Below the pieces are notes generated by a model, which saw only the letters and a program-made list of their open reading frames with translations, searched no databases and was not told the origin of the DNA. Shown here piece by piece: positions 1 to 64,000 of a DNA stretch of 64,000 nucleotides; position 1 is the first letter of the stretch; each line of letters begins with the position of its first letter. The stretch lies in assembly GCA_963804645.1 (NCBI GenBank), contig CAWDRG010000015.1, forward strand, positions 160,001 to 224,000, written 5' to 3'. This DNA is from an uncultured Bacillota bacterium. GTDB lineage: Bacteria; Sysuimicrobiota; Sysuimicrobiia; Sysuimicrobiales; Segetimicrobiaceae. A program made the position numbers and the translations under genes.

Positions 1-524
1 GCGTGGAGGTACACGGCGATATAGCCGCCCATCGCGAGCAGGCCGGTCCGCAAAAACACAAGGGTAAGAACCGAACCAATCCCCGGTCCTCCCAACCGAC
101 CGCCCGGCCGCGCAAGATACCACAGACTATCCACGAGGGCGGTGCCGAGGACGATCGCATTCACACCGCGGGCGCCGTATTGCTGAGCCGCGACCACCGT
201 GGGGACCAGCACGGCCACGATGAATCCGGGAGCCGCGATGAGTTCAGGACCGAGAAATTGCGCGGGCGGCGTCACCTGATGGACCACGATCGACAGACCT
301 ACCGCCAGCGTCAGGGCGGTCGGCACGTAACGGCGCCCGAGTCGCTGAGGCAGTCCGGGCCACAACAGAAAGACCAGGACCAGCAGCCCTTCGGGTACGT
401 AGAAGAGTACCGTCGGACGGGCCACCGCGAGGACGAGCAACATCCCCAGCTGCAGCCCAATCCCGGTCCGGAAGGTCCGGAGAACCACGGAATCCGGCAG
501 AACCCCCGGCGCGTACCCTGGCAT
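1..524 (-). CDS. Polytopic membrane protein, partial (runs off the window); possibly the input domain of a NarX/DesK-type sensor kinase
   Basis: Not in the ORF track because no stop lies in the window. My translation from ATG at 524 is MPGYAPGVLPDSVVLRTFRTGIGLQLGMLLVLAV...VLTLVFLRTGLLAMGGYIAVYLH, with about 5-6 hydrophobic segments. A kinase domain, if present, is outside the window, so that call is inference. Confidence 0.5.
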   Translation of the reverse strand, partial: MPGYAPGVLPDSVVLRTFRTGIGLQLGMLLVLAVARPTVLFYVPEGLLVLVFLLWPGLPQRLGRRYVPTALTLAVGLSIVVHQVTPPAQFLGPELIAAPGFIVAVLVPTVVAAQQYGARGVNAIVLGTALVDSLWYLARPGGRLGGPGIGSVLTLVFLRTGLLAMGGYIAVYLH

Positions 525-584
525 AGTCCAGATTATATCGCCCCCACCGCATCCGCGACACGTGCCCGCGATCACAAGTCTGGC

Positions 585-598
585 ATGACAGCGGTCAT
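585..598. promoter_or_regulatory. Palindrome ATGAC-N4-GTCAT in the divergent intergenic region, a possible response-regulator site
   Basis: The sequence atgacagcggtcat lies between the divergent starts at 524 and 714. Confidence 0.3.
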
Positions 599-713
599 AT
601 TCCCACGCTGAGCGGCGCTGCCCCAGATCGTGACGGTGTCCACTACGCGAGGGCCGGAGGGTGCGCTACCATGCGGCCTAGCAACTCAAAAACGCGAGAG
701 GGAGGGGATGCAA

Positions 714-893
714 ATGGAGCGGCTGCAGAAGGTCGTGGTGAGCGGGCTGGCGTTGATTGCGGTGGGTGTCGCGGTGGCACTGGCGCCCATGACGGCGCGG
801 GCGGACGAGCAGGTCCCGGGCAACCCCGGCGGCGCGACGCAGATTCCGGCGTCCCAGGTCGGAAACGCCCAGGGCGACGGCAGCGGGCAGTAG
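714..893 (+). CDS. Small secreted peptide 1 (59 aa)
   Basis: GGAGG RBS at 701-705; Sec signal ending ARA; mature part DEQVPGNPGGATQIPASQVGNAQGDGSGQ. Confidence 0.7.
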   Translation: MERLQKVVVSGLALIAVGVAVALAPMTARADEQVPGNPGGATQIPASQVGNAQGDGSGQ

Positions 894-1009
894 GGGAGGA
901 GGCGCGGGTTATGGACCGCGCCGGAATCACGAGAACGGGAATCTGGCACAGCCAGCGGCGCACGTTCCGCTGGCTGTGCCGCCAACTCGTCGTACAGGAG
1001 GGGAGCGAC

Positions 1010-1165
1010 ATGGAACCGATCAGGACGGCGCTCGGGAGGCTCGTGCTCGGGGTGATACTGATGCTGGCGGCGCCCGCGCTTGCGCAGATCAACGTCACGC
1101 CCGTTCCGCCGGCAACCGGCGGTGTGAGTCAGATCAATGGTCCGGACCAGGGGACCGGACAATGA
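1010..1165 (+). CDS. Small secreted peptide 2 (51 aa)
   Basis: AGGAGG RBS; signal ending ALA; mature part QINVTPVPPATGGVSQINGPDQGTGQ; ATGA overlap with the next gene. Confidence 0.7.
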   Translation: MEPIRTALGRLVLGVILMLAAPALAQINVTPVPPATGGVSQINGPDQGTGQ

Positions 1166-1887
1166 CTCTTATTCTCACCCAAGTCATCCTACAATCGATC
1201 TCGTCGACGCTCGACTGGGTCGGCTTCTACGTCGGCATCCGCACCGTCCCGGGAGACCAGTCCCGACAGAGATTCTGGATCGTCGCTTCGGCAGTCGTGT
1301 TCGGGGTATGGCTGTTTGCGATCGTGCTGTTGGCCTCGCAGCACGTCTTCCGCAACGATGTCCGGCCCCCGCGCATCCCCATGACGCTGCTCGCGACGCT
1401 CGCCATTGGATATCTCTCTCTCATGTCGCAAACGTTCCGCCGCATCATTGCTGGCATTCCCCAACATTGGCTGATCGGCATTCAAACGTTCAGAATTCTC
1501 GGCGCGGTGTTCCTGATTCGCTATATTCAGGGCCAGTTGCCTGGTGTGTTTGCGATTCCTGCCGGCGTGGGGGACATACTGACAGGAGTCCTGGCACCGT
1601 TCGTCGCGTACTGGTGGTATGCGGGTAAACCCTACGCCCGCGGCGCCGCGATTGCCTGGAACCTGTTCGGCATGGCCGATCTCATCAACGCCCTCACGAT
1701 CGGAGTGCTCACGCGGGGCGGGGGCATCGTGTTTCCCCTCGTGCTCATTCCGGTTTATGCGGTGCCGCGAGCGCTCCTCGTCCACTCGTACTCACTCATC
1801 GGCCTGCTCCGCAACACGTCGCTACGGCCAAAGCCGACAGAGTCACTGCATTACGGACCCGAGATCCCCCGTGGGTCACCGCAATGA
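1162..1887 (+). CDS. Conserved hypothetical multi-pass membrane protein
   Basis: About 7 TM segments; WLIGIQTFRILG...PAGVGDILTG...AWNLFGMADL; ATGA-coupled at both ends. Confidence 0.75.
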   Translation: MTLILTQVILQSISSTLDWVGFYVGIRTVPGDQSRQRFWIVASAVVFGVWLFAIVLLASQHVFRNDVRPPRIPMTLLATLAIGYLSLMSQTFRRIIAGIPQHWLIGIQTFRILGAVFLIRYIQGQLPGVFAIPAGVGDILTGVLAPFVAYWWYAGKPYARGAAIAWNLFGMADLINALTIGVLTRGGGIVFPLVLIPVYAVPRALLVHSYSLIGLLRNTSLRPKPTESLHYGPEIPRGSPQ

Positions 1888-2460
1888 TGTCCGCCACCCC
1901 GATCGGCGCACACCGACCGCCGCTGTGGCTCAAGCTGCCAACAGCCGCCGGCAACGCCGTGCAACTGATCGGGCTCGCGATCGGCGCCGCGCTGACGTAT
2001 GCGGCGACGGCGGCGCACTGGCCCGCAGTGGTTCGGATCGTGTTGATGATGGCGGGGTGGGTCGCCCTCCTTTGGTCCAGCCACGCGATTGCGCATTGGG
2101 GCGTTGGCCGGCTCGTCGGCATCCAGTTTCGCGGGTATGGCATCAGGGGCAGCGACCACCCGGAGATCTATCCTCCGCGAACTCGGGCGTTCTTGGCGCA
2201 CGTTCCTTTCTTTGTTGCGCTCACGAGTAAAGAGCATGAAACGATCTGCTCCAATAGCGAAGGCGCTCATGTTCAGCGCCGGCGAAACGTCGACAACGCT
2301 GTGGACCCTCGTTGCGGCCTGGTATGTGACGCGTGAGCGCGCCCCAGCCGGCCGCGCGCTGTTGGTCTTCACGCTTATCTGGAACCTCGTCGCGACAGTA
2401 CTCACCAGCCGTGCATCGTCGGGAGACTATGCCAAAGCTCTTCGTGCTTATCGGGACTGA
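1884..2460 (+). CDS. Membrane protein with an HxxxH motif (M50/site-2 peptidase-like), frameshifted near 2230
   Basis: ORF 1884-2336 (SSHAIAHWGVGRLVG) continues in the frame of ORF 2089-2460 (KALMFSAG...GDYAKA). Confidence 0.5.
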
Positions 2461-2489
2461 TTGCAATCCGAGTCCCTTGATATGATCAA

Positions 2490-3355
2490 AGACCGTACCT
2501 CGATCGTACAGAGGTTGATGCCGATGGCGGCGCGACACAAGTCGAAGCGACGACTTCGCACGATCTGGCGGATCCCTGAGGAGGTCTGGGCCCAACTCGA
2601 GCCGCTCCTCCCCCCCGAAAAGGCGCCCGGGACGCCCGGGCGCCCGGTGGTTCCCTTCCGCCAGGTCATGGACGGCATCCTGTACGTGCTCCGCACGGGC
2701 TGCCAATGGAAAGCGTTGCCCAGGGAATATGGATCCGGCTCCACCTGCCACCGCCGCTTCCAGGCATGGGTCGACGCCGGCGTCTTCGAGCGGCTGTGGG
2801 GCACACTGCTGACCCGGTACGACGAACTCCGAGGGATCCAGTGGCGCTGGCAATCGCTGGACAGCGCCACGGTCAAGGCGCCGTTGGGGGGGCTCACACA
2901 GGGCCCAATCCGACGGATCGCGGCAAGCTCGGGACGAAGCGCCACACGCTGACCGATCAACGCGGCGCCCCGCTCGCCGTCGTGGTGACCGGGGCCAACT
3001 GCCATGACATGAAAGCGGCGACGGCCACACTGGATAATCTCCCCATCCGGCGGCCCCGGCCGACGCCTGAGCATCCGCAACATCTGTGCCTCGACAAAGG
3101 ATATGACTATCCGGAGATCGAGGTGGCCTTGCGGAAGCGGCATTACGTCCCTCATATGCGCCATCGCGGTGAATGCCTCCCGAGACGTCGCCGGCATCCG
3201 GCGCGTCGCTGGGTCGTGGAACGCACCGGCGCCTGGCACAACCGGTTTCGGAAACTTCTCGTCCGCTACGAGAAGCGGATGGAAAATTACCATGCGTTGG
3301 TGCATTTCGCATGCGCCCTGATCGTCTACCGGCTCACGGTTTTGGGATAGGTTCT
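2490..3355 (+). mobile_element. IS5-family (IS427-like) insertion sequence with a split transposase
   Basis: orfA from 2524 (GILYVLRTGCQWKALP) and orfB to 3350 (LDKGYD, RWVVERT) are joined by a -1 shift at the G run near 2886-2892. Imperfect IR AGACCGTACCTC / GGGATAGGTTCT; about 870 bp. Confidence 0.85.
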
Positions 3356-3386
3356 AAGGCGGATCGCGGCGACGCGCCGGGCCTGG

Positions 3387-4202
3387 TCACACCCGATCGA
3401 GAAACGCGCGCAGACGGCTGAAGAGGGCGTCCGGCTCTTCCGCCTGCGGGGAATGCCCGCTGTGCTCGAACACATGCAGCTCCGCGTGGGGCAGCAGCCG
3501 CTGAATCTCCAGTGACTCTTCGACGGGGCAGATCCAGTCGTGGCGGCCGACGCCGATGAACGCCGGGACCCCGACCTTCGATAGGACCGGCCGCACGTCG
3601 TAACGCGCATAGTCGAGGATCAGCGCGCGCCGGGTCTCCGGGTCGAACGACCGCCCCGCAAGGCTGGTGGGGGCGCGGCGCTTATCGTAGTAGTAGAGCG
3701 GTTGGATCGTCTCGAACGCGCGCTGGAATGCCGCGGCCTCACGGAGCGACCCGTCCCACAGCCGTCGGTACGCCGCGATGATCTCCGGCGTGCCCTGGCG
3801 TTCGGCGTTCTCGGTCGCCCGAGCCATGAACCCGCCGCTCGGGGCGGTCCCGATCAGCACCAGCGCGCGCGGCTCGGACGGATACCGGGTTGCGTAGACG
3901 AGTGCGGCGAAGCCGCCGGCCGAGGTCCCCGCCACGATGGGATGCTCCAGGCCGAGCGCGCCGATCAGCGCGTGCAGGTCCTCCGCCTGGTCCGCGATCG
4001 TGTACGTCTCGATCGGAGCGCGCGACGACGCCCCGTGCCCGCGGTGTTCGTAGGCGACCAGCTGCACGCGGTCTGCCAGGGACCGATAGGGGCCGATCCG
4101 GTCGGGATGGCCCATCCCGGGTCCTCCGTGCACGAGCACGTACGGCGGTCCTGCCCCGGTCGTGTCGTACGACAGCTCGACCCCGCGCACGCGCACCTTC
4201 AT
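3387..4202 (-). CDS. Alpha/beta hydrolase (proline iminopeptidase-like)
   Basis: HGGPG oxyanion motif, GTSAGG nucleophile, C-terminal SGHSPQ; true start MKVRVRG at 4202. Confidence 0.85.
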   Translation of the reverse strand: MKVRVRGVELSYDTTGAGPPYVLVHGGPGMGHPDRIGPYRSLADRVQLVAYEHRGHGASSRAPIETYTIADQAEDLHALIGALGLEHPIVAGTSAGGFAALVYATRYPSEPRALVLIGTAPSGGFMARATENAERQGTPEIIAAYRRLWDGSLREAAAFQRAFETIQPLYYYDKRRAPTSLAGRSFDPETRRALILDYARYDVRPVLSKVGVPAFIGVGRHDWICPVEESLEIQRLLPHAELHVFEHSGHSPQAEEPDALFSRLRAFLDRV

Positions 4203-5081
4203 CGGCGTCTGGGGTCGAGGGCGTCTCGGAGGCCGTCGCCGAGCAGATTGATGCTCGCGACCGTGAGGAAGATCGCGGTGCCCGGGAATGTCGCGATCCA
4301 CCACGCGGTATCCACGTAACGCCTCCCGTCGACCAGCATGTTGCCCCAGCTCGGTGCCGGGGGCTGAATCCCGAACCCGAGATAGCTCAGTCCTGACTCG
4401 ATCAGAATGGCTTCCGCCATGAACAGCGTGGCTTGGACAATCAGCGTCGGCATCACGTTCGGCAGCAGGTGAGCTCGGATCACCCGCCGCGCACGGGCGC
4501 CCAAGGCGACGGCCGCCTCGACGAACTGATGCTGCCGCACCCGAAGCGCTTCCCCCCGCACGATGCGCGCGGTGGGGGGCCAGTAGACCAGGCCGATGAC
4601 CAAGATCGTGTTGCGCAGGCTCGGCCCGAAGAGCGCGATGATGAGCAGCACCAGCAGGAGCGGGGGGATGCCGAGCGCGAGTTCGGTCAAGCGCGTCAGC
4701 CAGAGGTCGGACGGGCCCCGAAAGTATCCGCTGAGCGCCCCGATCGTCGTGCCGACCATCATGGCGAGCGCGGTGGCGATCGCGCCCGTCGCCAGCGAGG
4801 CGCGCGCGCCCACGAGGATCCGGCTCAGGACATCGCGTCCGTACGCGTCGGTCCCGAGCAGGTGTACCGCGTCGGGGGGCGCAAGGCGCCGATCGAGGTC
4901 TCTGGAGATCCGGCTGGAACGGGACGATCCACGGGGCGGCGATCGCGACGACGAGAATCAGCATGAGGGTGCACGAGCTGACGACCGCGACGCGATTGGC
5001 GGCCAGCGTGCGGATCGCAGTCGCACGCGGCGAGCGGGTGCCGCCGGCGTGGGTACGCAGCAGGACGGTGGGCGTGCTCAT
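4199..5081 (-). CDS. Peptide/nickel ABC transporter permease (DppC/OppC type), frameshift near 4890
   Basis: The N-terminus MSTPTVLL...PWIVPFQPD is in one frame; HLLGTDAYGRD, FVEAAVALGA and PSWGNML are in another. Confidence 0.85.
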
Positions 5082-6028
5082 TGCCACACGATGCGCGGGT
5101 CGGCCAGCGAGTACAGCAGGTCGGTGAGCACGTTGCCGAGGATCACGGCCAGCGCGATCAGCAGGTTGAGGCCCAGCAGCAGCGGATAGTCCCGGCCGAT
5201 CACCGCGTCCACGGCGAGCCGGCCGACACCCGGCCATGCGAACACCGTCTCCGTGAGGACCGCGCCCCCGATGAGGAACCGGGTCGACAGGCCGAGCAGC
5301 GTGATCAGCGGAATCAGGCCGTTGCGGAACGCGTGCCGCAGCAGGACCCGCGCCGATCGGAGCCCTTTGGCCCGCGCCACCGTGACGTAGGGCTGCGCCA
5401 GCGCCTCGAGCAGGCTCGAGCGCGTGAACCTGAGAAACGAGGCGATCTGGGTGCTCGCGAGCGTGAGCGTGGGAAGCACGAGATGGCGCAGGTGGTCGGC
5501 GAGGCCACCGGTGGTCCCGTAGTCTCCGTAGCCGGAAGCCGGCAGCCATCGGAGCGTCACCGCGAAGAGCAAGATGAGGAGAATGCCGAGCCAGAAGCTC
5601 GGGAACGAGACGCCCGCGAGCGCCAGGCTCGTGGCGCCCCGGTCGACCCACGTGTTCGGCCGCGTGGCCGAGACGATGCCGAGCGGCACGGCCACGGCCA
5701 GGGCGAGCGCGAGCGATCCCGCGGCGAGCTGGACCGTGGCGCCGATATGCTCGCCGACCACCCCCAGCACCGGCGTCCCCTGCAGGTACGAGATTCCGAA
5801 GTTGCCGCGGAGCGCGTTGAGGAGCCACCGCACGTACTGCACCGGCAGCGGCTGGTCGAGGCCGAGGCTCCGCCGCAGTGACGCGGCGTCCTGCTGGTTC
5901 AGGTCGCCCCCCAGCAGTGTGGCTTCCGGTCCGCCGGGCGCCACGTGAATCAGGATGAACAGAACGACCGAGACGCCGAGGAGCATGGGCAGCGCTCCCA
6001 GCACCCGGCGTGCGAGGTACGCGCTCAC
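5078..6028 (-). CDS. Peptide/nickel ABC transporter permease (DppB/OppB type)
   Basis: LGLDQPLPVQY, YVTVARAKGL, ETVFAWPGVG, ADPRI. Confidence 0.95.
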   Translation of the reverse strand: MSAYLARRVLGALPMLLGVSVVLFILIHVAPGGPEATLLGGDLNQQDAASLRRSLGLDQPLPVQYVRWLLNALRGNFGISYLQGTPVLGVVGEHIGATVQLAAGSLALALAVAVPLGIVSATRPNTWVDRGATSLALAGVSFPSFWLGILLILLFAVTLRWLPASGYGDYGTTGGLADHLRHLVLPTLTLASTQIASFLRFTRSSLLEALAQPYVTVARAKGLRSARVLLRHAFRNGLIPLITLLGLSTRFLIGGAVLTETVFAWPGVGRLAVDAVIGRDYPLLLGLNLLIALAVILGNVLTDLLYSLADPRIVWQ

Positions 6029-6035
6029 GGGTCTC

Positions 6036-7715
6036 TTAGGACTGCCAGGAGGCCTTCCGCAGCGATTGGTAGATCGCCGCCTGGGCGGGAATCAGCGCGA
6101 CGCCCCGCAGCCGCTTGTCGTAGACGTACATTTCCTTTTGATAGAAGCCCCAGACGTACGGCGCGTCCTCCGCCAGTACCTGCTGCATCTTCACGTAGGC
6201 CGCGCGCCTGGTGGCGCGGTCGCGCCCGCGCCGCCCCGCCTCGAGCAGTTGGTCGACCTGCGGGTTCTTGTAGTGCACGAAGTTGCGGCCGTTCCACTGG
6301 CTGCTGTCCCAAATCGTGTAGTTGAAGGGATCGGGGTCGGGGTGGCCGGTCCAGCCCACCAGGATCGCCTCGAAATCGGACGCGAACAACTGGCGCACAA
6401 ACGTCGGCCAGTCGAGCAGCGCGATGTCGGCCTGGACGCCCGCCAGGGCGAGTTGGGCTTGGATGATGACGGCGGAGTCCCGCACCGATTGCGAGCTCTG
6501 ATCGCCCTTGATGCCGAAGCGGAGCGGCTGGCCGTTCCGCTGCATGATCCCGTTCGGGCCCGGCGTAAAGCCCGCTTCGGCCAGCAGGCTCTTCGCCTGC
6601 GCCGGATCGTAGGCGTAGCGTTTGACCTGCGGGGTGTAGGCCCAGCTCGTCGGCGGGATCGGGCCGGTCGCCGGCAGCGCGTAGCCCAGCAGCACCTTGT
6701 GGACGATTGCGTCGAAGTCCACCGCGTACGAGAGCGCCTGGCGGACGCGCACGTCGTTGAACGGCGGCCGGTCGAGTTTGAACCCGAGATACTCGTAGCT
6801 CGGCGTGTAGATGCCGGCGACGGTGTAGTCGTTCTTGAGGCGCTCCAGCTCGTCGATCGGCGGGTCGTCCAGCATGTCGATGCCCCCGGTGCGCAGCGCT
6901 TGAGTGCGCACCACGGGATCCGGGATCACCCGGAAGATCACTTGGCGGATCGCCGGGCGGCCGCCGTAGTACCGGTCGAACGCCTCGAGGGTGATGCTGT
7001 CGCTTTTCCGCCACTCGACCACGCGGTACGCGCCGTTCCCGACCGGCTTCGAGTTGAACGGCCCGGTGTTGATGTCCTGGCCCTGCAGCGCGTGCCTCGG
7101 GATGATGCCGCCGCGGGGGGCCGTGAGCACGCCCAAGAAGGCGGCGTACGGGTAGCTCAGATTGAACCGCACGGTGTGGGGATCCAGGACCTCCACCGGC
7201 CGCTTCGGCAGTGACGCCGGATCGGCGGGATGGTCGGGATTGGTGAGCTCCGCGTATCCCGCCAGCGCGCCGAAGAACGCGCGAGATGCGGCGTGTGTCT
7301 TTGGGTCGAGCATCGTGTAAAACGTGAACGCGACGTCGTCCGCGGTGAACGGGGTCCCATCGTGCCACACGACGTCCGTACGGAGGTGAAACGTGTACGT
7401 CTGCCCGTCCGCCGACACGTCCCACCGTTGGGCGAGCATCGGCCGGATCCCCAGGGTTTCGTCGTATTCGACCAGGCCGTCGAAGACCGGCCACTCAACT
7501 TTGTACGACTGACCGTCGCTGGCGATCACCGGGTTGATGAACGAAATGTCGCCGCCGATCCCAATGACAAGCGAGTCCTTCGGCTGGCCCGGCCCAGACG
7601 CCGCGTCCGCCCGCCGAAGCGGCGAGGACACAGCCGTGCCCAGTGCGATCCCCGCGCCGACGGCTCCCGATCGTGCCAGCAACTGCCTTCGAGTGAGCCT
7701 GGCCATGGTCATCAC
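6036..7715 (-). CDS. ABC transporter substrate-binding protein, family 5, with Tat signal
   Basis: Twin-arginine TRRQLL; YTFHLR..WHDGTPFTADDV; PVGNGAY; DVRVRQAL. Confidence 0.95.
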   Translation of the reverse strand: MMTMARLTRRQLLARSGAVGAGIALGTAVSSPLRRADAASGPGQPKDSLVIGIGGDISFINPVIASDGQSYKVEWPVFDGLVEYDETLGIRPMLAQRWDVSADGQTYTFHLRTDVVWHDGTPFTADDVAFTFYTMLDPKTHAASRAFFGALAGYAELTNPDHPADPASLPKRPVEVLDPHTVRFNLSYPYAAFLGVLTAPRGGIIPRHALQGQDINTGPFNSKPVGNGAYRVVEWRKSDSITLEAFDRYYGGRPAIRQVIFRVIPDPVVRTQALRTGGIDMLDDPPIDELERLKNDYTVAGIYTPSYEYLGFKLDRPPFNDVRVRQALSYAVDFDAIVHKVLLGYALPATGPIPPTSWAYTPQVKRYAYDPAQAKSLLAEAGFTPGPNGIMQRNGQPLRFGIKGDQSSQSVRDSAVIIQAQLALAGVQADIALLDWPTFVRQLFASDFEAILVGWTGHPDPDPFNYTIWDSSQWNGRNFVHYKNPQVDQLLEAGRRGRDRATRRAAYVKMQQVLAEDAPYVWGFYQKEMYVYDKRLRGVALIPAQAAIYQSLRKASWQS

Positions 7716-7885
7716 CCTTCACGGAGCAGAATGAGTGGCGTGATCTCGGGCCTGGTTCGTGCGGCCCGGCGGCCGACCCGGACGCCGAGCGTTTCGCTAA
7801 TATTGGCGCTTCCCGGCCGTCTCCCTGCGTGTGGGCGGCGAGGACCGGATGACATTTGCACTCGGTGACGGTCCGCGCTGCGGCG

Positions 7886-7911
7886 GGAATAGGCGGGCGG
7901 CGGCGCACGTT
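7886..7911 (+). promoter_or_regulatory. SigR/SigH-type ECF promoter (GGAAT-N18-GTT) upstream of the cysteine operon
   Basis: GGAAT at 7886-7890, exactly 18 nt, then GTT at 7909-7911. Confidence 0.6.
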
Positions 7912-8083
7912 CGTGCTGGGTGAATATGGGGAACTTCTGTATCTGTACGAAGGCATACGGTCCGGTGACGGGGGGTGTCGCCGGGGCTGAATAGTTGGGC
8001 GCCTTTGTGTCCTTGCAGGATCCGGACGGCCGCGGCGCCCTACACCGCGGCCGCGATCTTTGTGTAGGAGAGGAGACGATCCG

Positions 8084-8362
8084 ATGGCGGAAATTTATCT
8101 CCCGACCCCGCTTCGGCGGCTGACGGAGGGACACGCGAGAATTCCCGCGGAGGGCGGTACCGTCGACGAGGCCCTGTCCGCGGCCGAGCGCCGATATCCA
8201 GGACTCCGCGAGCAGCTGCGCGATGCCTCCGGTGAGGTGCGTACCTTCATTAACATCTTCGTGAACGGCACGGAGATCCGTTCGCTCCAGGGAGGGGCGA
8301 CCCCGCTCGGGGCGGCGGACGAGGTCACGATCGTGCCGGCGATGGCCGGGGGCGTCCGGTAG
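8084..8362 (+). CDS. cysO: MoaD/ThiS-family sulfur carrier (CysO-like) ending GG-VR
   Basis: IYLPTPLRRLT...INIFVNG..IR...VTIVPAMAGG-VR; AGGAG RBS. Confidence 0.85.
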   Translation: MAEIYLPTPLRRLTEGHARIPAEGGTVDEALSAAERRYPGLREQLRDASGEVRTFINIFVNGTEIRSLQGGATPLGAADEVTIVPAMAGGVR

Positions 8363-8366
8363 GAAC

Positions 8367-9227
8367 ATGGACGTCTCCGTTCGAGCGCCTCAGCGGACCG
8401 GCCGCACGACGCCGGTGCTCCGCGTCGTCGACACCTCGCAGTTGCTCCTGCATGAGGAAGTGGACGCCGCGCGGGTGAGCCGGCTGTCTCACGCACTCCG
8501 GCGGGAGGGGGTGCTCCGCAACCCGCCGATCGCGGCCGGGCTCGCCGACGGCCGCGCGATGGTGCTTGACGGTGCCAATCGCGTGACGGCGCTCGCGGCA
8601 CTCGGGGTGCGCCACGCCGTCGTGCAGGTCGTGGACTACGGCGACCCCGGTGTGACCCTGGGGACGTGGCGCCACTACGTCCGCGAGCCCGGCGCCCGGC
8701 CCGGGGCCGCGCTGCGGGACCGCGCGGCGGCGCTGCCCGGCAGTTGGGTGGGTGTACGTGCCGAGCATGGGGACGGGGATGCGCACCTCGAGGCTGGTCG
8801 GGCGGCCGCGGTGATCATCACCCGTAATGCCTCGATCTTGATCGGCGGCGGAGCGCTGTCGGAGATCGCGGCGCGGCTCCGTCAGCTCGTGGCGCTGTAC
8901 CGAGATCGGGCAGAGTTCTACCGCGTGGAGACCGGGGATTTCGCCGCGCTCGAGGCCGAGTACGGTCCGGGGAGCCTCGTGGTATTCCCCCGGTTCTCGA
9001 AGGACACGGTGATGCGCTTGGCGCTGGGCGCGGACTTCCTCCCCGCGGGCATCACCCGGCACGGGATCCAGGGGCGCGTCCTGCGGCTCAATACGCCGCT
9101 CGCGTGGCTGTCGGAGGCGGGCGCGGCGGCGGCGAAGCAGCCCGAGCTCGACGCGATGGTGCAGCGCCGGTATCTGGACCACGGTGTGCGCTACTACTCG
9201 GAGTCCACGTTGCTGTTCGATGAGTAG
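8367..9227 (+). CDS. ParB/Srx-fold protein resembling SbnI/SerK free L-serine kinases
   Basis: N-terminal LLLHEE..RV..L......LRNPPI.....MVLDGANRVTAL..LG...AVVQ and C-terminal LPAGITRH.IQGRVLRLNTPL match SbnI-family motifs as I recall them. Confidence 0.65.
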   Translation: MDVSVRAPQRTGRTTPVLRVVDTSQLLLHEEVDAARVSRLSHALRREGVLRNPPIAAGLADGRAMVLDGANRVTALAALGVRHAVVQVVDYGDPGVTLGTWRHYVREPGARPGAALRDRAAALPGSWVGVRAEHGDGDAHLEAGRAAAVIITRNASILIGGGALSEIAARLRQLVALYRDRAEFYRVETGDFAALEAEYGPGSLVVFPRFSKDTVMRLALGADFLPAGITRHGIQGRVLRLNTPLAWLSEAGAAAAKQPELDAMVQRRYLDHGVRYYSESTLLFDE

Positions 9228-10149
9228 CGGCGGTCCGGATCGCGGGTCGCTGCTCGACCGCATCGGCCACACGCCGCTCGTGCGTCTCAGGCGCGTCACG
9301 CAGGACCTTCCCGACGCGGTCGAAGTCTACCTCAAAGCGGAATGGTTCAACCCCGGCGGCTCGGTGAAGGACCGGCCCGTGCTGCGCATGCTGGACGACG
9401 CCGAGCGAGACGGGCGGCTCGAGCCGGGGAAGACGATCCTGGATTCGACCTCCGGCAACGCCGGGATCGCCTACGCGATGATCGGCGCCGTCAAAGGATA
9501 CCCGGTGGAACTCGTCATGCCGGCCAGCGCAAGCGAAGAGCGCAAGCGCATCATCGCGGCGTACGGCGCGCGCATCACCCTGTCGGATCCGCTCGAGGGG
9601 AGCGATGGAGCGATCGTGCTGGCGCGGGAGATTCATGCCCGGGCCCCCGAAACGTACTTCAAGCCCGACCAATACAACAACCCGTCAAACTGGCGGGCCC
9701 ACTACGACACGACGGGTCCCGAGATCCTGGAGCAAACCGGCGGCCGCGTGACCCACTTCGTGGCGGGGCTCGGGACGACGGGCACGCTCGTCGGGACCGG
9801 ACGCCGCCTGCACGAGGCGGACCCGCGCATCGAGGTCGTGGCGGTCGAGCCGGACCGCGCCCTGCATGGGCTCGAGGGGATGAAGCACCTCGCGAGCTCG
9901 ATCGTGCCCGGCATCTATGATGCGGCCGTGCCCGATCGGACGCTGGCGGTGTCCACCGAGGCCGGCTACGCGATGGCGCGCCGCCTCGCACGCGAGGAAG
10001 GGTGCTTCGTCGGCGAGTCCTCGGGCGCCGCGGTCGTCGGGGCGCTGCTCGTGGCCGGCGCACTCCGGTCGGGCGTCGTCGTCGCGATCGCCCCGGACGG
10101 GGGAGACCGGTATCTGAGTACGCCCCTGTGGCGCGCCGACGCGGGGTGA
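9220..10149 (+). CDS. cysM: PLP-dependent cysteine synthase (CysM type)
   Basis: NPGGSVKDR, TSGNAG, GLGTTGT, PDGGDRYLST. Confidence 0.9.
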   Translation: MSSGGPDRGSLLDRIGHTPLVRLRRVTQDLPDAVEVYLKAEWFNPGGSVKDRPVLRMLDDAERDGRLEPGKTILDSTSGNAGIAYAMIGAVKGYPVELVMPASASEERKRIIAAYGARITLSDPLEGSDGAIVLAREIHARAPETYFKPDQYNNPSNWRAHYDTTGPEILEQTGGRVTHFVAGLGTTGTLVGTGRRLHEADPRIEVVAVEPDRALHGLEGMKHLASSIVPGIYDAAVPDRTLAVSTEAGYAMARRLAREEGCFVGESSGAAVVGALLVAGALRSGVVVAIAPDGGDRYLSTPLWRADAG

Positions 10150-10219
10150 GCTCGCGGTGCCATCGGGCTCCCACGGCGAGGATGATTTCGGTTACAATAT
10201 TGTGAAGGAGAGGTCGCGG

Positions 10220-10738
10220 GTGACGATTCGACTGACTCGTGCCCAACTGGAGACGATGCTGGCGCAGGCGTACACAGAGGCCCCGCGCGAGTGCTGCGGG
10301 TTGCTCCTCGGCGTCGGCGATGTCGTCGCCAGGGTGCTGCCGGCGCAGAACAAGGCGGCGGAGCTTCCGGAGCCGCGCGACCCCCGAGTGTACTACTACG
10401 TCGACGATCGCACCCAGTTGGACGCGGTGCGGTTGGAGCGGGAACACGGGTGGGAGGTGGTCGGCATCTACCACTCGCACCCAGCGACCGCCGCGCGGCC
10501 GAGCGAGACCGACCGAGCGCTCGCGGTGTGGCAGTCGCCGCACTACGTGATTATGTCGCTGGCCGATCCCAGCCGGCCGGATGTGCGGGCGTTCCGCATC
10601 ACCGACCGGGTGGAGGAGCACGGGTCCACCGTCACAGACTCGCAGGGACGGCCGGTTCGGGATGTGGTGCATGAAACGATCGTGGTGACACGCAGGCCGG
10701 CCAAGGACGTCGTGAACGAGGAAGTGGTGGCGAGATGA
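10220..10738 (+). CDS. mec: JAMM/MPN metallopeptidase (Mec-like)
   Basis: PRECCGLL; JAMM motif YHSHP.....PSETD. Confidence 0.9.
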   Translation: MTIRLTRAQLETMLAQAYTEAPRECCGLLLGVGDVVARVLPAQNKAAELPEPRDPRVYYYVDDRTQLDAVRLEREHGWEVVGIYHSHPATAARPSETDRALAVWQSPHYVIMSLADPSRPDVRAFRITDRVEEHGSTVTDSQGRPVRDVVHETIVVTRRPAKDVVNEEVVAR

Positions 10739-11163
10739 AGGTGAGCACCCGGGCAGAGTACGGCATCCGCGCGTTGATCGATTTGGCCAGACACTACGGA
10801 CAGGGTCCTATCCAGAGCCATGACATCGCCCGCCGTCAAGGACTGCCCGAGCCGTACCTGAACCAGCTCATGATCACGCTGCGGCGTGCCGGGCTCGTGC
10901 AGAGCAAGCGCGGACCGAGCGGCGGTCACGTCTTGGCGCGCGCTCCCGAGTGCATCACGATCGGGGAGGCGTTTCTGATTCTCGAAGGCAGCGTCGCTCC
11001 GTGGCTGTGCGTGGAAGAGACCGACGCGCACTGCATCTACGCCGCGGGCTGCGGGCTGCGTCCGGTCTGGCAGGCGGTCAAGGCGGCGACCGAGGATGTG
11101 CTCAACCGCACGACGCTGGCCGACATTCTCCGGCCATCGCTCGTCTCGGTCGGCGACGCGTGA
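10735..11163 (+). CDS. Rrf2-family regulator (IscR/CymR-like, three Cys)
   Basis: STRAEYGIRAL, SKRGPSGG, C-x7-C-x5-C. Confidence 0.9.
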   Translation: MKVSTRAEYGIRALIDLARHYGQGPIQSHDIARRQGLPEPYLNQLMITLRRAGLVQSKRGPSGGHVLARAPECITIGEAFLILEGSVAPWLCVEETDAHCIYAAGCGLRPVWQAVKAATEDVLNRTTLADILRPSLVSVGDA

Positions 11164-11180
11164 GAACCGCGAGCGGATGC

Positions 11181-11206
11181 GGAATCGACGGGGAGGCGCA
11201 GGCGTT
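11181..11206 (+). promoter_or_regulatory. Autoregulatory SigR/SigH-type promoter (GGAAT-N18-GTT)
   Basis: GGAAT at 11181-11185, 18 nt, then GTT at 11204-11206, just upstream of the ECF gene. Confidence 0.65.
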
Positions 11207-11239
11207 CTTCACAGTGGACGGCTCGACGAGGTCTGCGGC

Positions 11240-11869
11240 GTGAGCGACGTCGGCGGACACCAGCCGACCCCGGGCGGCGCGGCGACGCCGGACGAGGCCC
11301 GTGAGGCGCGGGCTCGGTTCGAAGCACTCGTCGGGGAGCACCTGGACGGCCTGTACCGTGTGGCCCTGCGGCTCTCGCGCAACCCGACCGTGGCGGAGGA
11401 TCTGGTGCAAGAGGCGATGCTCCGGGCGTGGCGATCGTTTCATACGTTTCGCGAGGGGACGAACATTCGGGCGTGGCTCTACCGTATTTTGATGAACGCA
11501 CACGTTGATCGGTACCGGAAGGCGGCGAGGACGCCGGAAGTGCTCGAAGAGGAGATCGGCGACGAGTACTTGTACGCGGGCGCCCGCGACGGAGACGCGT
11601 TGAGCCAGGCGGGCAACCCTGAGGTGGAAGTGCTCGACCGCATCATGGACCAGGAAGTCCGGGAGAGCCTGGATGCCCTGCCGCTCCCGTTTCGCGCAGC
11701 CGTCATGCTGGTGGACGTCGAAGGGTTCTCGTACAAGGAGGCTGCGGAGATTCTTGGGGTGCCGATCGGAACCGTGATGTCGCGCCTGTCGCGAGCGAGG
11801 CACGCGTTGAAACGCCGGCTGGCGGCGTTCGCGCGGGACCGGCACTTCGTGCAGGGAGAGCCGGCATGA
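11240..11869 (+). CDS. ECF sigma factor, SigR/SigH-like
   Basis: AEDLVQE, GTNIRAWLYRILMN, DVEGFSYKEAAEILGVPIGTVMSRLSRAR. Confidence 0.92.
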   Translation: MSDVGGHQPTPGGAATPDEAREARARFEALVGEHLDGLYRVALRLSRNPTVAEDLVQEAMLRAWRSFHTFREGTNIRAWLYRILMNAHVDRYRKAARTPEVLEEEIGDEYLYAGARDGDALSQAGNPEVEVLDRIMDQEVRESLDALPLPFRAAVMLVDVEGFSYKEAAEILGVPIGTVMSRLSRARHALKRRLAAFARDRHFVQGEPA

Positions 11870-12090
11870 ACTGCAGCGAGGCCGTGGAAAAGCTCTGGCA
11901 GTACCTCGATCGGGAGCTCGAGGGCGACAAGGTGGTCGAGATCGAACTGCACCTGCAAGAGTGCCGCGGCTGTTTCTCCAAAGCGGAGTTCGAGCGGCAC
12001 CTCCGGTCGTTACTGCGAAGGTCGTGTGGCTGCGATCAGGCACCGCCAGAGCTGCGAGCGCGTCTGACCCGGCTGCTCCGAATGTTTTGA
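11866..12090 (+). CDS. Zinc-binding anti-sigma factor (RsrA/RshA-like)
   Basis: C...YLD.EL...HLQECRGC (HxxxCxxC); overlaps the sigma gene. Confidence 0.9.
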   Translation: MNCSEAVEKLWQYLDRELEGDKVVEIELHLQECRGCFSKAEFERHLRSLLRRSCGCDQAPPELRARLTRLLRMF

Positions 12091-13049
12091 ACACCACGCG
12101 CGCGCCCCGCCGTGCCGCGATCGACGTCGGCACCAACTCCGTCCGTCTGCTCGTGGCCGATCTCCCAGGGTGGACCCCAGGAGCGCCGACGATGCTCTCG
12201 CCCGGCGCGCAGGGTCCGATCCTCCGTCCGGTGCTCCGCCGTCTATCGATTACCCGTCTGGGTGACGGTCTCGATGCCACCGGCGCCCTTCGACCCGGCT
12301 CCGCGGCGCGGACGGCGGTCGCGATCGAAGAATTTGCCGCGGCGGCGTACCGCCTCGGCGCGCCGAACCCGGTCGTGCTGGCCACGTACGCGCTGCGCGC
12401 GGCGAGAAACCCGCAGGAGCTGCTGTCGCGAGTGCAGCGACCCGTGCGGATTCTGAGCGGGGAAGAGGAGGCGCGGCTCGGGTTCTTGGGCGCGGTTGCG
12501 GCGCTGGCTCCGCGGCACGTCGCGCCGGGCGTCCTGGTGGTCGACATCGGGGGCGGCAGCGTCGAGCTGACCTGGGGGACTCTGCGAGGCATCGAGGGAA
12601 CCCACTCGTTCCCCCTCGGATGCGTGTTGTTGACCCATCGGTTTCTCAAGCACGACCCGCCAGAGGCCGCGGAGGTCGAGGCGCTTGAGAGCTACCTCGA
12701 CGAGACGCTCGGCCCGGTGCTGGAGCGGCTGCGCACGATTCCGCACGCGGTGATCGGCGTGGGGGGGACCATCACCACGCTGGCGGCGATCGACCAGCGA
12801 CTGGAGCCGTACGATCCGGATCAAGTCCACGGCTACCGTCTTTTGGCCGATCGGGTCCGCGTGATTCTCGTAGATCTGCTTGGCCGGTCGCTGGTGGCCC
12901 GACAGACGATTCCCGGGCTCCAGCCCGAGCGCGCGGATGTGATCGTCGCCGGCGCGCTCGTGCTGCAGCGCGTGCTTGACGGACTCGGCGGGCGCGCGAT
13001 TCAAGCGAGCGAGGCCGACCTGCTCTGGGCGGCGCTGCTGGGCTACTAG
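12087..13049 (+). CDS. Ppx/GppA exopolyphosphatase family
   Basis: AAIDVGTNSVRL, ILSGEEEARL, VDIGGGSVE, RADVIVAG. Confidence 0.9.
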   Translation: MNTTRAPRRAAIDVGTNSVRLLVADLPGWTPGAPTMLSPGAQGPILRPVLRRLSITRLGDGLDATGALRPGSAARTAVAIEEFAAAAYRLGAPNPVVLATYALRAARNPQELLSRVQRPVRILSGEEEARLGFLGAVAALAPRHVAPGVLVVDIGGGSVELTWGTLRGIEGTHSFPLGCVLLTHRFLKHDPPEAAEVEALESYLDETLGPVLERLRTIPHAVIGVGGTITTLAAIDQRLEPYDPDQVHGYRLLADRVRVILVDLLGRSLVARQTIPGLQPERADVIVAGALVLQRVLDGLGGRAIQASEADLLWAALLGY

Positions 13050-13131
13050 CGGGGTCCACGACGTTCGGGTATCAGTGAAGACGGGCCGAGCGGAATGGAG
13101 CCGCGCGGGTTACGTTACGCCCCGTTACGCC

Positions 13132-15220
13132 CAGCCCTAAAGAATAGGCAATTTCTCGCACCACAGCCCTTTCGGCGAGCCGTTTGTCGCAGGGGTCCTG
13201 TGGGTTTTTGACCGAACGCGGGTCGGCCCCCCATAATTTTTTCTTCGCAGCAGGATTTTGGGGGGAGATAACTGAAAGATAGTACTAAGGCATTTCAGTC
13301 ACCAAAGCCTGGCGCCCAGCGGATGACCCGAGACGGGTGTCGAAGGGAAGGCCGATGCGGATTCCCACCCACCCGACCCTCCTCCGGCGGCAATTGGACG
13401 CCCGCGTGCAGCAGTTGGCGGCGCAGGGGCCGGTGCTGGCGGCCAGTTTAGTGAAGATCGCGCGCCGCTGCGGGCGGCCGGGCTGCCACTGTACGCAGGG
13501 CGCGCTGCACGTGGGCCATTACCTGTCGTACAAAGTAGCGGGCAAGACGCGGATGGTGTACGTGCCGGTCGACCTCGTCGAGGAGGTCCGGGGGTGGGTC
13601 GCGGAGCACCGCCGGCTGCGCCAATTGACGCAGGAGATCACGCAACTCACGCTGGCCCAGATCCGCGGGCACGTGACGGCGCGGAAGCGGCGGGCCGGCC
13701 GGGCCTAAGCGCCCTCGGGCAGACATTCCACCACACGATCCAGCACTTCTGGCCGGCGTTGAACCAGTGGCTGGCCGCGCTGCCGGACACGCGCCATCAG
13801 TCGTTCATCGAGTACGACCCCGAGTTTCTCGCCTGGTGGGGGCTCTTGCTCTTCTGCTGTAAACTGGGCAGTCGGCGCCAGTTGGACTTTGACTTGCGCG
13901 ATCCGGCGACGCAGGTGCTCCGCAATGTGAACCGGCTCGCCGGGACGCAGCACGCGACCTTGCCGGTGCACGACACGTTGGACCACTTCTTGCACCATCT
14001 GGGGAGTGCGCCGCTGGCGGCGCTGCGGACCCAGATGGTGCGCCGCCTGATTCGGATGAAGGTGTTGGATGGCGCGCGCCTGCTCGGCCGCGTCGTCGTC
14101 GCGATCGACGGGACGGGGCATCTGCACTTTCGGCGGCGGCACTGTCCCCAGTGTTGGGTGCGGCAGCATCCCGCCTACGACGCGTATCTGCACATGGTCG
14201 AAGAGGCGAAACTCCTCGGCCCCGGCGGGCTCGGGCTGTCCCTCGGGACGGCCTTTATTGAGAACGCCGATCGTCCGTCGCCGGTGGACCGGGACCCGGA
14301 CGGCGTGGAAGCAGGACTGCGAGCTGGCGGCATTCCGCCGCCTGGTGCCGGCCCTGCGGCAAGCGTATCCCCAGATGGCCTTCTGTGTGACGAGCGATGC
14401 GCTGTATGCGTGCGCGCCGGCGGTACGATTGGTCGAAGCCCAGGGGTGGAGCTATGTGTTTACCTTCAAGGCGGGGAACGCGCCGACGGCCTGGGCCGAG
14501 TTTCAGGCCGTGATGGCGTTGTGCCCGGAGAATGTCCTGCGGCTGACCCTCCCCGACGGGACGCAGCAAGTGTACCGCTGGGCGACAGGGATGTCGTCGG
14601 ACGATGGGACCGGGCGCAGCGCGTATGGGTTCAACGCCCTGCGGTGCGAGGAGACGGTGAAGGCGACGACGACGACCTTCGTGTGGATGACGAACCTCCC
14701 GGTGAGCCGGGACACGGTGGTGGAGATTGCGACGAAAGGAGGGCGACGCCGCTGGACGATTGAGGCCGGGTTCAATGTGCAAAAAAACAGCGAGCTCAAC
14801 CTGGAGCACGCCTACAGCACCGATCCGGAATTGATCAAGGCCTACTACTATCTCCTCCAGATCGCGCATATGATGCTGCAACTGCTGGAGCGCGGGAGTT
14901 TGCTCCGGCGCTTGGCCCAGCGGCACGGCAAAACGCCGGTGGCCCTCTTTGGCAGTCTCAAGAACATCGCCCGCCGGCTCCTCGAGGCGCTCCGCCACCA
15001 CGTCCTTCCCGACGAGCCGAGACCGGCCATCCAAATCCGCTTCGATACATCCTAAGAGCGGTTCGCTGGCGGCTGCTCCGGCTCTCGTACTCGCTGTGCT
15101 CGCTGCTATGTTCCGCTTCTCGAAGTCATCGCTTCGAGCTCCCTCCCTATCACGCTCGTTTGACCCTTCCGCGATGCGGTCCCAGCCCTCCGGCTTGCCA
15201 GGTCCTATTCCTCATCGCTG
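13132..15220 (+). mobile_element. IS with a small DUF6788-like ORF (13355-13708) and a DDE transposase (~13705-15055, frameshift ~14290)
   Basis: Imperfect IRs CAGCCCTAAAGAATAGG / CCTATTCCTCATCGCTG. 9-bp target duplication CGTTACGCC at 13123-13131 and 15221-15229. Motifs AIDGTG, KQDCELAAF, DALYA, RWTIEAGFNVQK; the small ORF has RRCGRPGCHC. Confidence 0.85.
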
Positions 15221-15230
15221 CGTTACGCCA

Positions 15231-16528
15231 GGTAGTGTCAACTCTTTTGTGTAGTTTCGCATGACCCGTATCGGTATGCGTAGCGCTCATTGAGCGCCCG
15301 GATGATGGCAAAGATGATGCGCTCGCAGCTGGCCGTGTTGGTGAAGCAGGTCATCGGGCGCGTGCGGCGGCGGATCTCCCGGAAGACCCGTTCGATCGCG
15401 TTTGTAGTTCTCACTTTCCGCCAATCGGCTTCCGGGACGTCAAGGAACTTCAGCAGCGCATCCCAGTCGCGGAACAGGGTGGCGACGGCGCTGGGGGCGG
15501 TGCGCTCCCAAGCTTGCCGCCAGCGCTGCAGCGCGCGTTCCGCGGCCGGCCGGGATCGGGCTTGGTAGATACGGCGGGCCATGCGCAAACACTCGTCCCG
15601 ATCGCGGACGCGCAGGCGGTTAGAGACATTGCGGAGGACGTGGACCCAGCAGGCCTGGCGGGGGACGTCCGGATAGATGTAGTCGAGGGCGGCATGGAGC
15701 CCGCGGTGCCCGTCGGTGGTGATGAGGCGCAACTGGCTGCCGGCGAGGCCGCGCGCGGCGAGGGTGAGGAGAAAGGCGTCCCAGGTGCTGTGGCCCTCTC
15801 GGCGCACGAGCCGGAAGTCCAGGAGCTGGCGGCGGCCATCGGCCCTGAGGCCATAGGCCACCAGCGCCACGCGGCGGCGGGTGCCGTCGGGGGTTTTGGT
15901 GCGGAGGCTGACGGCGTCGAGGAAGAGATAGACCCACTCATCGGACAGAGGCCGACGGTGAAAGGCCGCCACCGCCTGGTCCAGGGTGCGGGTGATGGCG
16001 GAGACCGTCGTGGCGCTGAGGCGGTCCTCGAGCAGCTCGGCGAGCAGGGGGCCCACTTGGCGGGTACTGACGCCGCCGAGGAAGACGCTGCGGACCAGCG
16101 TATTGACGCGGTCGGTGCGGCGCTGGTAGCGGGGGAGGACCGAGGGCGTAAAGCCGTGGACCCGGGCGCGCGGGACAGTGAGGGGGAGAGTGCCCCAGGT
16201 GGTGGTGAGGCGCCGGACGTAGGAGCCGTTGCGATAGCCGCGGCGGTAGGAACTGCGGTGGTACGAGGCGGCTTTCAGATAGTGGGTCAACTCATCTTCC
16301 ATGCGGTGTTCGAGGAGACATTTCACCGCGCGGAGGCTCTCGCGGGAGATGTCCCCCCAGAGGGTGGCTTCGTCCTTGACCTCCTTCCACAGATCCGATA
16401 CGGTGAGATCGGTCAGTGCGGCAACACTGGCCACGGGCGTATCCTCCTTTCTATGGGGTAGTGGGTGGAGGGTACGCCCCCTCCCTTTCGGCGCCCTCTC
16501 GAAAGTCCACAGAGAAGCGTACACTACC
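15231..16528 (-). mobile_element. IS256-family element (transposase 16434-15238)
   Basis: IRs begin GGTAGTGT. 8-bp TSD TTACGCCA at 15223-15230 and 16529-16536. Motifs YLFLDA, TDGHRGL, QACWVH, RTTNAIER. Confidence 0.93.
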
Positions 16529-16543
16529 TTACGCCACCCGCGT

Positions 16544-16571
16544 TTGACAGGTCCGGTCGCGGTGTTATAAT
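16544..16571 (+). promoter_or_regulatory. Consensus sigma70 promoter of the tRNA
   Basis: TTGACA-N16-TATAAT with a TGn extension, 34 bp before the tRNA. Confidence 0.85.
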
Positions 16572-16604
16572 GACTAGTGCACTTCAAATTACATACGGTT
16601 GCGG

Positions 16605-16681
<77 letters not shown>

Positions 16682-16694
16682 AGTTCACAGAGGC

Positions 16695-16730
16695 GACCCG
16701 CTCGGTAGACTCCGAGCGGGTCCTTTTTGT
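16695..16730 (+). terminator. Intrinsic terminator after the tRNA
   Basis: GACCCGCTCGG-loop-CCGAGCGGGTC followed by a T tract. Confidence 0.85.
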
Positions 16731-16819
16731 GTTTCGAGGGACGCGATTTTGACAAACTTCCACCGGCCGTGTTAAGGTACGTAGTAGCTATTGGCTACTT
16801 ACTCGTAGAGGTGTTGGCC

Positions 16820-17089
16820 GTGGGAATCGTGACGGCGAAGCAGCTCAAGAATAGTACTGGTGAGGTCTTGCGCCGCGTGCGATCCGGCGAGATCGTAACG
16901 GTTACGATCCGTGGCACAAGCGTGGCGCAGTTCATCCCCCTGCGCGGTAGGGCCCAGGTACAGCATTTACGCCAGGCGCGTGCATCAAAACAAACTGTCG
17001 TGCGGTCCGTCGCTGGACGGTACCGGGGTGTGGGGACCCTGCGGGAATTTCTCAAGGACAAAGCTCAGGAGATTAGACAGGAGCGATAG
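16820..17089 (+). CDS. Phd/YefM antitoxin
   Basis: VTAKQLKNSTGEVLRRVRSGEIVTVTIRG; upstream TTGACA at 16749 and operator AGTAGC-N5-GCTACT at 16783-16799. Confidence 0.85.
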   Translation: MGIVTAKQLKNSTGEVLRRVRSGEIVTVTIRGTSVAQFIPLRGRAQVQHLRQARASKQTVVRSVAGRYRGVGTLREFLKDKAQEIRQER

Positions 17090-17092
17090 GCG

Positions 17093-17509
17093 GTGCCCCC
17101 ACTATTCGTCCTGGATTCGAGTGCAGTGCTGGCGTTCCTTTATGGGGAGCGTGGCCGGAATCGGGTTGAGCAGCTGCTCCTCGAGGCCGCCGAGGGCCGC
17201 GCAACGATCCGATTACATCGAATCCATCTTGGGGAAGTGTACTACGTCTTCTACCGCAAGGGTGGGGAGCGGACTGCCGAGGCCATGCTCGATGACGTCG
17301 GGCAACTACCAGTGGAAGTCGAAGATCGCGTTTCGCCCGCCCTAATGCGCGAGGCGGGCAGGATCAAGGCTTCGTACCCTATGTCTTATGCCGATGCCTT
17401 CGCTGCGGGACTGGCACGGGTTCGGAAGGGGATCCTGGTTTCGGCCGACCGCCTCGAGTTTGGACCTGTTGAATCGGCCGCCGAGCTCTCGGTCTTGTGG
17501 GTGCGGTGA
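17093..17509 (+). CDS. vapC: VapC PIN-domain toxin
   Basis: FVLDSSAVLA, GEVYY, SYADAF, SAD. Confidence 0.9.
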   Translation: MPPLFVLDSSAVLAFLYGERGRNRVEQLLLEAAEGRATIRLHRIHLGEVYYVFYRKGGERTAEAMLDDVGQLPVEVEDRVSPALMREAGRIKASYPMSYADAFAAGLARVRKGILVSADRLEFGPVESAAELSVLWVR

Positions 17510-17624
17510 GGGAAGACACGGATCGCCACGCGGAACACAGATCAGCATAGAACGATCGCATCGCATGCTGCTGGAAGCGCGGCAAGTGGTAGGCAAAATT
17601 GTTCTGATTCCCTAAAGGAGAAGT

Positions 17625-17721
17625 AGGCCACTGCGTGACGCAAGGAGACGGCCCGATCGTCAAGGAACCAGTTCATCGCTATACACCATCACCGATTGGG
17701 GGTCCGCACACAGGTCCGCAC
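17625..17721 (+). repeat. Cassette-end module, copy A (truncated by an IS21 end)
   Basis: Homologous to 19114-19265 and 60776-60949; ends GGGGGTCCGCACACAGGTCCGCAC. Confidence 0.75.
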
Positions 17722-17830
17722 TGTCAACGCCGGGTTAGAAGTGACCCCACTCCTGCCGCTTTTGAATTGACCCACCCCACGCGGCCACCGCATCGCGGGC
17801 CGCCGGTTTAGAATTGACCCACCCCCCTTC
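17722..17830 (+). mobile_element. Isolated IS21-like terminal sequence with no istA/istB
   Basis: Starts TGTCAACGCCGG and has repeated GAA(G/T)TGACCC motifs, typical of IS21 ends. Confidence 0.55.
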
Positions 17831-18076
17831 GGCGCTCACGCCTTGCCCGGCGCAGCGGCTGGCTCGGCCTGGCATCGACTCCAGTCGTTCCTCGAAGCAC
17901 AGAGCTGCCGTAACAGCAAGACTTATGCACACAAAGTCCCTGGCGGGTTTATCTTCGTATGCGGGGACAACCCCCCGGGTCTATGCCTTTGGGCGATGAG
18001 GATCATCCGCGGCTCTTGAGGATATCGGAGTCGTCAGAACGTAGCTTGCGGCCTACGGCGCTGCCGTAGTACACTA

Positions 18077-18385
18077 ATGTGTGTGGCTGGTCCGGATGAC
18101 TTTGACGGCTTCGAGTGGGATGAGGAGAAGAGCGCGCGCTGCTATGAGGAACGTGGTTTCGACTTCGACTACGCAGCGAAGCTTTTCGACGGCGATTTTA
18201 TCGAGTGGGAGGACCGGCGCCGCGACTGGGGTGAGCCGCGAGTCGTCAGCGTCGGAGAGGTCGAGGGACGAACCCTCACCGTTATCTGGACACCGCGCGA
18301 GACCCTGAGGCGAATTATCTCGGCGCGACCGGCATCGCGGTCGGAGAGGGAGAGACTGCATGGCAACCGTGAGACGCAGCAATAA
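18077..18385 (+). CDS. brnT: BrnT-family toxin
   Basis: FEWDEEKS....RGFDF..A..F; DWGEPR; RRIISAR.ASRSER; upstream palindrome CTACGGC-N3-GCCGTAG. Confidence 0.88.
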   Translation: MCVAGPDDFDGFEWDEEKSARCYEERGFDFDYAAKLFDGDFIEWEDRRRDWGEPRVVSVGEVEGRTLTVIWTPRETLRRIISARPASRSERERLHGNRETQQ

Positions 18386-18710
18386 GGAAATTCGTGAAGG
18401 GCGCGGTCGCGCGCATGGGGAGAAGATCGCATCTTTCACGGAAGCCGACGTTGACCGCTTCGCGCGGGACGACGAGAGCGACACGAGTGGACTCGGTGCG
18501 CCACGGTATGTCCCACCGCGCACTGATGTCCGTGCACTGCGCGAGCGACTTGGCCTCTCACAAGAAGAGTTTGCGCGGCGCTATATGCTTTCGCCGCGCA
18601 CCATTCAGGATTGGGAACAGCGGCGGCGCGAGCCGTCGGACGCTGCACGCGTGTTACTGTTCGCCATTTCGCGCAACCACGAGGCCGTCGAGAAAGCCCT
18701 ACACGGATAA
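18360..18710 (+). CDS. XRE/HTH antitoxin (HigA/MqsA-like)
   Basis: DVRALRERLGLSQEEFARRY...TIQDWEQ.RREP; overlaps brnT. Confidence 0.88.
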   Translation: MATVRRSNKEIREGRGRAHGEKIASFTEADVDRFARDDESDTSGLGAPRYVPPRTDVRALRERLGLSQEEFARRYMLSPRTIQDWEQRRREPSDAARVLLFAISRNHEAVEKALHG

Positions 18711-18775
18711 GGTCCTCGCTGCGAGCATCACGCGCTTCGGGTGCCAGCATTCACGTTGGATGCCGTGCTCGATCT

Positions 18776-19098
18776 TTTGATAGTGCCGGTAACCTCCTCG
18801 GCATCGAAGTCCCGAATCCCTGGTTCAGGGCTCCTGGCCAGCGCTCGATGTTGACCACTACATTCCCGGGATTCTTGCCAGAGTGTTCGGTACTCGACGT
18901 TGGATGAGCGAACTTGGGCGCAAGGGCGGCATTGTCCGCAGTGCGGCAAAGACCGCGGCGGCACGTGCCAATGGCCTCAAGGGCGGACGGCCCCAACGTA
19001 GTACCCGTGCCGTAGCGGGGTCTGCCCTTGAAGTCCAAAGGAGAAGCAAGCGTCGGACACGCGTCGCCGCACGACGGCTGAGGTCCCGGGCTCGGTGA
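18776..19098 (+). pseudogene. TA debris: a DUF2283-like fragment and the 3' part of a DUF2442-like antitoxin
   Basis: FDSAGNLLGIEV, then ALDVDHYIPGILARVFGTRRWMSELGRKGG..RS.AK.AAARANG.KGGRP. Confidence 0.55.
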
Positions 19099-19113
19099 GA
19101 CGCACTGCTGCGG

Positions 19114-19265
19114 TAACTGCCTGCGACCGGGTCGGCAGCCGAGTGTTACGGGCACGAGACAGCCCGATCTTCCAGAACCAATTCAGCGCGCAGTTCACTA
19201 TCGCCGGTCGGGGGTCCGCACACAGGTCCCGCACAAGGTAAGGATCCTCGGAAAGGCCTATAATA
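19114..19265 (+). repeat. Cassette-end module, copy B (split by ISL3, resumes at 20586-20615)
   Basis: Collinear with 60776-60949 once the ISL3 is removed. Confidence 0.85.
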
Positions 19266-20585
19266 GATCCGGCATTTTCGGGATTCCCAGGAAATGCGGC
19301 CATGATCTTCAGGAAGAAGTAGCCATCGTCTCGGTAGCCGTATCCCATGCGCTTGAGGACCTTGATCTTGTTGTTGATGCCCTCGAGGAGGCTGGTGTGT
19401 AACGGATAGCGACAGTGCGCGATGATCCCGGGGAGCCGCATCTTGAGATGGCGGGCAAACGTCTTGAGTGGTTGAATGCGACTGCGGATGGCACGGTGGT
19501 ACCAGTCCGTGAAGAAGCGGGTGGCGGCGCCAGGATAGGTATAGTCCCACATCTGCTTGAGATCATCCTTCAGCACGTAGACGGCCGCAAGCCGCCGGTT
19601 GGCTGCCAAGAGGTCCTGGAGTCGTACGCGATCCTCCGGCTTGACGTTCTCACGATTGCGCAAGAGGAGCCACCGCGCGCCTTTGATCACCTTGCGCGCT
19701 GCTTTGTCGCGCGCACGCGATTGGCTTCGTCCACGCGCACCCGGTCAATGACTTCGCGCCGTACTTGGCGACGACGTGGAAGAGGTCATACACAAGGACC
19801 GCGTGCGGACAATGGGCGCGCACTTCTTCTTCGTAGGCCGTGTTCATATCCATCACCACCGCCTGTAGACGCTTGCAGCCCTCGCCACCTAACAGCGCGA
19901 AGAAGGGACGGACGGCGTCGCGGCTCCGGCCTTCGCCGACCCAGAGCACGCGTTTGCGCTGGGGCTCGACCACCACCGTGGCGTAGCGGTGGCCCTTTCG
20001 CAGGGCGAATTCATCCATCGCAATCGTCGTCACGTTGGAGAAGTCGACCGGGAGCAACTCCTCTGCCAACGCGGCCACGTCCAGGTTTTTCACGGTGTCC
20101 CAGTCGAGGCCGTAGAACTCGGCCACGTGCTTCACCGGCAGGATGCGGCAGAGCCGGACCACGCTCTCCGCCAGGCGCGTGGTCACCCGGTCCCAGGCCG
20201 ACAGCCAGGACAGGGCCTCCAGTTTGGGGCCGCACGTGGGACAGGCAACGCGGTAGCGCGGCACCCATACGTGGGTCTCGGCGTCGAGCAGCGGCAGATC
20301 CCGGATGCAGCGGACCACCATCTCATGCGCCTTGGCCGTCTCTTGGCCGCACCCGGAGCACCGGAAGGTCCGCTTCTCGCGGGCCAGCGTGATCTCCACC
20401 CGCGGTTTGCCGGCGCCCGTCGTTGGTTCGATGCGCTCCACCAGCTTCACCCGATAGCATTCCCACCCGACCAGCACATTGGTAGACTGATCTCGAGGCA
20501 AGGTGCTCCCCCTTCCCTGAAGCGCCGTGTTCGCAGCACGTGCTCAAGGATAGGGGTGTGGTACCTTGCCTTCAACTTACACGGA
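19266..20585 (-). mobile_element. ISL3-family element with a frameshifted transposase (start 20501); ends approximate
   Basis: Zn-finger CSGC/CPTC, AMDEFALRKGHRY, VMDM, DLFHVV, LEGINNKIKVLKRMGYGYRD; inserted in an AT-rich TAA(A)TA site. Confidence 0.88.
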
Positions 20586-20615
20586 TAAATAAGGGCGTTC
20601 CGGGCAGGGGAGGTT

Positions 20616-20663
20616 GGGCTCATAACCCGAAGGTCGGAGGTTCAAATCCTCCCCCCGCTACCA
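20616..20663 (+). repeat. tRNA-Met 3' 48-bp direct repeat (att-like)
   Basis: Identical to 16634-16681; followed by a hairpin at 20673-20701. Confidence 0.97.
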
Positions 20664-20785
20664 GTACAGAGGGGGCTCGCTCGAAGCATCAGAGCGAGCC
20701 CTTATCTTCTTTAAGATTATGTGGTCTCTCAAGCCGGTAACTTCCAAGCCTTCTTCGGCGAAGTAAGGGTAGCCATCTGGTCTGG

Positions 20786-22674
20786 TCAGGTTGACAGCAC
20801 CTTCTTCAAGTAGTGCTTCTTGTGTCCAATGGGGTAGCCATCGAGGACACCGATTTCTGCGTAGCCGAGCTTTTCATAAAAGGTGATGTGCTAGTCTTCC
20901 TGTAAAAGTTGACGGTCTGGGCTACCCTAATGGTGTCGCCAAACACCAGCTCCTTGTAAGGGGAGCAGAAGAGGAGCCCAGACCAATGCCCAGGATAGCA
21001 CCCAGCACCAAGATTCGGGAAGAGATCAAGCGCCTGCTTCAGGACGGCGTGGCGGAGGGCGAGGATGTGACGGGCCTGCTGTTGCGCTTGGGGGCCCAAC
21101 GGCTCGCGCAGGAACTGCTCGAGGAAGAGGCCACCGATTTTCTCGGGCGGGACCGCTATGTCCGGCACCAGCGCGCCGAGCCCCATCGCGGCTACCGGAA
21201 CGGCTACGAACCCAGCCGGGTCCGGACCGCGGAAGGCGACGTCCCGCTGCAGGTCCCGCAGGTGCGGCAGACGCCGATGCCCTACCAGTCCCGGCTGCTC
21301 AGTTTCCTCCGCGGCCATACCGATGTGCTGAAGCGGCTGGTGGCCGAGATGTACGCGCGCGGGCTGTCGACCCGGGATATTGAGGACAGTTTCCGCGACG
21401 TCACCGGCAAACGCTTGATCAGCGCCAGCGGGGTCAGCGCCGTGACCGAACGGCTGTGGGAAGAGTATCAGACCTTCACGCGGCGGGACCTCTCCGGGTT
21501 TGCCGTCGAGTACCTGTTTGTGGACGCGATCTACGAATCGCTCCGCCTCCAGGCGGGCGGGGCCGAGGCCTTGCTGTGTGCGTGGGGCATTCTCGCCGAC
21601 GGGCGGAAAGTGTTGCTGCACTTGACGTTGGGGAACAAGGAAAGCTACCGTGGCTGGCGCGGCATGTTGCGGGACATGGTCCGCCGCGGCCTGCGCCCAC
21701 CGGTCAGCATCACGAGCGATGGGGCGCCGGGCTTGCTGCGCGCCATCAAGGAGATGTGGCCGAAGAGTCTGCGCTTGCGGTGCTGGGTGCACCGAATGCG
21801 GAATGTGTTGGACAAAGTCCCCGACGCGGCGCGGGCGGAGGTGAAGGCGCACGTCGCCGCGATCCGCGATGCCCCGACCTATCAGGAAGGCACCCAGACG
21901 GCCCAGGCGGTGCTGGCGCGATTCGCGCGTCTCTACCCGACGGCGATGGCCTCTCTCAGTGACGATCTGGAGGCCAGCCTGGCGCATCTGCGCCTGCCGG
22001 TCGGCCATCGGAAGTATGTCCGGACGACGAACCTGATCGAGCGGAGTTTTCTCGAAGAACGCCGGCGCACCAAGATCATCCCGCGCTTCTTCGATGAACG
22101 AAGCTGTCTCACGCTGGTGTACGCGACCTTGGTGCGTGCCAGCCAGCGGTGGCAGCGCATTCACTTCACCGATGCTGAACGTCTCCAGTTGCACCGACTC
22201 CGTCAAGAACTGGGCCTCAGACTCCATCGTGAGCTTGTTCCATCGACTCGCACTATCGTGAAGCGCTCTAAGAGGAGGAGAGCTGCGTAGCATGCACCAC
22301 GCCCAGACCGTCAACTTTTACAGGAAGACTGGGACTTGACCTTCATAAAAACCAGGTGCCTGAAAACTATGTGTCTCGAGAGTGGCGATGTGGCAACCTC
22401 TGCGGATCGCCTCCTGTTCAACGGCGCGCATCAACTTTGATCCAAGTCCCTCTCCACGGAAGTCCTCGTGCACCCACAAGAATCGAATGTCGAGGCACCC
22501 ACCCCATGTATACGCACGGATTCCGGCGATGAGCTGCCTCATGGAATCGCGCAAGAAGATCGCGAGGTCCCCGTAGTCGTAGATCTTTGTCTCCTCGACG
22601 TTGAATGTGTCGACGTGGTCCCTGAGAGACTCGATGTCCCTGGGGTCGGGGTTGACCTCAATGTCGAATTGGAA
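20786..22674 (-). pseudogene. GNAT acetyltransferase, IS256-interrupted and 5'-truncated paralog of 62656-63087
   Basis: Near-identical DNA on both sides of the IS; the start codon is lost at 22674. Confidence 0.9.
20882..22341 (+). mobile_element. IS256-family element (transposase 20986-22290)
   Basis: 41-bp IRs (...AGTCTTCCTGTAAAAGTTGACGGTCTGGGC); 9-bp TSD TTCATAAAA at 20873-20881 and 22342-22350; SDGAPGL, CWVH, RTTNLIER. Confidence 0.96.
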
Positions 22675-22694
22675 CCGCTACCAAGTTCACAGAG
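22675..22694 (+). repeat. Minimal tRNA-end repeat CCGCTACCA-AGTTCACAGAG
   Basis: Matches the tRNA end plus its downstream flank; followed by a hairpin at ~22692-22729. Confidence 0.8.
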
Positions 22695-22827
22695 AGGACT
22701 CTCCTGGGTAACGCCGGGCGAGTCCTCTCGCGTTTCGATCCGCTAATCGACCCATGCTAGATTAGGCGTGCATCTTGCATATCCGCAAAAATATCTTGTA
22801 TGTTGAAAACGCGGATGATGATCGGAG

Positions 22828-23049
22828 ATGAAAACCACGGTTACTGTGAGGGGTCAGACGGTAATCCCTGCGGCGCTACGTAGGGCGCACCGTATCGTCC
22901 CTCGGATGAAGCTGGAATGGGTGGATGATGGACAAACCATCCGAGTGATCCCTATTCACGCGGATCCGATTGCCGCCGCTTGAGGCGCATCGAAAGGGCT
23001 CCGGTCGGCGCTGCTGACCGACCGCAATCACGAGCGTCGGCGTGGCTGA
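22828..23049 (+). pseudogene. AbrB/MazE-type antitoxin with a premature stop at 22981 and a frameshift
   Basis: MKTTVTVRGQTVIPAALRR...LEWVDDGQTIRVIP..DPIAAA*; the tail LRSALLTDRNHERRRG* is in another frame. Confidence 0.75.
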
Positions 23050-23476
23050 GCGGTATGTCCTCGATACGTCGGCCATCCTGGCCTTTCTCGGAGATGAGAA
23101 CGGCGCCGCCAGGGTTGAACGTCTGTTGCGTGGCGGTCGAGCTGGCCAATGTGACGTGCTTGCTTGCTCGATTACTCTTATGGAGCTGTTCTACGCGGCG
23201 ATGCGGGAGAAGGGGGAGGATGAATCCTACAGACTGGTTGCGCTTGTAAAGGCGTGGCCGCTCGAATGGGTGTACCCAGACAATAGGGTGCTTCTCCAGG
23301 CTGGCCGGCTGAGGGCAACATATCGCCTTTCTGTCGCCGACGCGCTGATTGCTGCTGTGGCAAAGTTGCATGACGCGACGCTGGTCCACAAAGATCCCAA
23401 ACTGGATGAGTTACAGGGGCTGAACAAGCTGATGACGCTACCTTTCAAAGGGACGCCGGGAGCAAGAGGTAACTAA
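23042..23476 (+). CDS. vapC: VapC PIN-domain toxin
   Basis: YVLDTSAILA, MELFY, LSVADALIAA, LVHKDP. Confidence 0.9.
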   Translation: MAERYVLDTSAILAFLGDENGAARVERLLRGGRAGQCDVLACSITLMELFYAAMREKGEDESYRLVALVKAWPLEWVYPDNRVLLQAGRLRATYRLSVADALIAAVAKLHDATLVHKDPKLDELQGLNKLMTLPFKGTPGARGN

Positions 23477-23498
23477 GTCATCGTCATCGATGGCCCGT

Positions 23499-23630
23499 CA
23501 CACAGGCGGTGATCACGGCAAGAGAACTCAGGCTCGACTAGCCGCCACCGTCGCTCTTCTTTACCGCAAATTAGTCCCGAGTAATACTTAAGTAGGGCGA
23601 AGCCGGCTGCCCGGATGCGCTACGGTTGTA
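23499..23630 (+). repeat. LuxR-3'-end / palindrome / promoter module, copy 1
   Basis: Homologous to 35889-36018 and 39584-39733; contains TACTTAAGTA at 23585-23594. Confidence 0.85.
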
Positions 23631-23748
23631 GTGTATCCGGGCAGCCGGCGCCTAGAACCTCGGCGATCGTCACCGGGGGATGTCTTGTATGCCAGCGTCC
23701 TGGGTGTCGTCGGGCACACGATCGGACGAACGTGAAGGGCCACGAGCC

Positions 23749-24005
23749 ATGGTGAGCGATATCGGCAGGAGCGCGCCTGGTAACGTGATTCGCGCGCACG
23801 GAATGTCGGGGTCCGCCTCGTCAGCATGGTTTGACGGGCGCACGCCGTGCACGATTCGGTCGGGGACGCCATTCTCTCTCCGGCGAGGTCGCGGACCGAG
23901 CCGAGTTCTACGGGGTAATCAGTCGTGCACGCGATCTCGGCCTGACGATCGTCAGCGTCGAACGACATGGGGCAACCCCGAGCGGATTGGCGGGAAAAGA
24001 CGTGA
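23749..24005 (+). pseudogene. Degraded paralog of the small protein at 39901-40155
   Basis: DNA is collinear with 39901-40155 but carries indels ([26 protein letters not shown]). Confidence 0.8.
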
Positions 24006-24130
24006 GTCCTCACGTCTCGAGATTCCGTGATGGGCGGTGCGGATCTGATCCGTACGGGCACGAAAGCGGAACTCTCGACTACAATCGCGTGTCGGAAGGT
24101 CTTCCAGGCCTTCCATGTGGAGGTGGCGTA

Positions 24131-24598
24131 GTGCGATTCGGTATCCCGCTGGCCGTGGCTCTCATGCTTCTCCTTCCCGTCTCGGCGTTCGCCGCCGGGA
24201 CCGTGCGCATCGTGCAAAGTGACGGCTCCGCCCAAACGTACATCGGCGTGATCATGAAGGTGCAGAATCAGACGACCTTGGCGATCTCGTCGGCCGACGG
24301 ACAGTCGACGATGACGCTTGCGGTCAAGGCCTCCGACTGCGCGCCTGCAAACGGCATCGTCTACTGCTGGGCGGGCCAGATGGCGTTTCAGAACAACGGG
24401 AAGTCGTACACGATTCCATTCAAATCCGCGAAGTTCTACCTCAACCAGACCGACCAGGAACAGCCGTCGGACCCGCTCGCCGCGGTGTTGGCTGCGGCCG
24501 GATGCCAGGTCGTGTCGAAGGTCGCGCCACACTCCGTCGTGTTCGCGGTCCTGACCAAGAGGGGCACGCACATCACAGGCAACGGCACGTTAAATTAG
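24131..24598 (+). CDS. Secreted hypothetical protein
   Basis: GGAGGT RBS; signal peptide ending AFA; beta-rich mature region. Confidence 0.7.
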   Translation: MRFGIPLAVALMLLLPVSAFAAGTVRIVQSDGSAQTYIGVIMKVQNQTTLAISSADGQSTMTLAVKASDCAPANGIVYCWAGQMAFQNNGKSYTIPFKSAKFYLNQTDQEQPSDPLAAVLAAAGCQVVSKVAPHSVVFAVLTKRGTHITGNGTLN

Positions 24599-24610
24599 GA
24601 GGACGCGGCC

Positions 24611-25522
24611 ATGAGGACGATCGCGGTCACCGTCATAATCCTCGCGCTCGGGATGGTCGCACCGTTCGCCGGCGCGGCGCCCAATGGAGGGAACCGGGGG
24701 GGCAGCGGTGGTGGGGCCGCCTCGCGCCCGTCGGCCCCGCCGCAAAAGGGCGGCGGCGGGTTCAACCTCAACAACGACACGGGATCACGGCCGAACGGCG
24801 GCAGTCGACCTCAGGGTGGGAACGGCCAGGGCGGCTTCGACCTCAACAGGGATATCCAGGGTTCCACCCCGGCGGGCAATCGCCCCGGCAATAGCGGCGC
24901 CACTCGGCCGGCGAATCCGCCTGCCGGCAATCGGCCGAGCAACAACCCAGGCGGCAGCAACGCCACCGGCAATCGACCCGGCAATGCCGGCGCCACTCGG
25001 CCCGCGAATCCGCCTGCCGGCAATCGGCCGAGCAACAACCCAGGCGGCAGCAACGCCACCGGCAATCGCACCGGCAACGGCAACGGCAACGTCAACGTGA
25101 GCGGCAACAACGTCAACATCAACCGCAACGGATACGGGTACAACGGCCGGGTCGTCGTCAACCCGGTGTACCGGGGGCCGGCCTGGGGATGGAACCACGG
25201 GGTCGTGTGGGCGCCCCACGCAACGTACTGGGGCGGAGGGTTCTGGGGCCCCTTCGCGGCCGGCGTGGCCACTGCGGTTGTTATGGGCGCGATCGTGAAC
25301 GCGGCCAACCATCAGACGTACACATCCTATAGGGTCAGCCAGGACAGCCCGGGCGCGCAGCTACTAATGAACTATCAACTCCAGCAGGTGTCGTGTGGCC
25401 CACCCGGTCTCGTGGAGATCTACGGACCCGACAACGGCGTGATCTGCGCGCGGCCGAACAATCTCGTGGCCGCCGGAACCTATGCGGTGGACATCGACAC
25501 CCTCACACTGCAGGCGCCGTAG
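24611..25522 (+). CDS. Secreted Gly/Asn/Pro-rich protein with an internal 31-aa tandem repeat
   Basis: Signal peptide; 93-bp unit twice at 24878-25063; aromatic-rich C-terminal domain with a Cys pair. Confidence 0.8.
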   Translation: MRTIAVTVIILALGMVAPFAGAAPNGGNRGGSGGGAASRPSAPPQKGGGGFNLNNDTGSRPNGGSRPQGGNGQGGFDLNRDIQGSTPAGNRPGNSGATRPANPPAGNRPSNNPGGSNATGNRPGNAGATRPANPPAGNRPSNNPGGSNATGNRTGNGNGNVNVSGNNVNINRNGYGYNGRVVVNPVYRGPAWGWNHGVVWAPHATYWGGGFWGPFAAGVATAVVMGAIVNAANHQTYTSYRVSQDSPGAQLLMNYQLQQVSCGPPGLVEIYGPDNGVICARPNNLVAAGTYAVDIDTLTLQAP

Positions 25523-25610
25523 CATCCACCCGGGCAAGTATCGAAGACATCACTTGCTGAGGAGTGGGTGCCATGAGACGACGTGATGCATTCGAGCGCT
25601 GGCGGCTCCC

Positions 25611-25850
25611 TTGACCGTCAACACGGTCCCGGAGGCCACGCTCAAGGCGTTCGCGGACCAAGGCGACGTCCCGACGCTGATGCGAGCAGACGGCGGAAAC
25701 TGCGAACAGGTGCTGAGGCAATTCGCCGAGGCGGGGGTCGATCTCCACGCACTGGCACGATGGCTCCAGACTGAGGGGGCCGAATCGTTTGTTCAGTCCT
25801 GGAATACGCTGATGGGCGTGATCTCCTCGAAGAGCGCTGCGCTCACATAG
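25611..25850 (+). pseudogene. tal: Transaldolase C-terminal remnant
   Basis: TVNTVPEATLKAFADQG...LQTEGAESFVQSWNTL; sits upstream of the pentose-phosphate genes. Confidence 0.75.
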
Positions 25851-25878
25851 AAGAAGGTCGAATGGGGGGGCTTCTTCG

Positions 25879-26604
25879 ATGAAAGTACTGGTGATAGATA
25901 TCGGCGGGACAAACGTGAAAATCCTCGCCACGGGACAAACCGAGGCCCGGAAGTTCCCTTCGGGGCCAACGATGACTCCCCGGAAACTGGTAGCCGGAGT
26001 CCTGCGGCTCGCCGGGGACTGGACGTACGATGTGGTCGCCATCGGCTACCCTGGACGGGTCGTCGGAGACCGTGCAGTCACTGAGCCCCGCAATCTCGCC
26101 CGCGGCTGGGTCGGATTCAACTTCGCGGCCGCGTTGAAGCGCCCCGTGAAGGTCATCAATGATGCTTCGATGCAGGCCCTCGGGAGCTATAAAGGTGGAA
26201 CGATGCTCTTCCTCGGCCTCGGGACTGGACTCGGCTCCGCCCTGATGGTGGACGGGCACATCGTGCCGATGGAGATCGGCGCCCTCTCCTACAAAAACGG
26301 CACCGTTGAGGACTACCTGGGTCTTCGAGGGCTCAAGAAGCTGGGAAAGAAGAAGTGGGGGAAGACCCTCAAGTTGCTCGCGGCGCGATTCCAAACCGCA
26401 CTGTTCCTCGACGATTTCGTCATCGGCGGAGGAAATGCCAAGAAGCTGAAGACGGCGCCCCCAGGGTGCCGGCTGGGCGACAACGCCAACGCGTTTATTG
26501 GCGGGTTTCGACTGTGGGAGTCAAACGGGGAACAGCACGCCACACACTCCCCCAAACGGCCTTCTCTTGATCGGGTGAAAAAGACGAAAAGCGGGCGACA
26601 ATGA
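25879..26604 (+). CDS. ROK-family (polyphosphate) glucokinase
   Basis: VIDIGGTNVK, INDASMQALG, LGLGTGLG, IGGGN. Confidence 0.85.
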   Translation: MKVLVIDIGGTNVKILATGQTEARKFPSGPTMTPRKLVAGVLRLAGDWTYDVVAIGYPGRVVGDRAVTEPRNLARGWVGFNFAAALKRPVKVINDASMQALGSYKGGTMLFLGLGTGLGSALMVDGHIVPMEIGALSYKNGTVEDYLGLRGLKKLGKKKWGKTLKLLAARFQTALFLDDFVIGGGNAKKLKTAPPGCRLGDNANAFIGGFRLWESNGEQHATHSPKRPSLDRVKKTKSGRQ

Positions 26605-26708
26605 CGCCGAAAACCCAATCGCTGACTGCACGCCAAGCATGGAAGGCGCTCGTCACCCATCCCACGCAGGTCCGGGACGTCCACCTACCCACGATCGAGA
26701 AGAAATAG
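26601..26708 (+). pseudogene. pgi: Glucose-6-phosphate isomerase N-terminal remnant
   Basis: MTPKTQSLTARQAWKALVTH...VRDVHL then a stop; position between glucokinase and gnd fits. Confidence 0.5.
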
Positions 26709-26794
26709 CAGCAGCGATCACGCGGTCGAGAGACTGTATCCACCCGCGTTTGAACCAGACATCGGGGTGAGGAACCCGGAAGGAGTACAACACG

Positions 26795-27838
26795 ATGCAA
26801 CTTGGAATGATCGGATTGGGACGAATGGGCGCGAATATGGTCCGGCGGCTTCTCACGGGGGGCCATGAATGCGTGGTCTTCGACATGTCGCCCCAAAAGG
26901 TCAACGCGTTGGTCCAGGAGATGGCGGTGGGCGCTTCGTCCGTCCCGGACCTGGTGAAACGGCTCGCAAAGCCGCGGGCCATCTGGTTGATGGTGCCAGC
27001 TGCGGCGGTGGACAACACGATCGCCGCGATTGTTCCCCATCTCGACGCCGGAGATATACTGATCGACGGTGGCAATTCGTATTATGTCGACGACATTCGC
27101 CGGGCGAAGGAACTCGGCGCCAGGAACATCCACTACGCCGATGCGGGAACCAGCGGTGGCGTCTGGGGGCTGGAACGAGGCTACTGCATGATGATCGGCG
27201 GTGAGAGCGAGGTCATCCAGCATCTCGATCCAATCTTCGCGTGTCTGGCGCCCGGAGTGGGAGACATCCCGCGCACTCCGGGCCGCGACAAGCTTCCCGG
27301 AACCGCGGAACAGGGCTATCTGTACTGCGGACCGATTGGCGCCGGCCATTTCGTGAAGATGGTGCACAACGGCATCGAATACGGCTTGATGGGTGCTCTG
27401 GCCGAAGGGTTCAATATCTTGCGCGGCGCCAATGTGGGCAAGCAGGAACACGCGATCGATGCAGAGACGACGCCTCTGCGAGATCGGGAATACTATCAAT
27501 ACGACTTCAATCTCCGCGACATTGCAGAACTTTGGCGACGGGGCAGTGTCGTGGCATCCTGGCTGCTGGATCTCACCGCTATTGCGCTGACGGAAGAGCC
27601 ATCGCTCGCGAGCTTTTCGGGACACGTTTCAGATTCTGGCGAAGGCCGCTGGACCATCAAAGCCGGCATCGATGAGGGGGTGCCCACACCGGTGCTTGCC
27701 ACCGCGCTATATGATCGCTTCAGCTCTCGCGGCGAGGATGATTTCGAGAACAAAATGCTGTCTGCCATGCGCTTTCAGTTCGGCGGACACCACGAGAACC
27801 CGGCTGGGAAGGCGCAAGCTCGTAGGACGCCGTCATGA
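26795..27838 (+). CDS. gnd: 6-phosphogluconate dehydrogenase (decarboxylating, short form)
   Basis: [39 protein letters not shown]. Confidence 0.95.
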
Positions 27839-29244
27839 ACGGATGTCCATCGGATGCATTGGTCTTCTTCGGGGCAACCGGAGACTTGGCCTACAAGAAG
27901 ATATTCCCGGCGCTTCAGGCAGCCATCAAGCGAGGGCATCTCGATGTGCCGATCATCGCAGTGGCGAAAGAGGGCTGGGACCTGGAACGGCTCAAAACCC
28001 GCGCGCATGACAGCCTGAAGAACTACGGCGGCGGTGTTGATGCTGCGGCGTTCGCAAAATTGTGCGACCGGCTGCGCTATGTGGATGGCGACTATCAAGA
28101 TCCGGCCACCTTCAACGCCATCCGTCGTGAACTGCAGAATGCCGTGCATCCGGCGCACTACCTCGCCATCCCGCCGCGGTTATTCGGAACTGTCGTACAG
28201 AATCTGGCCGCGGCGGGTTGTGCCGAGGGCGCGCGCGTCATTATCGAGAAGCCGTTTGGTAACGATCTGGAATCGGCGCGAGAACTCAATCGCACGCTGC
28301 TGGCGATCTTCAAAGAATCCGCGATCTTCCGCATTGATCATTATCTCGGGAAGCGGCCGGTGCGCAACCTGTGCGTCTTCCGCTTTGCCAACATCTTCGT
28401 GGAGTCCTTTTGGAACCGTAATTTCGTTGAGAGTGTACAGATCACCATGGCAGAAAACATCGGCATTGAGGGTCGCGGCGCGTTTTATGACCAGACGGGG
28501 ACAATTCGCGACGTGGTGCAGAACCATCTGTTCCAAATCCTGAGCAATCTGGCGATGGAGCCGCCGGTGGCGACTGACAGTGAATCGATTCGTGACGAAA
28601 AGGTCAAAGTGCTCAAAGCCATCCCACCACTGGGAGCAACAGACCTTGTGCGCGGCCAGTTCCGTGGATACCGGAGCGAGAAGGGCGTGGCGCCCGATTC
28701 GCAGGTGGAGACGTTTGCGGCGTTGCGACTAGAGGTCGACTCATGGCGCTGGAAAGGCGTCCCGTTTTATATCAGAGCGGGAAAGTGTCTGCCCGCGCAA
28801 TGCACAGAAATCGTAGGCCGCTTGCGCAAGCCTCCAACGGTGATCCGTGAGAGCGCCCTGACGTCGAATTACCTGCGGCTGCGGCTCAGCCCCGACGTCG
28901 TCATTGCCATGGGCATGATGGTGATGGCGCCCGGCGATGAAATGGTGGGGCAGTCGGTTGAAATGCTGGGCAGCAGGTCGCCGCGGGTTGGCGAGGTGGA
29001 TTCGTACGAGCGGATACTCTGTGATGCAATGGAGGGAGACGCCACGTTGTTTGCTAGGCAGGACTACGTGGAGGAAAGCTGGCGGATTGTTGATCCGGTA
29101 CTGAAAGCAAACACGCCCGTATACGAGTACGACGCGAACACCTGGGGCCCAGCCGAAGTGGAGCGCGTCACGCCTCCCGGTGGTTGGCACAACCCGGTCA
29201 CCACAGAACAGGAACAGGCCGGTCCTGCGGTGCAAGTTGCCTGA
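27835..29244 (+). CDS. zwf: Glucose-6-phosphate 1-dehydrogenase
   Basis: [41 protein letters not shown]. Confidence 0.96.
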
Positions 29245-29299
29245 TGCACATCCGGGCATCGCGCAGGCGATGCCTCGTTCCTGGCCTGCCTCAAACCCA

Positions 29300-29430
29300 A
29301 GCAGATGGAGTAGCTTCTCTCCATCAAGACAGTATTTCCCGGGGCCGGCGGCCGCGTATGGTATGACGACGAGCGGGAGGTTCACCGCCAGATTTTTGAA
29401 CGTATGGATATCGTGGATGACGCGTTCCTA
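29300..29430 (+). pseudogene. Possible remnant of an HNH restriction-endonuclease N-terminal domain
   Basis: LLSIKTVFP...GGRVWYDDEREVHRQIFE resembles such proteins from memory; the match is short. Confidence 0.3.
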
Positions 29431-29464
29431 GTGAAGCGATTCCATCACTTTGTTGGGAGGGCCC

Positions 29465-30775
29465 ATGGGTACGCGCGAGGTGTGGGGGATCTTACGAGGA
29501 ACGGAACGGGCGCCGGTGCTCGCGGCCGCCGTGGCAATCGTGGTGGTCGGTGCGGCAGCGGTCGCGGGTGGTGCGGTCGCGGCCGAGGGGGTGCGGTCGC
29601 TCGGTTCAATGGCACCCGAGCCGCTCGCGACGAGCGAGCCCGCCGCGAGCGGCGGGTCGGATGCGTTTGGGTCCGTGATGAGTTCGGCCTGGCCCACGCT
29701 GCCCGGCGCCGCCCCGGTGGTGTCCATGTTCTCCCTGACAGCCGTGCCTGCGGTCCAAGCCTTGGGCTCGACGTTCACGTTCGCGCCCCAGGGTGCTACG
29801 CCGGTGGCGAACGTCCCAGAGCCGGCACCCGGGTGGACCAAGACGCCGAGCGTGGGGCAGACCTTCGACGGTGTGACACCCTGGACACCGCTCACGAGAC
29901 TCGTTGCACCCCTGCCCGTGCTATTCGACCAGCCCACCGTCGCCGGGCCGCGAGTGCCGGGCGACGATGGCGGGACCCCGCTGGCGCAGAGCCCTTCCTC
30001 TGGCGACGCGACGGCCACCCCAGACGAGGAGGCGCTCGACGCTAAGCTGGCCACGGAGCTCCAGAACCCTCTCGCTACCCTCATCAGCGTGCCGTTTCAG
30101 CAGAACATCCAGTTCGGCATCGGGCCCGCGAACGCGGGGTCGTAGGATGTGATGAACATCCAGCCGGTCGTCCCCTTCAGCATCAGCCGGGACTGGAACC
30201 TGATCGCACGCATGATCATGCCGGTGGTGTATCAGAACGAGATCTTCCCCGGCGCGGGGAGCCAGTTCGGGATCGGCGATACCACGTTTCAGTTCTTCTT
30301 TTCGCCGAAGGCCCCCACGAAGAGCGGCGTCCTCTGGGGGGTCGGCCCGTCGTTCTTCGTCCCGTCGGGGGCGTATCTCTTGTCCACGAACACGTGGGGA
30401 GCAGGCGTAAGCGCGGTCGTGCTGAAGCAGGTCCCCATGCCGTACATAGGGGGCGGAGTGCTCACCTACGGTACGCTCGTGAGCCAGACGTGGCCGGTCT
30501 CGGGCCCGGCCCCGATCAACATCTTATACGTGCAGCCGTTTGTCGCATATACACTCAAGAACAGCGTCACCTTTAACATTCATGCCGAGGCCCCGTACAA
30601 CTGGACCGAGAATCAGTGGACGGTCCCGTTGGTCGCGTTCGTCGGCAAAGTCTACAATTTCGGGGGGCACCCTGCGCAGATCGCCCTGGGCGTCAAGTAC
30701 TATGCCGTCCGACCCGTCACCGCGCCACAGTGGGGGATCCAACTCTGGGTGACGCTGCTCTTCCCCAAGCAGTAG
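29465..30775 (+). pseudogene. Outer-membrane beta-barrel (neuromedin-U-annotated family) with a long N-terminal leader and an in-frame TAG at 30143-30145
   Basis: LATELQNPLATLISVPFQ...*DVMNIQPVVPFSI..DWNLI..., TLLFPK; both halves are in the same frame. Confidence 0.75.
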
Positions 30776-31007
30776 CTGCCTCGCGGCAGCCGGCGCGCGT
30801 CGGTACCCACGGCCGGCAGAAGTCTTCCGCGCCGCCACGAACTTCGCGGAGGACGTGACCAGTGGTAGTGGACTTTATTGCTACCGCGTGAATACTCGCG
30901 CGCTAGGCTTCATAAGGGAATGCGCGAACCTGGTGAACCGTTAGTACGATCCGCCGCTCGGCGGCAGGGCACGTTCACATATCTTGATTCGTTGTCTCAA
31001 AATGAGA

Positions 31008-32992
31008 GAGCGCCGTGAAAAGGCGCGAGTCCTCTAGCGGGGGAAGGTCCCGCCCGAGGAGTTGTCGGGACGCCTCGGTAGCTACGGAGGCACGGTGATC
31101 TGGCAACGGATCATGGTGAAGCCCTCCGGAAAGGAGTCTGAATAAGTCAGACTCTGCAACCCTGCGGGCTGCAGCGCGTAGCGAGACTCTAAGCAGGCCC
31201 CGAAATAACGGATGCGAGAGCCGACCCGCCTCTCATTCGGGGAAGGCCGTTGCGCTCAGGAGATGAACCCGACGGAGCCCTGAGCGTCTCGCCGGGGTAG
31301 TGGAGGCGGCACGCAGGGAGAGCGAGGACCGCGCAACACGGGAAGTCTCCGGCCAGGACGAGGTCCAGGAGCTTTGGGCTCCTGTTGGGCGGAGATGGCG
31401 GAGAGGCGCGTAGTACCGATGAGTCCGGCGAAAGCCGGCGGAGGGAAGGGGCCTCAGTTCTGAGGTGCTGTCCAATGGAGGCGAGATGATCGGGGATTGG
31501 CGATGAGCCTAGCAACTCCGGAACGGATTCGGATCCTCCAGCGGCGGCTGTACGCCAAGGCGAAGAAGGAGCCACAGTTTCGCTTCTACACCCTGTACGA
31601 CAAGCTCTCTCGGTGGGACATCCTGGAACACGCGTACCACCGGGCGCGGGCGAACGCTGGCGCGCCGGGCGTGGATGGGGTGACCTTCGAGCAGATCGAG
31701 GCGGCCGGGGTGGAGTCGTTCTTGCGGGAGATCCAACGAGAACTTCAGGAGGGGAGTTATCGCGCGGACCCCGTGCGGCGCGTCGAGATTTTGAAAGCGG
31801 ACGGCAAGAGTTTGCGTCCGTTAGGTATACCGACGATCCGGACGCGGGTCATCCAGACGGCGGCGCTTCTCGTGCTCGGTCCAATTTTCGAAGCCGATCT
31901 CCCAGACAATGCTTGGGGTTACCGCCCCAAGCGGTCGGCACTGGGAGCAGTCAAGCAGGTGCATGCGGACGTCAAGGCGGGATACACGGACGTGGTGGAC
32001 GCCGACCTACGACAGTACTTCGAGACGATCCCGCACGCGGAGCTCATGCGCTGTGTAGCCCGGCGGATCAGCGACGGCAAGGTGCTGGCGTTGATCAAGG
32101 CTTGGTTGCAGGCGCCGGTGGTTGAGCCGGATGACCGCGGACGGCCACGACGAAGTGGCGGGAACCATCGTCATCGCGGGACCCCGCAAGGCGGAGTGAT
32201 CAGTCCGCTGCTCGCTCTGCTATACATGCGCCGGTTTCTGCTGGCATGGCAGCAACGGTATGAGCAGCAGCTCCAGGCTCGCGTGCAAGTCTATGCCGAC
32301 GACTTGGTGATCTTGTGTCGCGGCACGGCCGCAGAGGCTTTGACGGCGACCCGGGATCTCATGCGGCGGATCAAGCTGGAGCTGAACGAGGAGAAGACCC
32401 GGGTGGTAAACGCGCGAAGAGAGAGCTTTGACTTCCTGGGGTACACGTTTGGACCGATGTACAGTCGGAAGAACGGCTGGCGGTACTTGGGTGCAGCGCC
32501 TTCCAAGGCTGGCGTTCGGCGACTGCGACAGGATGTCCACCGCTATCTGAGTCCGCACAATCAGAGTCCGATGGACGAGGTGATTACACACCTCAATCGG
32601 CTGCTCGTAGGCTGGCAGCATTTCTTCAGCTACGGGACAGTGACCAAGACGTACCGGCAAGTTGACCGGTACGTGACGGATCGGCTCCGACGATTCCTTG
32701 TGCGACGGCATAAGATCAGTGGCCGGGGCACCCGACAGTTTCCGAACCGACGCCTGTACCGGGAGTGCGGTCTGCACCCGCTCACGCCGTCGAGCGTGTG
32801 GTAATTTCGTGAGCCTGGTGTGAACTCAGTCCGAGAGCCGGATGCGGCAACTCCGCACGTCCGGTTCGATGAGAAGGGATCAGAAACGTGTGCGACCGGA
32901 ACACGGCATGGGCTTGCAGGCCACCGACGGAGGTGGATAGGGCTGAATTGCCTGACGGACGAGCCGCACGGCGCGCTGATCCCTTACTCTAC
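31008..32992 (+). mobile_element. Group II intron with RT/maturase (5' boundary tentative)
   Basis: Domain V GAGCCGGATGCGGCAACTCCGCACGTCCGGTTC at ~32835; domain VI ends CTCTAC at 32992; long structured 5' region. Confidence 0.9.
31497..32804 (+). CDS. ltrA: Group II intron reverse transcriptase/maturase, no endonuclease domain
   Basis: [36 protein letters not shown] domain. Confidence 0.95.
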
Positions 32993-33215
32993 CGGTCATT
33001 CAACGGCCGGTTGCGGACGCGGCGATTGAGCGGATGGGTTGGAATAGTCGCCATGCAGGGGAAGGGGGCCGCGCGTCCACACATGGTGCGGCCCTTTTAG
33101 TCCGTCTTCGAGGAGGCCTACACGGCGAGTGTGCCTTCGGGTGTCCGGACTGACCCGACGACCGATGCCGCGACACGGACCGTGCTAGACCAGGATAACG
33201 CGGGTATCGGACGAA

Positions 33216-35932
33216 ATGAGTTCCGGGACGATGGTGCCCCGCGACGATATTGTGAGCACAAAGCTGCGCATCCCGCACGTCCGGCCACACCTCGTGCACC
33301 GGGAGCGATTGATCGCGCGGCTTGAGGCCGGTCGTGATGGTCTTCTCACGCTGGTTTGCGCCCCGGCTGGCTTCGGGAAGACCACCCTGATTGTCGACTG
33401 GCTTCGATCGAGGGCAGTGGACGCGCAGGTCCAGATCCCCGTTGCGTGGCTCTCTCTCGACGAAAGCGATAACGATCCGATCCAGTTCATCCGTCTCCTT
33501 ACCGCCGCAGTCGACAACGCCATCCCGGGGATAGGGAAGACAATCTTGGCAATGACCCAGTCGCCCCAGCCGCCGCGGTTAGAAACGCTACTCACCATCC
33601 TCATCAACGAGCTCGTGGCGGTTCAGCAGAGGGTCATCCTGGTGCTGGAAGACTACCATGTCATCCGGCAAACGTCCGTTCAGGCGGCCGTCGCGTTCCT
33701 GCTCGAGCATCTGCCACAGGCTCTCCACATGGTCATCGCGACCCGCGAGGATCCGCCGTTTCCACTCACCCAACTGCGGGCCCGCGGAGCTCTGTGCGAG
33801 GTGCGGGCGGGCGACCTCCGTTTCACGATCGGGGAGACTGCCGCGTTTCTCCGAGATGTGATGGGACTTTCGGTGTCCGCTCAGGATGCGGCCGCCCTTC
33901 GGGCGCGGATGGAGGGATGGATCGTCGGGCTGCAGTTGGCCAGCCTCTCGGTCCAGGGAAATGTGGCCGGCTTCATCGCGGCCGTCGAAGGTTCCGATCG
34001 CAACATCCTCGATTATCTGCGTGAGGAGGTGCTCGCGCACCAGCGGCCCGCGGTCCACGACTTTCTGTTGCGTACGGCCGTGCTCGATCGCTTGACTGGT
34101 CCTCTTTGCGACGCGATTCTCGGAAATCAGCAACCGGGCGCTTCCCAGGGGCTGCTCGAGGAGATCGAGCGCCGCAACCTCTTTCTTGTCTCGCTCGATG
34201 CGGACCGACTGTGGTATCGTTATCACCCCCTATTTGCCAATCTCCTGTATCTGCAGCTTCGGTACACGCAGCCGACCGTCATCCCTGAACTGCACCGGCG
34301 CGCGAGTGTGTGGTTTGAGGAGCAAGAGATGATGGGCCAGGCGATCCGGCACGCCCTGGCGGCGGCCGACTTTGACCGCGCAGCTCGTCTCATTACGCGC
34401 GAGGGCGTGCACGCGATTACACGCGGTGAGGTCCATACGGTGCTGGGCTGGTTCGAGGCCCTTCCCGCTGACCGGGCGCGAACACAACCGCTGCTCGGCA
34501 CCGTGCATGCGATCGCGTTGGTCATTGCCAATCAACTCGAACGCGCCGAAGCTCGTCTTCGGGATGCGGAGCGCCACCTCCCCTTCGATGCCCTCCCGGC
34601 GGAGGCGGAGCTCGTGCGGGGACGCGTCGCGCTGTTCCGTTCGATTATTGGCGTCACCACCGGCAATCTTGCGGGGAACGCGATGCTCGCGACCGAGGCG
34701 CTGCGCCTCCTGCCGGAAGACGATCTCTGGGGCCGGTCCACGGCACAGACGCTCGCTGCCCTCGCGTTCAGAGCGAGCGGGGATGCCTCGATCGACGCCG
34801 AGCATACGGTCGCCGAGGCGGTGCGGCACGTCAGGCTCAACGGCATCCCGGTCCTCATGCGCGTGAGCCTCGGGGCGCTGGGGCTGTTGTACATGAGCCA
34901 GGGGCGGCTTCGACGAGCGGCGGCACAGTTCGCTGAGGCGGTGCAAGTGTTGGACGCCGGACTTCCTCTCGGCTTCCCACTGCCCGCCTTCGGCTACGGA
35001 GAACTCCTTGCGGGAGTGGAACGAACTCGACCAAGCCGAGCTCTTCCTGACTCAAGGCATTGCGGCGCTCACGGACAGCAACCTCTTTGACGCGTATGCC
35101 GCGGCGAACGGGTACATCTCTCTCGCTTATCTGTGGCAGGCGCGCGGCGATGCCGGTCGTGCCATCGCGACGCTCGACGCGTTCACTGTTTTGACGAAGC
35201 AGCGAGAGATGGGCGGCGGTCGCGCCTCGAGTGGCCGCCGCTCGAGCGCATCTCTGGTTGATGCAGGGCAACCTCGCGGCGGCGACCCGTTGGGCGAACT
35301 CGAGTGGCGTCGATCTGGAGGAGTCCGTCAGTTTCCTCCGGGAACCGGAGTACTTCATCGTGGCACGTGTAATGATCGCGAAGAAGAACCGTGCCGTACT
35401 CGCGTTGCTCGATCGGCTCTTGCAGGACGCCGAAAGCCGTGGCCGGATGGGGAGCGCGATTCGGATCCTAGTCCTTCGCGCCCTGGGTCTTCAGGCGCTT
35501 GCGGACCCCGCCGGCGCCCTCCACGCTCTCGAGAAGGCGCTCGCCCTCGGCGCCCCTGAGGGCTACGTGCGCGTGTTCGTCGATGAGGGTGCCCCGATGG
35601 CCAAGTTGCTGCGCCGCGCGCGCGTCGGGGGGATCGTACCGGACCACGCCGCTCGACTGCTCGGTGTGTTTCGAGGCCCGGCGGCGGATGTCTCGACGGG
35701 GAGCGCTCCGCATCAACCGGGGGGCCCGGGCGCGTTCGCAGAACCGCTCACGGATCGCGAGCGCGAGATCCTGCGGCTCATTGTGGCGGGGGCGTCGAAC
35801 CGGGAGATCGCTCGGAGGTTAGTCGTCACGACAAATACCGTGAAAGTACACGTGTATCATCTCTTCGGAAAATTGGACGTCAAGAGCCGCACACAGGCGG
35901 TGATTAAGGCAAAGGAACTCGGGCTCGACTAG
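33216..35932 (+). CDS. MalT-like LuxR (AAA-TPR-HTH) regulator, frameshifts near 35010 and 35210
   Basis: TKLRIP, APAGFGKTT, LVLEDYH, EGWIVGLQLA, YRYHPLF; C-terminal LTDREREIL...SNREIA...TVKVH. Confidence 0.9.
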
Positions 35933-36018
35933 CTGTCTCGTCGTTTTTTCCCGCCAGAATATTAGCCCCGCGTACTACTTAAGTAGGGCGAAGCCGATTG
36001 CCCGGATGCGCTAGGATT
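35889..36018 (+). promoter_or_regulatory. Source copy of the module: regulator 3' end, palindrome CTACTTAAGTAG (35975-35986), -10-like TAGGAT
   Basis: Perfect 12-bp palindrome directly downstream of the LuxR gene. Confidence 0.7.
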
Positions 36019-36092
36019 ACGGCGTGCGAACGGTCGCGGCCGCAGCGCAAGAGCTAAGATCGCCGCCAGTCGCCGTTTCGCATCCCGCGCCA

Positions 36093-36220
36093 AGGTGGTC
36101 AAGGGCGGCTTGCACTTGTGCGCGCCCAACTACCGCCTGCGCTATCGCCCGGCGACGCGGCAGCCGCAGACGATTGATGCCGGGATGAGCCACATCGGGT
36201 TCTGCTGCGTCGCCCGCACC
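36093..36220 (+). pseudogene. Formylglycine-generating enzyme C-terminal remnant
   Basis: VVKGGLHLCAPNYRLRYRPATRQ...SHIGFCCV versus family motif KGGSHLCAPNYC.RYRPAAR...HIGFRC. Confidence 0.7.
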
Positions 36221-36397
36221 GGCGGGACCGGGACCCGGGATGCAGGTAAAGACCAGGATCCGGTTCGTCATCACCGTGACGGGGACCGGCGGCGGTTTCC
36301 GGTCGGGCGATCACTTCAGCGCAGGGAGGTGGGATTACAAAGTCATCAGATGGTCGCTACGGTACGCCTAAATCGTAGAGAGAAGGATGGTGGTGGA

Positions 36398-37018
36398 ATG
36401 TCCAGCATGCTTCGGATGTCCAAAGTGGCGGTGCTTGTTGCCGTGGCGCTCGTTGTGGGGATGCTTCCGCTTCAGCTCAACGCGCAGTCGATGCCGACGA
36501 CGATGGCGACGCTCCCAGCAAATCCGCCGACATGGTACCACGGGGACACATGGACCTGGACGGGCCCCCAGGGGGGCATGATGGCCATGATGGTAGAGAG
36601 CGCCGCGACCGATGGGTCATACACGATCTCCGGCATGGGCGCCGGTGTGCGGCCCAACATGGAGTGGGGTGCCCTCTTTCAGAAGCAGCAGGTCGGCAAC
36701 TTCTTGTTCCTGGACTGGCCCCTGACCGCCAACAAGAAGTGGACGGATCAGGGTACCAGGTTCGATTACGTGTGGCGAGTCGGCCCGGTGCAGTCGGTGA
36801 CGGTGCCGGCCGGTACGTTCTCAGCCGTGGAGCTCCTGTGTTCGGTTCTGACGAAGCCGGCTGGGAACCCGCCGGTACAGCAGCAGGCGGGCACAGGGTT
36901 TGCCTGGTACGCGCCGTCGGCAAAGACCATCGTGAAGCTCCAGTTCGGACCGGAGGCCTCGTGGCCGGCCGGGGTCCGAAACAAGTCGGTCGTGTTGACG
37001 AAGTACACGATTCACTAA
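36398..37018 (+). CDS. Secreted hypothetical protein
   Basis: Signal peptide; PTW..GDTW, WPL...KKW, VTVPAGTF, WYAP motifs. Confidence 0.75.
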   Translation: MSSMLRMSKVAVLVAVALVVGMLPLQLNAQSMPTTMATLPANPPTWYHGDTWTWTGPQGGMMAMMVESAATDGSYTISGMGAGVRPNMEWGALFQKQQVGNFLFLDWPLTANKKWTDQGTRFDYVWRVGPVQSVTVPAGTFSAVELLCSVLTKPAGNPPVQQQAGTGFAWYAPSAKTIVKLQFGPEASWPAGVRNKSVVLTKYTIH

Positions 37019-37304
37019 ATCGAGCTTTGTTGGGGGAGGCATTATCGTGGCTACCGGTTCGGCGAGTGGGCCGTGTGCGTGTGCGTGCTCAACTCCATGG
37101 TGCTGGCGAGTGCTTCCCCCACGTCGCGGCGGCAACAGGTCATTGATACGCGGGGACCACGTAGATGCGCCGGAGCGCTGATTGGGAGACCCATGAATGC
37201 AGAGTGCGCCGTTATACTTGCAGCGAAAGCTGGCGAAGACGACGGAACTCATGAGGATCAGCTGCCAACTTCTCACGATAAGCAGTTCAATGACTAAGGA
37301 GAGC

Positions 37305-38090
37305 ATGATGCTACTCGAAAGCAAATCAGCCATCGTCACCGGCGCGGCCGGCGGAATCGGCAAAGCGATTGCGGAGGTGTTTGCCCGCGAAGGCGCCAAG
37401 GTCGCAATCGCCGACCTCAACAAACAAGGAGCCGACGCGACCGCGAAAGAGTTCTGCGCGAAGGGCGGGGTTGCACTCGCAGTAGCCATGGACGTCACTG
37501 ACGAGCAAGCCGTGAACAAGGGCGTGGCTACCGTTGTTTCCGCGTTCGGCGGAGTCGATATCCTCGTCAGCAACGCCGGTATTCAGATCGTCCATCCCAT
37601 CGAAGAGTTTAGTTACGCCGAGTGGAAGACGATGATGGCCATCCACCTCGATGGCGCGTTCTTGACCACGCGGGCCTGTATTCCGCACATGTACAAGTCT
37701 GGCCGGGGTGGCAGCATCATCTACATGGGTTCGGTCCACTCTAAGTTAGCCTCAGTACTGAAAGCGCCTTACGTGACTGCGAAGCATGGCCTCCTGGGGC
37801 TTGCCAGGACGATTGCCAAGGAGGGCGCGGAACATGGCGTGCGCACCAATGTGATCTGCCCCGGCTTCGTGCGCACGCAGCTGGTCGAGAAGCAAATTCC
37901 AGAGCAGGCGGAAACGCTGGGCATTTCCGAAGAGGACGTCATCAAGAAGGTTATGCTCAAGGACACGGTCGATGGCGAATTCACTACGTTAGCGGACGTT
38001 GCCGCAGCGGCTTTGTTCTTCGCCGCTTTCCCCACCAATGCGTTGACTGGTCAATCGCTGGTCGTCAGCCACGGCTGGTTCATGGAGTAG
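37305..38090 (+). CDS. bdhA: 3-hydroxybutyrate dehydrogenase (SDR)
   Basis: [39 protein letters not shown]. Confidence 0.92.
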
Positions 38091-38204
38091 AGTTTCCGCG
38101 TCTCGGCAGACCGGCTCAGAGAACCATCTTTTCACTCACGGATCGGGGTGTGCTCAGGTGGTAAGTTAGACGGCGGCGAGAGACAGCAGGGTGAAGGAGG
38201 AGCG

Positions 38205-38948
38205 ATGCAGCCGGTTGGAAGAGCGCTGGATGTGGCTCTGATCATCATGCAGAGCGGCGGCTCGACCGTCATGGCGGAGCGCACGTTCCAGAACATCCTC
38301 AGGGGATACGGTGCGGAAGGAATTTCCGCAGCGTGGCGGCTGGATGTCGTCACCGCATTCGGGGTGGCGGAAGGCCGGTCTTCGACGGTGCTGCGGCAGG
38401 TTGGCCCCATCGGCATCAACCTCGTGCGCGCGTCCAATGCAGCGGTCCTTGGCGAGCAGGTGGCACAGGGAACGATCGATGTCGCGCAACTCGATGCCGA
38501 GATCGCCCGCGTCAAGGCGCTCGCGCCTCCCTACGGCCGCTGGGCAACAATCGCCGCGGCTGCTCTCACGGCCGCGTTCTTTGCCCGGCTTCTCGGAGGT
38601 GATTGGCGGGCAGCCGGCATCGTCCTTGTGGCTGCGGGCATTGGACAGTTCTTTCGCTCTCCGCTGCAGGCCCTAAAAGTCTCAGGCGCTAACGCGACCC
38701 TCATTTGTGCCCTGATCTCGACGTGCGTCGCCGCTTTGGGGATACGGTTGGGTGTCAGCCATGTGGTGCCGGCGACACTGATCGCCTCGATTATCTACAT
38801 GGTACCCGGGCTCGCGTTGATCAATGGGTTTGTGGACGTGGTGTCTCAGAAGCATCTGCTTGTGGGATTGGAACGGATCGCAAACGCCGTGTTTTTGTTC
38901 TTGGTTTTGGCGATTGCCATTGCGGTCGCTGACACATTTGTGTTGTAA
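38205..38948 (+). CDS. ThrE-family threonine/serine exporter, N-terminal subunit
   Basis: QSGG.T..AE, IIYMVPGLALINGFVD. Confidence 0.8.
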   Translation: MQPVGRALDVALIIMQSGGSTVMAERTFQNILRGYGAEGISAAWRLDVVTAFGVAEGRSSTVLRQVGPIGINLVRASNAAVLGEQVAQGTIDVAQLDAEIARVKALAPPYGRWATIAAAALTAAFFARLLGGDWRAAGIVLVAAGIGQFFRSPLQALKVSGANATLICALISTCVAALGIRLGVSHVVPATLIASIIYMVPGLALINGFVDVVSQKHLLVGLERIANAVFLFLVLAIAIAVADTFVL

Positions 38949-39042
38949 GTTGCACAGATGACGGAGATGTCATCAAAGTTCCAAGATCGTGGCGGTTGTA
39001 TCAAAGATGTATTCGCAGCCTCGGCTACGGCGGAGGAGATAC

Positions 39043-39528
39043 ATGGACCTATCTGTGATCCTCATCAATAGTTTTTGGTCGGGCCTCGTCGCCGGCGGCG
39101 TGTCGGTTCTTTTCACCGCTCCGCCTCAATTTGTGCCCCTTGCATTAATCGGCGGTTTTGCTGGTCGGTGTGCTCGTGATATTTGTCTGAGTTGGGGACT
39201 GACTCAGAACGTGTCAGTCTTTATTGGAGCGTTAGTGGTTGTCCTAATTGCGGTGGCCGTTGCCCGGCGTCATGTGGTATCCCCCGTCGTCTTGATCGCC
39301 GGCGTCATTCCGCTCGGTGCTGCGGTAGCTATGTTCAACGTGATCATCGGACTCATGAAGATCTCCTCCCTTTCTGGAGAGGCGCAGACTGTGGCATCGG
39401 TTGCGTTGAGTGCCAACGTAGGCACAGTGGTTACCACCACCCTCGCAATTGCTGTAGGACTCGGAATCGGGATGGCTATCGTGCGGTCTTTCCAGCGGGA
39501 CACGGATCAGCCACAAGTGGGTGCATGA
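39043..39528 (+). CDS. ThrE-family exporter, second subunit
   Basis: SVLFTAP, LIAGVIPL, LAIAVGLG. Confidence 0.75.
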   Translation: MDLSVILINSFWSGLVAGGVSVLFTAPPQFVPLALIGGFAGRCARDICLSWGLTQNVSVFIGALVVVLIAVAVARRHVVSPVVLIAGVIPLGAAVAMFNVIIGLMKISSLSGEAQTVASVALSANVGTVVTTTLAIAVGLGIGMAIVRSFQRDTDQPQVGA

Positions 39529-39583
39529 GTCTTTCGAGTCGCTTCTCCAACGGGCCTTCAGTCACTCCGACGCACTATAGCAA

Positions 39584-39733
39584 TTCGGGGTTGGAGTCAA
39601 GAGCCGCACACAGGCGGTGATCACGGCAAAGGAACTCAGGCTCGACGAGCTGCACGGTCGTTTTTCCCCGCAAAAGTGGCCCGGCGTACTACTTAAGTAG
39701 GGCGAAGCCGACCGCCCGGATGCGTTAGGATTG
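39584..39733 (+). repeat. LuxR-3'-end / palindrome / promoter module, copy 3
   Basis: GTCAAGAGCCGCACACAGGCGGTG...CTACTTAAGTAG (39689-39700)...GATGCGTTAGGAT. Confidence 0.85.
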
Positions 39734-39900
39734 CACCGTGGGCACGGTGGAGGCGGCAGAAGTCTCGGACAGAGTATGGCGCCGTTGCGAGCCGGGTGGG
39801 GGCGTTGAAGCATCATGGTGTGGGTTGGGGAGGTTCTTGTGCAGCCCCCGGACCGGCCTCGCCGGACTCACGGCTGGTCGAACGTCAAAGGCGTGGAGTG

Positions 39901-40155
39901 ATGGGTGAGCGGTATCGGCAGGAGCGAGCCTGGTATGTTATCCGCGTGCGCGGAAAGTTGGACCCGGCATCGTCCGCATGGTTTGACGGATTCACCGCCG
40001 TGCACGATTCGGTCGGAGACACCGTTCTCTCCGGTGAGGTGGTTGACCAGGCCGCGTTTTACGGGGCGATCAGTCGTGCACGCGACCTCGGCCTCACGAT
40101 CATCAGCGTCGAACGACTCGGGCACCCTCCAGCGGTTCGTCGGGAAGCGACATGA
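39901..40155 (+). CDS. Small conserved protein of the kind found beside MalT-like regulators
   Basis: [10 protein letters not shown]...AWFDG...[28 protein letters not shown]. Confidence 0.8.
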
Positions 40156-40303
40156 CCTCTCACGTTCGGAGGTCCCCCAGGTGGATCCCGACAGCGACGG
40201 GGGTCCCGTAGCAGAGTGGGTCGGGACTACTCCAGTCGTCTCGTACGCTAGCCGGTTGGCGTTGGGGCAGTGGTTCTCGCGATGCGCCTTGGGGAGGGAG
40301 CTC

Positions 40304-43088
<2,785 letters not shown>

Positions 43089-43270
43089 CATGCGCGAGCG
43101 GCACCATGAGAGCCACACCCGCGTCACGCTGCCGCAGCCGTCCCGAGTGCCGGACCTGGAGGCCGCGGACGACGATCAGGCACGCCCTGGGATTACGGAT
43201 TGCCTCGGCTTACGGCAAAGCAGTACGGCGGCCAAATAATAGCGGTAGTCGCGTGAAGGAGGAGAGATCG

Positions 43271-43831
43271 ATGCTGGTATTAGCGCGCCTTGCCCGAAAC
43301 TGGTGGACGCTCGTGCTACGCGGATTGATCGCGATCATCTTTGGCATTCTCGCGCTCGTGCAACCCGGCATGACCCTTGGGGTCCTGGTGCTGCTGATCG
43401 GGTTGTGGGCCCTCTTCGACGGCATCCTGGCCCTAATCAGTTCGATTGGAGCGGCCCAATCCGGTGAGCCGTGGTGGCCGTTGGTACTGGCCGGGCTATT
43501 GAGCGTGGCGGTGGGACTGCTGGTGCTGCGGTGGCCGGGCATCACCGCGCTGGTGCTCCTCTTCATCATCGCCTACTGGGCGATCTTGACGGGCATCCTC
43601 CAGATCGCCGCCGCGATCCGGCTGCGGCACGAGGTCCAGGGCGACTTCTGGTTCCTCCTCGGCGGGATCGCCTCGGTGGTCTTCGGGATCCTCGTGATCG
43701 GGAATCCGGGCTCGGGCGCGCTTGCCATAATCTGGTTGATCGGCCTGTATGCTTTGATTCTCGGCATCGCGCTCATGCTGGCCGGGTTCCGCCTCAAGGG
43801 CGTGGCGGCGAACCTGCCGGCTGTCCAGTGA
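43271..43831 (+). CDS. HdeD/DUF308 membrane protein
   Basis: NWWTLVLRG..AIIFG, WPGIT, IGLYAL. Confidence 0.88.
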   Translation: MLVLARLARNWWTLVLRGLIAIIFGILALVQPGMTLGVLVLLIGLWALFDGILALISSIGAAQSGEPWWPLVLAGLLSVAVGLLVLRWPGITALVLLFIIAYWAILTGILQIAAAIRLRHEVQGDFWFLLGGIASVVFGILVIGNPGSGALAIIWLIGLYALILGIALMLAGFRLKGVAANLPAVQ

Positions 43832-43990
43832 GTTGCGCGCGGTAGCCGCCGAAGGAAGAGACCACACGCGGGAGGCGTCGAACTGAGTCAGTCGAGCGAT
43901 CTGGGATCGGAGGTCGGTTCTGAGCCTTCTCCGAGGCCCGGGCCAAGGAGTGCCTCCGCCGGGGCGAGCACTCCATCGCAACCCGACACT

Positions 43991-45055
43991 TTGACCCGGG
44001 TCATCCGCGTGCTCGGCCTCGTCCTGCTCCTGGTATTCCTGCTGTGGTTGGCGTACAAGGTGCGCCTTGTCCTGTTGCTGCTGGTCGCCAGCATCATGGT
44101 GGCGTACGCGCTGGAGCCGCTCGTCCGCTTCTTCAGCCGGGGCCAGCCGCAGCGGCGTGGCCTCGGCACCGCCCTCGCATTCGCGACGGTGTTCGCCGGC
44201 CTCGCACTCGTCGGCATGGTCACCCTCGGCCCGGCGGTGGGCCAGGGCGCGGCCCTCGGGTCCGCGTTGGCCGGCTACGCGCAGCACTTCCACCCGGAGA
44301 GCGTCACCTCTTTTTCCAACCGGCTCAAGGCCGGGCTGGCCCCGAACCTGCGTACGCTCTTTGACAACGTCGAGGCGCAGCTCGTGAAATGGCTGAGCCA
44401 GGCGGGCGGGGGCGTCGCGCAGATGGGCGTCGCGTGGGCGAGTGCGGTGCCGACCCTCCTCGCGTACGCCGCGCTGATCCTCTCGATGACCGGTCTGATC
44501 CTCGGGAGCAAGGCGTACTTCAAGCGGCAGGTGTTCGATGTCATTCCGACCGCGTGGCAGGCCGACGCCGAGACCCTGTTCGGGCAGATCGATCAGGCCC
44601 TCGCCGCGTACGTACGCGGCACCCTGGTCATCGCCGCGGGCGTGGGCATCCTCCTCACGCTCGGCATGCTGCTCCTGGGCGTGCACTACGCGCTGCCGAT
44701 CGGGCTGTTCGCCGCGGTGATGCAGTTGGTGCCAGTCGTCGGCGGCGCGCTCGGGCTCATCGGGGCCGTGACCGTCGCCGCGTTCCAGAGCGTGCCGGTG
44801 GCGATCGAAGTCCTCGTGCTCTTCTCCGTGATGTTCTTCGTCTCCGGCAACATCCTCGGCCCCAAGGTCATGGGGAGGGCGGTGGCGATTAACCCGCTCG
44901 TCATCCTGGTCGTGACGTTCGCCGGGACGCTGCTCGGAGGGTTCGTGGGTCTGCTGCTGGCCGTGCCGGTCACAGCGATCCTGCGGGTCATCATCGCGTT
45001 CGTCTATCAGCGGTGCGCGGCCGCGTGGCACCTAGGCCCCGGTGCGTCATCGTAA
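43991..45055 (+). CDS. AI-2E family transporter
   Basis: AYALEPLV, AYVRG, PKVMGRAVAINP, LLAVPVTA. Confidence 0.88.
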   Translation: MTRVIRVLGLVLLLVFLLWLAYKVRLVLLLLVASIMVAYALEPLVRFFSRGQPQRRGLGTALAFATVFAGLALVGMVTLGPAVGQGAALGSALAGYAQHFHPESVTSFSNRLKAGLAPNLRTLFDNVEAQLVKWLSQAGGGVAQMGVAWASAVPTLLAYAALILSMTGLILGSKAYFKRQVFDVIPTAWQADAETLFGQIDQALAAYVRGTLVIAAGVGILLTLGMLLLGVHYALPIGLFAAVMQLVPVVGGALGLIGAVTVAAFQSVPVAIEVLVLFSVMFFVSGNILGPKVMGRAVAINPLVILVVTFAGTLLGGFVGLLLAVPVTAILRVIIAFVYQRCAAAWHLGPGASS

Positions 45056-45403
45056 ACCGGCCGGCCCGGTTGCAGCGCCACACCGCGGTCGCGCCGGTGG
45101 AGATCGTTTCCCTACGGCTAAAATTCCGGCATGCGATCGAGACGATCGCTGCGGAACATCGTGCCGGGAGCCTGGCGCCACGGACATCGAGGCATTTGTG
45201 GACAAGGCGGCCGTCAGGCAGATCGCCCGGCCCTTTGACGGACGACGCCGGGGCGCGCAGCGGCGCATGAACGCCGGCTGTGGGTTTGTCGGGCAAGAGT
45301 TCAAGGCGAACTGACGCGAACGTTCGGCGCCCGAATCCTCTGTGGAGCACGGGCGGCGTGGGCGCCCCGTGAATGCGACCAGCGAGCAACCGGAGGTACT
45401 GAG

Positions 45404-46882
45404 ATGGGCAACCCGCTCTATCCATCCCTTTATCAAATCAATACGCGCGTCCGGATGACGGAGCTGTCCGGGGCGCTGGGGCGGCCCGCCACGCTGGACG
45501 ATCTGCCGGACGCCGACCTGGACCGCGCGGCCGAGATGGGGTTCGACTGGATCTGGTTCCTGAGCGTGTGGCGCACCGGGCCGGCCGGCCAGCAGGTGTC
45601 GCGCACCAATCCCGAGTGGCGTCGAGAGTTCGAGGAGACGCTGCCGGACTTGCGCGACGAGGACATCGGCGGATCCGGCTTCGCGATCACCGGTTACACC
45701 GTGCACCCCGACCTCGGAGGCGATGCGGCGCTGGCCCGGCTGCGCGAGCGCCTCAGGGCGCGTGGCCTGCGGCTGATGCTCGACTTCGTCCCCAACCACA
45801 CCGCCCTGGATCACCCCTGGGTGGAGGACCACCCTGAATATTACATCGCCGGGACAGACGTGGATCTGGCGCAGGTGCCCCAGAACTACCAGCGGGTGCC
45901 GCGGACGCGGGGCGATCTCGTACTCGCGTATGGCCGCGACCCGTACTTCGCCGGCTGGCCGGACACGCTGCAGCTCGACTACAGCGGTCCAGCCACGCAG
46001 GAGGCCATGATCACTGAACTCCTGAAGATCGCCGGGCAATGCGACGGCGTGCGCTGTGACATGGCCATGCTCGTCCTCCCGGACGTCTTCGAGCGGACCT
46101 GGAGCCGCAGGGCGCCTCTGTTCTGGCCGGAGGCGACGCAGCGAGTGCGGCAGCGGGTACCGGGTTTCTGCTTCATGGCCGAGGTCTACTGGGACCTCGA
46201 ATGGACGATGCTACAGCAGGGGTTCGATTACGCCTACGACAAGCGGCTGTACGATCGATTGCGCGACGGGCAGGCGGGGCCGGTACGCGAGCACCTGCTG
46301 GCCGGGCTCGACTACCAGAACAAGCTCGCCCGTTTCCTGGAAAACCACGACGAGCCTAGGGCGGCGGCGACCTTCGCGCCGGGCGTGCACGAGGCCGCGG
46401 GCGTCATCACGTATCTGTCCCCGGGGCTGCGGTTCTTCCATCAGGGGCAGTTCGAGGGGCGCCGGACGCGCATCTCGCCGCACCTGGTCCGCGCGCCGCT
46501 GGAGCCGCCCGATCCGGTGCTGGGCGACTTTTACCGCCGACTCCTGGCAGTGATCCGGCAGCCGATCGTCCGCGATGGGCAGTGGCGCTTGCTCGAATGC
46601 GCCCCGGCGTGGGACGGCAACTGGACGTGGGGGTGCTTCGTCGCCTGGTCCTGGGACGAGCAAGACGGCCAGCGGCGGGTGATGGTCGTCAACTATGCCG
46701 GGAACCAGAGCCAGTGCTATGTGCGTCTCCCGCTTCCCGAGCTGAGCGGCCATACGGTGCGATTCAAGGATCTGATGGGTCCCGCCAGCTACGATCGCGA
46801 CGGAAGCGAGCTTTTGTCACGGGGTCTCTATCTCGACCTGCCTCCGTGGGGCTACCACGTGTTCGAGGTGACCGCCGCGTGA
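45404..46882 (+). CDS. GH13 alpha-amylase-family glycosidase
   Basis: LDFVPNH, DGVRCDMA, AEVYW, FLENHDEPR. Confidence 0.9.
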   Translation: MGNPLYPSLYQINTRVRMTELSGALGRPATLDDLPDADLDRAAEMGFDWIWFLSVWRTGPAGQQVSRTNPEWRREFEETLPDLRDEDIGGSGFAITGYTVHPDLGGDAALARLRERLRARGLRLMLDFVPNHTALDHPWVEDHPEYYIAGTDVDLAQVPQNYQRVPRTRGDLVLAYGRDPYFAGWPDTLQLDYSGPATQEAMITELLKIAGQCDGVRCDMAMLVLPDVFERTWSRRAPLFWPEATQRVRQRVPGFCFMAEVYWDLEWTMLQQGFDYAYDKRLYDRLRDGQAGPVREHLLAGLDYQNKLARFLENHDEPRAAATFAPGVHEAAGVITYLSPGLRFFHQGQFEGRRTRISPHLVRAPLEPPDPVLGDFYRRLLAVIRQPIVRDGQWRLLECAPAWDGNWTWGCFVAWSWDEQDGQRRVMVVNYAGNQSQCYVRLPLPELSGHTVRFKDLMGPASYDRDGSELLSRGLYLDLPPWGYHVFEVTAA

Positions 46883-47187
46883 CGCGCTGGGTGCGGGTGA
46901 CGATTCACGCGCTTCCCCCCACCGGGGTCAAACATGTTCACCGCGGGACTGGGCGGCAGTACCCAGTAGGAGAAGACAGTGAGGAGTACATGAGACCTGA
47001 AAGACACCACGACGGACTGTGGGCCGGAGAACCTGATCGACCGGCCGAAGCGCACGATACACCCGCCGGGGCGCGACGCTCAGCGATCTGTGGATAACGT
47101 GCACGCGTCAAGATGCCGAGCATCTCGGCCCCATAGGAGACATGTCAGAAGTCGTACACCGGCGACCCCGGGGGAGGAAACACAGCC

Positions 47188-47400
47188 ATGAGAATTGTGA
47201 TCGACCTAAATCGATGCCAGGGATACGCGCAGTGCGTCCCGCTCGCGCCGACTGTCATCAAACTGAACGGTGAAGAAGCGGTCATGTACGACCCTAACCC
47301 CGACGACTCGCTCCGCCAGCAGGTCCTGCGAGCCGCGGCGTCTTGCCCGGTGCAGGCGATCCTGGTGGAGCGGCTCGACGAGAAAGAAGAGGCGTCATGA
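47188..47400 (+). CDS. Ferredoxin
   Basis: CQGYAQC...CPVQAI. Confidence 0.9.
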   Translation: MRIVIDLNRCQGYAQCVPLAPTVIKLNGEEAVMYDPNPDDSLRQQVLRAAASCPVQAILVERLDEKEEAS

Positions 47401-48800
47401 AGAACTCGCCCCTCGTCGCGGACCTGGTCACCGAATTCAAGACGAACGGCCGGATCGTCATCGTCGGCGCATCCCTGGCTGGGCTCCGGGCAGCGGAAGC
47501 TTTGCGTGACGAGGGCTTCAACGGAACGCTGACCATTATCGGAGATGAGAAACACGAGCCGTACGATCGTCCCCCACTCTCCAAGCAGGTGCTGAAGGGG
47601 TGGGTGCCGGCCGACCACACCAAGCTTCCGCGCGCGCGCACCATCGATGCGGAATGGCGGCTCGGCGTGGCCGCCACCGGCCTCGACCGAGTCAGCAAGC
47701 AGGTGCGTTTGGCCAACGGCGACCAGGTTCCGTTCGACCGCCTGCTGATCGCCACCGGCACGCGCGCGCGGCCGTGGTTCAACCCGAAGGAGGCTGCGCT
47801 GACGGGCGTGTTCACCGTGCGCACATCTGATGACGCGGCCCAACTGCAGGCGGCGTTGGCGGCCGGACCGCGGCGGGTCCTGATCATCGGGGCCGGCTTC
47901 ATCGGCTCGGAAATGGCCTCGGTCTGTCGCGAGCTCGGTCTCACCGTGACGGTCGCCGAGCGCGGCGCGGCTCCGCTGGTCGGCGCGCTCGGAGGTGTGA
48001 TCGGCGACATCGCCGCCGAGATGCAACGGGACCACGGCGTCGACCTCCGCACCGGCGTGTCCGTCGAGGCGCTGGAGGGAGATGCGAAGGGACACGTGCG
48101 GCGCGCCCGCCTCTCCGACGGGACGACGCTCGACGTCGACGTCGTGGTGGCGTCGCTCGGTTCGCTCCGCAACACCGAATGGCTGGAAGGGGCTGGGCTC
48201 GCCACGGGCTTTTGGGGCGTCGCCTGCGACGCGGGCTGCCGCGTCTTCGACATCCACGGGGTGGTGACCGACAGCATCTTCGTCGCGGGCGACATCGCGC
48301 GCGCTCCCCACGTGCTGTACGGGTACCAGTTTCTTTCGCTGGAGCACTGGGACAATGCCGTCTTCGGCGCCAGGGTCGCGGCGCACAACATGGTGAGCCT
48401 TGAGGCCGACCGCCGGCCGCACCTCCCGCTGCCCGCCTTCTGGTCAGGACAGTTCGGCGTCAACATCAAGGGCGTCGGCGTGGCCCCCTTCGGCGATGAG
48501 ATCGTCTTTACGCAGGGCTCCGTCAAGGACCGCCGCTTCGCCGCCGCGTATGGCCGCCGGGGCCGCATCGTGGCCGCCGTCACGTTCAATCACGGCAAGT
48601 GGCTGGAGTATTACGGGGCGTTGATCGAGCGATCGGCTCCGTTCCCGCCCCCACCGCCGGGCTATGATCAGGCGGGCGACATGAAGCCAATCCCGGCCCG
48701 GTTCCCGGATCCGCGCGTCCCGACGGCGATTCCGGACGTCGTCTTGACCGGCCACGACCCGACCGAACGCGGCGCGGAGTACCGGCCGAAACAGCGCTGA
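47397..48800 (+). CDS. Ferredoxin reductase
   Basis: GASLAG, PYDRPPLSK, GAGFIG, AGDIA, EHW, FWS. Confidence 0.9.
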   Translation: MKNSPLVADLVTEFKTNGRIVIVGASLAGLRAAEALRDEGFNGTLTIIGDEKHEPYDRPPLSKQVLKGWVPADHTKLPRARTIDAEWRLGVAATGLDRVSKQVRLANGDQVPFDRLLIATGTRARPWFNPKEAALTGVFTVRTSDDAAQLQAALAAGPRRVLIIGAGFIGSEMASVCRELGLTVTVAERGAAPLVGALGGVIGDIAAEMQRDHGVDLRTGVSVEALEGDAKGHVRRARLSDGTTLDVDVVVASLGSLRNTEWLEGAGLATGFWGVACDAGCRVFDIHGVVTDSIFVAGDIARAPHVLYGYQFLSLEHWDNAVFGARVAAHNMVSLEADRRPHLPLPAFWSGQFGVNIKGVGVAPFGDEIVFTQGSVKDRRFAAAYGRRGRIVAAVTFNHGKWLEYYGALIERSAPFPPPPPGYDQAGDMKPIPARFPDPRVPTAIPDVVLTGHDPTERGAEYRPKQR

Positions 48801-48860
48801 CGGGTGCGCGAGACTGCACGGCGCCGACGATGACACGATGAACGAGGAGGAGAGAGGAAC

Positions 48861-50135
48861 ATGATGACGCCTGAGACCGCCTACGCGGAGGCGATGAAGT
48901 TCGAACACCGCGCCAACCCGTACCCGTTCTTCGACGAGCTCCGGAAGACGCCGGTGGCGCGCGTGGCGAACGGCCTGTACGCCGTCACAGGCTATTGGGA
49001 GCTCTTGACCCTCGCCCATGATCCCAGGGTGAGCTCCGACATGAGTCACAGTCCGCTGGCGGCCAAGCCGGCAGGCAGGGCCACCGCCGCGCCCACTGCC
49101 GAGGCCGAGCAGATGAAGGCGTACGGGGACCGGAAGACGATGATCACGTCAGACCCGCCCGAGCACGACCGAATGCGCCGCCAGGCGATGCGGCAGTTCG
49201 GCCCCCCCCACACGCCGGACCTCATTCCGAGTATGGAAGGGGATATCCGGCGGCTCTGCGACACGCTGCTTGATACGGCCAAGGGGAAGACCAGGATCGA
49301 CATCGTCGACAATTTCGCCTATCCGGTGCCCGTGGCCGTGATCTGCAAGATCCTCGGCGTGCCCCCCGAGGACGAACCCACCTTTCATGGCTGGATCCAG
49401 GACTTTATGGCAAGTCTGGACGTGGGCCCGGAAGCAGTTACCGAAGAGGGAAAGGTCCGCGCGGAGAAGGGCAAGGCAAGCAGGGCCGCGCTCTTCCAGT
49501 ACCTGACCGAGCTGGTCGAGCGCTTCGCTCGAGAGCCCGGTGACGGCATCCTCTCGAAAATGGTGAACGACGACGGTCCCGACGGACGCATGTCGCCCGG
49601 GGAGGCTACGTCCAACGCCATGCTGCTGCTCGTCGCCGGTCACGATTCCACGGTCAACACGATCGCCCACTGCGTGCTGACCGTGCTGCGGAACCCCGGG
49701 ACCCTCGACCTCCTGCGCCGCCGGCCGCAGCTGATCCCCGGCGCCATCGAGGAGGTCCTGCGTCTCGAGTCGGCGGTCCAGCTCTGGCCCAGCAAATCCG
49801 CTCTGGCCGACATCGAGATCGCCGGGACGGTCATCCCGAAGGGGTCGGCGGTCTTCCTGTTGTACGGCGCGGCGAACCGCGACCCGAAGCGGTTCCTCAA
49901 CCCGGAACAATTCGACCCCGAACGCAAGGACAATGAGCACTTCGGCTGGGGCAGCGGCATCCATACGTGCTTCGGCGGTCCGCTCGCGCGCCTCGAGGTG
50001 AACTGCGCGTTGGAAACCTTCGTGCGCCGCGTGGAGAACCCGCGGCTCGTCGTCGACCCGCCGCCGTACCGCCAGAGCAATGTCTTTCGCGGCCCGAGAC
50101 ACCTGTTGGTCGACTTCGATCGAATCAGAGATTAA
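48861..50135 (+). CDS. Cytochrome P450
   Basis: DPPEH, AGHDST, EVLR, ANRDP, WGSGIHTCFG. Confidence 0.95.
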   Translation: MMTPETAYAEAMKFEHRANPYPFFDELRKTPVARVANGLYAVTGYWELLTLAHDPRVSSDMSHSPLAAKPAGRATAAPTAEAEQMKAYGDRKTMITSDPPEHDRMRRQAMRQFGPPHTPDLIPSMEGDIRRLCDTLLDTAKGKTRIDIVDNFAYPVPVAVICKILGVPPEDEPTFHGWIQDFMASLDVGPEAVTEEGKVRAEKGKASRAALFQYLTELVERFAREPGDGILSKMVNDDGPDGRMSPGEATSNAMLLLVAGHDSTVNTIAHCVLTVLRNPGTLDLLRRRPQLIPGAIEEVLRLESAVQLWPSKSALADIEIAGTVIPKGSAVFLLYGAANRDPKRFLNPEQFDPERKDNEHFGWGSGIHTCFGGPLARLEVNCALETFVRRVENPRLVVDPPPYRQSNVFRGPRHLLVDFDRIRD

Positions 50136-50146
50136 GGGGACAAACC

Positions 50147-51184
50147 ATGCGGGCATTCCAGTTCGTCAAAGCGCAGGAGCCGGCCGAGCTCCGCGAGGTA
50201 CCGGTTCCCACGCCGGGTCCGGGCCAGGTTCTGGTCAAGATCGGGGGCGCCGGCGCCTGCCATTCCGACCTGCACATCCTCGAGGCCCCTCCGAAGCCCG
50301 GGCCGACACCGCCCCCGTTCACCCTCGGTCATGAGAACGCCGGCTGGGTCGAAGAACTCGGCCCAGGTACCGCGGGGCTTGCACCGGGTGACCCGGTGAT
50401 CGTCTACGGCCCCTGGGGATGCGGGCTGTGCATGAACTGCCGGGTGGGTAAGGAGAACTATTGCCAGAACCGCGGGAACATTAGAGCAGGCGGCCTCGGA
50501 GCCGACGGGGGCATGGCTTCCTACCTGCTCGTCCCGTCGGCGCGATTCCTCATTCCGCTGGGGACCCTCGATCCCCGCGATGCCGCCCCGCTCAGCGATG
50601 CCGCGCTCACCAGCTACCACGCCGTCAAGCGGTCACTCGACGTGCTAGGGGCGGGCTCGACCGCCGTGGTGATCGGGGCCGGCGGACTCGGCCAGATGGC
50701 CATCCAGGTGCTGCGGGCGCTGAGCGCGGCCGTTACGGTCGTCGCGGTGGATACCACGGCGGGCAAGCTCGAGATCGCCAAGCGCATGGGCGCGGACGAG
50801 ACGCTGCTCTCGGGCGACGAGGCGGTCACGCGCATCAAGGACATGACGCGTGGCCAGGGCGCCGAGCTCGTGCTCGACATGGTGGGTGTGAATGCCACGC
50901 TCCAGATGGCCGCGCAGGTCGCCCGCGCGCTCGGCCATTTGACGATCGTGGGGCTCGGCGGGGGCACGCTTCCCGTCAATTTCTTTACCTTGCCGCACGA
51001 GTGTTCGGTCGCGGCGCCGTATTGGGGCTCCATCTCCGAGCTGATGGAAGTCGTCAGCCTCGCCCAAGCAGGAAAGATCCACATGCTGGTCGAGCATTTC
51101 CCGCTGGAGCGAGCCGGGGAGGCGTACCGGCGCCTGCACGATGGGGAGATCCAAGGACGCGCCGTCATGACACCGAATGGGTGA
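50147..51184 (+). CDS. Zn-dependent alcohol dehydrogenase
   Basis: CHSD, GHE, C-x2-C-x2-C-x7-C, GAGGLG. Confidence 0.93.
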   Translation: MRAFQFVKAQEPAELREVPVPTPGPGQVLVKIGGAGACHSDLHILEAPPKPGPTPPPFTLGHENAGWVEELGPGTAGLAPGDPVIVYGPWGCGLCMNCRVGKENYCQNRGNIRAGGLGADGGMASYLLVPSARFLIPLGTLDPRDAAPLSDAALTSYHAVKRSLDVLGAGSTAVVIGAGGLGQMAIQVLRALSAAVTVVAVDTTAGKLEIAKRMGADETLLSGDEAVTRIKDMTRGQGAELVLDMVGVNATLQMAAQVARALGHLTIVGLGGGTLPVNFFTLPHECSVAAPYWGSISELMEVVSLAQAGKIHMLVEHFPLERAGEAYRRLHDGEIQGRAVMTPNG

Positions 51185-51339
51185 CGACGGCCGTTCGAAT
51201 CCAGCCCTGCGGGCCCAGGAAGAGGGCTGGGTCGACGGACTCGCAGATGCAACCGTTCAGGCAAGCCCCCGTCGATGGCCAACGCAATCGTAGGTATGTT
51301 TCGTGTTCTTGAATACGATCTCCCAAGGAGGGACTGCTC

Positions 51340-53037
51340 ATGAAAGTCATTATCGTCGGCGGTGTCGCCGGAGGGGCCTCGTGTGCGGCGCGCCTGCGCA
51401 GGCTGGACGAACGAGTGGAAATCCTGATGGTGGAGCGAGGTCCATATGTCTCGTATGCCAACTGCGGTCTGCCGTACTATGTCGGCGGGATTATCGAAAA
51501 GGAATCGAGCCTCCTCGTCGCCGATGCAAACACGTTCCGCTCCCAGTTCGCCGTCGACGTGAGAACCGGTTGCGAGGCCGTCGGGATCTCGCCGGACAAG
51601 AAGACCATCGATCTGCGCAACGTCGCGACCGGTGAGGTCACGACCGAGTCCTATGACAAACTCGTGCTGTCGCCGGGAGCACCGTCGGTCCGTCCGCCCT
51701 TGCCGGGCATCGACCTCCCCGGAATCTTCCAGCTGCGGACCGTGCCCGACGCGAGGGCGATCCGCGAGTGGATCGAACAAGGCTCCTTGTTCCTCTCCGG
51801 GATGGACAGGTACTCGGGCTTCCAGACGGTGAGGCCGAAGACCCGTGCGGTGGTGGTCGGGGGCGGGTTCATCGGCCTTGAGACCGCGGAAAACCTCGTG
51901 CATCGCCGGTTCGAGGTCACCCTCGTGGAAATGCTCGATCAGGTCCTGGCGCCGCTCGATCCGGAAATGGCGCGCCTCATCGAGGCGTATGTCGAGCAGC
52001 ACGGAATGCGTCTGGCGCTCAATGACGGAGTGGCCGGGTTCAAGCCGGCGGCCAACGGTGCGGTCGATGTACTCACCAAATCCGGGAAGACGTATCCGGC
52101 CGACATCGTGATCCTCGCGCTCGGCGTGCGCCCGGACACCGTGCTGGCGAAGAAGGCCGGTCTGACGATCGGCGACCTCGGGGGAATTCGCGTCGACGAT
52201 CAGATGCGCACGAGCGAGCCGGATATCTTCGCCGTCGGCGACGCGGTCGAAGTCAAGGACTTCGTGACCGGCGAGTGGAGCCTCATCGCGCTCGCCGGAC
52301 CGGCGAACCGGCAGGGCCGCATCGCGGCCGACGTCATCGCCGGGCGCGAGTCCCGCTTCCGCGGCAGCCAGGGCACCTCGATCATCGGACTCTTCAATGG
52401 GGCGGCTGCCTGGACCGGGGCCAGCGAAAAGACGCTCAAACGAATCGGCGACACAGATTTCGAGAAGATCTACCTCTACCCGAATTCGCATGCGGGATAC
52501 TACCCAGGTGCCAAGCCGATCGCGATGAAGGTTCTCTTCCGGAAATCCGATGGGCGCCTCCTGGGCGCGCAGGCGCTCGGCGAGGATAACGTGGACAAGC
52601 GGGTGAGTGCGCTGGCCATGGCGCTTCAAATGGGCGCAACGGTCTACGATCTCGAGGAAGCCGAGCTGTGCTACGCACCCCAGTTCGGAAGCGCGAAGGA
52701 TCCGGTCAACTTCGCCGGGATGGTCGCCGCGGATGTGCTTCGGGGCGACATGCCACTCAGCCACTGGGATTCCGCCGAGAAGGCATTCCTCCTCGACGTG
52801 CGCGATCCCGTGGAGCTCGCCGTGGAACAGGCGCCGGGCGCGGTCAACATCCCGCTCGGTCAACTCCGGGCGCATCTCGGAGAGCTCCCCCGCGATCGGG
52901 AGATCCTGGTCATCTGCCGGTCCGGCCAGCGCGCCTACTCCGCGACGCGGATTCTCTTGCAGAAGGGGTTCAAAGCCAGAACCCTCGCCGGAGGCATGCT
53001 GTCGCGAGCCCAGGTGGAAACCTTTTGGGAGAATTGA
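51340..53037 (+). CDS. CoA-disulfide reductase / rhodanese fusion
   Basis: GGVAGG, SYANCGLPY, YAPQFGSAKD, C-terminal CRSGQR. Confidence 0.92.
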   Translation: MKVIIVGGVAGGASCAARLRRLDERVEILMVERGPYVSYANCGLPYYVGGIIEKESSLLVADANTFRSQFAVDVRTGCEAVGISPDKKTIDLRNVATGEVTTESYDKLVLSPGAPSVRPPLPGIDLPGIFQLRTVPDARAIREWIEQGSLFLSGMDRYSGFQTVRPKTRAVVVGGGFIGLETAENLVHRRFEVTLVEMLDQVLAPLDPEMARLIEAYVEQHGMRLALNDGVAGFKPAANGAVDVLTKSGKTYPADIVILALGVRPDTVLAKKAGLTIGDLGGIRVDDQMRTSEPDIFAVGDAVEVKDFVTGEWSLIALAGPANRQGRIAADVIAGRESRFRGSQGTSIIGLFNGAAAWTGASEKTLKRIGDTDFEKIYLYPNSHAGYYPGAKPIAMKVLFRKSDGRLLGAQALGEDNVDKRVSALAMALQMGATVYDLEEAELCYAPQFGSAKDPVNFAGMVAADVLRGDMPLSHWDSAEKAFLLDVRDPVELAVEQAPGAVNIPLGQLRAHLGELPRDREILVICRSGQRAYSATRILLQKGFKARTLAGGMLSRAQVETFWEN

Positions 53038-53235
53038 TCCAACCCACACGAAGGAACACCACACCGGCGGGCAGCATTGTGGCGCGGGAATGACACCCAT
53101 CGGGATCGACAGACTCTACGTCGACACGAGCCGGTCGGGGAGATCCAGGGGACGAGTACCTTGCCCCTCGCCATGGGGTTGCGCGACGGGATTACGCCCG
53201 GTGCTCCGGTTACACCGGAGTAGGAGTGCCTGCAC

Positions 53236-55287
53236 GTGTTCACCGGCAGTTTGGGCGCGCGCATGCAGTTGATCCGCTGCAGAAAACACCTGGGACGGGT
53301 GCTCGCGCTGAGCGTGTCGATCGTGCTGATCGGCACAGCCGTCGTGATGGGCGGTGCGTTGAACGCCGGAGGGACGCGGGTTTTCGGTGCCGCGGCATCG
53401 TCGCCGCTCGTTCTGAGCGAAGGTCGCGCGAGCGCCGCGCTTGACGCTGTTGAACCAGCGGTGAGCCCATTAGCCTGGCCCGCGCTGTCAGGCACCGCTC
53501 CCGCGCGTCCTACGATCTCCCTGGCCTTCGTCACCGCGAGTGGATCTTCGGGGCCGGCGCTCACGTTCGCGCCGCGCGATAGTGCCCCGGCGTCTCCCGT
53601 GACGGGGCCGGGACCCGCGTGGACCAGTATCCCGCGTGCGGGAGAGACCGCGGTCGCCGCGGTGCCCGGGACGCTGCCGGCGACGCCCAGCGTACCCACG
53701 TCATCGCAGTCCGATCAGTCCATCATCTCCGGGGTGCCGTTGCCTCGCGATGACGGCGAGAGCCTGCTGGCTCACAGTTCGTCGCTGAGCGTGGCTCCGG
53801 CGGCTCCTGACGAACAGGCGCACGAGGTGGACTTGGCGTGGCCGCTGACACCCCCGGTCTCCACTATTATGGGTGCGCCGTCTCAGCAGCACATCACGCC
53901 GACGGCCCTCATTTTGGCGGGGGCGCCGCTTGATCCGTTGCAAGCGCAGCAAGCTCCGTCAGCTAGTGTGTACGGTGGACCGCCGCTCGACCGTTCCACC
54001 CTAACCGGAAACTGGGGCGGTGCGCGGGACGATCTGGCGGCGCAGGGAATTATCGTGACGCCCTCCGTGACGCTCTTCTACCAGGGGGCGACCGCTGGCA
54101 ACACCGATCATGATTTCGTTGGTGGGGGCAAGGCCGAAATATTTCTCACTCTCGACTTAGCGAAGCTCGGGTTCTGGAGCGGCTTTTCGATGAAGGTGCA
54201 CGCTGAATACAATTTCGGCCAGACGCCGGGATTAGTCGGGGGGACGACCATCCCCAACAACGTGGCGATGACCGTTCCATACCTCAACGAGGCGGGCGGA
54301 GACATAACGAACTTCTCTTTCACGCAGCGATTCGGGTCGAACTTCACGCTGACAGCCGGCAAGATGAATATGTTTGATTTTTACGCCGCCGGGCATAAGT
54401 TCAGCGGCGGCCGCGGCATCGAGGAGTTTTGGAACACCGCGTTTGTCGGGCCGCCGAGCGGCATCGTCCCGGTGGCGGCGTTTGGTGCTATTGCTAATTT
54501 GAGAATCAGTCCGCTCGCGTACACCCTCATGGTCTACGATCCGAACGACGCGCTGAACCGCACCGGATTCGAGGATCCGTTCGGCGCGGGCGTAACTGTG
54601 AGAGGTTCTGTCGATGTGTCCAGCACGCTGTTCGGTCTCCCGCGCACGGATAGTGTCGCGGCCGCGGTAAGCAGTGAATGGGGTACGGACTACACCACCC
54701 TCCCGAATCTCGGTAAATTCGCGAATATACCGGGGTTTGCCAATTCCTTAGTCCACGCGTTTATCACCGAGGGGATGTGGGGCAACAATGCCCAAATGTT
54801 TCTCCCCCCTCAATTGCTGCAGACCTCTCCGTCGCAGAAGCAAGGGCGGTACTGGCTCGGCTATTCCTTCGAACAGACGCTCTGGCAGAGCCCGTCAGAC
54901 CCAACCAAGGCCTGGGGCGCGTTCGGACAGGTGGGGCTTTCCGACGGCAATCCTACCTTGTATCAGTGGTCGGCGTTGGGGGGAGTCGGCGGCACGGGTC
55001 TGTTCCCGGGACGGCCGAACGACAAGTTCGGTGTGGGGGTGTTCTACTACAGCTACAGCAGTGAGTTGGCACAGGCTCTGGCCCCGCTGGTGACGCTCGG
55101 TAACGAATACGGTGTCGAACTCTTCTACAACGTTGCTATTACGAAATGGTTCTGGGTGACGGCCGACCTTCAGGTCATTGCCCCAGCAATCACGGCCCAG
55201 GTCAACGCTCCTTCTCTCATCACTGCCACCGTGGTGGACAATTCCACCGTGGTGCTCTTAGGTCTGCGTGGACAGGTCACGTTCTAA
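53236..55287 (+). CDS. OprB-type carbohydrate porin with a long N-terminal leader
   Basis: LTGNWGGARDDLAAQG, GRPNDKFGVG, ELFYN, TADLQ, terminal Phe. Confidence 0.85.
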   Translation: MFTGSLGARMQLIRCRKHLGRVLALSVSIVLIGTAVVMGGALNAGGTRVFGAAASSPLVLSEGRASAALDAVEPAVSPLAWPALSGTAPARPTISLAFVTASGSSGPALTFAPRDSAPASPVTGPGPAWTSIPRAGETAVAAVPGTLPATPSVPTSSQSDQSIISGVPLPRDDGESLLAHSSSLSVAPAAPDEQAHEVDLAWPLTPPVSTIMGAPSQQHITPTALILAGAPLDPLQAQQAPSASVYGGPPLDRSTLTGNWGGARDDLAAQGIIVTPSVTLFYQGATAGNTDHDFVGGGKAEIFLTLDLAKLGFWSGFSMKVHAEYNFGQTPGLVGGTTIPNNVAMTVPYLNEAGGDITNFSFTQRFGSNFTLTAGKMNMFDFYAAGHKFSGGRGIEEFWNTAFVGPPSGIVPVAAFGAIANLRISPLAYTLMVYDPNDALNRTGFEDPFGAGVTVRGSVDVSSTLFGLPRTDSVAAAVSSEWGTDYTTLPNLGKFANIPGFANSLVHAFITEGMWGNNAQMFLPPQLLQTSPSQKQGRYWLGYSFEQTLWQSPSDPTKAWGAFGQVGLSDGNPTLYQWSALGGVGGTGLFPGRPNDKFGVGVFYYSYSSELAQALAPLVTLGNEYGVELFYNVAITKWFWVTADLQVIAPAITAQVNAPSLITATVVDNSTVVLLGLRGQVTF

Positions 55288-55492
55288 CTCGACCAACATT
55301 CGTCCCGAATGAGGGGCGCATCTCGCCTTACGGGAGAGATGTCAACGCAAAGGTCCGGCGGCCTGAAGCGCGCTCGTGGTCACGTCTTCGTGCAGACGTG
55401 GAGTCGGCCGTAACGAACGCCACCTGCTACCGCATCAGTATGCGCGGTGAAGTTTCTACCGTGTACATCGCGTCACGCGAGGAGATGTCGAA

Positions 55493-56542
55493 ATGAGAGC
55501 CATCACCGTAGAACCGCACCACCCGCACACTGCACGCCTGGAAGACATCCCCGAGCCGGACGTGCGTGACGGGTCGATCCTCGTCGAAGCCATCGCGGTC
55601 GGCATTTGCGGGACCGACGTCGAAATTGTGGACGGCAAGTACGGGTGGGCCCCACCGGGCGAGACGCGCCTTGTGCTCGGACACGAATCCCTTGGCTGCG
55701 TGGTCGACCCGGGCCCGAGTGCCGCGTTTCGGAAAGGGGATCTCGTGGTTGGCATCGTCCGGCGCCCCGACCCCGTGCCGTGTTCCAACTGTGCGGTGGG
55801 TGAGTGGGACATGTGCCGGAACGGCCAATACACCGAGCGCGGCATCAAGGAGATCAACGGATTCATGTCCGAGCGCTGGCGGATCGAGCCCGAGTACGCC
55901 ATGAAGATCGACCCTTCACTCGGACTTCTGGGAGTGCTGCTCGAACCAACGACAGTCGTGACGAAGGCATGGGAGCAAGTGTTTGCGATCGGTCAGCGTG
56001 CCTTCTGGGAGCCGCGTACCGTGCTGGTGACCGGTGCTGGACCGATCGGTCTGCTTGCGGCTCTCGTCGCACGGCAGCGCGAGTTAGAGGTCCATGTCCT
56101 CGATCGGGTTGAATCGGGGCCCAAGCCCGACCTCGTTCGCGCTCTGGGGGCGACGTACCATACCGGCACGGTCGCGGACGTGGGCTTCGAACCGGACGTC
56201 ATCGTCGAGTGCACCGGTGTCGGGCAGGTCATCCAAGATGCGGTCACAGGAATCGGTGCGGGTGGTATCGTGTGCCTTACCGGTGTCGGGGCCGGCGGAT
56301 CAACGGTTGGGCCGGCCGTGGCTGACGTCGCAGCAGCGGCGGTGCTCAAGAACAACGCGATCGTCGGCAGCGTAAATGCCAACAAGCGGCACTGGTACAA
56401 GGCCGGACAAGCGCTGGCTCACGCGGACCGGTCGTGGCTGGCACGCCTGGTGACGCGGCGCGAGCCCCCGGAGAATTTCATGCGGGCCCTACAGCGTCAG
56501 CCCGAGGACATCAAGGTCGTCATTCAGTTTAGCGAGGCATGA
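55493..56542 (+). CDS. Glucose 1-dehydrogenase (Zn/MDR)
   Basis: GICGTD, GHES, VRRP, YTERGI, GSVNAN. Confidence 0.9.
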   Translation: MRAITVEPHHPHTARLEDIPEPDVRDGSILVEAIAVGICGTDVEIVDGKYGWAPPGETRLVLGHESLGCVVDPGPSAAFRKGDLVVGIVRRPDPVPCSNCAVGEWDMCRNGQYTERGIKEINGFMSERWRIEPEYAMKIDPSLGLLGVLLEPTTVVTKAWEQVFAIGQRAFWEPRTVLVTGAGPIGLLAALVARQRELEVHVLDRVESGPKPDLVRALGATYHTGTVADVGFEPDVIVECTGVGQVIQDAVTGIGAGGIVCLTGVGAGGSTVGPAVADVAAAAVLKNNAIVGSVNANKRHWYKAGQALAHADRSWLARLVTRREPPENFMRALQRQPEDIKVVIQFSEA

Positions 56543-56644
56543 TCACGATGCGCAGATCCGGATCAGGTGGATCCCCGTACGAGGGAGGAACTCGGTCGGG
56601 TGCGGCGCCGACAGGCGCCTGAGCCGAGCCGATCGGGCTGCAGC

Positions 56645-58342
56645 ATGCGGCATCTCAAAAGGCTCTTGATCATTGCGAGCTGCGCGGCGGCGATGGCGGT
56701 CGTCGTTCTGCCAATGGCCGCGGGGGCGGCGATTCCCGCCAATCCGTTGCTGGCACCGGCCACGACGACCGCGAGCCCCCCGCAACTTCCTGCCGGCGTC
56801 CGCCGCGTCGGGAACGTCGAGCTCGCCGCGGTCACGTTCCAAAACCGCGCGTTGTTCGACGTCACGGGACCCATCATCCAGAATCGGCAGGAATCCGGGG
56901 ACCAAGTGCCGGTGGAGATCCGTGCCGCGCAAATCGAGGAGAATCTTCGCAACGTCCTCATCAATGATCCACAGCGGTCGGGGTCGCTGTTCGGCGCCTA
57001 TGACACATACTACGATCCCGCCTCGTTCCGCGTGGCGGTGGTGAAAGTCGACGGTTTTCCGGTGCTGATGGCAGGGGACCGGAGACACCCCAACGACATC
57101 TCGCTCCTCACCGTAACCGACCGGGACGCACGATACTACAGTGTGACGGCCGATGAGCTGGCCAATCGGTGGGGGAGACAGCTCCAGGACGTTCTCGGCA
57201 AAGCGCTGGCGAGCCGCCAGCCGGCCGTCGTTGCGCGTCACCTCGAGCTTCTGCCGAAGATTTGGGGTGCGCTCGTCGTCCTCGGCGCCGCCTTGTGGCT
57301 CGCTCGGCGGCGCCTGGGCAAGAGGCGAGCCTCGCTGAGACAGGTGGGCCCCGTCGAGGAGGACGCGCGCGCGCGCGCCGAGAGAAGCCTTGCACTAGTG
57401 TCCGTCTTCGAGTGGATCGTCCTTTCGGCATTGGCCGTGCTGTGCCTCGGAGGGGTGTTGTGGACCCTCTCGCTGTTCCCGGGCACGGCGCCGATCGCGG
57501 CGGGGACATCGAGGCGGCTGCTGGTGATCGCCCTGATCTGGTTTCTCGCCGGCCTTCTCGACCGTCTCGGGAACGTTGCGATCCGGCGCGTCCTGTATGC
57601 GTGGGGAAACATGCACCCTTATTCCGGGGAAGACACCCGGCGCCAAGCGCGTCGCGGTCCGACGATCACGAACGCCGTGCAGGGCCTGAAAACGGCCCTC
57701 GTCTACCTGATCGCGATCGCTGCGACCGTGGAGGCCCTCGGGTTACCGCCTGTGCCGTTGCTGACGGTTGGAGCCATCCTCGGACTCGCGGTGTCGCTCG
57801 CCGTCCAGAACATCATCAAGGATTTTACCAACGGACTGCTTATTCTCGCCGAGGACCAGTACGCGGTCGGTGACTATATCTCGGTCGGCGAGATCGGCGG
57901 CGTGGTCGAGCGTCTGACGCTGCGCGCCACACGGGTGCGGGAGATCAGTGGACGTCTCACCACGATTCCAAACGGTCAAATCACGATCGTGCGCAACTCG
58001 GCGCGCGATTGGGCGCGCATGGACGTGACCGTGGAGGTCGCCTACGAGAGCGACGTCGGGCGCGCGCTGTCTGTCGTGACCGACGTGACCGAGACGCTGT
58101 ATCATGATCCGCAGTGGAGCGCGTTGATCCTCGAACCTCCGCGCGTCCTCGGCGTCGAGGTCGTCTCGCATGCGGGCGTCGGGATTCGCGTGTGGATCAT
58201 GACGTTGCCGATGCAGCGGCTCCCCGTGAAGCGCGAGTTCAATCGCCGCATGCGCCTTGCGCTGCAAGAGCACGGCATCTCGATCGGCATACCGCACCAG
58301 ATCGTGCGGCGCGAACCGCCCGACGGCCGCGACGACGCGTGA
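56645..58342 (+). CDS. MscS mechanosensitive channel with a periplasmic N-terminal domain
   Basis: QNIIKDFTNG.LILAEDQY.VGD, TIPNG.I..V.N. Confidence 0.9.
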   Translation: MRHLKRLLIIASCAAAMAVVVLPMAAGAAIPANPLLAPATTTASPPQLPAGVRRVGNVELAAVTFQNRALFDVTGPIIQNRQESGDQVPVEIRAAQIEENLRNVLINDPQRSGSLFGAYDTYYDPASFRVAVVKVDGFPVLMAGDRRHPNDISLLTVTDRDARYYSVTADELANRWGRQLQDVLGKALASRQPAVVARHLELLPKIWGALVVLGAALWLARRRLGKRRASLRQVGPVEEDARARAERSLALVSVFEWIVLSALAVLCLGGVLWTLSLFPGTAPIAAGTSRRLLVIALIWFLAGLLDRLGNVAIRRVLYAWGNMHPYSGEDTRRQARRGPTITNAVQGLKTALVYLIAIAATVEALGLPPVPLLTVGAILGLAVSLAVQNIIKDFTNGLLILAEDQYAVGDYISVGEIGGVVERLTLRATRVREISGRLTTIPNGQITIVRNSARDWARMDVTVEVAYESDVGRALSVVTDVTETLYHDPQWSALILEPPRVLGVEVVSHAGVGIRVWIMTLPMQRLPVKREFNRRMRLALQEHGISIGIPHQIVRREPPDGRDDA

Positions 58343-58384
58343 TGCGCCGTCCGGAGTCGGCCGTATCGAACCCTGTGTCCGCCG

Positions 58385-58660
58385 CCAGCTGTTCGACCAA
58401 TTCGTCCGCCAGGGCTGGCTCCGCAGTCCCGGTGGCTGTCGCCGTCTCTACGATCACCTGCTTGACCAACGTTTCGGCTGTTTGTGTTTCCGCCGTCCCC
58501 ATGGCGATCGTCGGGATGCGTGCCCAGAATGTCACGCCCCGCGTCGCGCAGAACGACACGAGCCGGCGCAGCGCGATCGACGGACACACCCTCCGGCATC
58601 CCGGCCATGTAATGAGCCTGCGGTTTCGCAAGCGGGTGGAAGAGGGCTTCGGGTGGTTGG
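58385..58660 (+). pseudogene. IS5-like transposase remnant
   Basis: VTPRVAQNDTSRRSAIDG.T.RHPG...S...RKRVEEGFGW. Confidence 0.7.
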
Positions 58661-59278
58661 GGCGGGTCGAGTGGCGATTGCTAAAAATCATATAGAACCT
58701 GCGTCAATCCCTGCAACGCTTCCTGGGGTCTCCAACGACCGCACACCTTCTAAGCAGCGGGTCGGGGCTCGAATCCACCGGGGCGCGCCAAGCCGTGTGT
58801 GACAAGTGTTTTCGACGATTTGCCCTTCTCCGAATCCGCCGGAGAAGCCAATGACGTTCATCAACAGGTAATGGGATGTGCAGATCGGGCGATCGCTGGC
58901 CCAGCGGCCCCCCCGATTCACGTTGCGGCAATCATCTTCGGCGCTCTCCTGTCGCGCAACGCCGCATCCCGCCTGGCCGACGGCGGCGGTAGCAGCGCAT
59001 TTATCTTGAAGGACCAACGGGAGCGGAGCATGTCTGCGCCAATCTTTCATGATCGCTACGCGTCGGGGCTTGCGGACATCATCCGCCACTTGGACAATGC
59101 CAGCAACCCCTCGGGGTGTTGGAGACGGACCTCGCGGTTGGGGCGGGGCTTGACCCCATGCATGGTCGGTGGTCGGCGGCGGCGAAGCGTGGTCGGGGCA
59201 CGGCGTCGAACACGTGCGATGCGGACAGCCGGGGGTAGAGAGGGACCGCGCTGCAGAGACCGATCAGGGGGCAACGTC

Positions 59279-60694
59279 ATGCCGATGGATACGCAGTCTC
59301 GGAAGGCCGCACCGAAGGTGCGCCGCCGGAAGCCCAGAGCCTCGGGGCGAACTCGCGCGGAGGCGAAGACGGCCGGCCGCGCGCTTCGTAACACCGTGCC
59401 GCGGGCGCTCCACGGCGAGTGGCAGACCGCAACCGCTCGCCGCGACCCCATTGAGCTTCTCGAACAGTCGAATCGCGGGCGGTTGCCGGAACTGGTGCCT
59501 ATTCGGTATGGGCGCATGCTGCGAAGCCCGTTCGCGTTCCTGCGGGGCGCGGCGGCGGTGATGGCCTACGACCTCGCGAAGACCCCGACGACCGGGCTGC
59601 GTGCCCAGCTGTGCGGCGACTGCCACCTGTTGAACTTCGGGCTGTACGCCACGCCCGAACGCCAGCTCGTGTTCGACCTGAATGATTTCGACGAGACCCA
59701 CCCGGGGCCGTGGGAGTGGGACGTCAAGCGCCTCGCGGCGAGCTTCGTGATGGCGGCCAGGGAGAATCAGCTGTCCGACGCCACGGCCCGCGACGTGGTG
59801 ATGCATTGCGTGATGCAGTATCGTGACGGAATGCGCGAGAACGCTCGGCTGACGCCGATGGAAGTCTGGTACCACCGTCTGGAGTGGAAGACGGTCGTTG
59901 AGCTCGCGCCGAGCGCGAAGCAGAGGCAGGCCCGTCAGCGGGCCGATGCGCAGGCGCGCCAGCATGTCGCCGAGCAGTTGTTTCCGAAAATCGCAAAGGC
60001 GGAGAAGAGCGGATACCGGCTGCTGGACCAGCCGCCGCTCATGACCCACGTCGCGAACGAACCGAATTGGGCTGAGCGGGTCCGACAGTCGCTCTCGGCG
60101 TATCGCCTGACGCTGCCAGACGATCTTCGCGCGCTTCTGGACCGCTATCATCTCGAGGATGTCGCGGCGAAGGTGGTCGGGATCGGAAGCGTGGGCACAC
60201 GGTGCTACATCGTGCTGTATATGTCGGCGGACGATGATCCGCTCATCCTGCAGGTCAAGCAAGCCATGCGGTCGGTGCTCGAACCGTACACGGGGCGAAG
60301 TCCGTACGACAATCAAGGACAGCGCGTCGTGATGGGACAGCGGTTGATGCAGTCCGCCAGTGACATCTTCTTGGGGTGGGCGCGCGGGCCGCGCGGCCGG
60401 AACTTCTACGTGCGGCAGCTGCGTGACATGAAGATGTCGGCGTCGCTCGAGGACTTGTCAGCGACGCAGGCGGTGGGATACGCGAGAATCTGCGGCTGGG
60501 CTCTCGCGTGCGCTCACGCCAGATCCGCGGACGCCGCCGCGATCAGCGGCTATCTGGGTCGTGGCGACCGGTTCGGCCGTGCGCTGGCGAAATTCGCCGC
60601 GGCGTACGCGGATCAGACGGAGCGGGATCACGCTGCCCTGGTGCGGGCCGTGCGTGCCGGACGGATCCAGGCAGTGTCTGAGGATTCGGTCTAA
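59279..60694 (+). CDS. DUF2252 family protein
   Basis: LVPIRYGRM..SPFAFLRG, CGDCHLLNFG, NDFDE, KVVGIGSVG, AHARS. Confidence 0.9.
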   Translation: MPMDTQSRKAAPKVRRRKPRASGRTRAEAKTAGRALRNTVPRALHGEWQTATARRDPIELLEQSNRGRLPELVPIRYGRMLRSPFAFLRGAAAVMAYDLAKTPTTGLRAQLCGDCHLLNFGLYATPERQLVFDLNDFDETHPGPWEWDVKRLAASFVMAARENQLSDATARDVVMHCVMQYRDGMRENARLTPMEVWYHRLEWKTVVELAPSAKQRQARQRADAQARQHVAEQLFPKIAKAEKSGYRLLDQPPLMTHVANEPNWAERVRQSLSAYRLTLPDDLRALLDRYHLEDVAAKVVGIGSVGTRCYIVLYMSADDDPLILQVKQAMRSVLEPYTGRSPYDNQGQRVVMGQRLMQSASDIFLGWARGPRGRNFYVRQLRDMKMSASLEDLSATQAVGYARICGWALACAHARSADAAAISGYLGRGDRFGRALAKFAAAYADQTERDHAALVRAVRAGRIQAVSEDSV

Positions 60695-60775
60695 CCGCGA
60701 TTGAATGCTTCACGGCGCGAAATCCCCGGACGACACCGATGGGCTCAGGCGGACGGGAACTGTGCACAGGTACGA

Positions 60776-60949
60776 TAACTGCCTGCGACCAGGTCGGCAG
60801 CCGAGTGTTATGGGCGGGAGACAGCTCGTTTTTCCAGAACCAAATCAATGCTGGTCACTATCGCCGATCGGGGGTCCGCACACAGGTTCGCACAAGGCGA
60901 GGATCCTCTGAAAGGCCTGTAAATACGGGCGTTCCGGGCAGGGGGCGTT
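60776..60949 (+). repeat. Cassette-end module, copy C (uninterrupted)
   Basis: TAACTGCCTGCGACC...GGGGGTCCGCACACAGGTTCGCACA...GGGCGTTCCGGGCAGGGG, abutting the tRNA fragment. Confidence 0.88.
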
Positions 60950-60997
60950 GGGCTCATAGCCCGAAGGTCGGAGGTTCAAATCTTCCCCCCGCTACCA
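60950..60997 (+). repeat. tRNA-Met 3' 48-bp repeat (2 mismatches)
   Basis: GGGCTCATAGCCCGAAGG...CCGCTACCA, then AGTTCAC and a degenerate hairpin with T tract. Confidence 0.95.
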
Positions 60998-61086
60998 AGT
61001 TCACTGAGTGGTTCTGCGTGACACTGCGCGGGTCCACTTTTGTTTTCCGAGAGATGTAACGAGCCTGTACTTCCCCAGTATTGGGA

Positions 61087-61338
61087 TTATCGCCGGTAAG
61101 CTTCGCGGCGATGTCGCACGTACTGAACTTCAACGATATTTGTGTTTACGATTCGATAAATGACTCGGTACTTGCCCATTCTCAGTTTCCAATACCCTTC
61201 CCACTCTCCGTGCAGCGGATCGCCCGCTCTGGGATCATCGATCAGTTGGTCTAGTGTTATCTCGAGCCTTCTCCGGAGTTCGGCGGGAATCTTCTGAATA
61301 TCGCGTAAGGCCCGCCCTGTGAATCGAAGTGCCGCCAT
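61087..61338 (-). CDS. relE: RelE/ParE toxin
   Basis: FTGRALRDI, G.PL.G, KLRMGKYRVIY, VRHRREAYR. Confidence 0.9.
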   Translation of the reverse strand: MAALRFTGRALRDIQKIPAELRRRLEITLDQLIDDPRAGDPLHGEWEGYWKLRMGKYRVIYRIVNTNIVEVQYVRHRREAYRR

Positions 61339-61625
61339 TAGCGATGCTTACGAGCGTCCCGCAGCGGAGGGTGACCGAACACATCCTCGTACGTGTATAC
61401 TCGATCCGCCTTGGCATCGGCCTGAGCCTCTCTCAGAGTCCTCAGCGCCCCCGGATCTGCCATTTCTTCGAGTGTCGCCATCATGCTGTTGTACTCATCA
61501 GTGCCGAGGAGGATGGCGACCGGGGTTCCTTCACGGGTAATGACCACTTGATCGCCTAGTTCAGCTGCGCGGATTAGCTTAGTAAGTTTCTGGTGAGCTT
61601 CCTTGACCCCGACTGTCCTGGCCAT
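61338..61625 (-). CDS. Phd/YefM antitoxin
   Basis: VGVKEAHQKLTKLI...VVITREGTPVAILL..DEYNSMMATLE. Confidence 0.9.
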   Translation of the reverse strand: MARTVGVKEAHQKLTKLIRAAELGDQVVITREGTPVAILLGTDEYNSMMATLEEMADPGALRTLREAQADAKADRVYTYEDVFGHPPLRDARKHR

Positions 61626-61787
61626 CGGGCACCTCACATCGTGTGGTATATACCCGAGTATATATATTAGTATAGATATTTCGCTGACCCTTGTCAAAGG
61701 GTAAACCGTCGGTCATCGCGGGTGCAATTTCGCGTTTTGAGGAAACCTGCTCGAGCGGCACCAGGACGATTGGCAGAGGCAAAAGCG

Positions 61788-62186
61788 GTGGAGTTCGTCG
61801 TCGACACGTCGGCCTTGCTCGCGGTGCTGCTTGATGAGCCGGAGCGTCCGTCACTTATTGCTCGCACGCAGGGTGCGGTGCTGTTGGCTCCGGGCTCCGT
61901 CCCGTGGGAGGTAGGGAACGCACTCATTGCAGGATTTCGCCGGAAGCGACTCAGTGCTCGGCAAGTTCGGGATGCGTGGGTGTCATTCGAGCGGATCCCG
62001 CTGCGTTTGCTGCCCATCGCTGTTGCCAAGGCGCTTGAGTTGGCTGAGCAACTGGGACTCTACGCCTACGATGCCTATATTCTAGAGGCGGTCCGAGCCC
62101 ACCGCGCTCCTCTTTTGTCGATTGACAAGCACCTGCGGGCCGCGGCGCTGAAACTGGGGCTTGAGGTCTGGGAGGCGATGCCATGA
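61788..62186 (+). CDS. vapC: VapC PIN-domain toxin
   Basis: VVDTSALLA, WEVGNAL, YAYDAY, LSID. Confidence 0.9.
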   Translation: MEFVVDTSALLAVLLDEPERPSLIARTQGAVLLAPGSVPWEVGNALIAGFRRKRLSARQVRDAWVSFERIPLRLLPIAVAKALELAEQLGLYAYDAYILEAVRAHRAPLLSIDKHLRAAALKLGLEVWEAMP

Positions 62187-62458
62187 AGGTTTATACATAT
62201 TCTGAAGCTCGTCAGCGGCTCGCAAGCGTGTTGGAACAGTCACGGCGGGAAGGGCAAGTTCAGATCCGCCGCCGCGATGGGCAGTTGTTTGTACTGCAAC
62301 CAGCCGGCAGGGTAAGTTCTCCCTTAGATGTCCCGGGGATTACGGGGGATCTCCGGCCCGGTGAGTTGGCGGCTATGCTGCAGGAGAGCCGTCGGAGCGG
62401 CCACCGGTTCTGGGGCAACAGTCAAAGGGTGCCGGCACGGCGACAAGTGAAGCGATGA
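62183..62458 (+). CDS. Phd-like antitoxin (toxin-first gene order)
   Basis: YTYSEARQRLASVLE...V.IRRRDG...SPLDVPG; ATGA overlap with vapC. Confidence 0.85.
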   Translation: MKVYTYSEARQRLASVLEQSRREGQVQIRRRDGQLFVLQPAGRVSSPLDVPGITGDLRPGELAAMLQESRRSGHRFWGNSQRVPARRQVKR

Positions 62459-62479
62459 CGCCTCACCCCGGGGCCTGGG

Positions 62480-62520
62480 TAACCCGAAGGTCGGCGGTTC
62501 AAATCCTCCCCCCGCTACCA
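62480..62520 (+). repeat. tRNA-Met 3' 41-bp repeat (1 mismatch)
   Basis: TAACCCGAAGGTCGGCGGTTCAAATCCTCCCCCCGCTACCA, then a hairpin and T tract at 62528-62566. Confidence 0.95.
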
Positions 62521-62655
62521 GTACAGAGGGCTCGCTCGAAGCATCGGAGCGAGTCCTTATTTTTTTGAGATTGACTACTAGTTGAGTTGCGGATGTGGTC
62601 TCTCAAGCCGGTAACTTCCAAGCCTCCTTCGGCGAAGTAAGGGTATCTGGTCTGG

Positions 62656-63087
62656 TCAGGTTGACAGTACCTTCTTCAAGTAGTGCTTCTTGTGTCCAAT
62701 AGGGTATCCATCGAGGACACCGATTTCTTCGTAGCCGAGCTTTTCATAAAAACCAGGTGCCTGAAAACTATGTGTCTCGAGAGTGGCGATGTGGCAACCT
62801 CTGCGGATCGCCTCCTGTTCAACGGCGCGCATCAACTTTGATCCAAGTCCCTCTCCACGGAAGTCCTCGCGCACCCACAAGGATCGAATGTCGAGGCACC
62901 CACCCCATGTATACGCACGGATTCCGGCGATGAGCTGCCTCATGGAATCGCGCAAGAAGATCGCGAGGTCCCCGTAGTCGTAGATCTTTGTCTCCTCGAC
63001 GTTGAATGTGTCGACGTGGTCCCTGAGAGACTCGATGTCCTGGGGGTCGGGGTTGACTTCAATGTCGAATTGGAACTGCTGCTCCAT
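62656..63087 (-). CDS. GNAT N-acetyltransferase
   Basis: LWV.EDFRGEGLGSKLM, THSFQAPGFYEKLGY. Confidence 0.92.
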   Translation of the reverse strand: MEQQFQFDIEVNPDPQDIESLRDHVDTFNVEETKIYDYGDLAIFLRDSMRQLIAGIRAYTWGGCLDIRSLWVREDFRGEGLGSKLMRAVEQEAIRRGCHIATLETHSFQAPGFYEKLGYEEIGVLDGYPIGHKKHYLKKVLST

Positions 63088-63205
63088 GACTGGCCCTCCC
63101 AGATCGAGTCCGAGTCGCAGTCACCATTCGGGAAAACAGGGATTCGACCTTCGGTGTTGGGGTAGCTGATCACGCCAGTAGTATCTGTCGTGTCGGTAAC
63201 TCCCA

Positions 63206-63225
63206 AAATCCTCCCCCCGCTACCA
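63206..63225 (+). repeat. tRNA-Met 3' 20-bp repeat
   Basis: AAATCCTCCCCCCGCTACCA followed by AGTTCAC and a hairpin at ~63236-63270. Confidence 0.9.
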
Positions 63226-63335
63226 AGTTCACCTAGAAGACTCGCTTGGTTAGCGCCGAGCGAGTCTTCTAATTTTGCGTAAGCTTGGCTCGTGCCGCGC
63301 GACTTTAGGGTTCCGCCGTCTCCGAATCACTCCCA

Positions 63336-63355
63336 AAATTCTCCCCCCGCCGCCA
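63336..63355 (+). repeat. Degenerate tRNA-Met 3' repeat, probably the distal island boundary
   Basis: AAATTCTCCCCCCGCCGCCA; shares the upstream ACTCCCA with the 63206 copy. Confidence 0.7.
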
Positions 63356-63655
63356 AACTTCCCGTAGCACTGGGTAGCGCCAGGCTCCGGGAACTGTCAT
63401 TTTCCAGGGCTTTCCGCGCGCTTGTCTCCGGCGTCCTGCACGCCGCTGCGCCGAATCGCGCCGGATGGAGCGTCGGATCGGTGCAGATTGAGTCCAGTGC
63501 TGAAGCCCTCTGGGAAGACGAGTTGTCGACCCACCTCGCCCTGTCGCTCCGGCAGCGACTTCATGCGGTGGCCGTACGGAGAAGGAGTTGGAGTCCCTTA
63601 ACGGAAGGTGCGAGCACGGGTGCCCATCTGCTTGGGCCCCGCGGAGGAGACGCGG

Positions 63656-64000
63656 ATGAATCCTTGGGGACCGTTTGTCGTCTTCATCGTGCTCGGCGTG
63701 GCCTGGACCTGTGTGTGGGCGTGGGCGGTCATCCGGGCGTCGGCGCCACCGGCGTCGTACGATGCCATTTACGCCAAAGGCGGGGCTCTGAGGCGGGCGC
63801 TGTTTCCGGTGCTCGCGGTGGTGCTGGCGGTGGCGTTCCTGGCTTCCATCCGGTGGTTTCCGTATCTCGGCCTGGCGGAAGCACGCCTCGGGCCTCCCAC
63901 GGTCCAGGTCGCCGTGACGTCGAAGATGTGGCTATGGACCATGAGCCAAACGCACGTGCCTGCCGGTACTCCTGTTGAGTTTTCGGTGACCTCGGTCGAC
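63656..64000 (+). CDS. Heme-copper oxidase subunit II-like cupredoxin, partial
   Basis: My translation shows two TM helices, then V.VTSKMWLWTMS..HVPAGTPVEFSVTSVD; GGAGG RBS; runs off the window. Confidence 0.7.
   Translation, partial: MNPWGPFVVFIVLGVAWTCVWAWAVIRASAPPASYDAIYAKGGALRRALFPVLAVVLAVAFLASIRWFPYLGLAEARLGPPTVQVAVTSKMWLWTMSQTHVPAGTPVEFSVTSVD

Follow-up and report, generated by a model that had tools for sequence, protein, structure and literature searches.

The window analyzed here, a 64,000-nucleotide stretch of DNA, contains an operon that probably makes cysteine from serine via phosphoserine under oxidative stress. The operon encodes a CysO-like sulfur carrier, a predicted free L-serine kinase (SerKL, for SerK/SbnI-like), a CysM-type cysteine synthase, a Mec-like JAMM peptidase, and an Rrf2-family regulator. 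An earlier interpretation made from the DNA letters (the sequence-only reading) had proposed that CysO/CysM/Mec is linked here with an SbnI/SerK-like free-serine kinase, and this predicted coupling is backed by sequence and fold homology, catalytic residues, synteny, and links to enzymes that use O-phospho-L-serine (OPS). We consider it reasonably likely that the locus serves as a cysteine-synthesis module, induced by stress, in which serine is activated by phosphorylation rather than by acetylation. The combination had been put forward as uncharacterized, and we found no paper describing it.

Operon organization and conservation

All five ORFs from the carrier to the Rrf2 regulator are present on the plus strand where they had been placed (Table 1), and they are as tightly packed as described, with gaps of 4 nt between CysO and SerKL and 7 nt between CysM and JAMM. 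The JAMM and Rrf2 ORFs overlap by 4 nt. The overlap of SerKL and CysM depends on the start codon assigned to CysM: it is 44 nt for the GTG at 9184 and 8 nt for the ATG at 9220, the likely start. The Ppx/GppA gene, which is syntenic in the closest loci, is the last one before the sole terminator-like site (13187-13203) detected in a terminator scan.

Table 1. Genes and regulatory features of the operon and its flanks, in window coordinates
Feature	Position	Strand	Evidence
SigR/SigH-type promoter motif, GGAAT-N18-GTT	7886..7911	+	Motif scan; ~175 nt 5' of cysO
Conserved 5' leader	7932..8083	+	Alignments of related loci
Leader box CTGYATCTGTACG	7937-7949	+	Alignments
Putative leader hairpin	~7962-7984	+	Alignments
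Putative leader hairpin, then T-rich tail	~8027-8053	+	Alignments
CysO-like sulfur-carrier protein, 92 aa, C-terminus ...AMAGG-VR	8084..8362	+	Pfam ThiS 1.8e-12; PDB 3DWG_C 4.3e-14
SerKL, predicted free L-serine kinase, 286 aa	8367..9227	+	Profile vs PDB, Foldseek
CysM-type cysteine synthase, PLP fold type II	9184..10149	+	PALP 3.5e-70, TIGR01136
JAMM/MPN+ metallopeptidase, Mec-like	10157..10738	+	Prok-JAB 1.6e-23
Rrf2-family regulator	10735..11163	+	Pfam Rrf2 1.1e-37
SigH/SigR-like ECF sigma factor, ORF program-called	11096..11869	+	Sigma70_r2 + r4_2
Second SigR/SigH-type promoter motif	11181..11206	+	Motif scan; 18 nt past Rrf2 stop, before sigma-factor gene
RsrA-type zinc anti-sigma factor	11866..12090	+	zf-HC2 1.2e-9
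Ppx/GppA-family phosphatase	11961..13049	+	Ppx-GppA 1.7e-47

A gene-neighborhood survey, proposed in the sequence-only reading, was carried out on 80 related loci. CysM lies directly 3' of the kinase in 30 of them, and 26 of the 80 keep the order CysO-kinase-CysM-JAMM, so this arrangement is not due to chance. JAMM follows CysM in all 30 kinase-CysM loci (as a fragment at the contig end in L027), Rrf2 follows JAMM in 28, and the kinases from these loci group in a single clade. The operon is hosted by uncultured Sysuimicrobiota, Armatimonadota-labelled, and unclassified lineages. Four loci (L025, L027, L032, and L037) contain kinase-CysM-JAMM without an adjacent CysO. Other loci count against our reading: five of Armatimonadota type have kinase-JAMM-Rrf2 without adjacent CysM or CysO, 13 Chloroflexota loci have neighbors unconnected to sulfur or serine, and in 30 of the 80 no PLP enzyme was found in the retrieved DNA.

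The kinase homolog and its family

SerKL matches no family in Pfam. Its scores against the NCBIfam models SbnI (E = 1.2e-17; 64.1 bits) and SerK (E = 2.7e-8; 33.3 bits) fall far under the equivalog cutoffs of 350 and 380, respectively, which counts against our reading. Judged by its sequence, SerKL is neither an SbnI nor an SerK ortholog and belongs to a separate, unmodelled subfamily with a predicted substrate.

The profile and structure comparisons with SbnI and SerK that had been called for identify SerKL as a full-length relative of both, the two free-serine kinases characterized so far. A phmmer search of PDB matches SbnI at 3e-13 in two stretches spanning both domains, and a SerKL family profile finds SbnI at 7.7e-26, covering positions 16-254 and 16-283, and SerK at 1.5e-7, covering positions 22-245. 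The best nine Foldseek matches to the AlphaFold model (pLDDT 84.7, pTM 0.82) are three SbnI structures, five SerK structures, and 1VK1, a PF0380-like SerK homolog, with E values of 5.5e-17 to 3.3e-14, TM(target) of 0.70-0.80, and 242-276 aligned columns. The next matches cover only the N-domains of ParB, Noc, and sulfiredoxin proteins (E>=1.2e-3; ~80 columns). SerKL thus matches, over its full length, the two-domain fold of the free L-serine kinases, a ParB/Srx-fold N-domain followed by a C-domain.

The motifs reported earlier (LHE, NP, LDGxxR, and PAGxTR..IxGRxLxL) all occur in the SerKL translation, at columns that are invariant or almost so when 23 family sequences are aligned. D68 of the DGxxR motif aligns with SbnI D58, which we take to be the functional Asp of that motif. 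E30 of the LHE motif aligns with E20 of Staphylococcus pseudintermedius SbnI (chain 6NR6) and with E30 of SerK, which is mutated (E30A/E30Q) in PDB 5X0E/G/J/K, while T230-R231-H232 aligns with vTRF in SbnI and tTRH in SerK. E30, D68, R72, W101, T230, and R231 are invariant in the family alignment, and H232 is nearly so. Based on this homology and on genomic context, we infer that SerKL phosphorylates free L-serine to OPS.

SbnI of Staphylococcus, an ATP-dependent free L-serine kinase that supplies OPS to SbnA, shares with SerKL the two-domain fold, the motifs, and a jointly encoded fold-type-II PLP enzyme that consumes OPS, as is predicted for the window CysM. The two proteins are only ~20% identical, however, and the SbnI product goes to a siderophore whereas that of SerKL would feed cysteine synthesis; this analysis gave no sign of heme or DNA binding for SerKL. 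SbnI carries the annotation of a bifunctional transcriptional regulator/OPS synthase, and SerKL could, like SbnI, act as a ParB-like regulator or nucleotide-binding switch, and do so mainly, with little or no catalytic role. We regard this as quite improbable, given that the catalytic Glu and Asp and the C-terminal TRH motif are conserved as described, that the operon is already served by the Rrf2 protein and a sigma/anti-sigma pair, and that the fusions and gene pairings described below suit an enzyme. Thermococcus kodakarensis SerK is ADP-dependent and feeds an OPS-using CysK, the same succession from serine through OPS to cysteine (PMC5120207). It resembles SerKL in fold and in the catalytic Glu30, but it is archaeal, its gene is not in an operon with cysK, and the sulfur donor is sulfide, not a carrier protein. 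The SerK paper states that no clear bacterial homologs were found (PMC5120207).

The SerKL family comprises 1729 cluster representatives at E<=1e-3, of which 356 remain at E<=1e-30. In 11 loci a gene for TrpB2, the O-phosphoserine-dependent tryptophan synthase (741 bits; cutoff 366), lies ~148 nt 3' of the kinase, and eight of these also contain SerB. TrpB2 directly follows the SerKL-family kinase in Comamonadaceae-type loci, and it is not found next to the window operon. TrpB2 enzymes are described as using OPS (Busch 2014, cited in PMC11917138), and they thus resemble the predicted window CysM as OPS-using PLP enzymes in an independent context for the kinase family. Four full-length natural fusions of a phosphoglycerate dehydrogenase (PGDH) catalytic domain to the kinase were also identified (TIGR01327, 163-382 bits), as were two ThiS-kinase fusions (P0100 and P0127) and a JAMM-kinase fusion (P0139). 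To judge from these sequences, the genomic context of the family points to OPS.

The PGDH fusions would also suit a SerKL that acts in serine catabolism or in reverse, from OPS to serine, as proposed for archaeal SerK and the DUF1015 family SerBK, the adjacency to CysM being incidental. SerK is described as acting in serine assimilation to 3-phosphoglycerate (PMC5120207), and a role in serine catabolism or the reverse reaction is proposed for SerBK (PMC13759103). We give this reading very little weight, as the kinase gene is set between cysO and cysM in overlapping or abutting frames, an arrangement kept in 26-30 loci, and serA and serC were not found in the window.

Sulfur carrier, cysteine synthase, and JAMM peptidase

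The carrier belongs to the beta-grasp ThiS family, and its best solved relative is Mycobacterium tuberculosis CysO (3DWG chain C), with an alignment that runs up to the terminal GG of that protein. The GG in the window carrier (residues 89-90) is invariant in 21 sequences and is followed by two residues, VR. Among the 32 listed CysO sequences, 28 have 1-29 extra residues or an in-frame enzyme after the GG, two end at the GG, and two have alignments without a visible GG. In L011 and L029, CysO is fused to the product of the next gene, a CBS-like enzyme. Carriers with residues past the GG, removed by a JAMM protein encoded alongside, are also found in the HcyS/HcyD (Wolinella) and QbsE/QbsD (Pseudomonas) systems; their products are homocysteine and a thioquinolobactin precursor, respectively, and, unlike the window operon, they include no serine kinase. 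The window JAMM protein scores 83.2 bits against Prok-JAB (cutoff 25) and is under the cutoff of the desampylase model (3.9e-23). Its metal site, E...HSHx7SxxD, is intact in the translation (ECCG...HSHPATAARPSETD).

Membership of CysM in the cysteine-synthase family is indicated by TIGR01136 cysKM (346.8 bits; cutoff 344.15), and the cysM equivalog TIGR01138 is just missed (373.5 bits; cutoff 394.2). In PDB comparisons its nearer relative is Escherichia coli CysM (7.4e-74), which uses O-acetylserine, rather than M. tuberculosis CysM (1.2e-60), and this counts against our reading. K234 of the window enzyme aligns with E. coli CysM R210, which presumably corresponds to Arg220 (R220) of M. tuberculosis CysM. 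A Lys or Arg occupies this position in all 30 kinase-linked CysMs and in none of nine CBS-like paralogs. From the context of the gene, we infer a preference for OPS and CysO-thiocarboxylate.

Its closeness to the E. coli and Salmonella enzymes would also fit a CysM that takes OPS from SerKL and uses free sulfide or thiosulfate, with CysO and JAMM serving another sulfur transfer or an optional donor; the four loci without an adjacent CysO and the lack of a nearby E1 point the same way. This is nonetheless unlikely, since 26 of the 30 kinase-CysM loci have CysO immediately 5' of the kinase and all 30 have JAMM after CysM, the carrier is related to M. tuberculosis CysO as noted, and CysO precursors extended past the GG require the JAMM peptidase of the same operon.

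Neither the window nor the 118 ORFs examined around 23 related loci yielded a ThiF/MoeZ-type E1 or rhodanese for loading sulfur onto CysO. With no E1 activator nearby, the self-contained route proposed in the sequence-only reading is not supported. The same absence, together with the ThiS-kinase and JAMM-kinase fusions and the five loci with a kinase-JAMM pair and no CysM, could suggest that SerKL phosphorylates something other than free serine, for example another hydroxy-amino acid or, in place of an E1, the CysO C-terminal carboxylate. The sulfiredoxin branch of the ParB/Srx fold does phosphorylate an acidic group. Such a substrate is very unlikely, as the family is paired with TrpB2/SerB or fused to PGDH where CysO is absent, and the whole two-domain architecture and active-site motifs match those of serine kinases. 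Because CysO is also fused to the CBS-like next gene, fusion may mirror gene order rather than partnership. There is, finally, a faint chance that SerKL does both, making OPS and also activating the CysO C-terminal carboxylate by phosphoryl transfer in place of a MoeZ/ThiF-type E1, which would fit these fusions, the kinase-JAMM pairs, and the lack of an E1 in the flanking ORFs. If so, the operon would be truly self-contained and would represent a new, E1-independent loading of a ubiquitin-like sulfur carrier.

Among the closest known systems is mec-cysO-cysM of M. tuberculosis (CysO-thiocarboxylate-dependent cysteine synthase, EC 2.5.1.113), in which CysM is described as using OPS and CysO-thiocarboxylate, Mec as freeing cysteine, and the operon as SigH-dependent (PMC8280819, PMC9547175). 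Both operons combine a GG-ended ThiS-type carrier, a CysM-type PLP enzyme, and a JAMM protein, with SigH/SigR-type control that is probable in the window; in M. tuberculosis, too, the E1 (MoeZ) is encoded apart from the operon. Only the window operon has a serine-kinase homolog between cysO and cysM. It also differs in gene order (cysO first, JAMM last), in the CysO residues past the GG, in the greater likeness of its CysM to the E. coli enzyme, and in having hosts that are not actinomycetes. The reviews term the CysO/CysM/Mec pathway actinomycete-specific (PMC9547175, PMC8280819).

Regulation and proposed pathway

Several features suggest control by thiol stress. The promoter motif GGAAT-N18-GTT, which we take to be the SigR/SigH consensus, occurs six times across the window (5.58 expected), which is chance level and counts against our reading. 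What is conserved is its position: 10 of 28 loci carry the motif 75-214 nt 5' of CysO, compared with a background density of 0.094 per kb, and 22 of 31 loci carry it in the Rrf2-sigma spacer, a count whose region definition does not take in the window. The sigma factor has TIGR02947 SigH_actino as its best match (4.2e-58; 196.2 bits, under the cutoff of 251.55), and, with this homology beginning at residue 66 of the called ORF, the true start is probably near 11230-11290. The anti-sigma factor exceeds the TIGR03988 antisig_RsrA cutoff (81.7 bits; cutoff 62.5). The regulator belongs to the Rrf2 superfamily (TIGR00738, 123.9; cutoff 73.3) and is classed simply as an Rrf2 protein because it scores below the CymR equivalog cutoff (104.5; cutoff 195). 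Leader boxes occur 5' of CysO in the window, L001-L010, L016, and L018; the leader has no match in Rfam at E<=10, and its RNA structure is only putative because compensatory changes support just two of the 21 predicted base pairs.

In the proposed cysteine pathway, SerKL would convert free L-serine to OPS, as predicted from homology and context, and CysM, by analogy with M. tuberculosis, would exchange the phosphate of OPS for the C-terminal thiocarboxylate of CysO, forming a CysO-cysteine adduct. JAMM, after first trimming the post-GG residues of the CysO precursor (VR in the window), would free cysteine and regenerate CysO, which would be loaded with sulfur by an E1-type activator and a sulfur donor encoded elsewhere. 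The motifs suggest that transcription may start from the SigH/SigR-type promoter, that the downstream sigma/anti-sigma pair may sense thiol oxidation, and that the Rrf2 protein and the conserved leader may add further layers of control.

If this model is correct, bacteria outside the actinomycetes make cysteine via O-phosphoserine and a protein thiocarboxylate, with the kinase encoded in the operon itself. The range of CysO/CysM/Mec would be widened accordingly, and this would be the third context for serine phosphorylation, after siderophore production in Staphylococcus and cysteine synthesis in archaea. The finding could serve to fill gaps in amino-acid pathways of uncultured phyla and to engineer cysteine production without CysE. 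It also draws attention to a large enzyme family that lacks a Pfam model, whose CysM, TrpB2 plus SerB, and PGDH-fusion contexts suggest that bacteria have in free-serine kinases a general supply of O-phosphoserine that has been overlooked.

Operon organization and the 286-aa protein

The ORF listing and the Pfam and NCBIfam scans place the five genes claimed in the sequence-only reading on the forward strand at 8084–11163 (see the feature table), and every motif that it named in the 286-aa protein is present in the translation. For CysO, the ATG at 8084 is a more likely start than a TTG at 8060, because it has GGAGAGGAG 7 nt ahead of it; for CysM, starting at an alternative ATG (9220) would reduce the overlap with the kinase gene to 8 nt. 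CysM scores slightly above the cutoff for the NCBIfam cysKM subfamily and slightly below that for the cysM equivalog. Downstream of rrf2, the gene string goes on to an ECF sigma factor resembling SigH, an anti-sigma factor of the RsrA type that scores above its NCBIfam cutoff, and a Ppx/GppA phosphatase (ppx), after which comes the only terminator-like site found by the terminator scan. Elsewhere, the window contains a group II intron and two regions in which mobile elements and toxin-antitoxin genes abound.

Features of the window
Feature	Position	Strand	Remarks
SigR/SigH-type motif	7886–7911		upstream of cysO
Leader	7932–8083		about 150 nt, between motif and cysO
CysO, ThiS/MoaD carrier	8084–8362	+	92 aa; Pfam/NCBIfam scans
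286-aa protein	8367–9227	+	no Pfam family
CysM, PALP/cysteine synthase	9184–10149	+	321 aa; Pfam/NCBIfam scans
JAMM peptidase	10157–10738	+	193 aa; Prok-JAB
Rrf2 regulator	10735–11163	+	142 aa; Rrf2
SigR/SigH-type motif	11181–11206		just after rrf2, before sigma gene
Terminator-like site	13187–13203		after ppx
Mobile-element and toxin-antitoxin regions	13337–23473, 61090–62183		
Mutator-family transposases	15241–16641, 20986–22287		
tRNA matches (two)	16605–16678, 20603–20660		
PIN-domain genes	17093, 23042, 61722		
BrnT-like toxin gene, then HTH gene	18077–18707		
ISL3 transposase	18980–20501		split into two ORFs
Group II intron	31035–32801		Rfam RF02003 at 31035–31179 (86 bits)
Intron reverse transcriptase/maturase ORF	31497–32801		
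Disulfide oxidoreductase with rhodanese domain	51340–53034		
ParE/Phd pair	61090–61697		

The 286-aa protein has weak but specific NCBIfam matches, far below the equivalog cutoffs, to the free-serine kinases SbnI (1.2e-17) and SerK (2.7e-8), characterised in Staphylococcus and Thermococcus, respectively; a phmmer search of PDB sequences also finds SbnI, with two matching segments that span both domains. A database search in which 8000 candidates were scored gave 686 relatives, nearly all unnamed, and among those listed 5 of 120 carry a JGI label beginning 'L-serine kinase (ATP) / ParB family'. An exhaustive profile search puts the family at 1729 cluster representatives with E<=1e-3, 1080 with E<=1e-10 and 356 with E<=1e-30. 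Conservation is strong in an alignment of 23 members, where the LHE, RNPP, LDGANR, W-H, GITRH and R-L-N motifs are invariant or almost so.

Both kinases to which the sequence-only reading had likened the protein are matched over nearly its full length, by profile as well as by fold. The profile of the 23-sequence alignment finds SbnI (7.7e-26) and SerK (1.5e-7) in the PDB. For the AlphaFold2 model made with this alignment (pLDDT 84.7, pTM 0.82), the nine best Foldseek matches in the PDB are SbnI (three), SerK (five) and the Pyrococcus homologue 1VK1, with E-values of 5.5e-17 to 3.3e-14 and TM(target) of 0.70–0.80; below these come only matches to the N-domain, namely Noc, ParB and sulfiredoxin. 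E30 of the window protein is matched in the alignments by SerK E30, for which E30A/E30Q mutant structures are deposited, and by E20 of the Staphylococcus pseudintermedius SbnI chain 6NR6. The aligned counterpart of D68 is the DGxHR Asp; we take E20 and D58 of SbnI to have a catalytic role. Based on the profile and fold matches, the aligned residues and the sub-cutoff scores, we assign the protein to the SerK/SbnI superfamily as a full-length member of a distinct subfamily, and it is quite probably a serine kinase.

Genomic contexts of the kinase family

A scan of genome contigs found relatives of the kinase in 278 stretches, of which 80 loci were kept and typed by tblastn with the window proteins and recurrent neighbours. 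This survey extends the kinase–CysM adjacency, and the four-gene arrangement, well beyond the window (see the context table).

Contexts of the kinase gene in related loci
Context	Loci	Remarks
CysM directly after kinase	30 of 80	CysM 63–87% identical to that of the window
CysO–kinase–CysM–JAMM complete	26 of 80	
Rrf2 next, mostly then SigH–RsrA	28 of 30 kinase–CysM loci	
Kinase–JAMM–Rrf2, no adjacent CysO or CysM	5 of 80	lipoate-protein ligase gene upstream, as seen in locus L019
TrpB2 gene about 148 nt downstream of kinase	11 of 80	
SerB on opposite strand	8 of 11 TrpB2 loci	
CBS-like PLP enzyme just upstream of kinase	10 of 80	CysO precedes it in 4
Chloroflexota type: pseudouridine synthase upstream and/or 122-aa ORF downstream	13 of 80	
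No PLP enzyme recognised in DNA fetched	30 of 80	
Rest		nothing recognisable, or too short

In a FastTree phylogeny of 87 kinase sequences, the CysM-linked kinases form one clade, which also takes in the kinase–JAMM loci, one locus with a CBS-like context (L069) and the ThiS fusions described below; a JAMM fusion (P0139) branches at its base, and the TrpB2-linked and Chloroflexota kinases fall in other clades. Where hosts of the CysM-linked clade are titled, they include Candidatus Fervidifonticultor (Sysuimicrobiota), MAGs labelled Armatimonadota or Bacillota, and unclassified bacteria. The 122-aa ORF directly follows the kinase homologue in 12 Chloroflexota loci (L067:5231–5596 and 11 others) and has no match in Pfam or NCBIfam; upstream of the kinase homologue, the Chloroflexota loci usually have a pseudouridine synthase gene.

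The strongest argument that the kinase product is O-phospho-L-serine (OPS) is that the family is repeatedly found with OPS-making or OPS-using enzymes, namely CysM, TrpB2, SerB and phosphoglycerate dehydrogenase (PGDH). TrpB2, identified by NF009057 (741 bits vs a cutoff of 366), follows the kinase homologue in loci of the Comamonadaceae type (L039, L040, L042, L043, L047, L048, L050, L051, L055, L063 and L076). The substrate of TrpB2 enzymes is OPS rather than serine, according to PMC11917138, which cites Busch et al. 2014 for this, and the kinase–TrpB2(–SerB) loci may be a salvage unit leading from serine through OPS to tryptophan. Fusions were sought among 150 proteins listed by the profile search, the longer ones being typed by Pfam and NCBIfam. 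A ThiS–kinase fusion (P0127) and a JAMM–kinase fusion (P0139) were found, in addition to a ThiS–kinase fusion from an earlier database search (P0100). Among the matches listed, at least four full-length proteins (P0193, P0223, P0230 and P0231) of about 580–600 aa each join the kinase to a PGDH catalytic domain without regulatory domains (best match TIGR01327, 163–382 bits), and at least five further fragments are PGDH–kinase fusions. In Desulfurococcales, too, archaeal serK adjoins phosphoglycerate dehydrogenase genes (PMC5120207).

Genes for a lipoate-protein ligase, FTR1 iron permease, DtxR-type iron repressor, ABC importer and M23 peptidase recur upstream of the operon, as seen in the flanks of L003, L005, L009, L010, L012, L013, L021, L022, L030, L032 and L034; an iron/lipoate theme thus adjoins the cysteine module in related loci. 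The ABC transporter present upstream in some loci was considered as a sulfate/thiosulfate importer and dropped, as it has no NCBIfam assignment above cutoff; its best matches there are aminoethylphosphonate or polyamine types.

Carrier, synthase and sulfur activation

The best solved relative of the window CysO is Mycobacterium tuberculosis CysO (3DWG_C, 4.3e-14), to whose terminal GG it aligns, followed by two further residues (VR). Among 32 aligned CysO sequences, 26 have 1–29 residues beyond the GG, two end there (L009 and L010), and two lack the GG in the displayed alignment (L035 and L069). In the remaining two (L011:1002–2648 and L029:6211–7950), the CysO frame is continuous with that of the CBS-like PLP enzyme encoded next. 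The carrier would therefore start out as a precursor, in some cases a polyprotein, that needs JAMM before charging; the same precursor-trimming logic applies to HcyS/HcyD and QbsE/QbsD. The CysO–CBS-like, CysO–kinase (P0100 and P0127) and JAMM–kinase fusions likewise suggest polyprotein-like precursors that may be cut after the GG. The window peptidase has an intact JAMM metal-site motif.

The closest matches of the window CysM are the Escherichia coli/Salmonella CysM (7.4e-74) and enzymes of Geobacillus and Thermus; it matches M. tuberculosis CysM at 1.2e-60. Its K234 aligns with R210 of E. coli CysM, and all 30 kinase-linked CysMs have K or R at this position; their HG(L/I)EG(L/W)(K/R)H motif is conserved and is absent from the CBS-like paralogues. 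We take R220 of M. tuberculosis CysM to confer OPS preference and to be the counterpart of this position, so the comparison of K234 with R220 runs through the alignment with E. coli R210; K234 may likewise favour OPS.

The sequence-only reading proposed a self-contained route from serine through OPS and CysO-Cys to cysteine, independent of CysE and free sulfide. No ThiF/MoeZ-type activator (E1), cysE, serA or serC is present in the 64-kb window, and no rhodanese other than the C-terminal domain fused to a pyridine-nucleotide-disulfide oxidoreductase at 51340–53034. Apart from this CoA-disulfide/persulfide-reductase-like gene, at a distance of 40 kb, no sulfur-related gene was seen in the window outside the operon. 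There is likewise no E1 among 24 recurrent neighbour clusters of the related loci, and no E1 or rhodanese among 118 flanking ORFs (230–699 aa) from 23 of the 30 kinase–CysM loci, a GC3-selected, non-exhaustive part of 146 ORFs from 26 loci. As no E1 was found in the window or in these neighbourhoods, the description of the route as self-contained is unsupported.

Regulation and proposed pathway

Sites of the form GGAAT-N18-GTT, which we take to be the SigR/SigH-type promoter consensus, lie upstream of cysO and in the rrf2–sigma spacer. Their number in the window is that expected by chance (6 vs 5.58), and only their conserved position carries weight: against a background of 0.094 per kb, the motif occurs 75–214 nt upstream of cysO in 10 of 28 loci (195–214 nt in the window and L001–L007) and in the rrf2–sigma spacer in 22 of 31.

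The leader is conserved in the window and 12 close loci. It contains an invariant 13-nt box, CTGYATCTGTACG, as well as two GC-rich hairpins, and a T-rich tail comes after the second of these. Rfam matched no riboswitch or known RNA to it, and the terminator scan did not flag the hairpin. The leader may act as RNA, in the form of an attenuator or riboswitch, or as an operator for Rrf2; with compensatory change in 2 of 21 predicted pairs, there is too little covariation to tell a regulatory RNA from a protein-binding operator. In the window Rrf2, three cysteines lie close together (C-x7-C-x5-C) at the place that holds the ligands in cluster-binding members of the family; this Rrf2 may be a sensor of Fe-S or redox state and not a CymR-like regulator.

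In the mechanism that we consider most likely, and hold as a whole with moderate confidence, serine would be phosphorylated to OPS, CysM would couple OPS to CysO-thiocarboxylate, and JAMM would release cysteine and also mature CysO, with expression driven by the redox-sensing sigma factor. What is observed is homology, residue conservation, synteny, gene fusions and the placement of motifs; every chemical step is our inference. As described in PMC8280819 and PMC9547175, the mycobacterial pathway comprises CysM acting with OPS and CysO-thiocarboxylate, a remote MoeZ and dependence on SigH, and these reviews call the CysM/CysO route actinomycete-specific. Clear-cut SerK homologues were not found in bacteria according to the SerK paper (PMC5120207), and the DUF1015 SerBK family proposed by GapMind 2026 (PMC13759103) is unrelated to the window kinase.

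The sequence-only reading knew of no characterised system with this combination, and the literature searched, judged in part by titles and the openings of abstracts and outside which other papers may exist, likewise gave no description of the kinase together with CysO/CysM/Mec. The parts, a CysO/CysM/Mec system and a SerK/SbnI-type kinase, are of known kinds; their union in one conserved operon, as well as the large bacterial kinase subfamily that lacks a Pfam model, is new to the literature searched.
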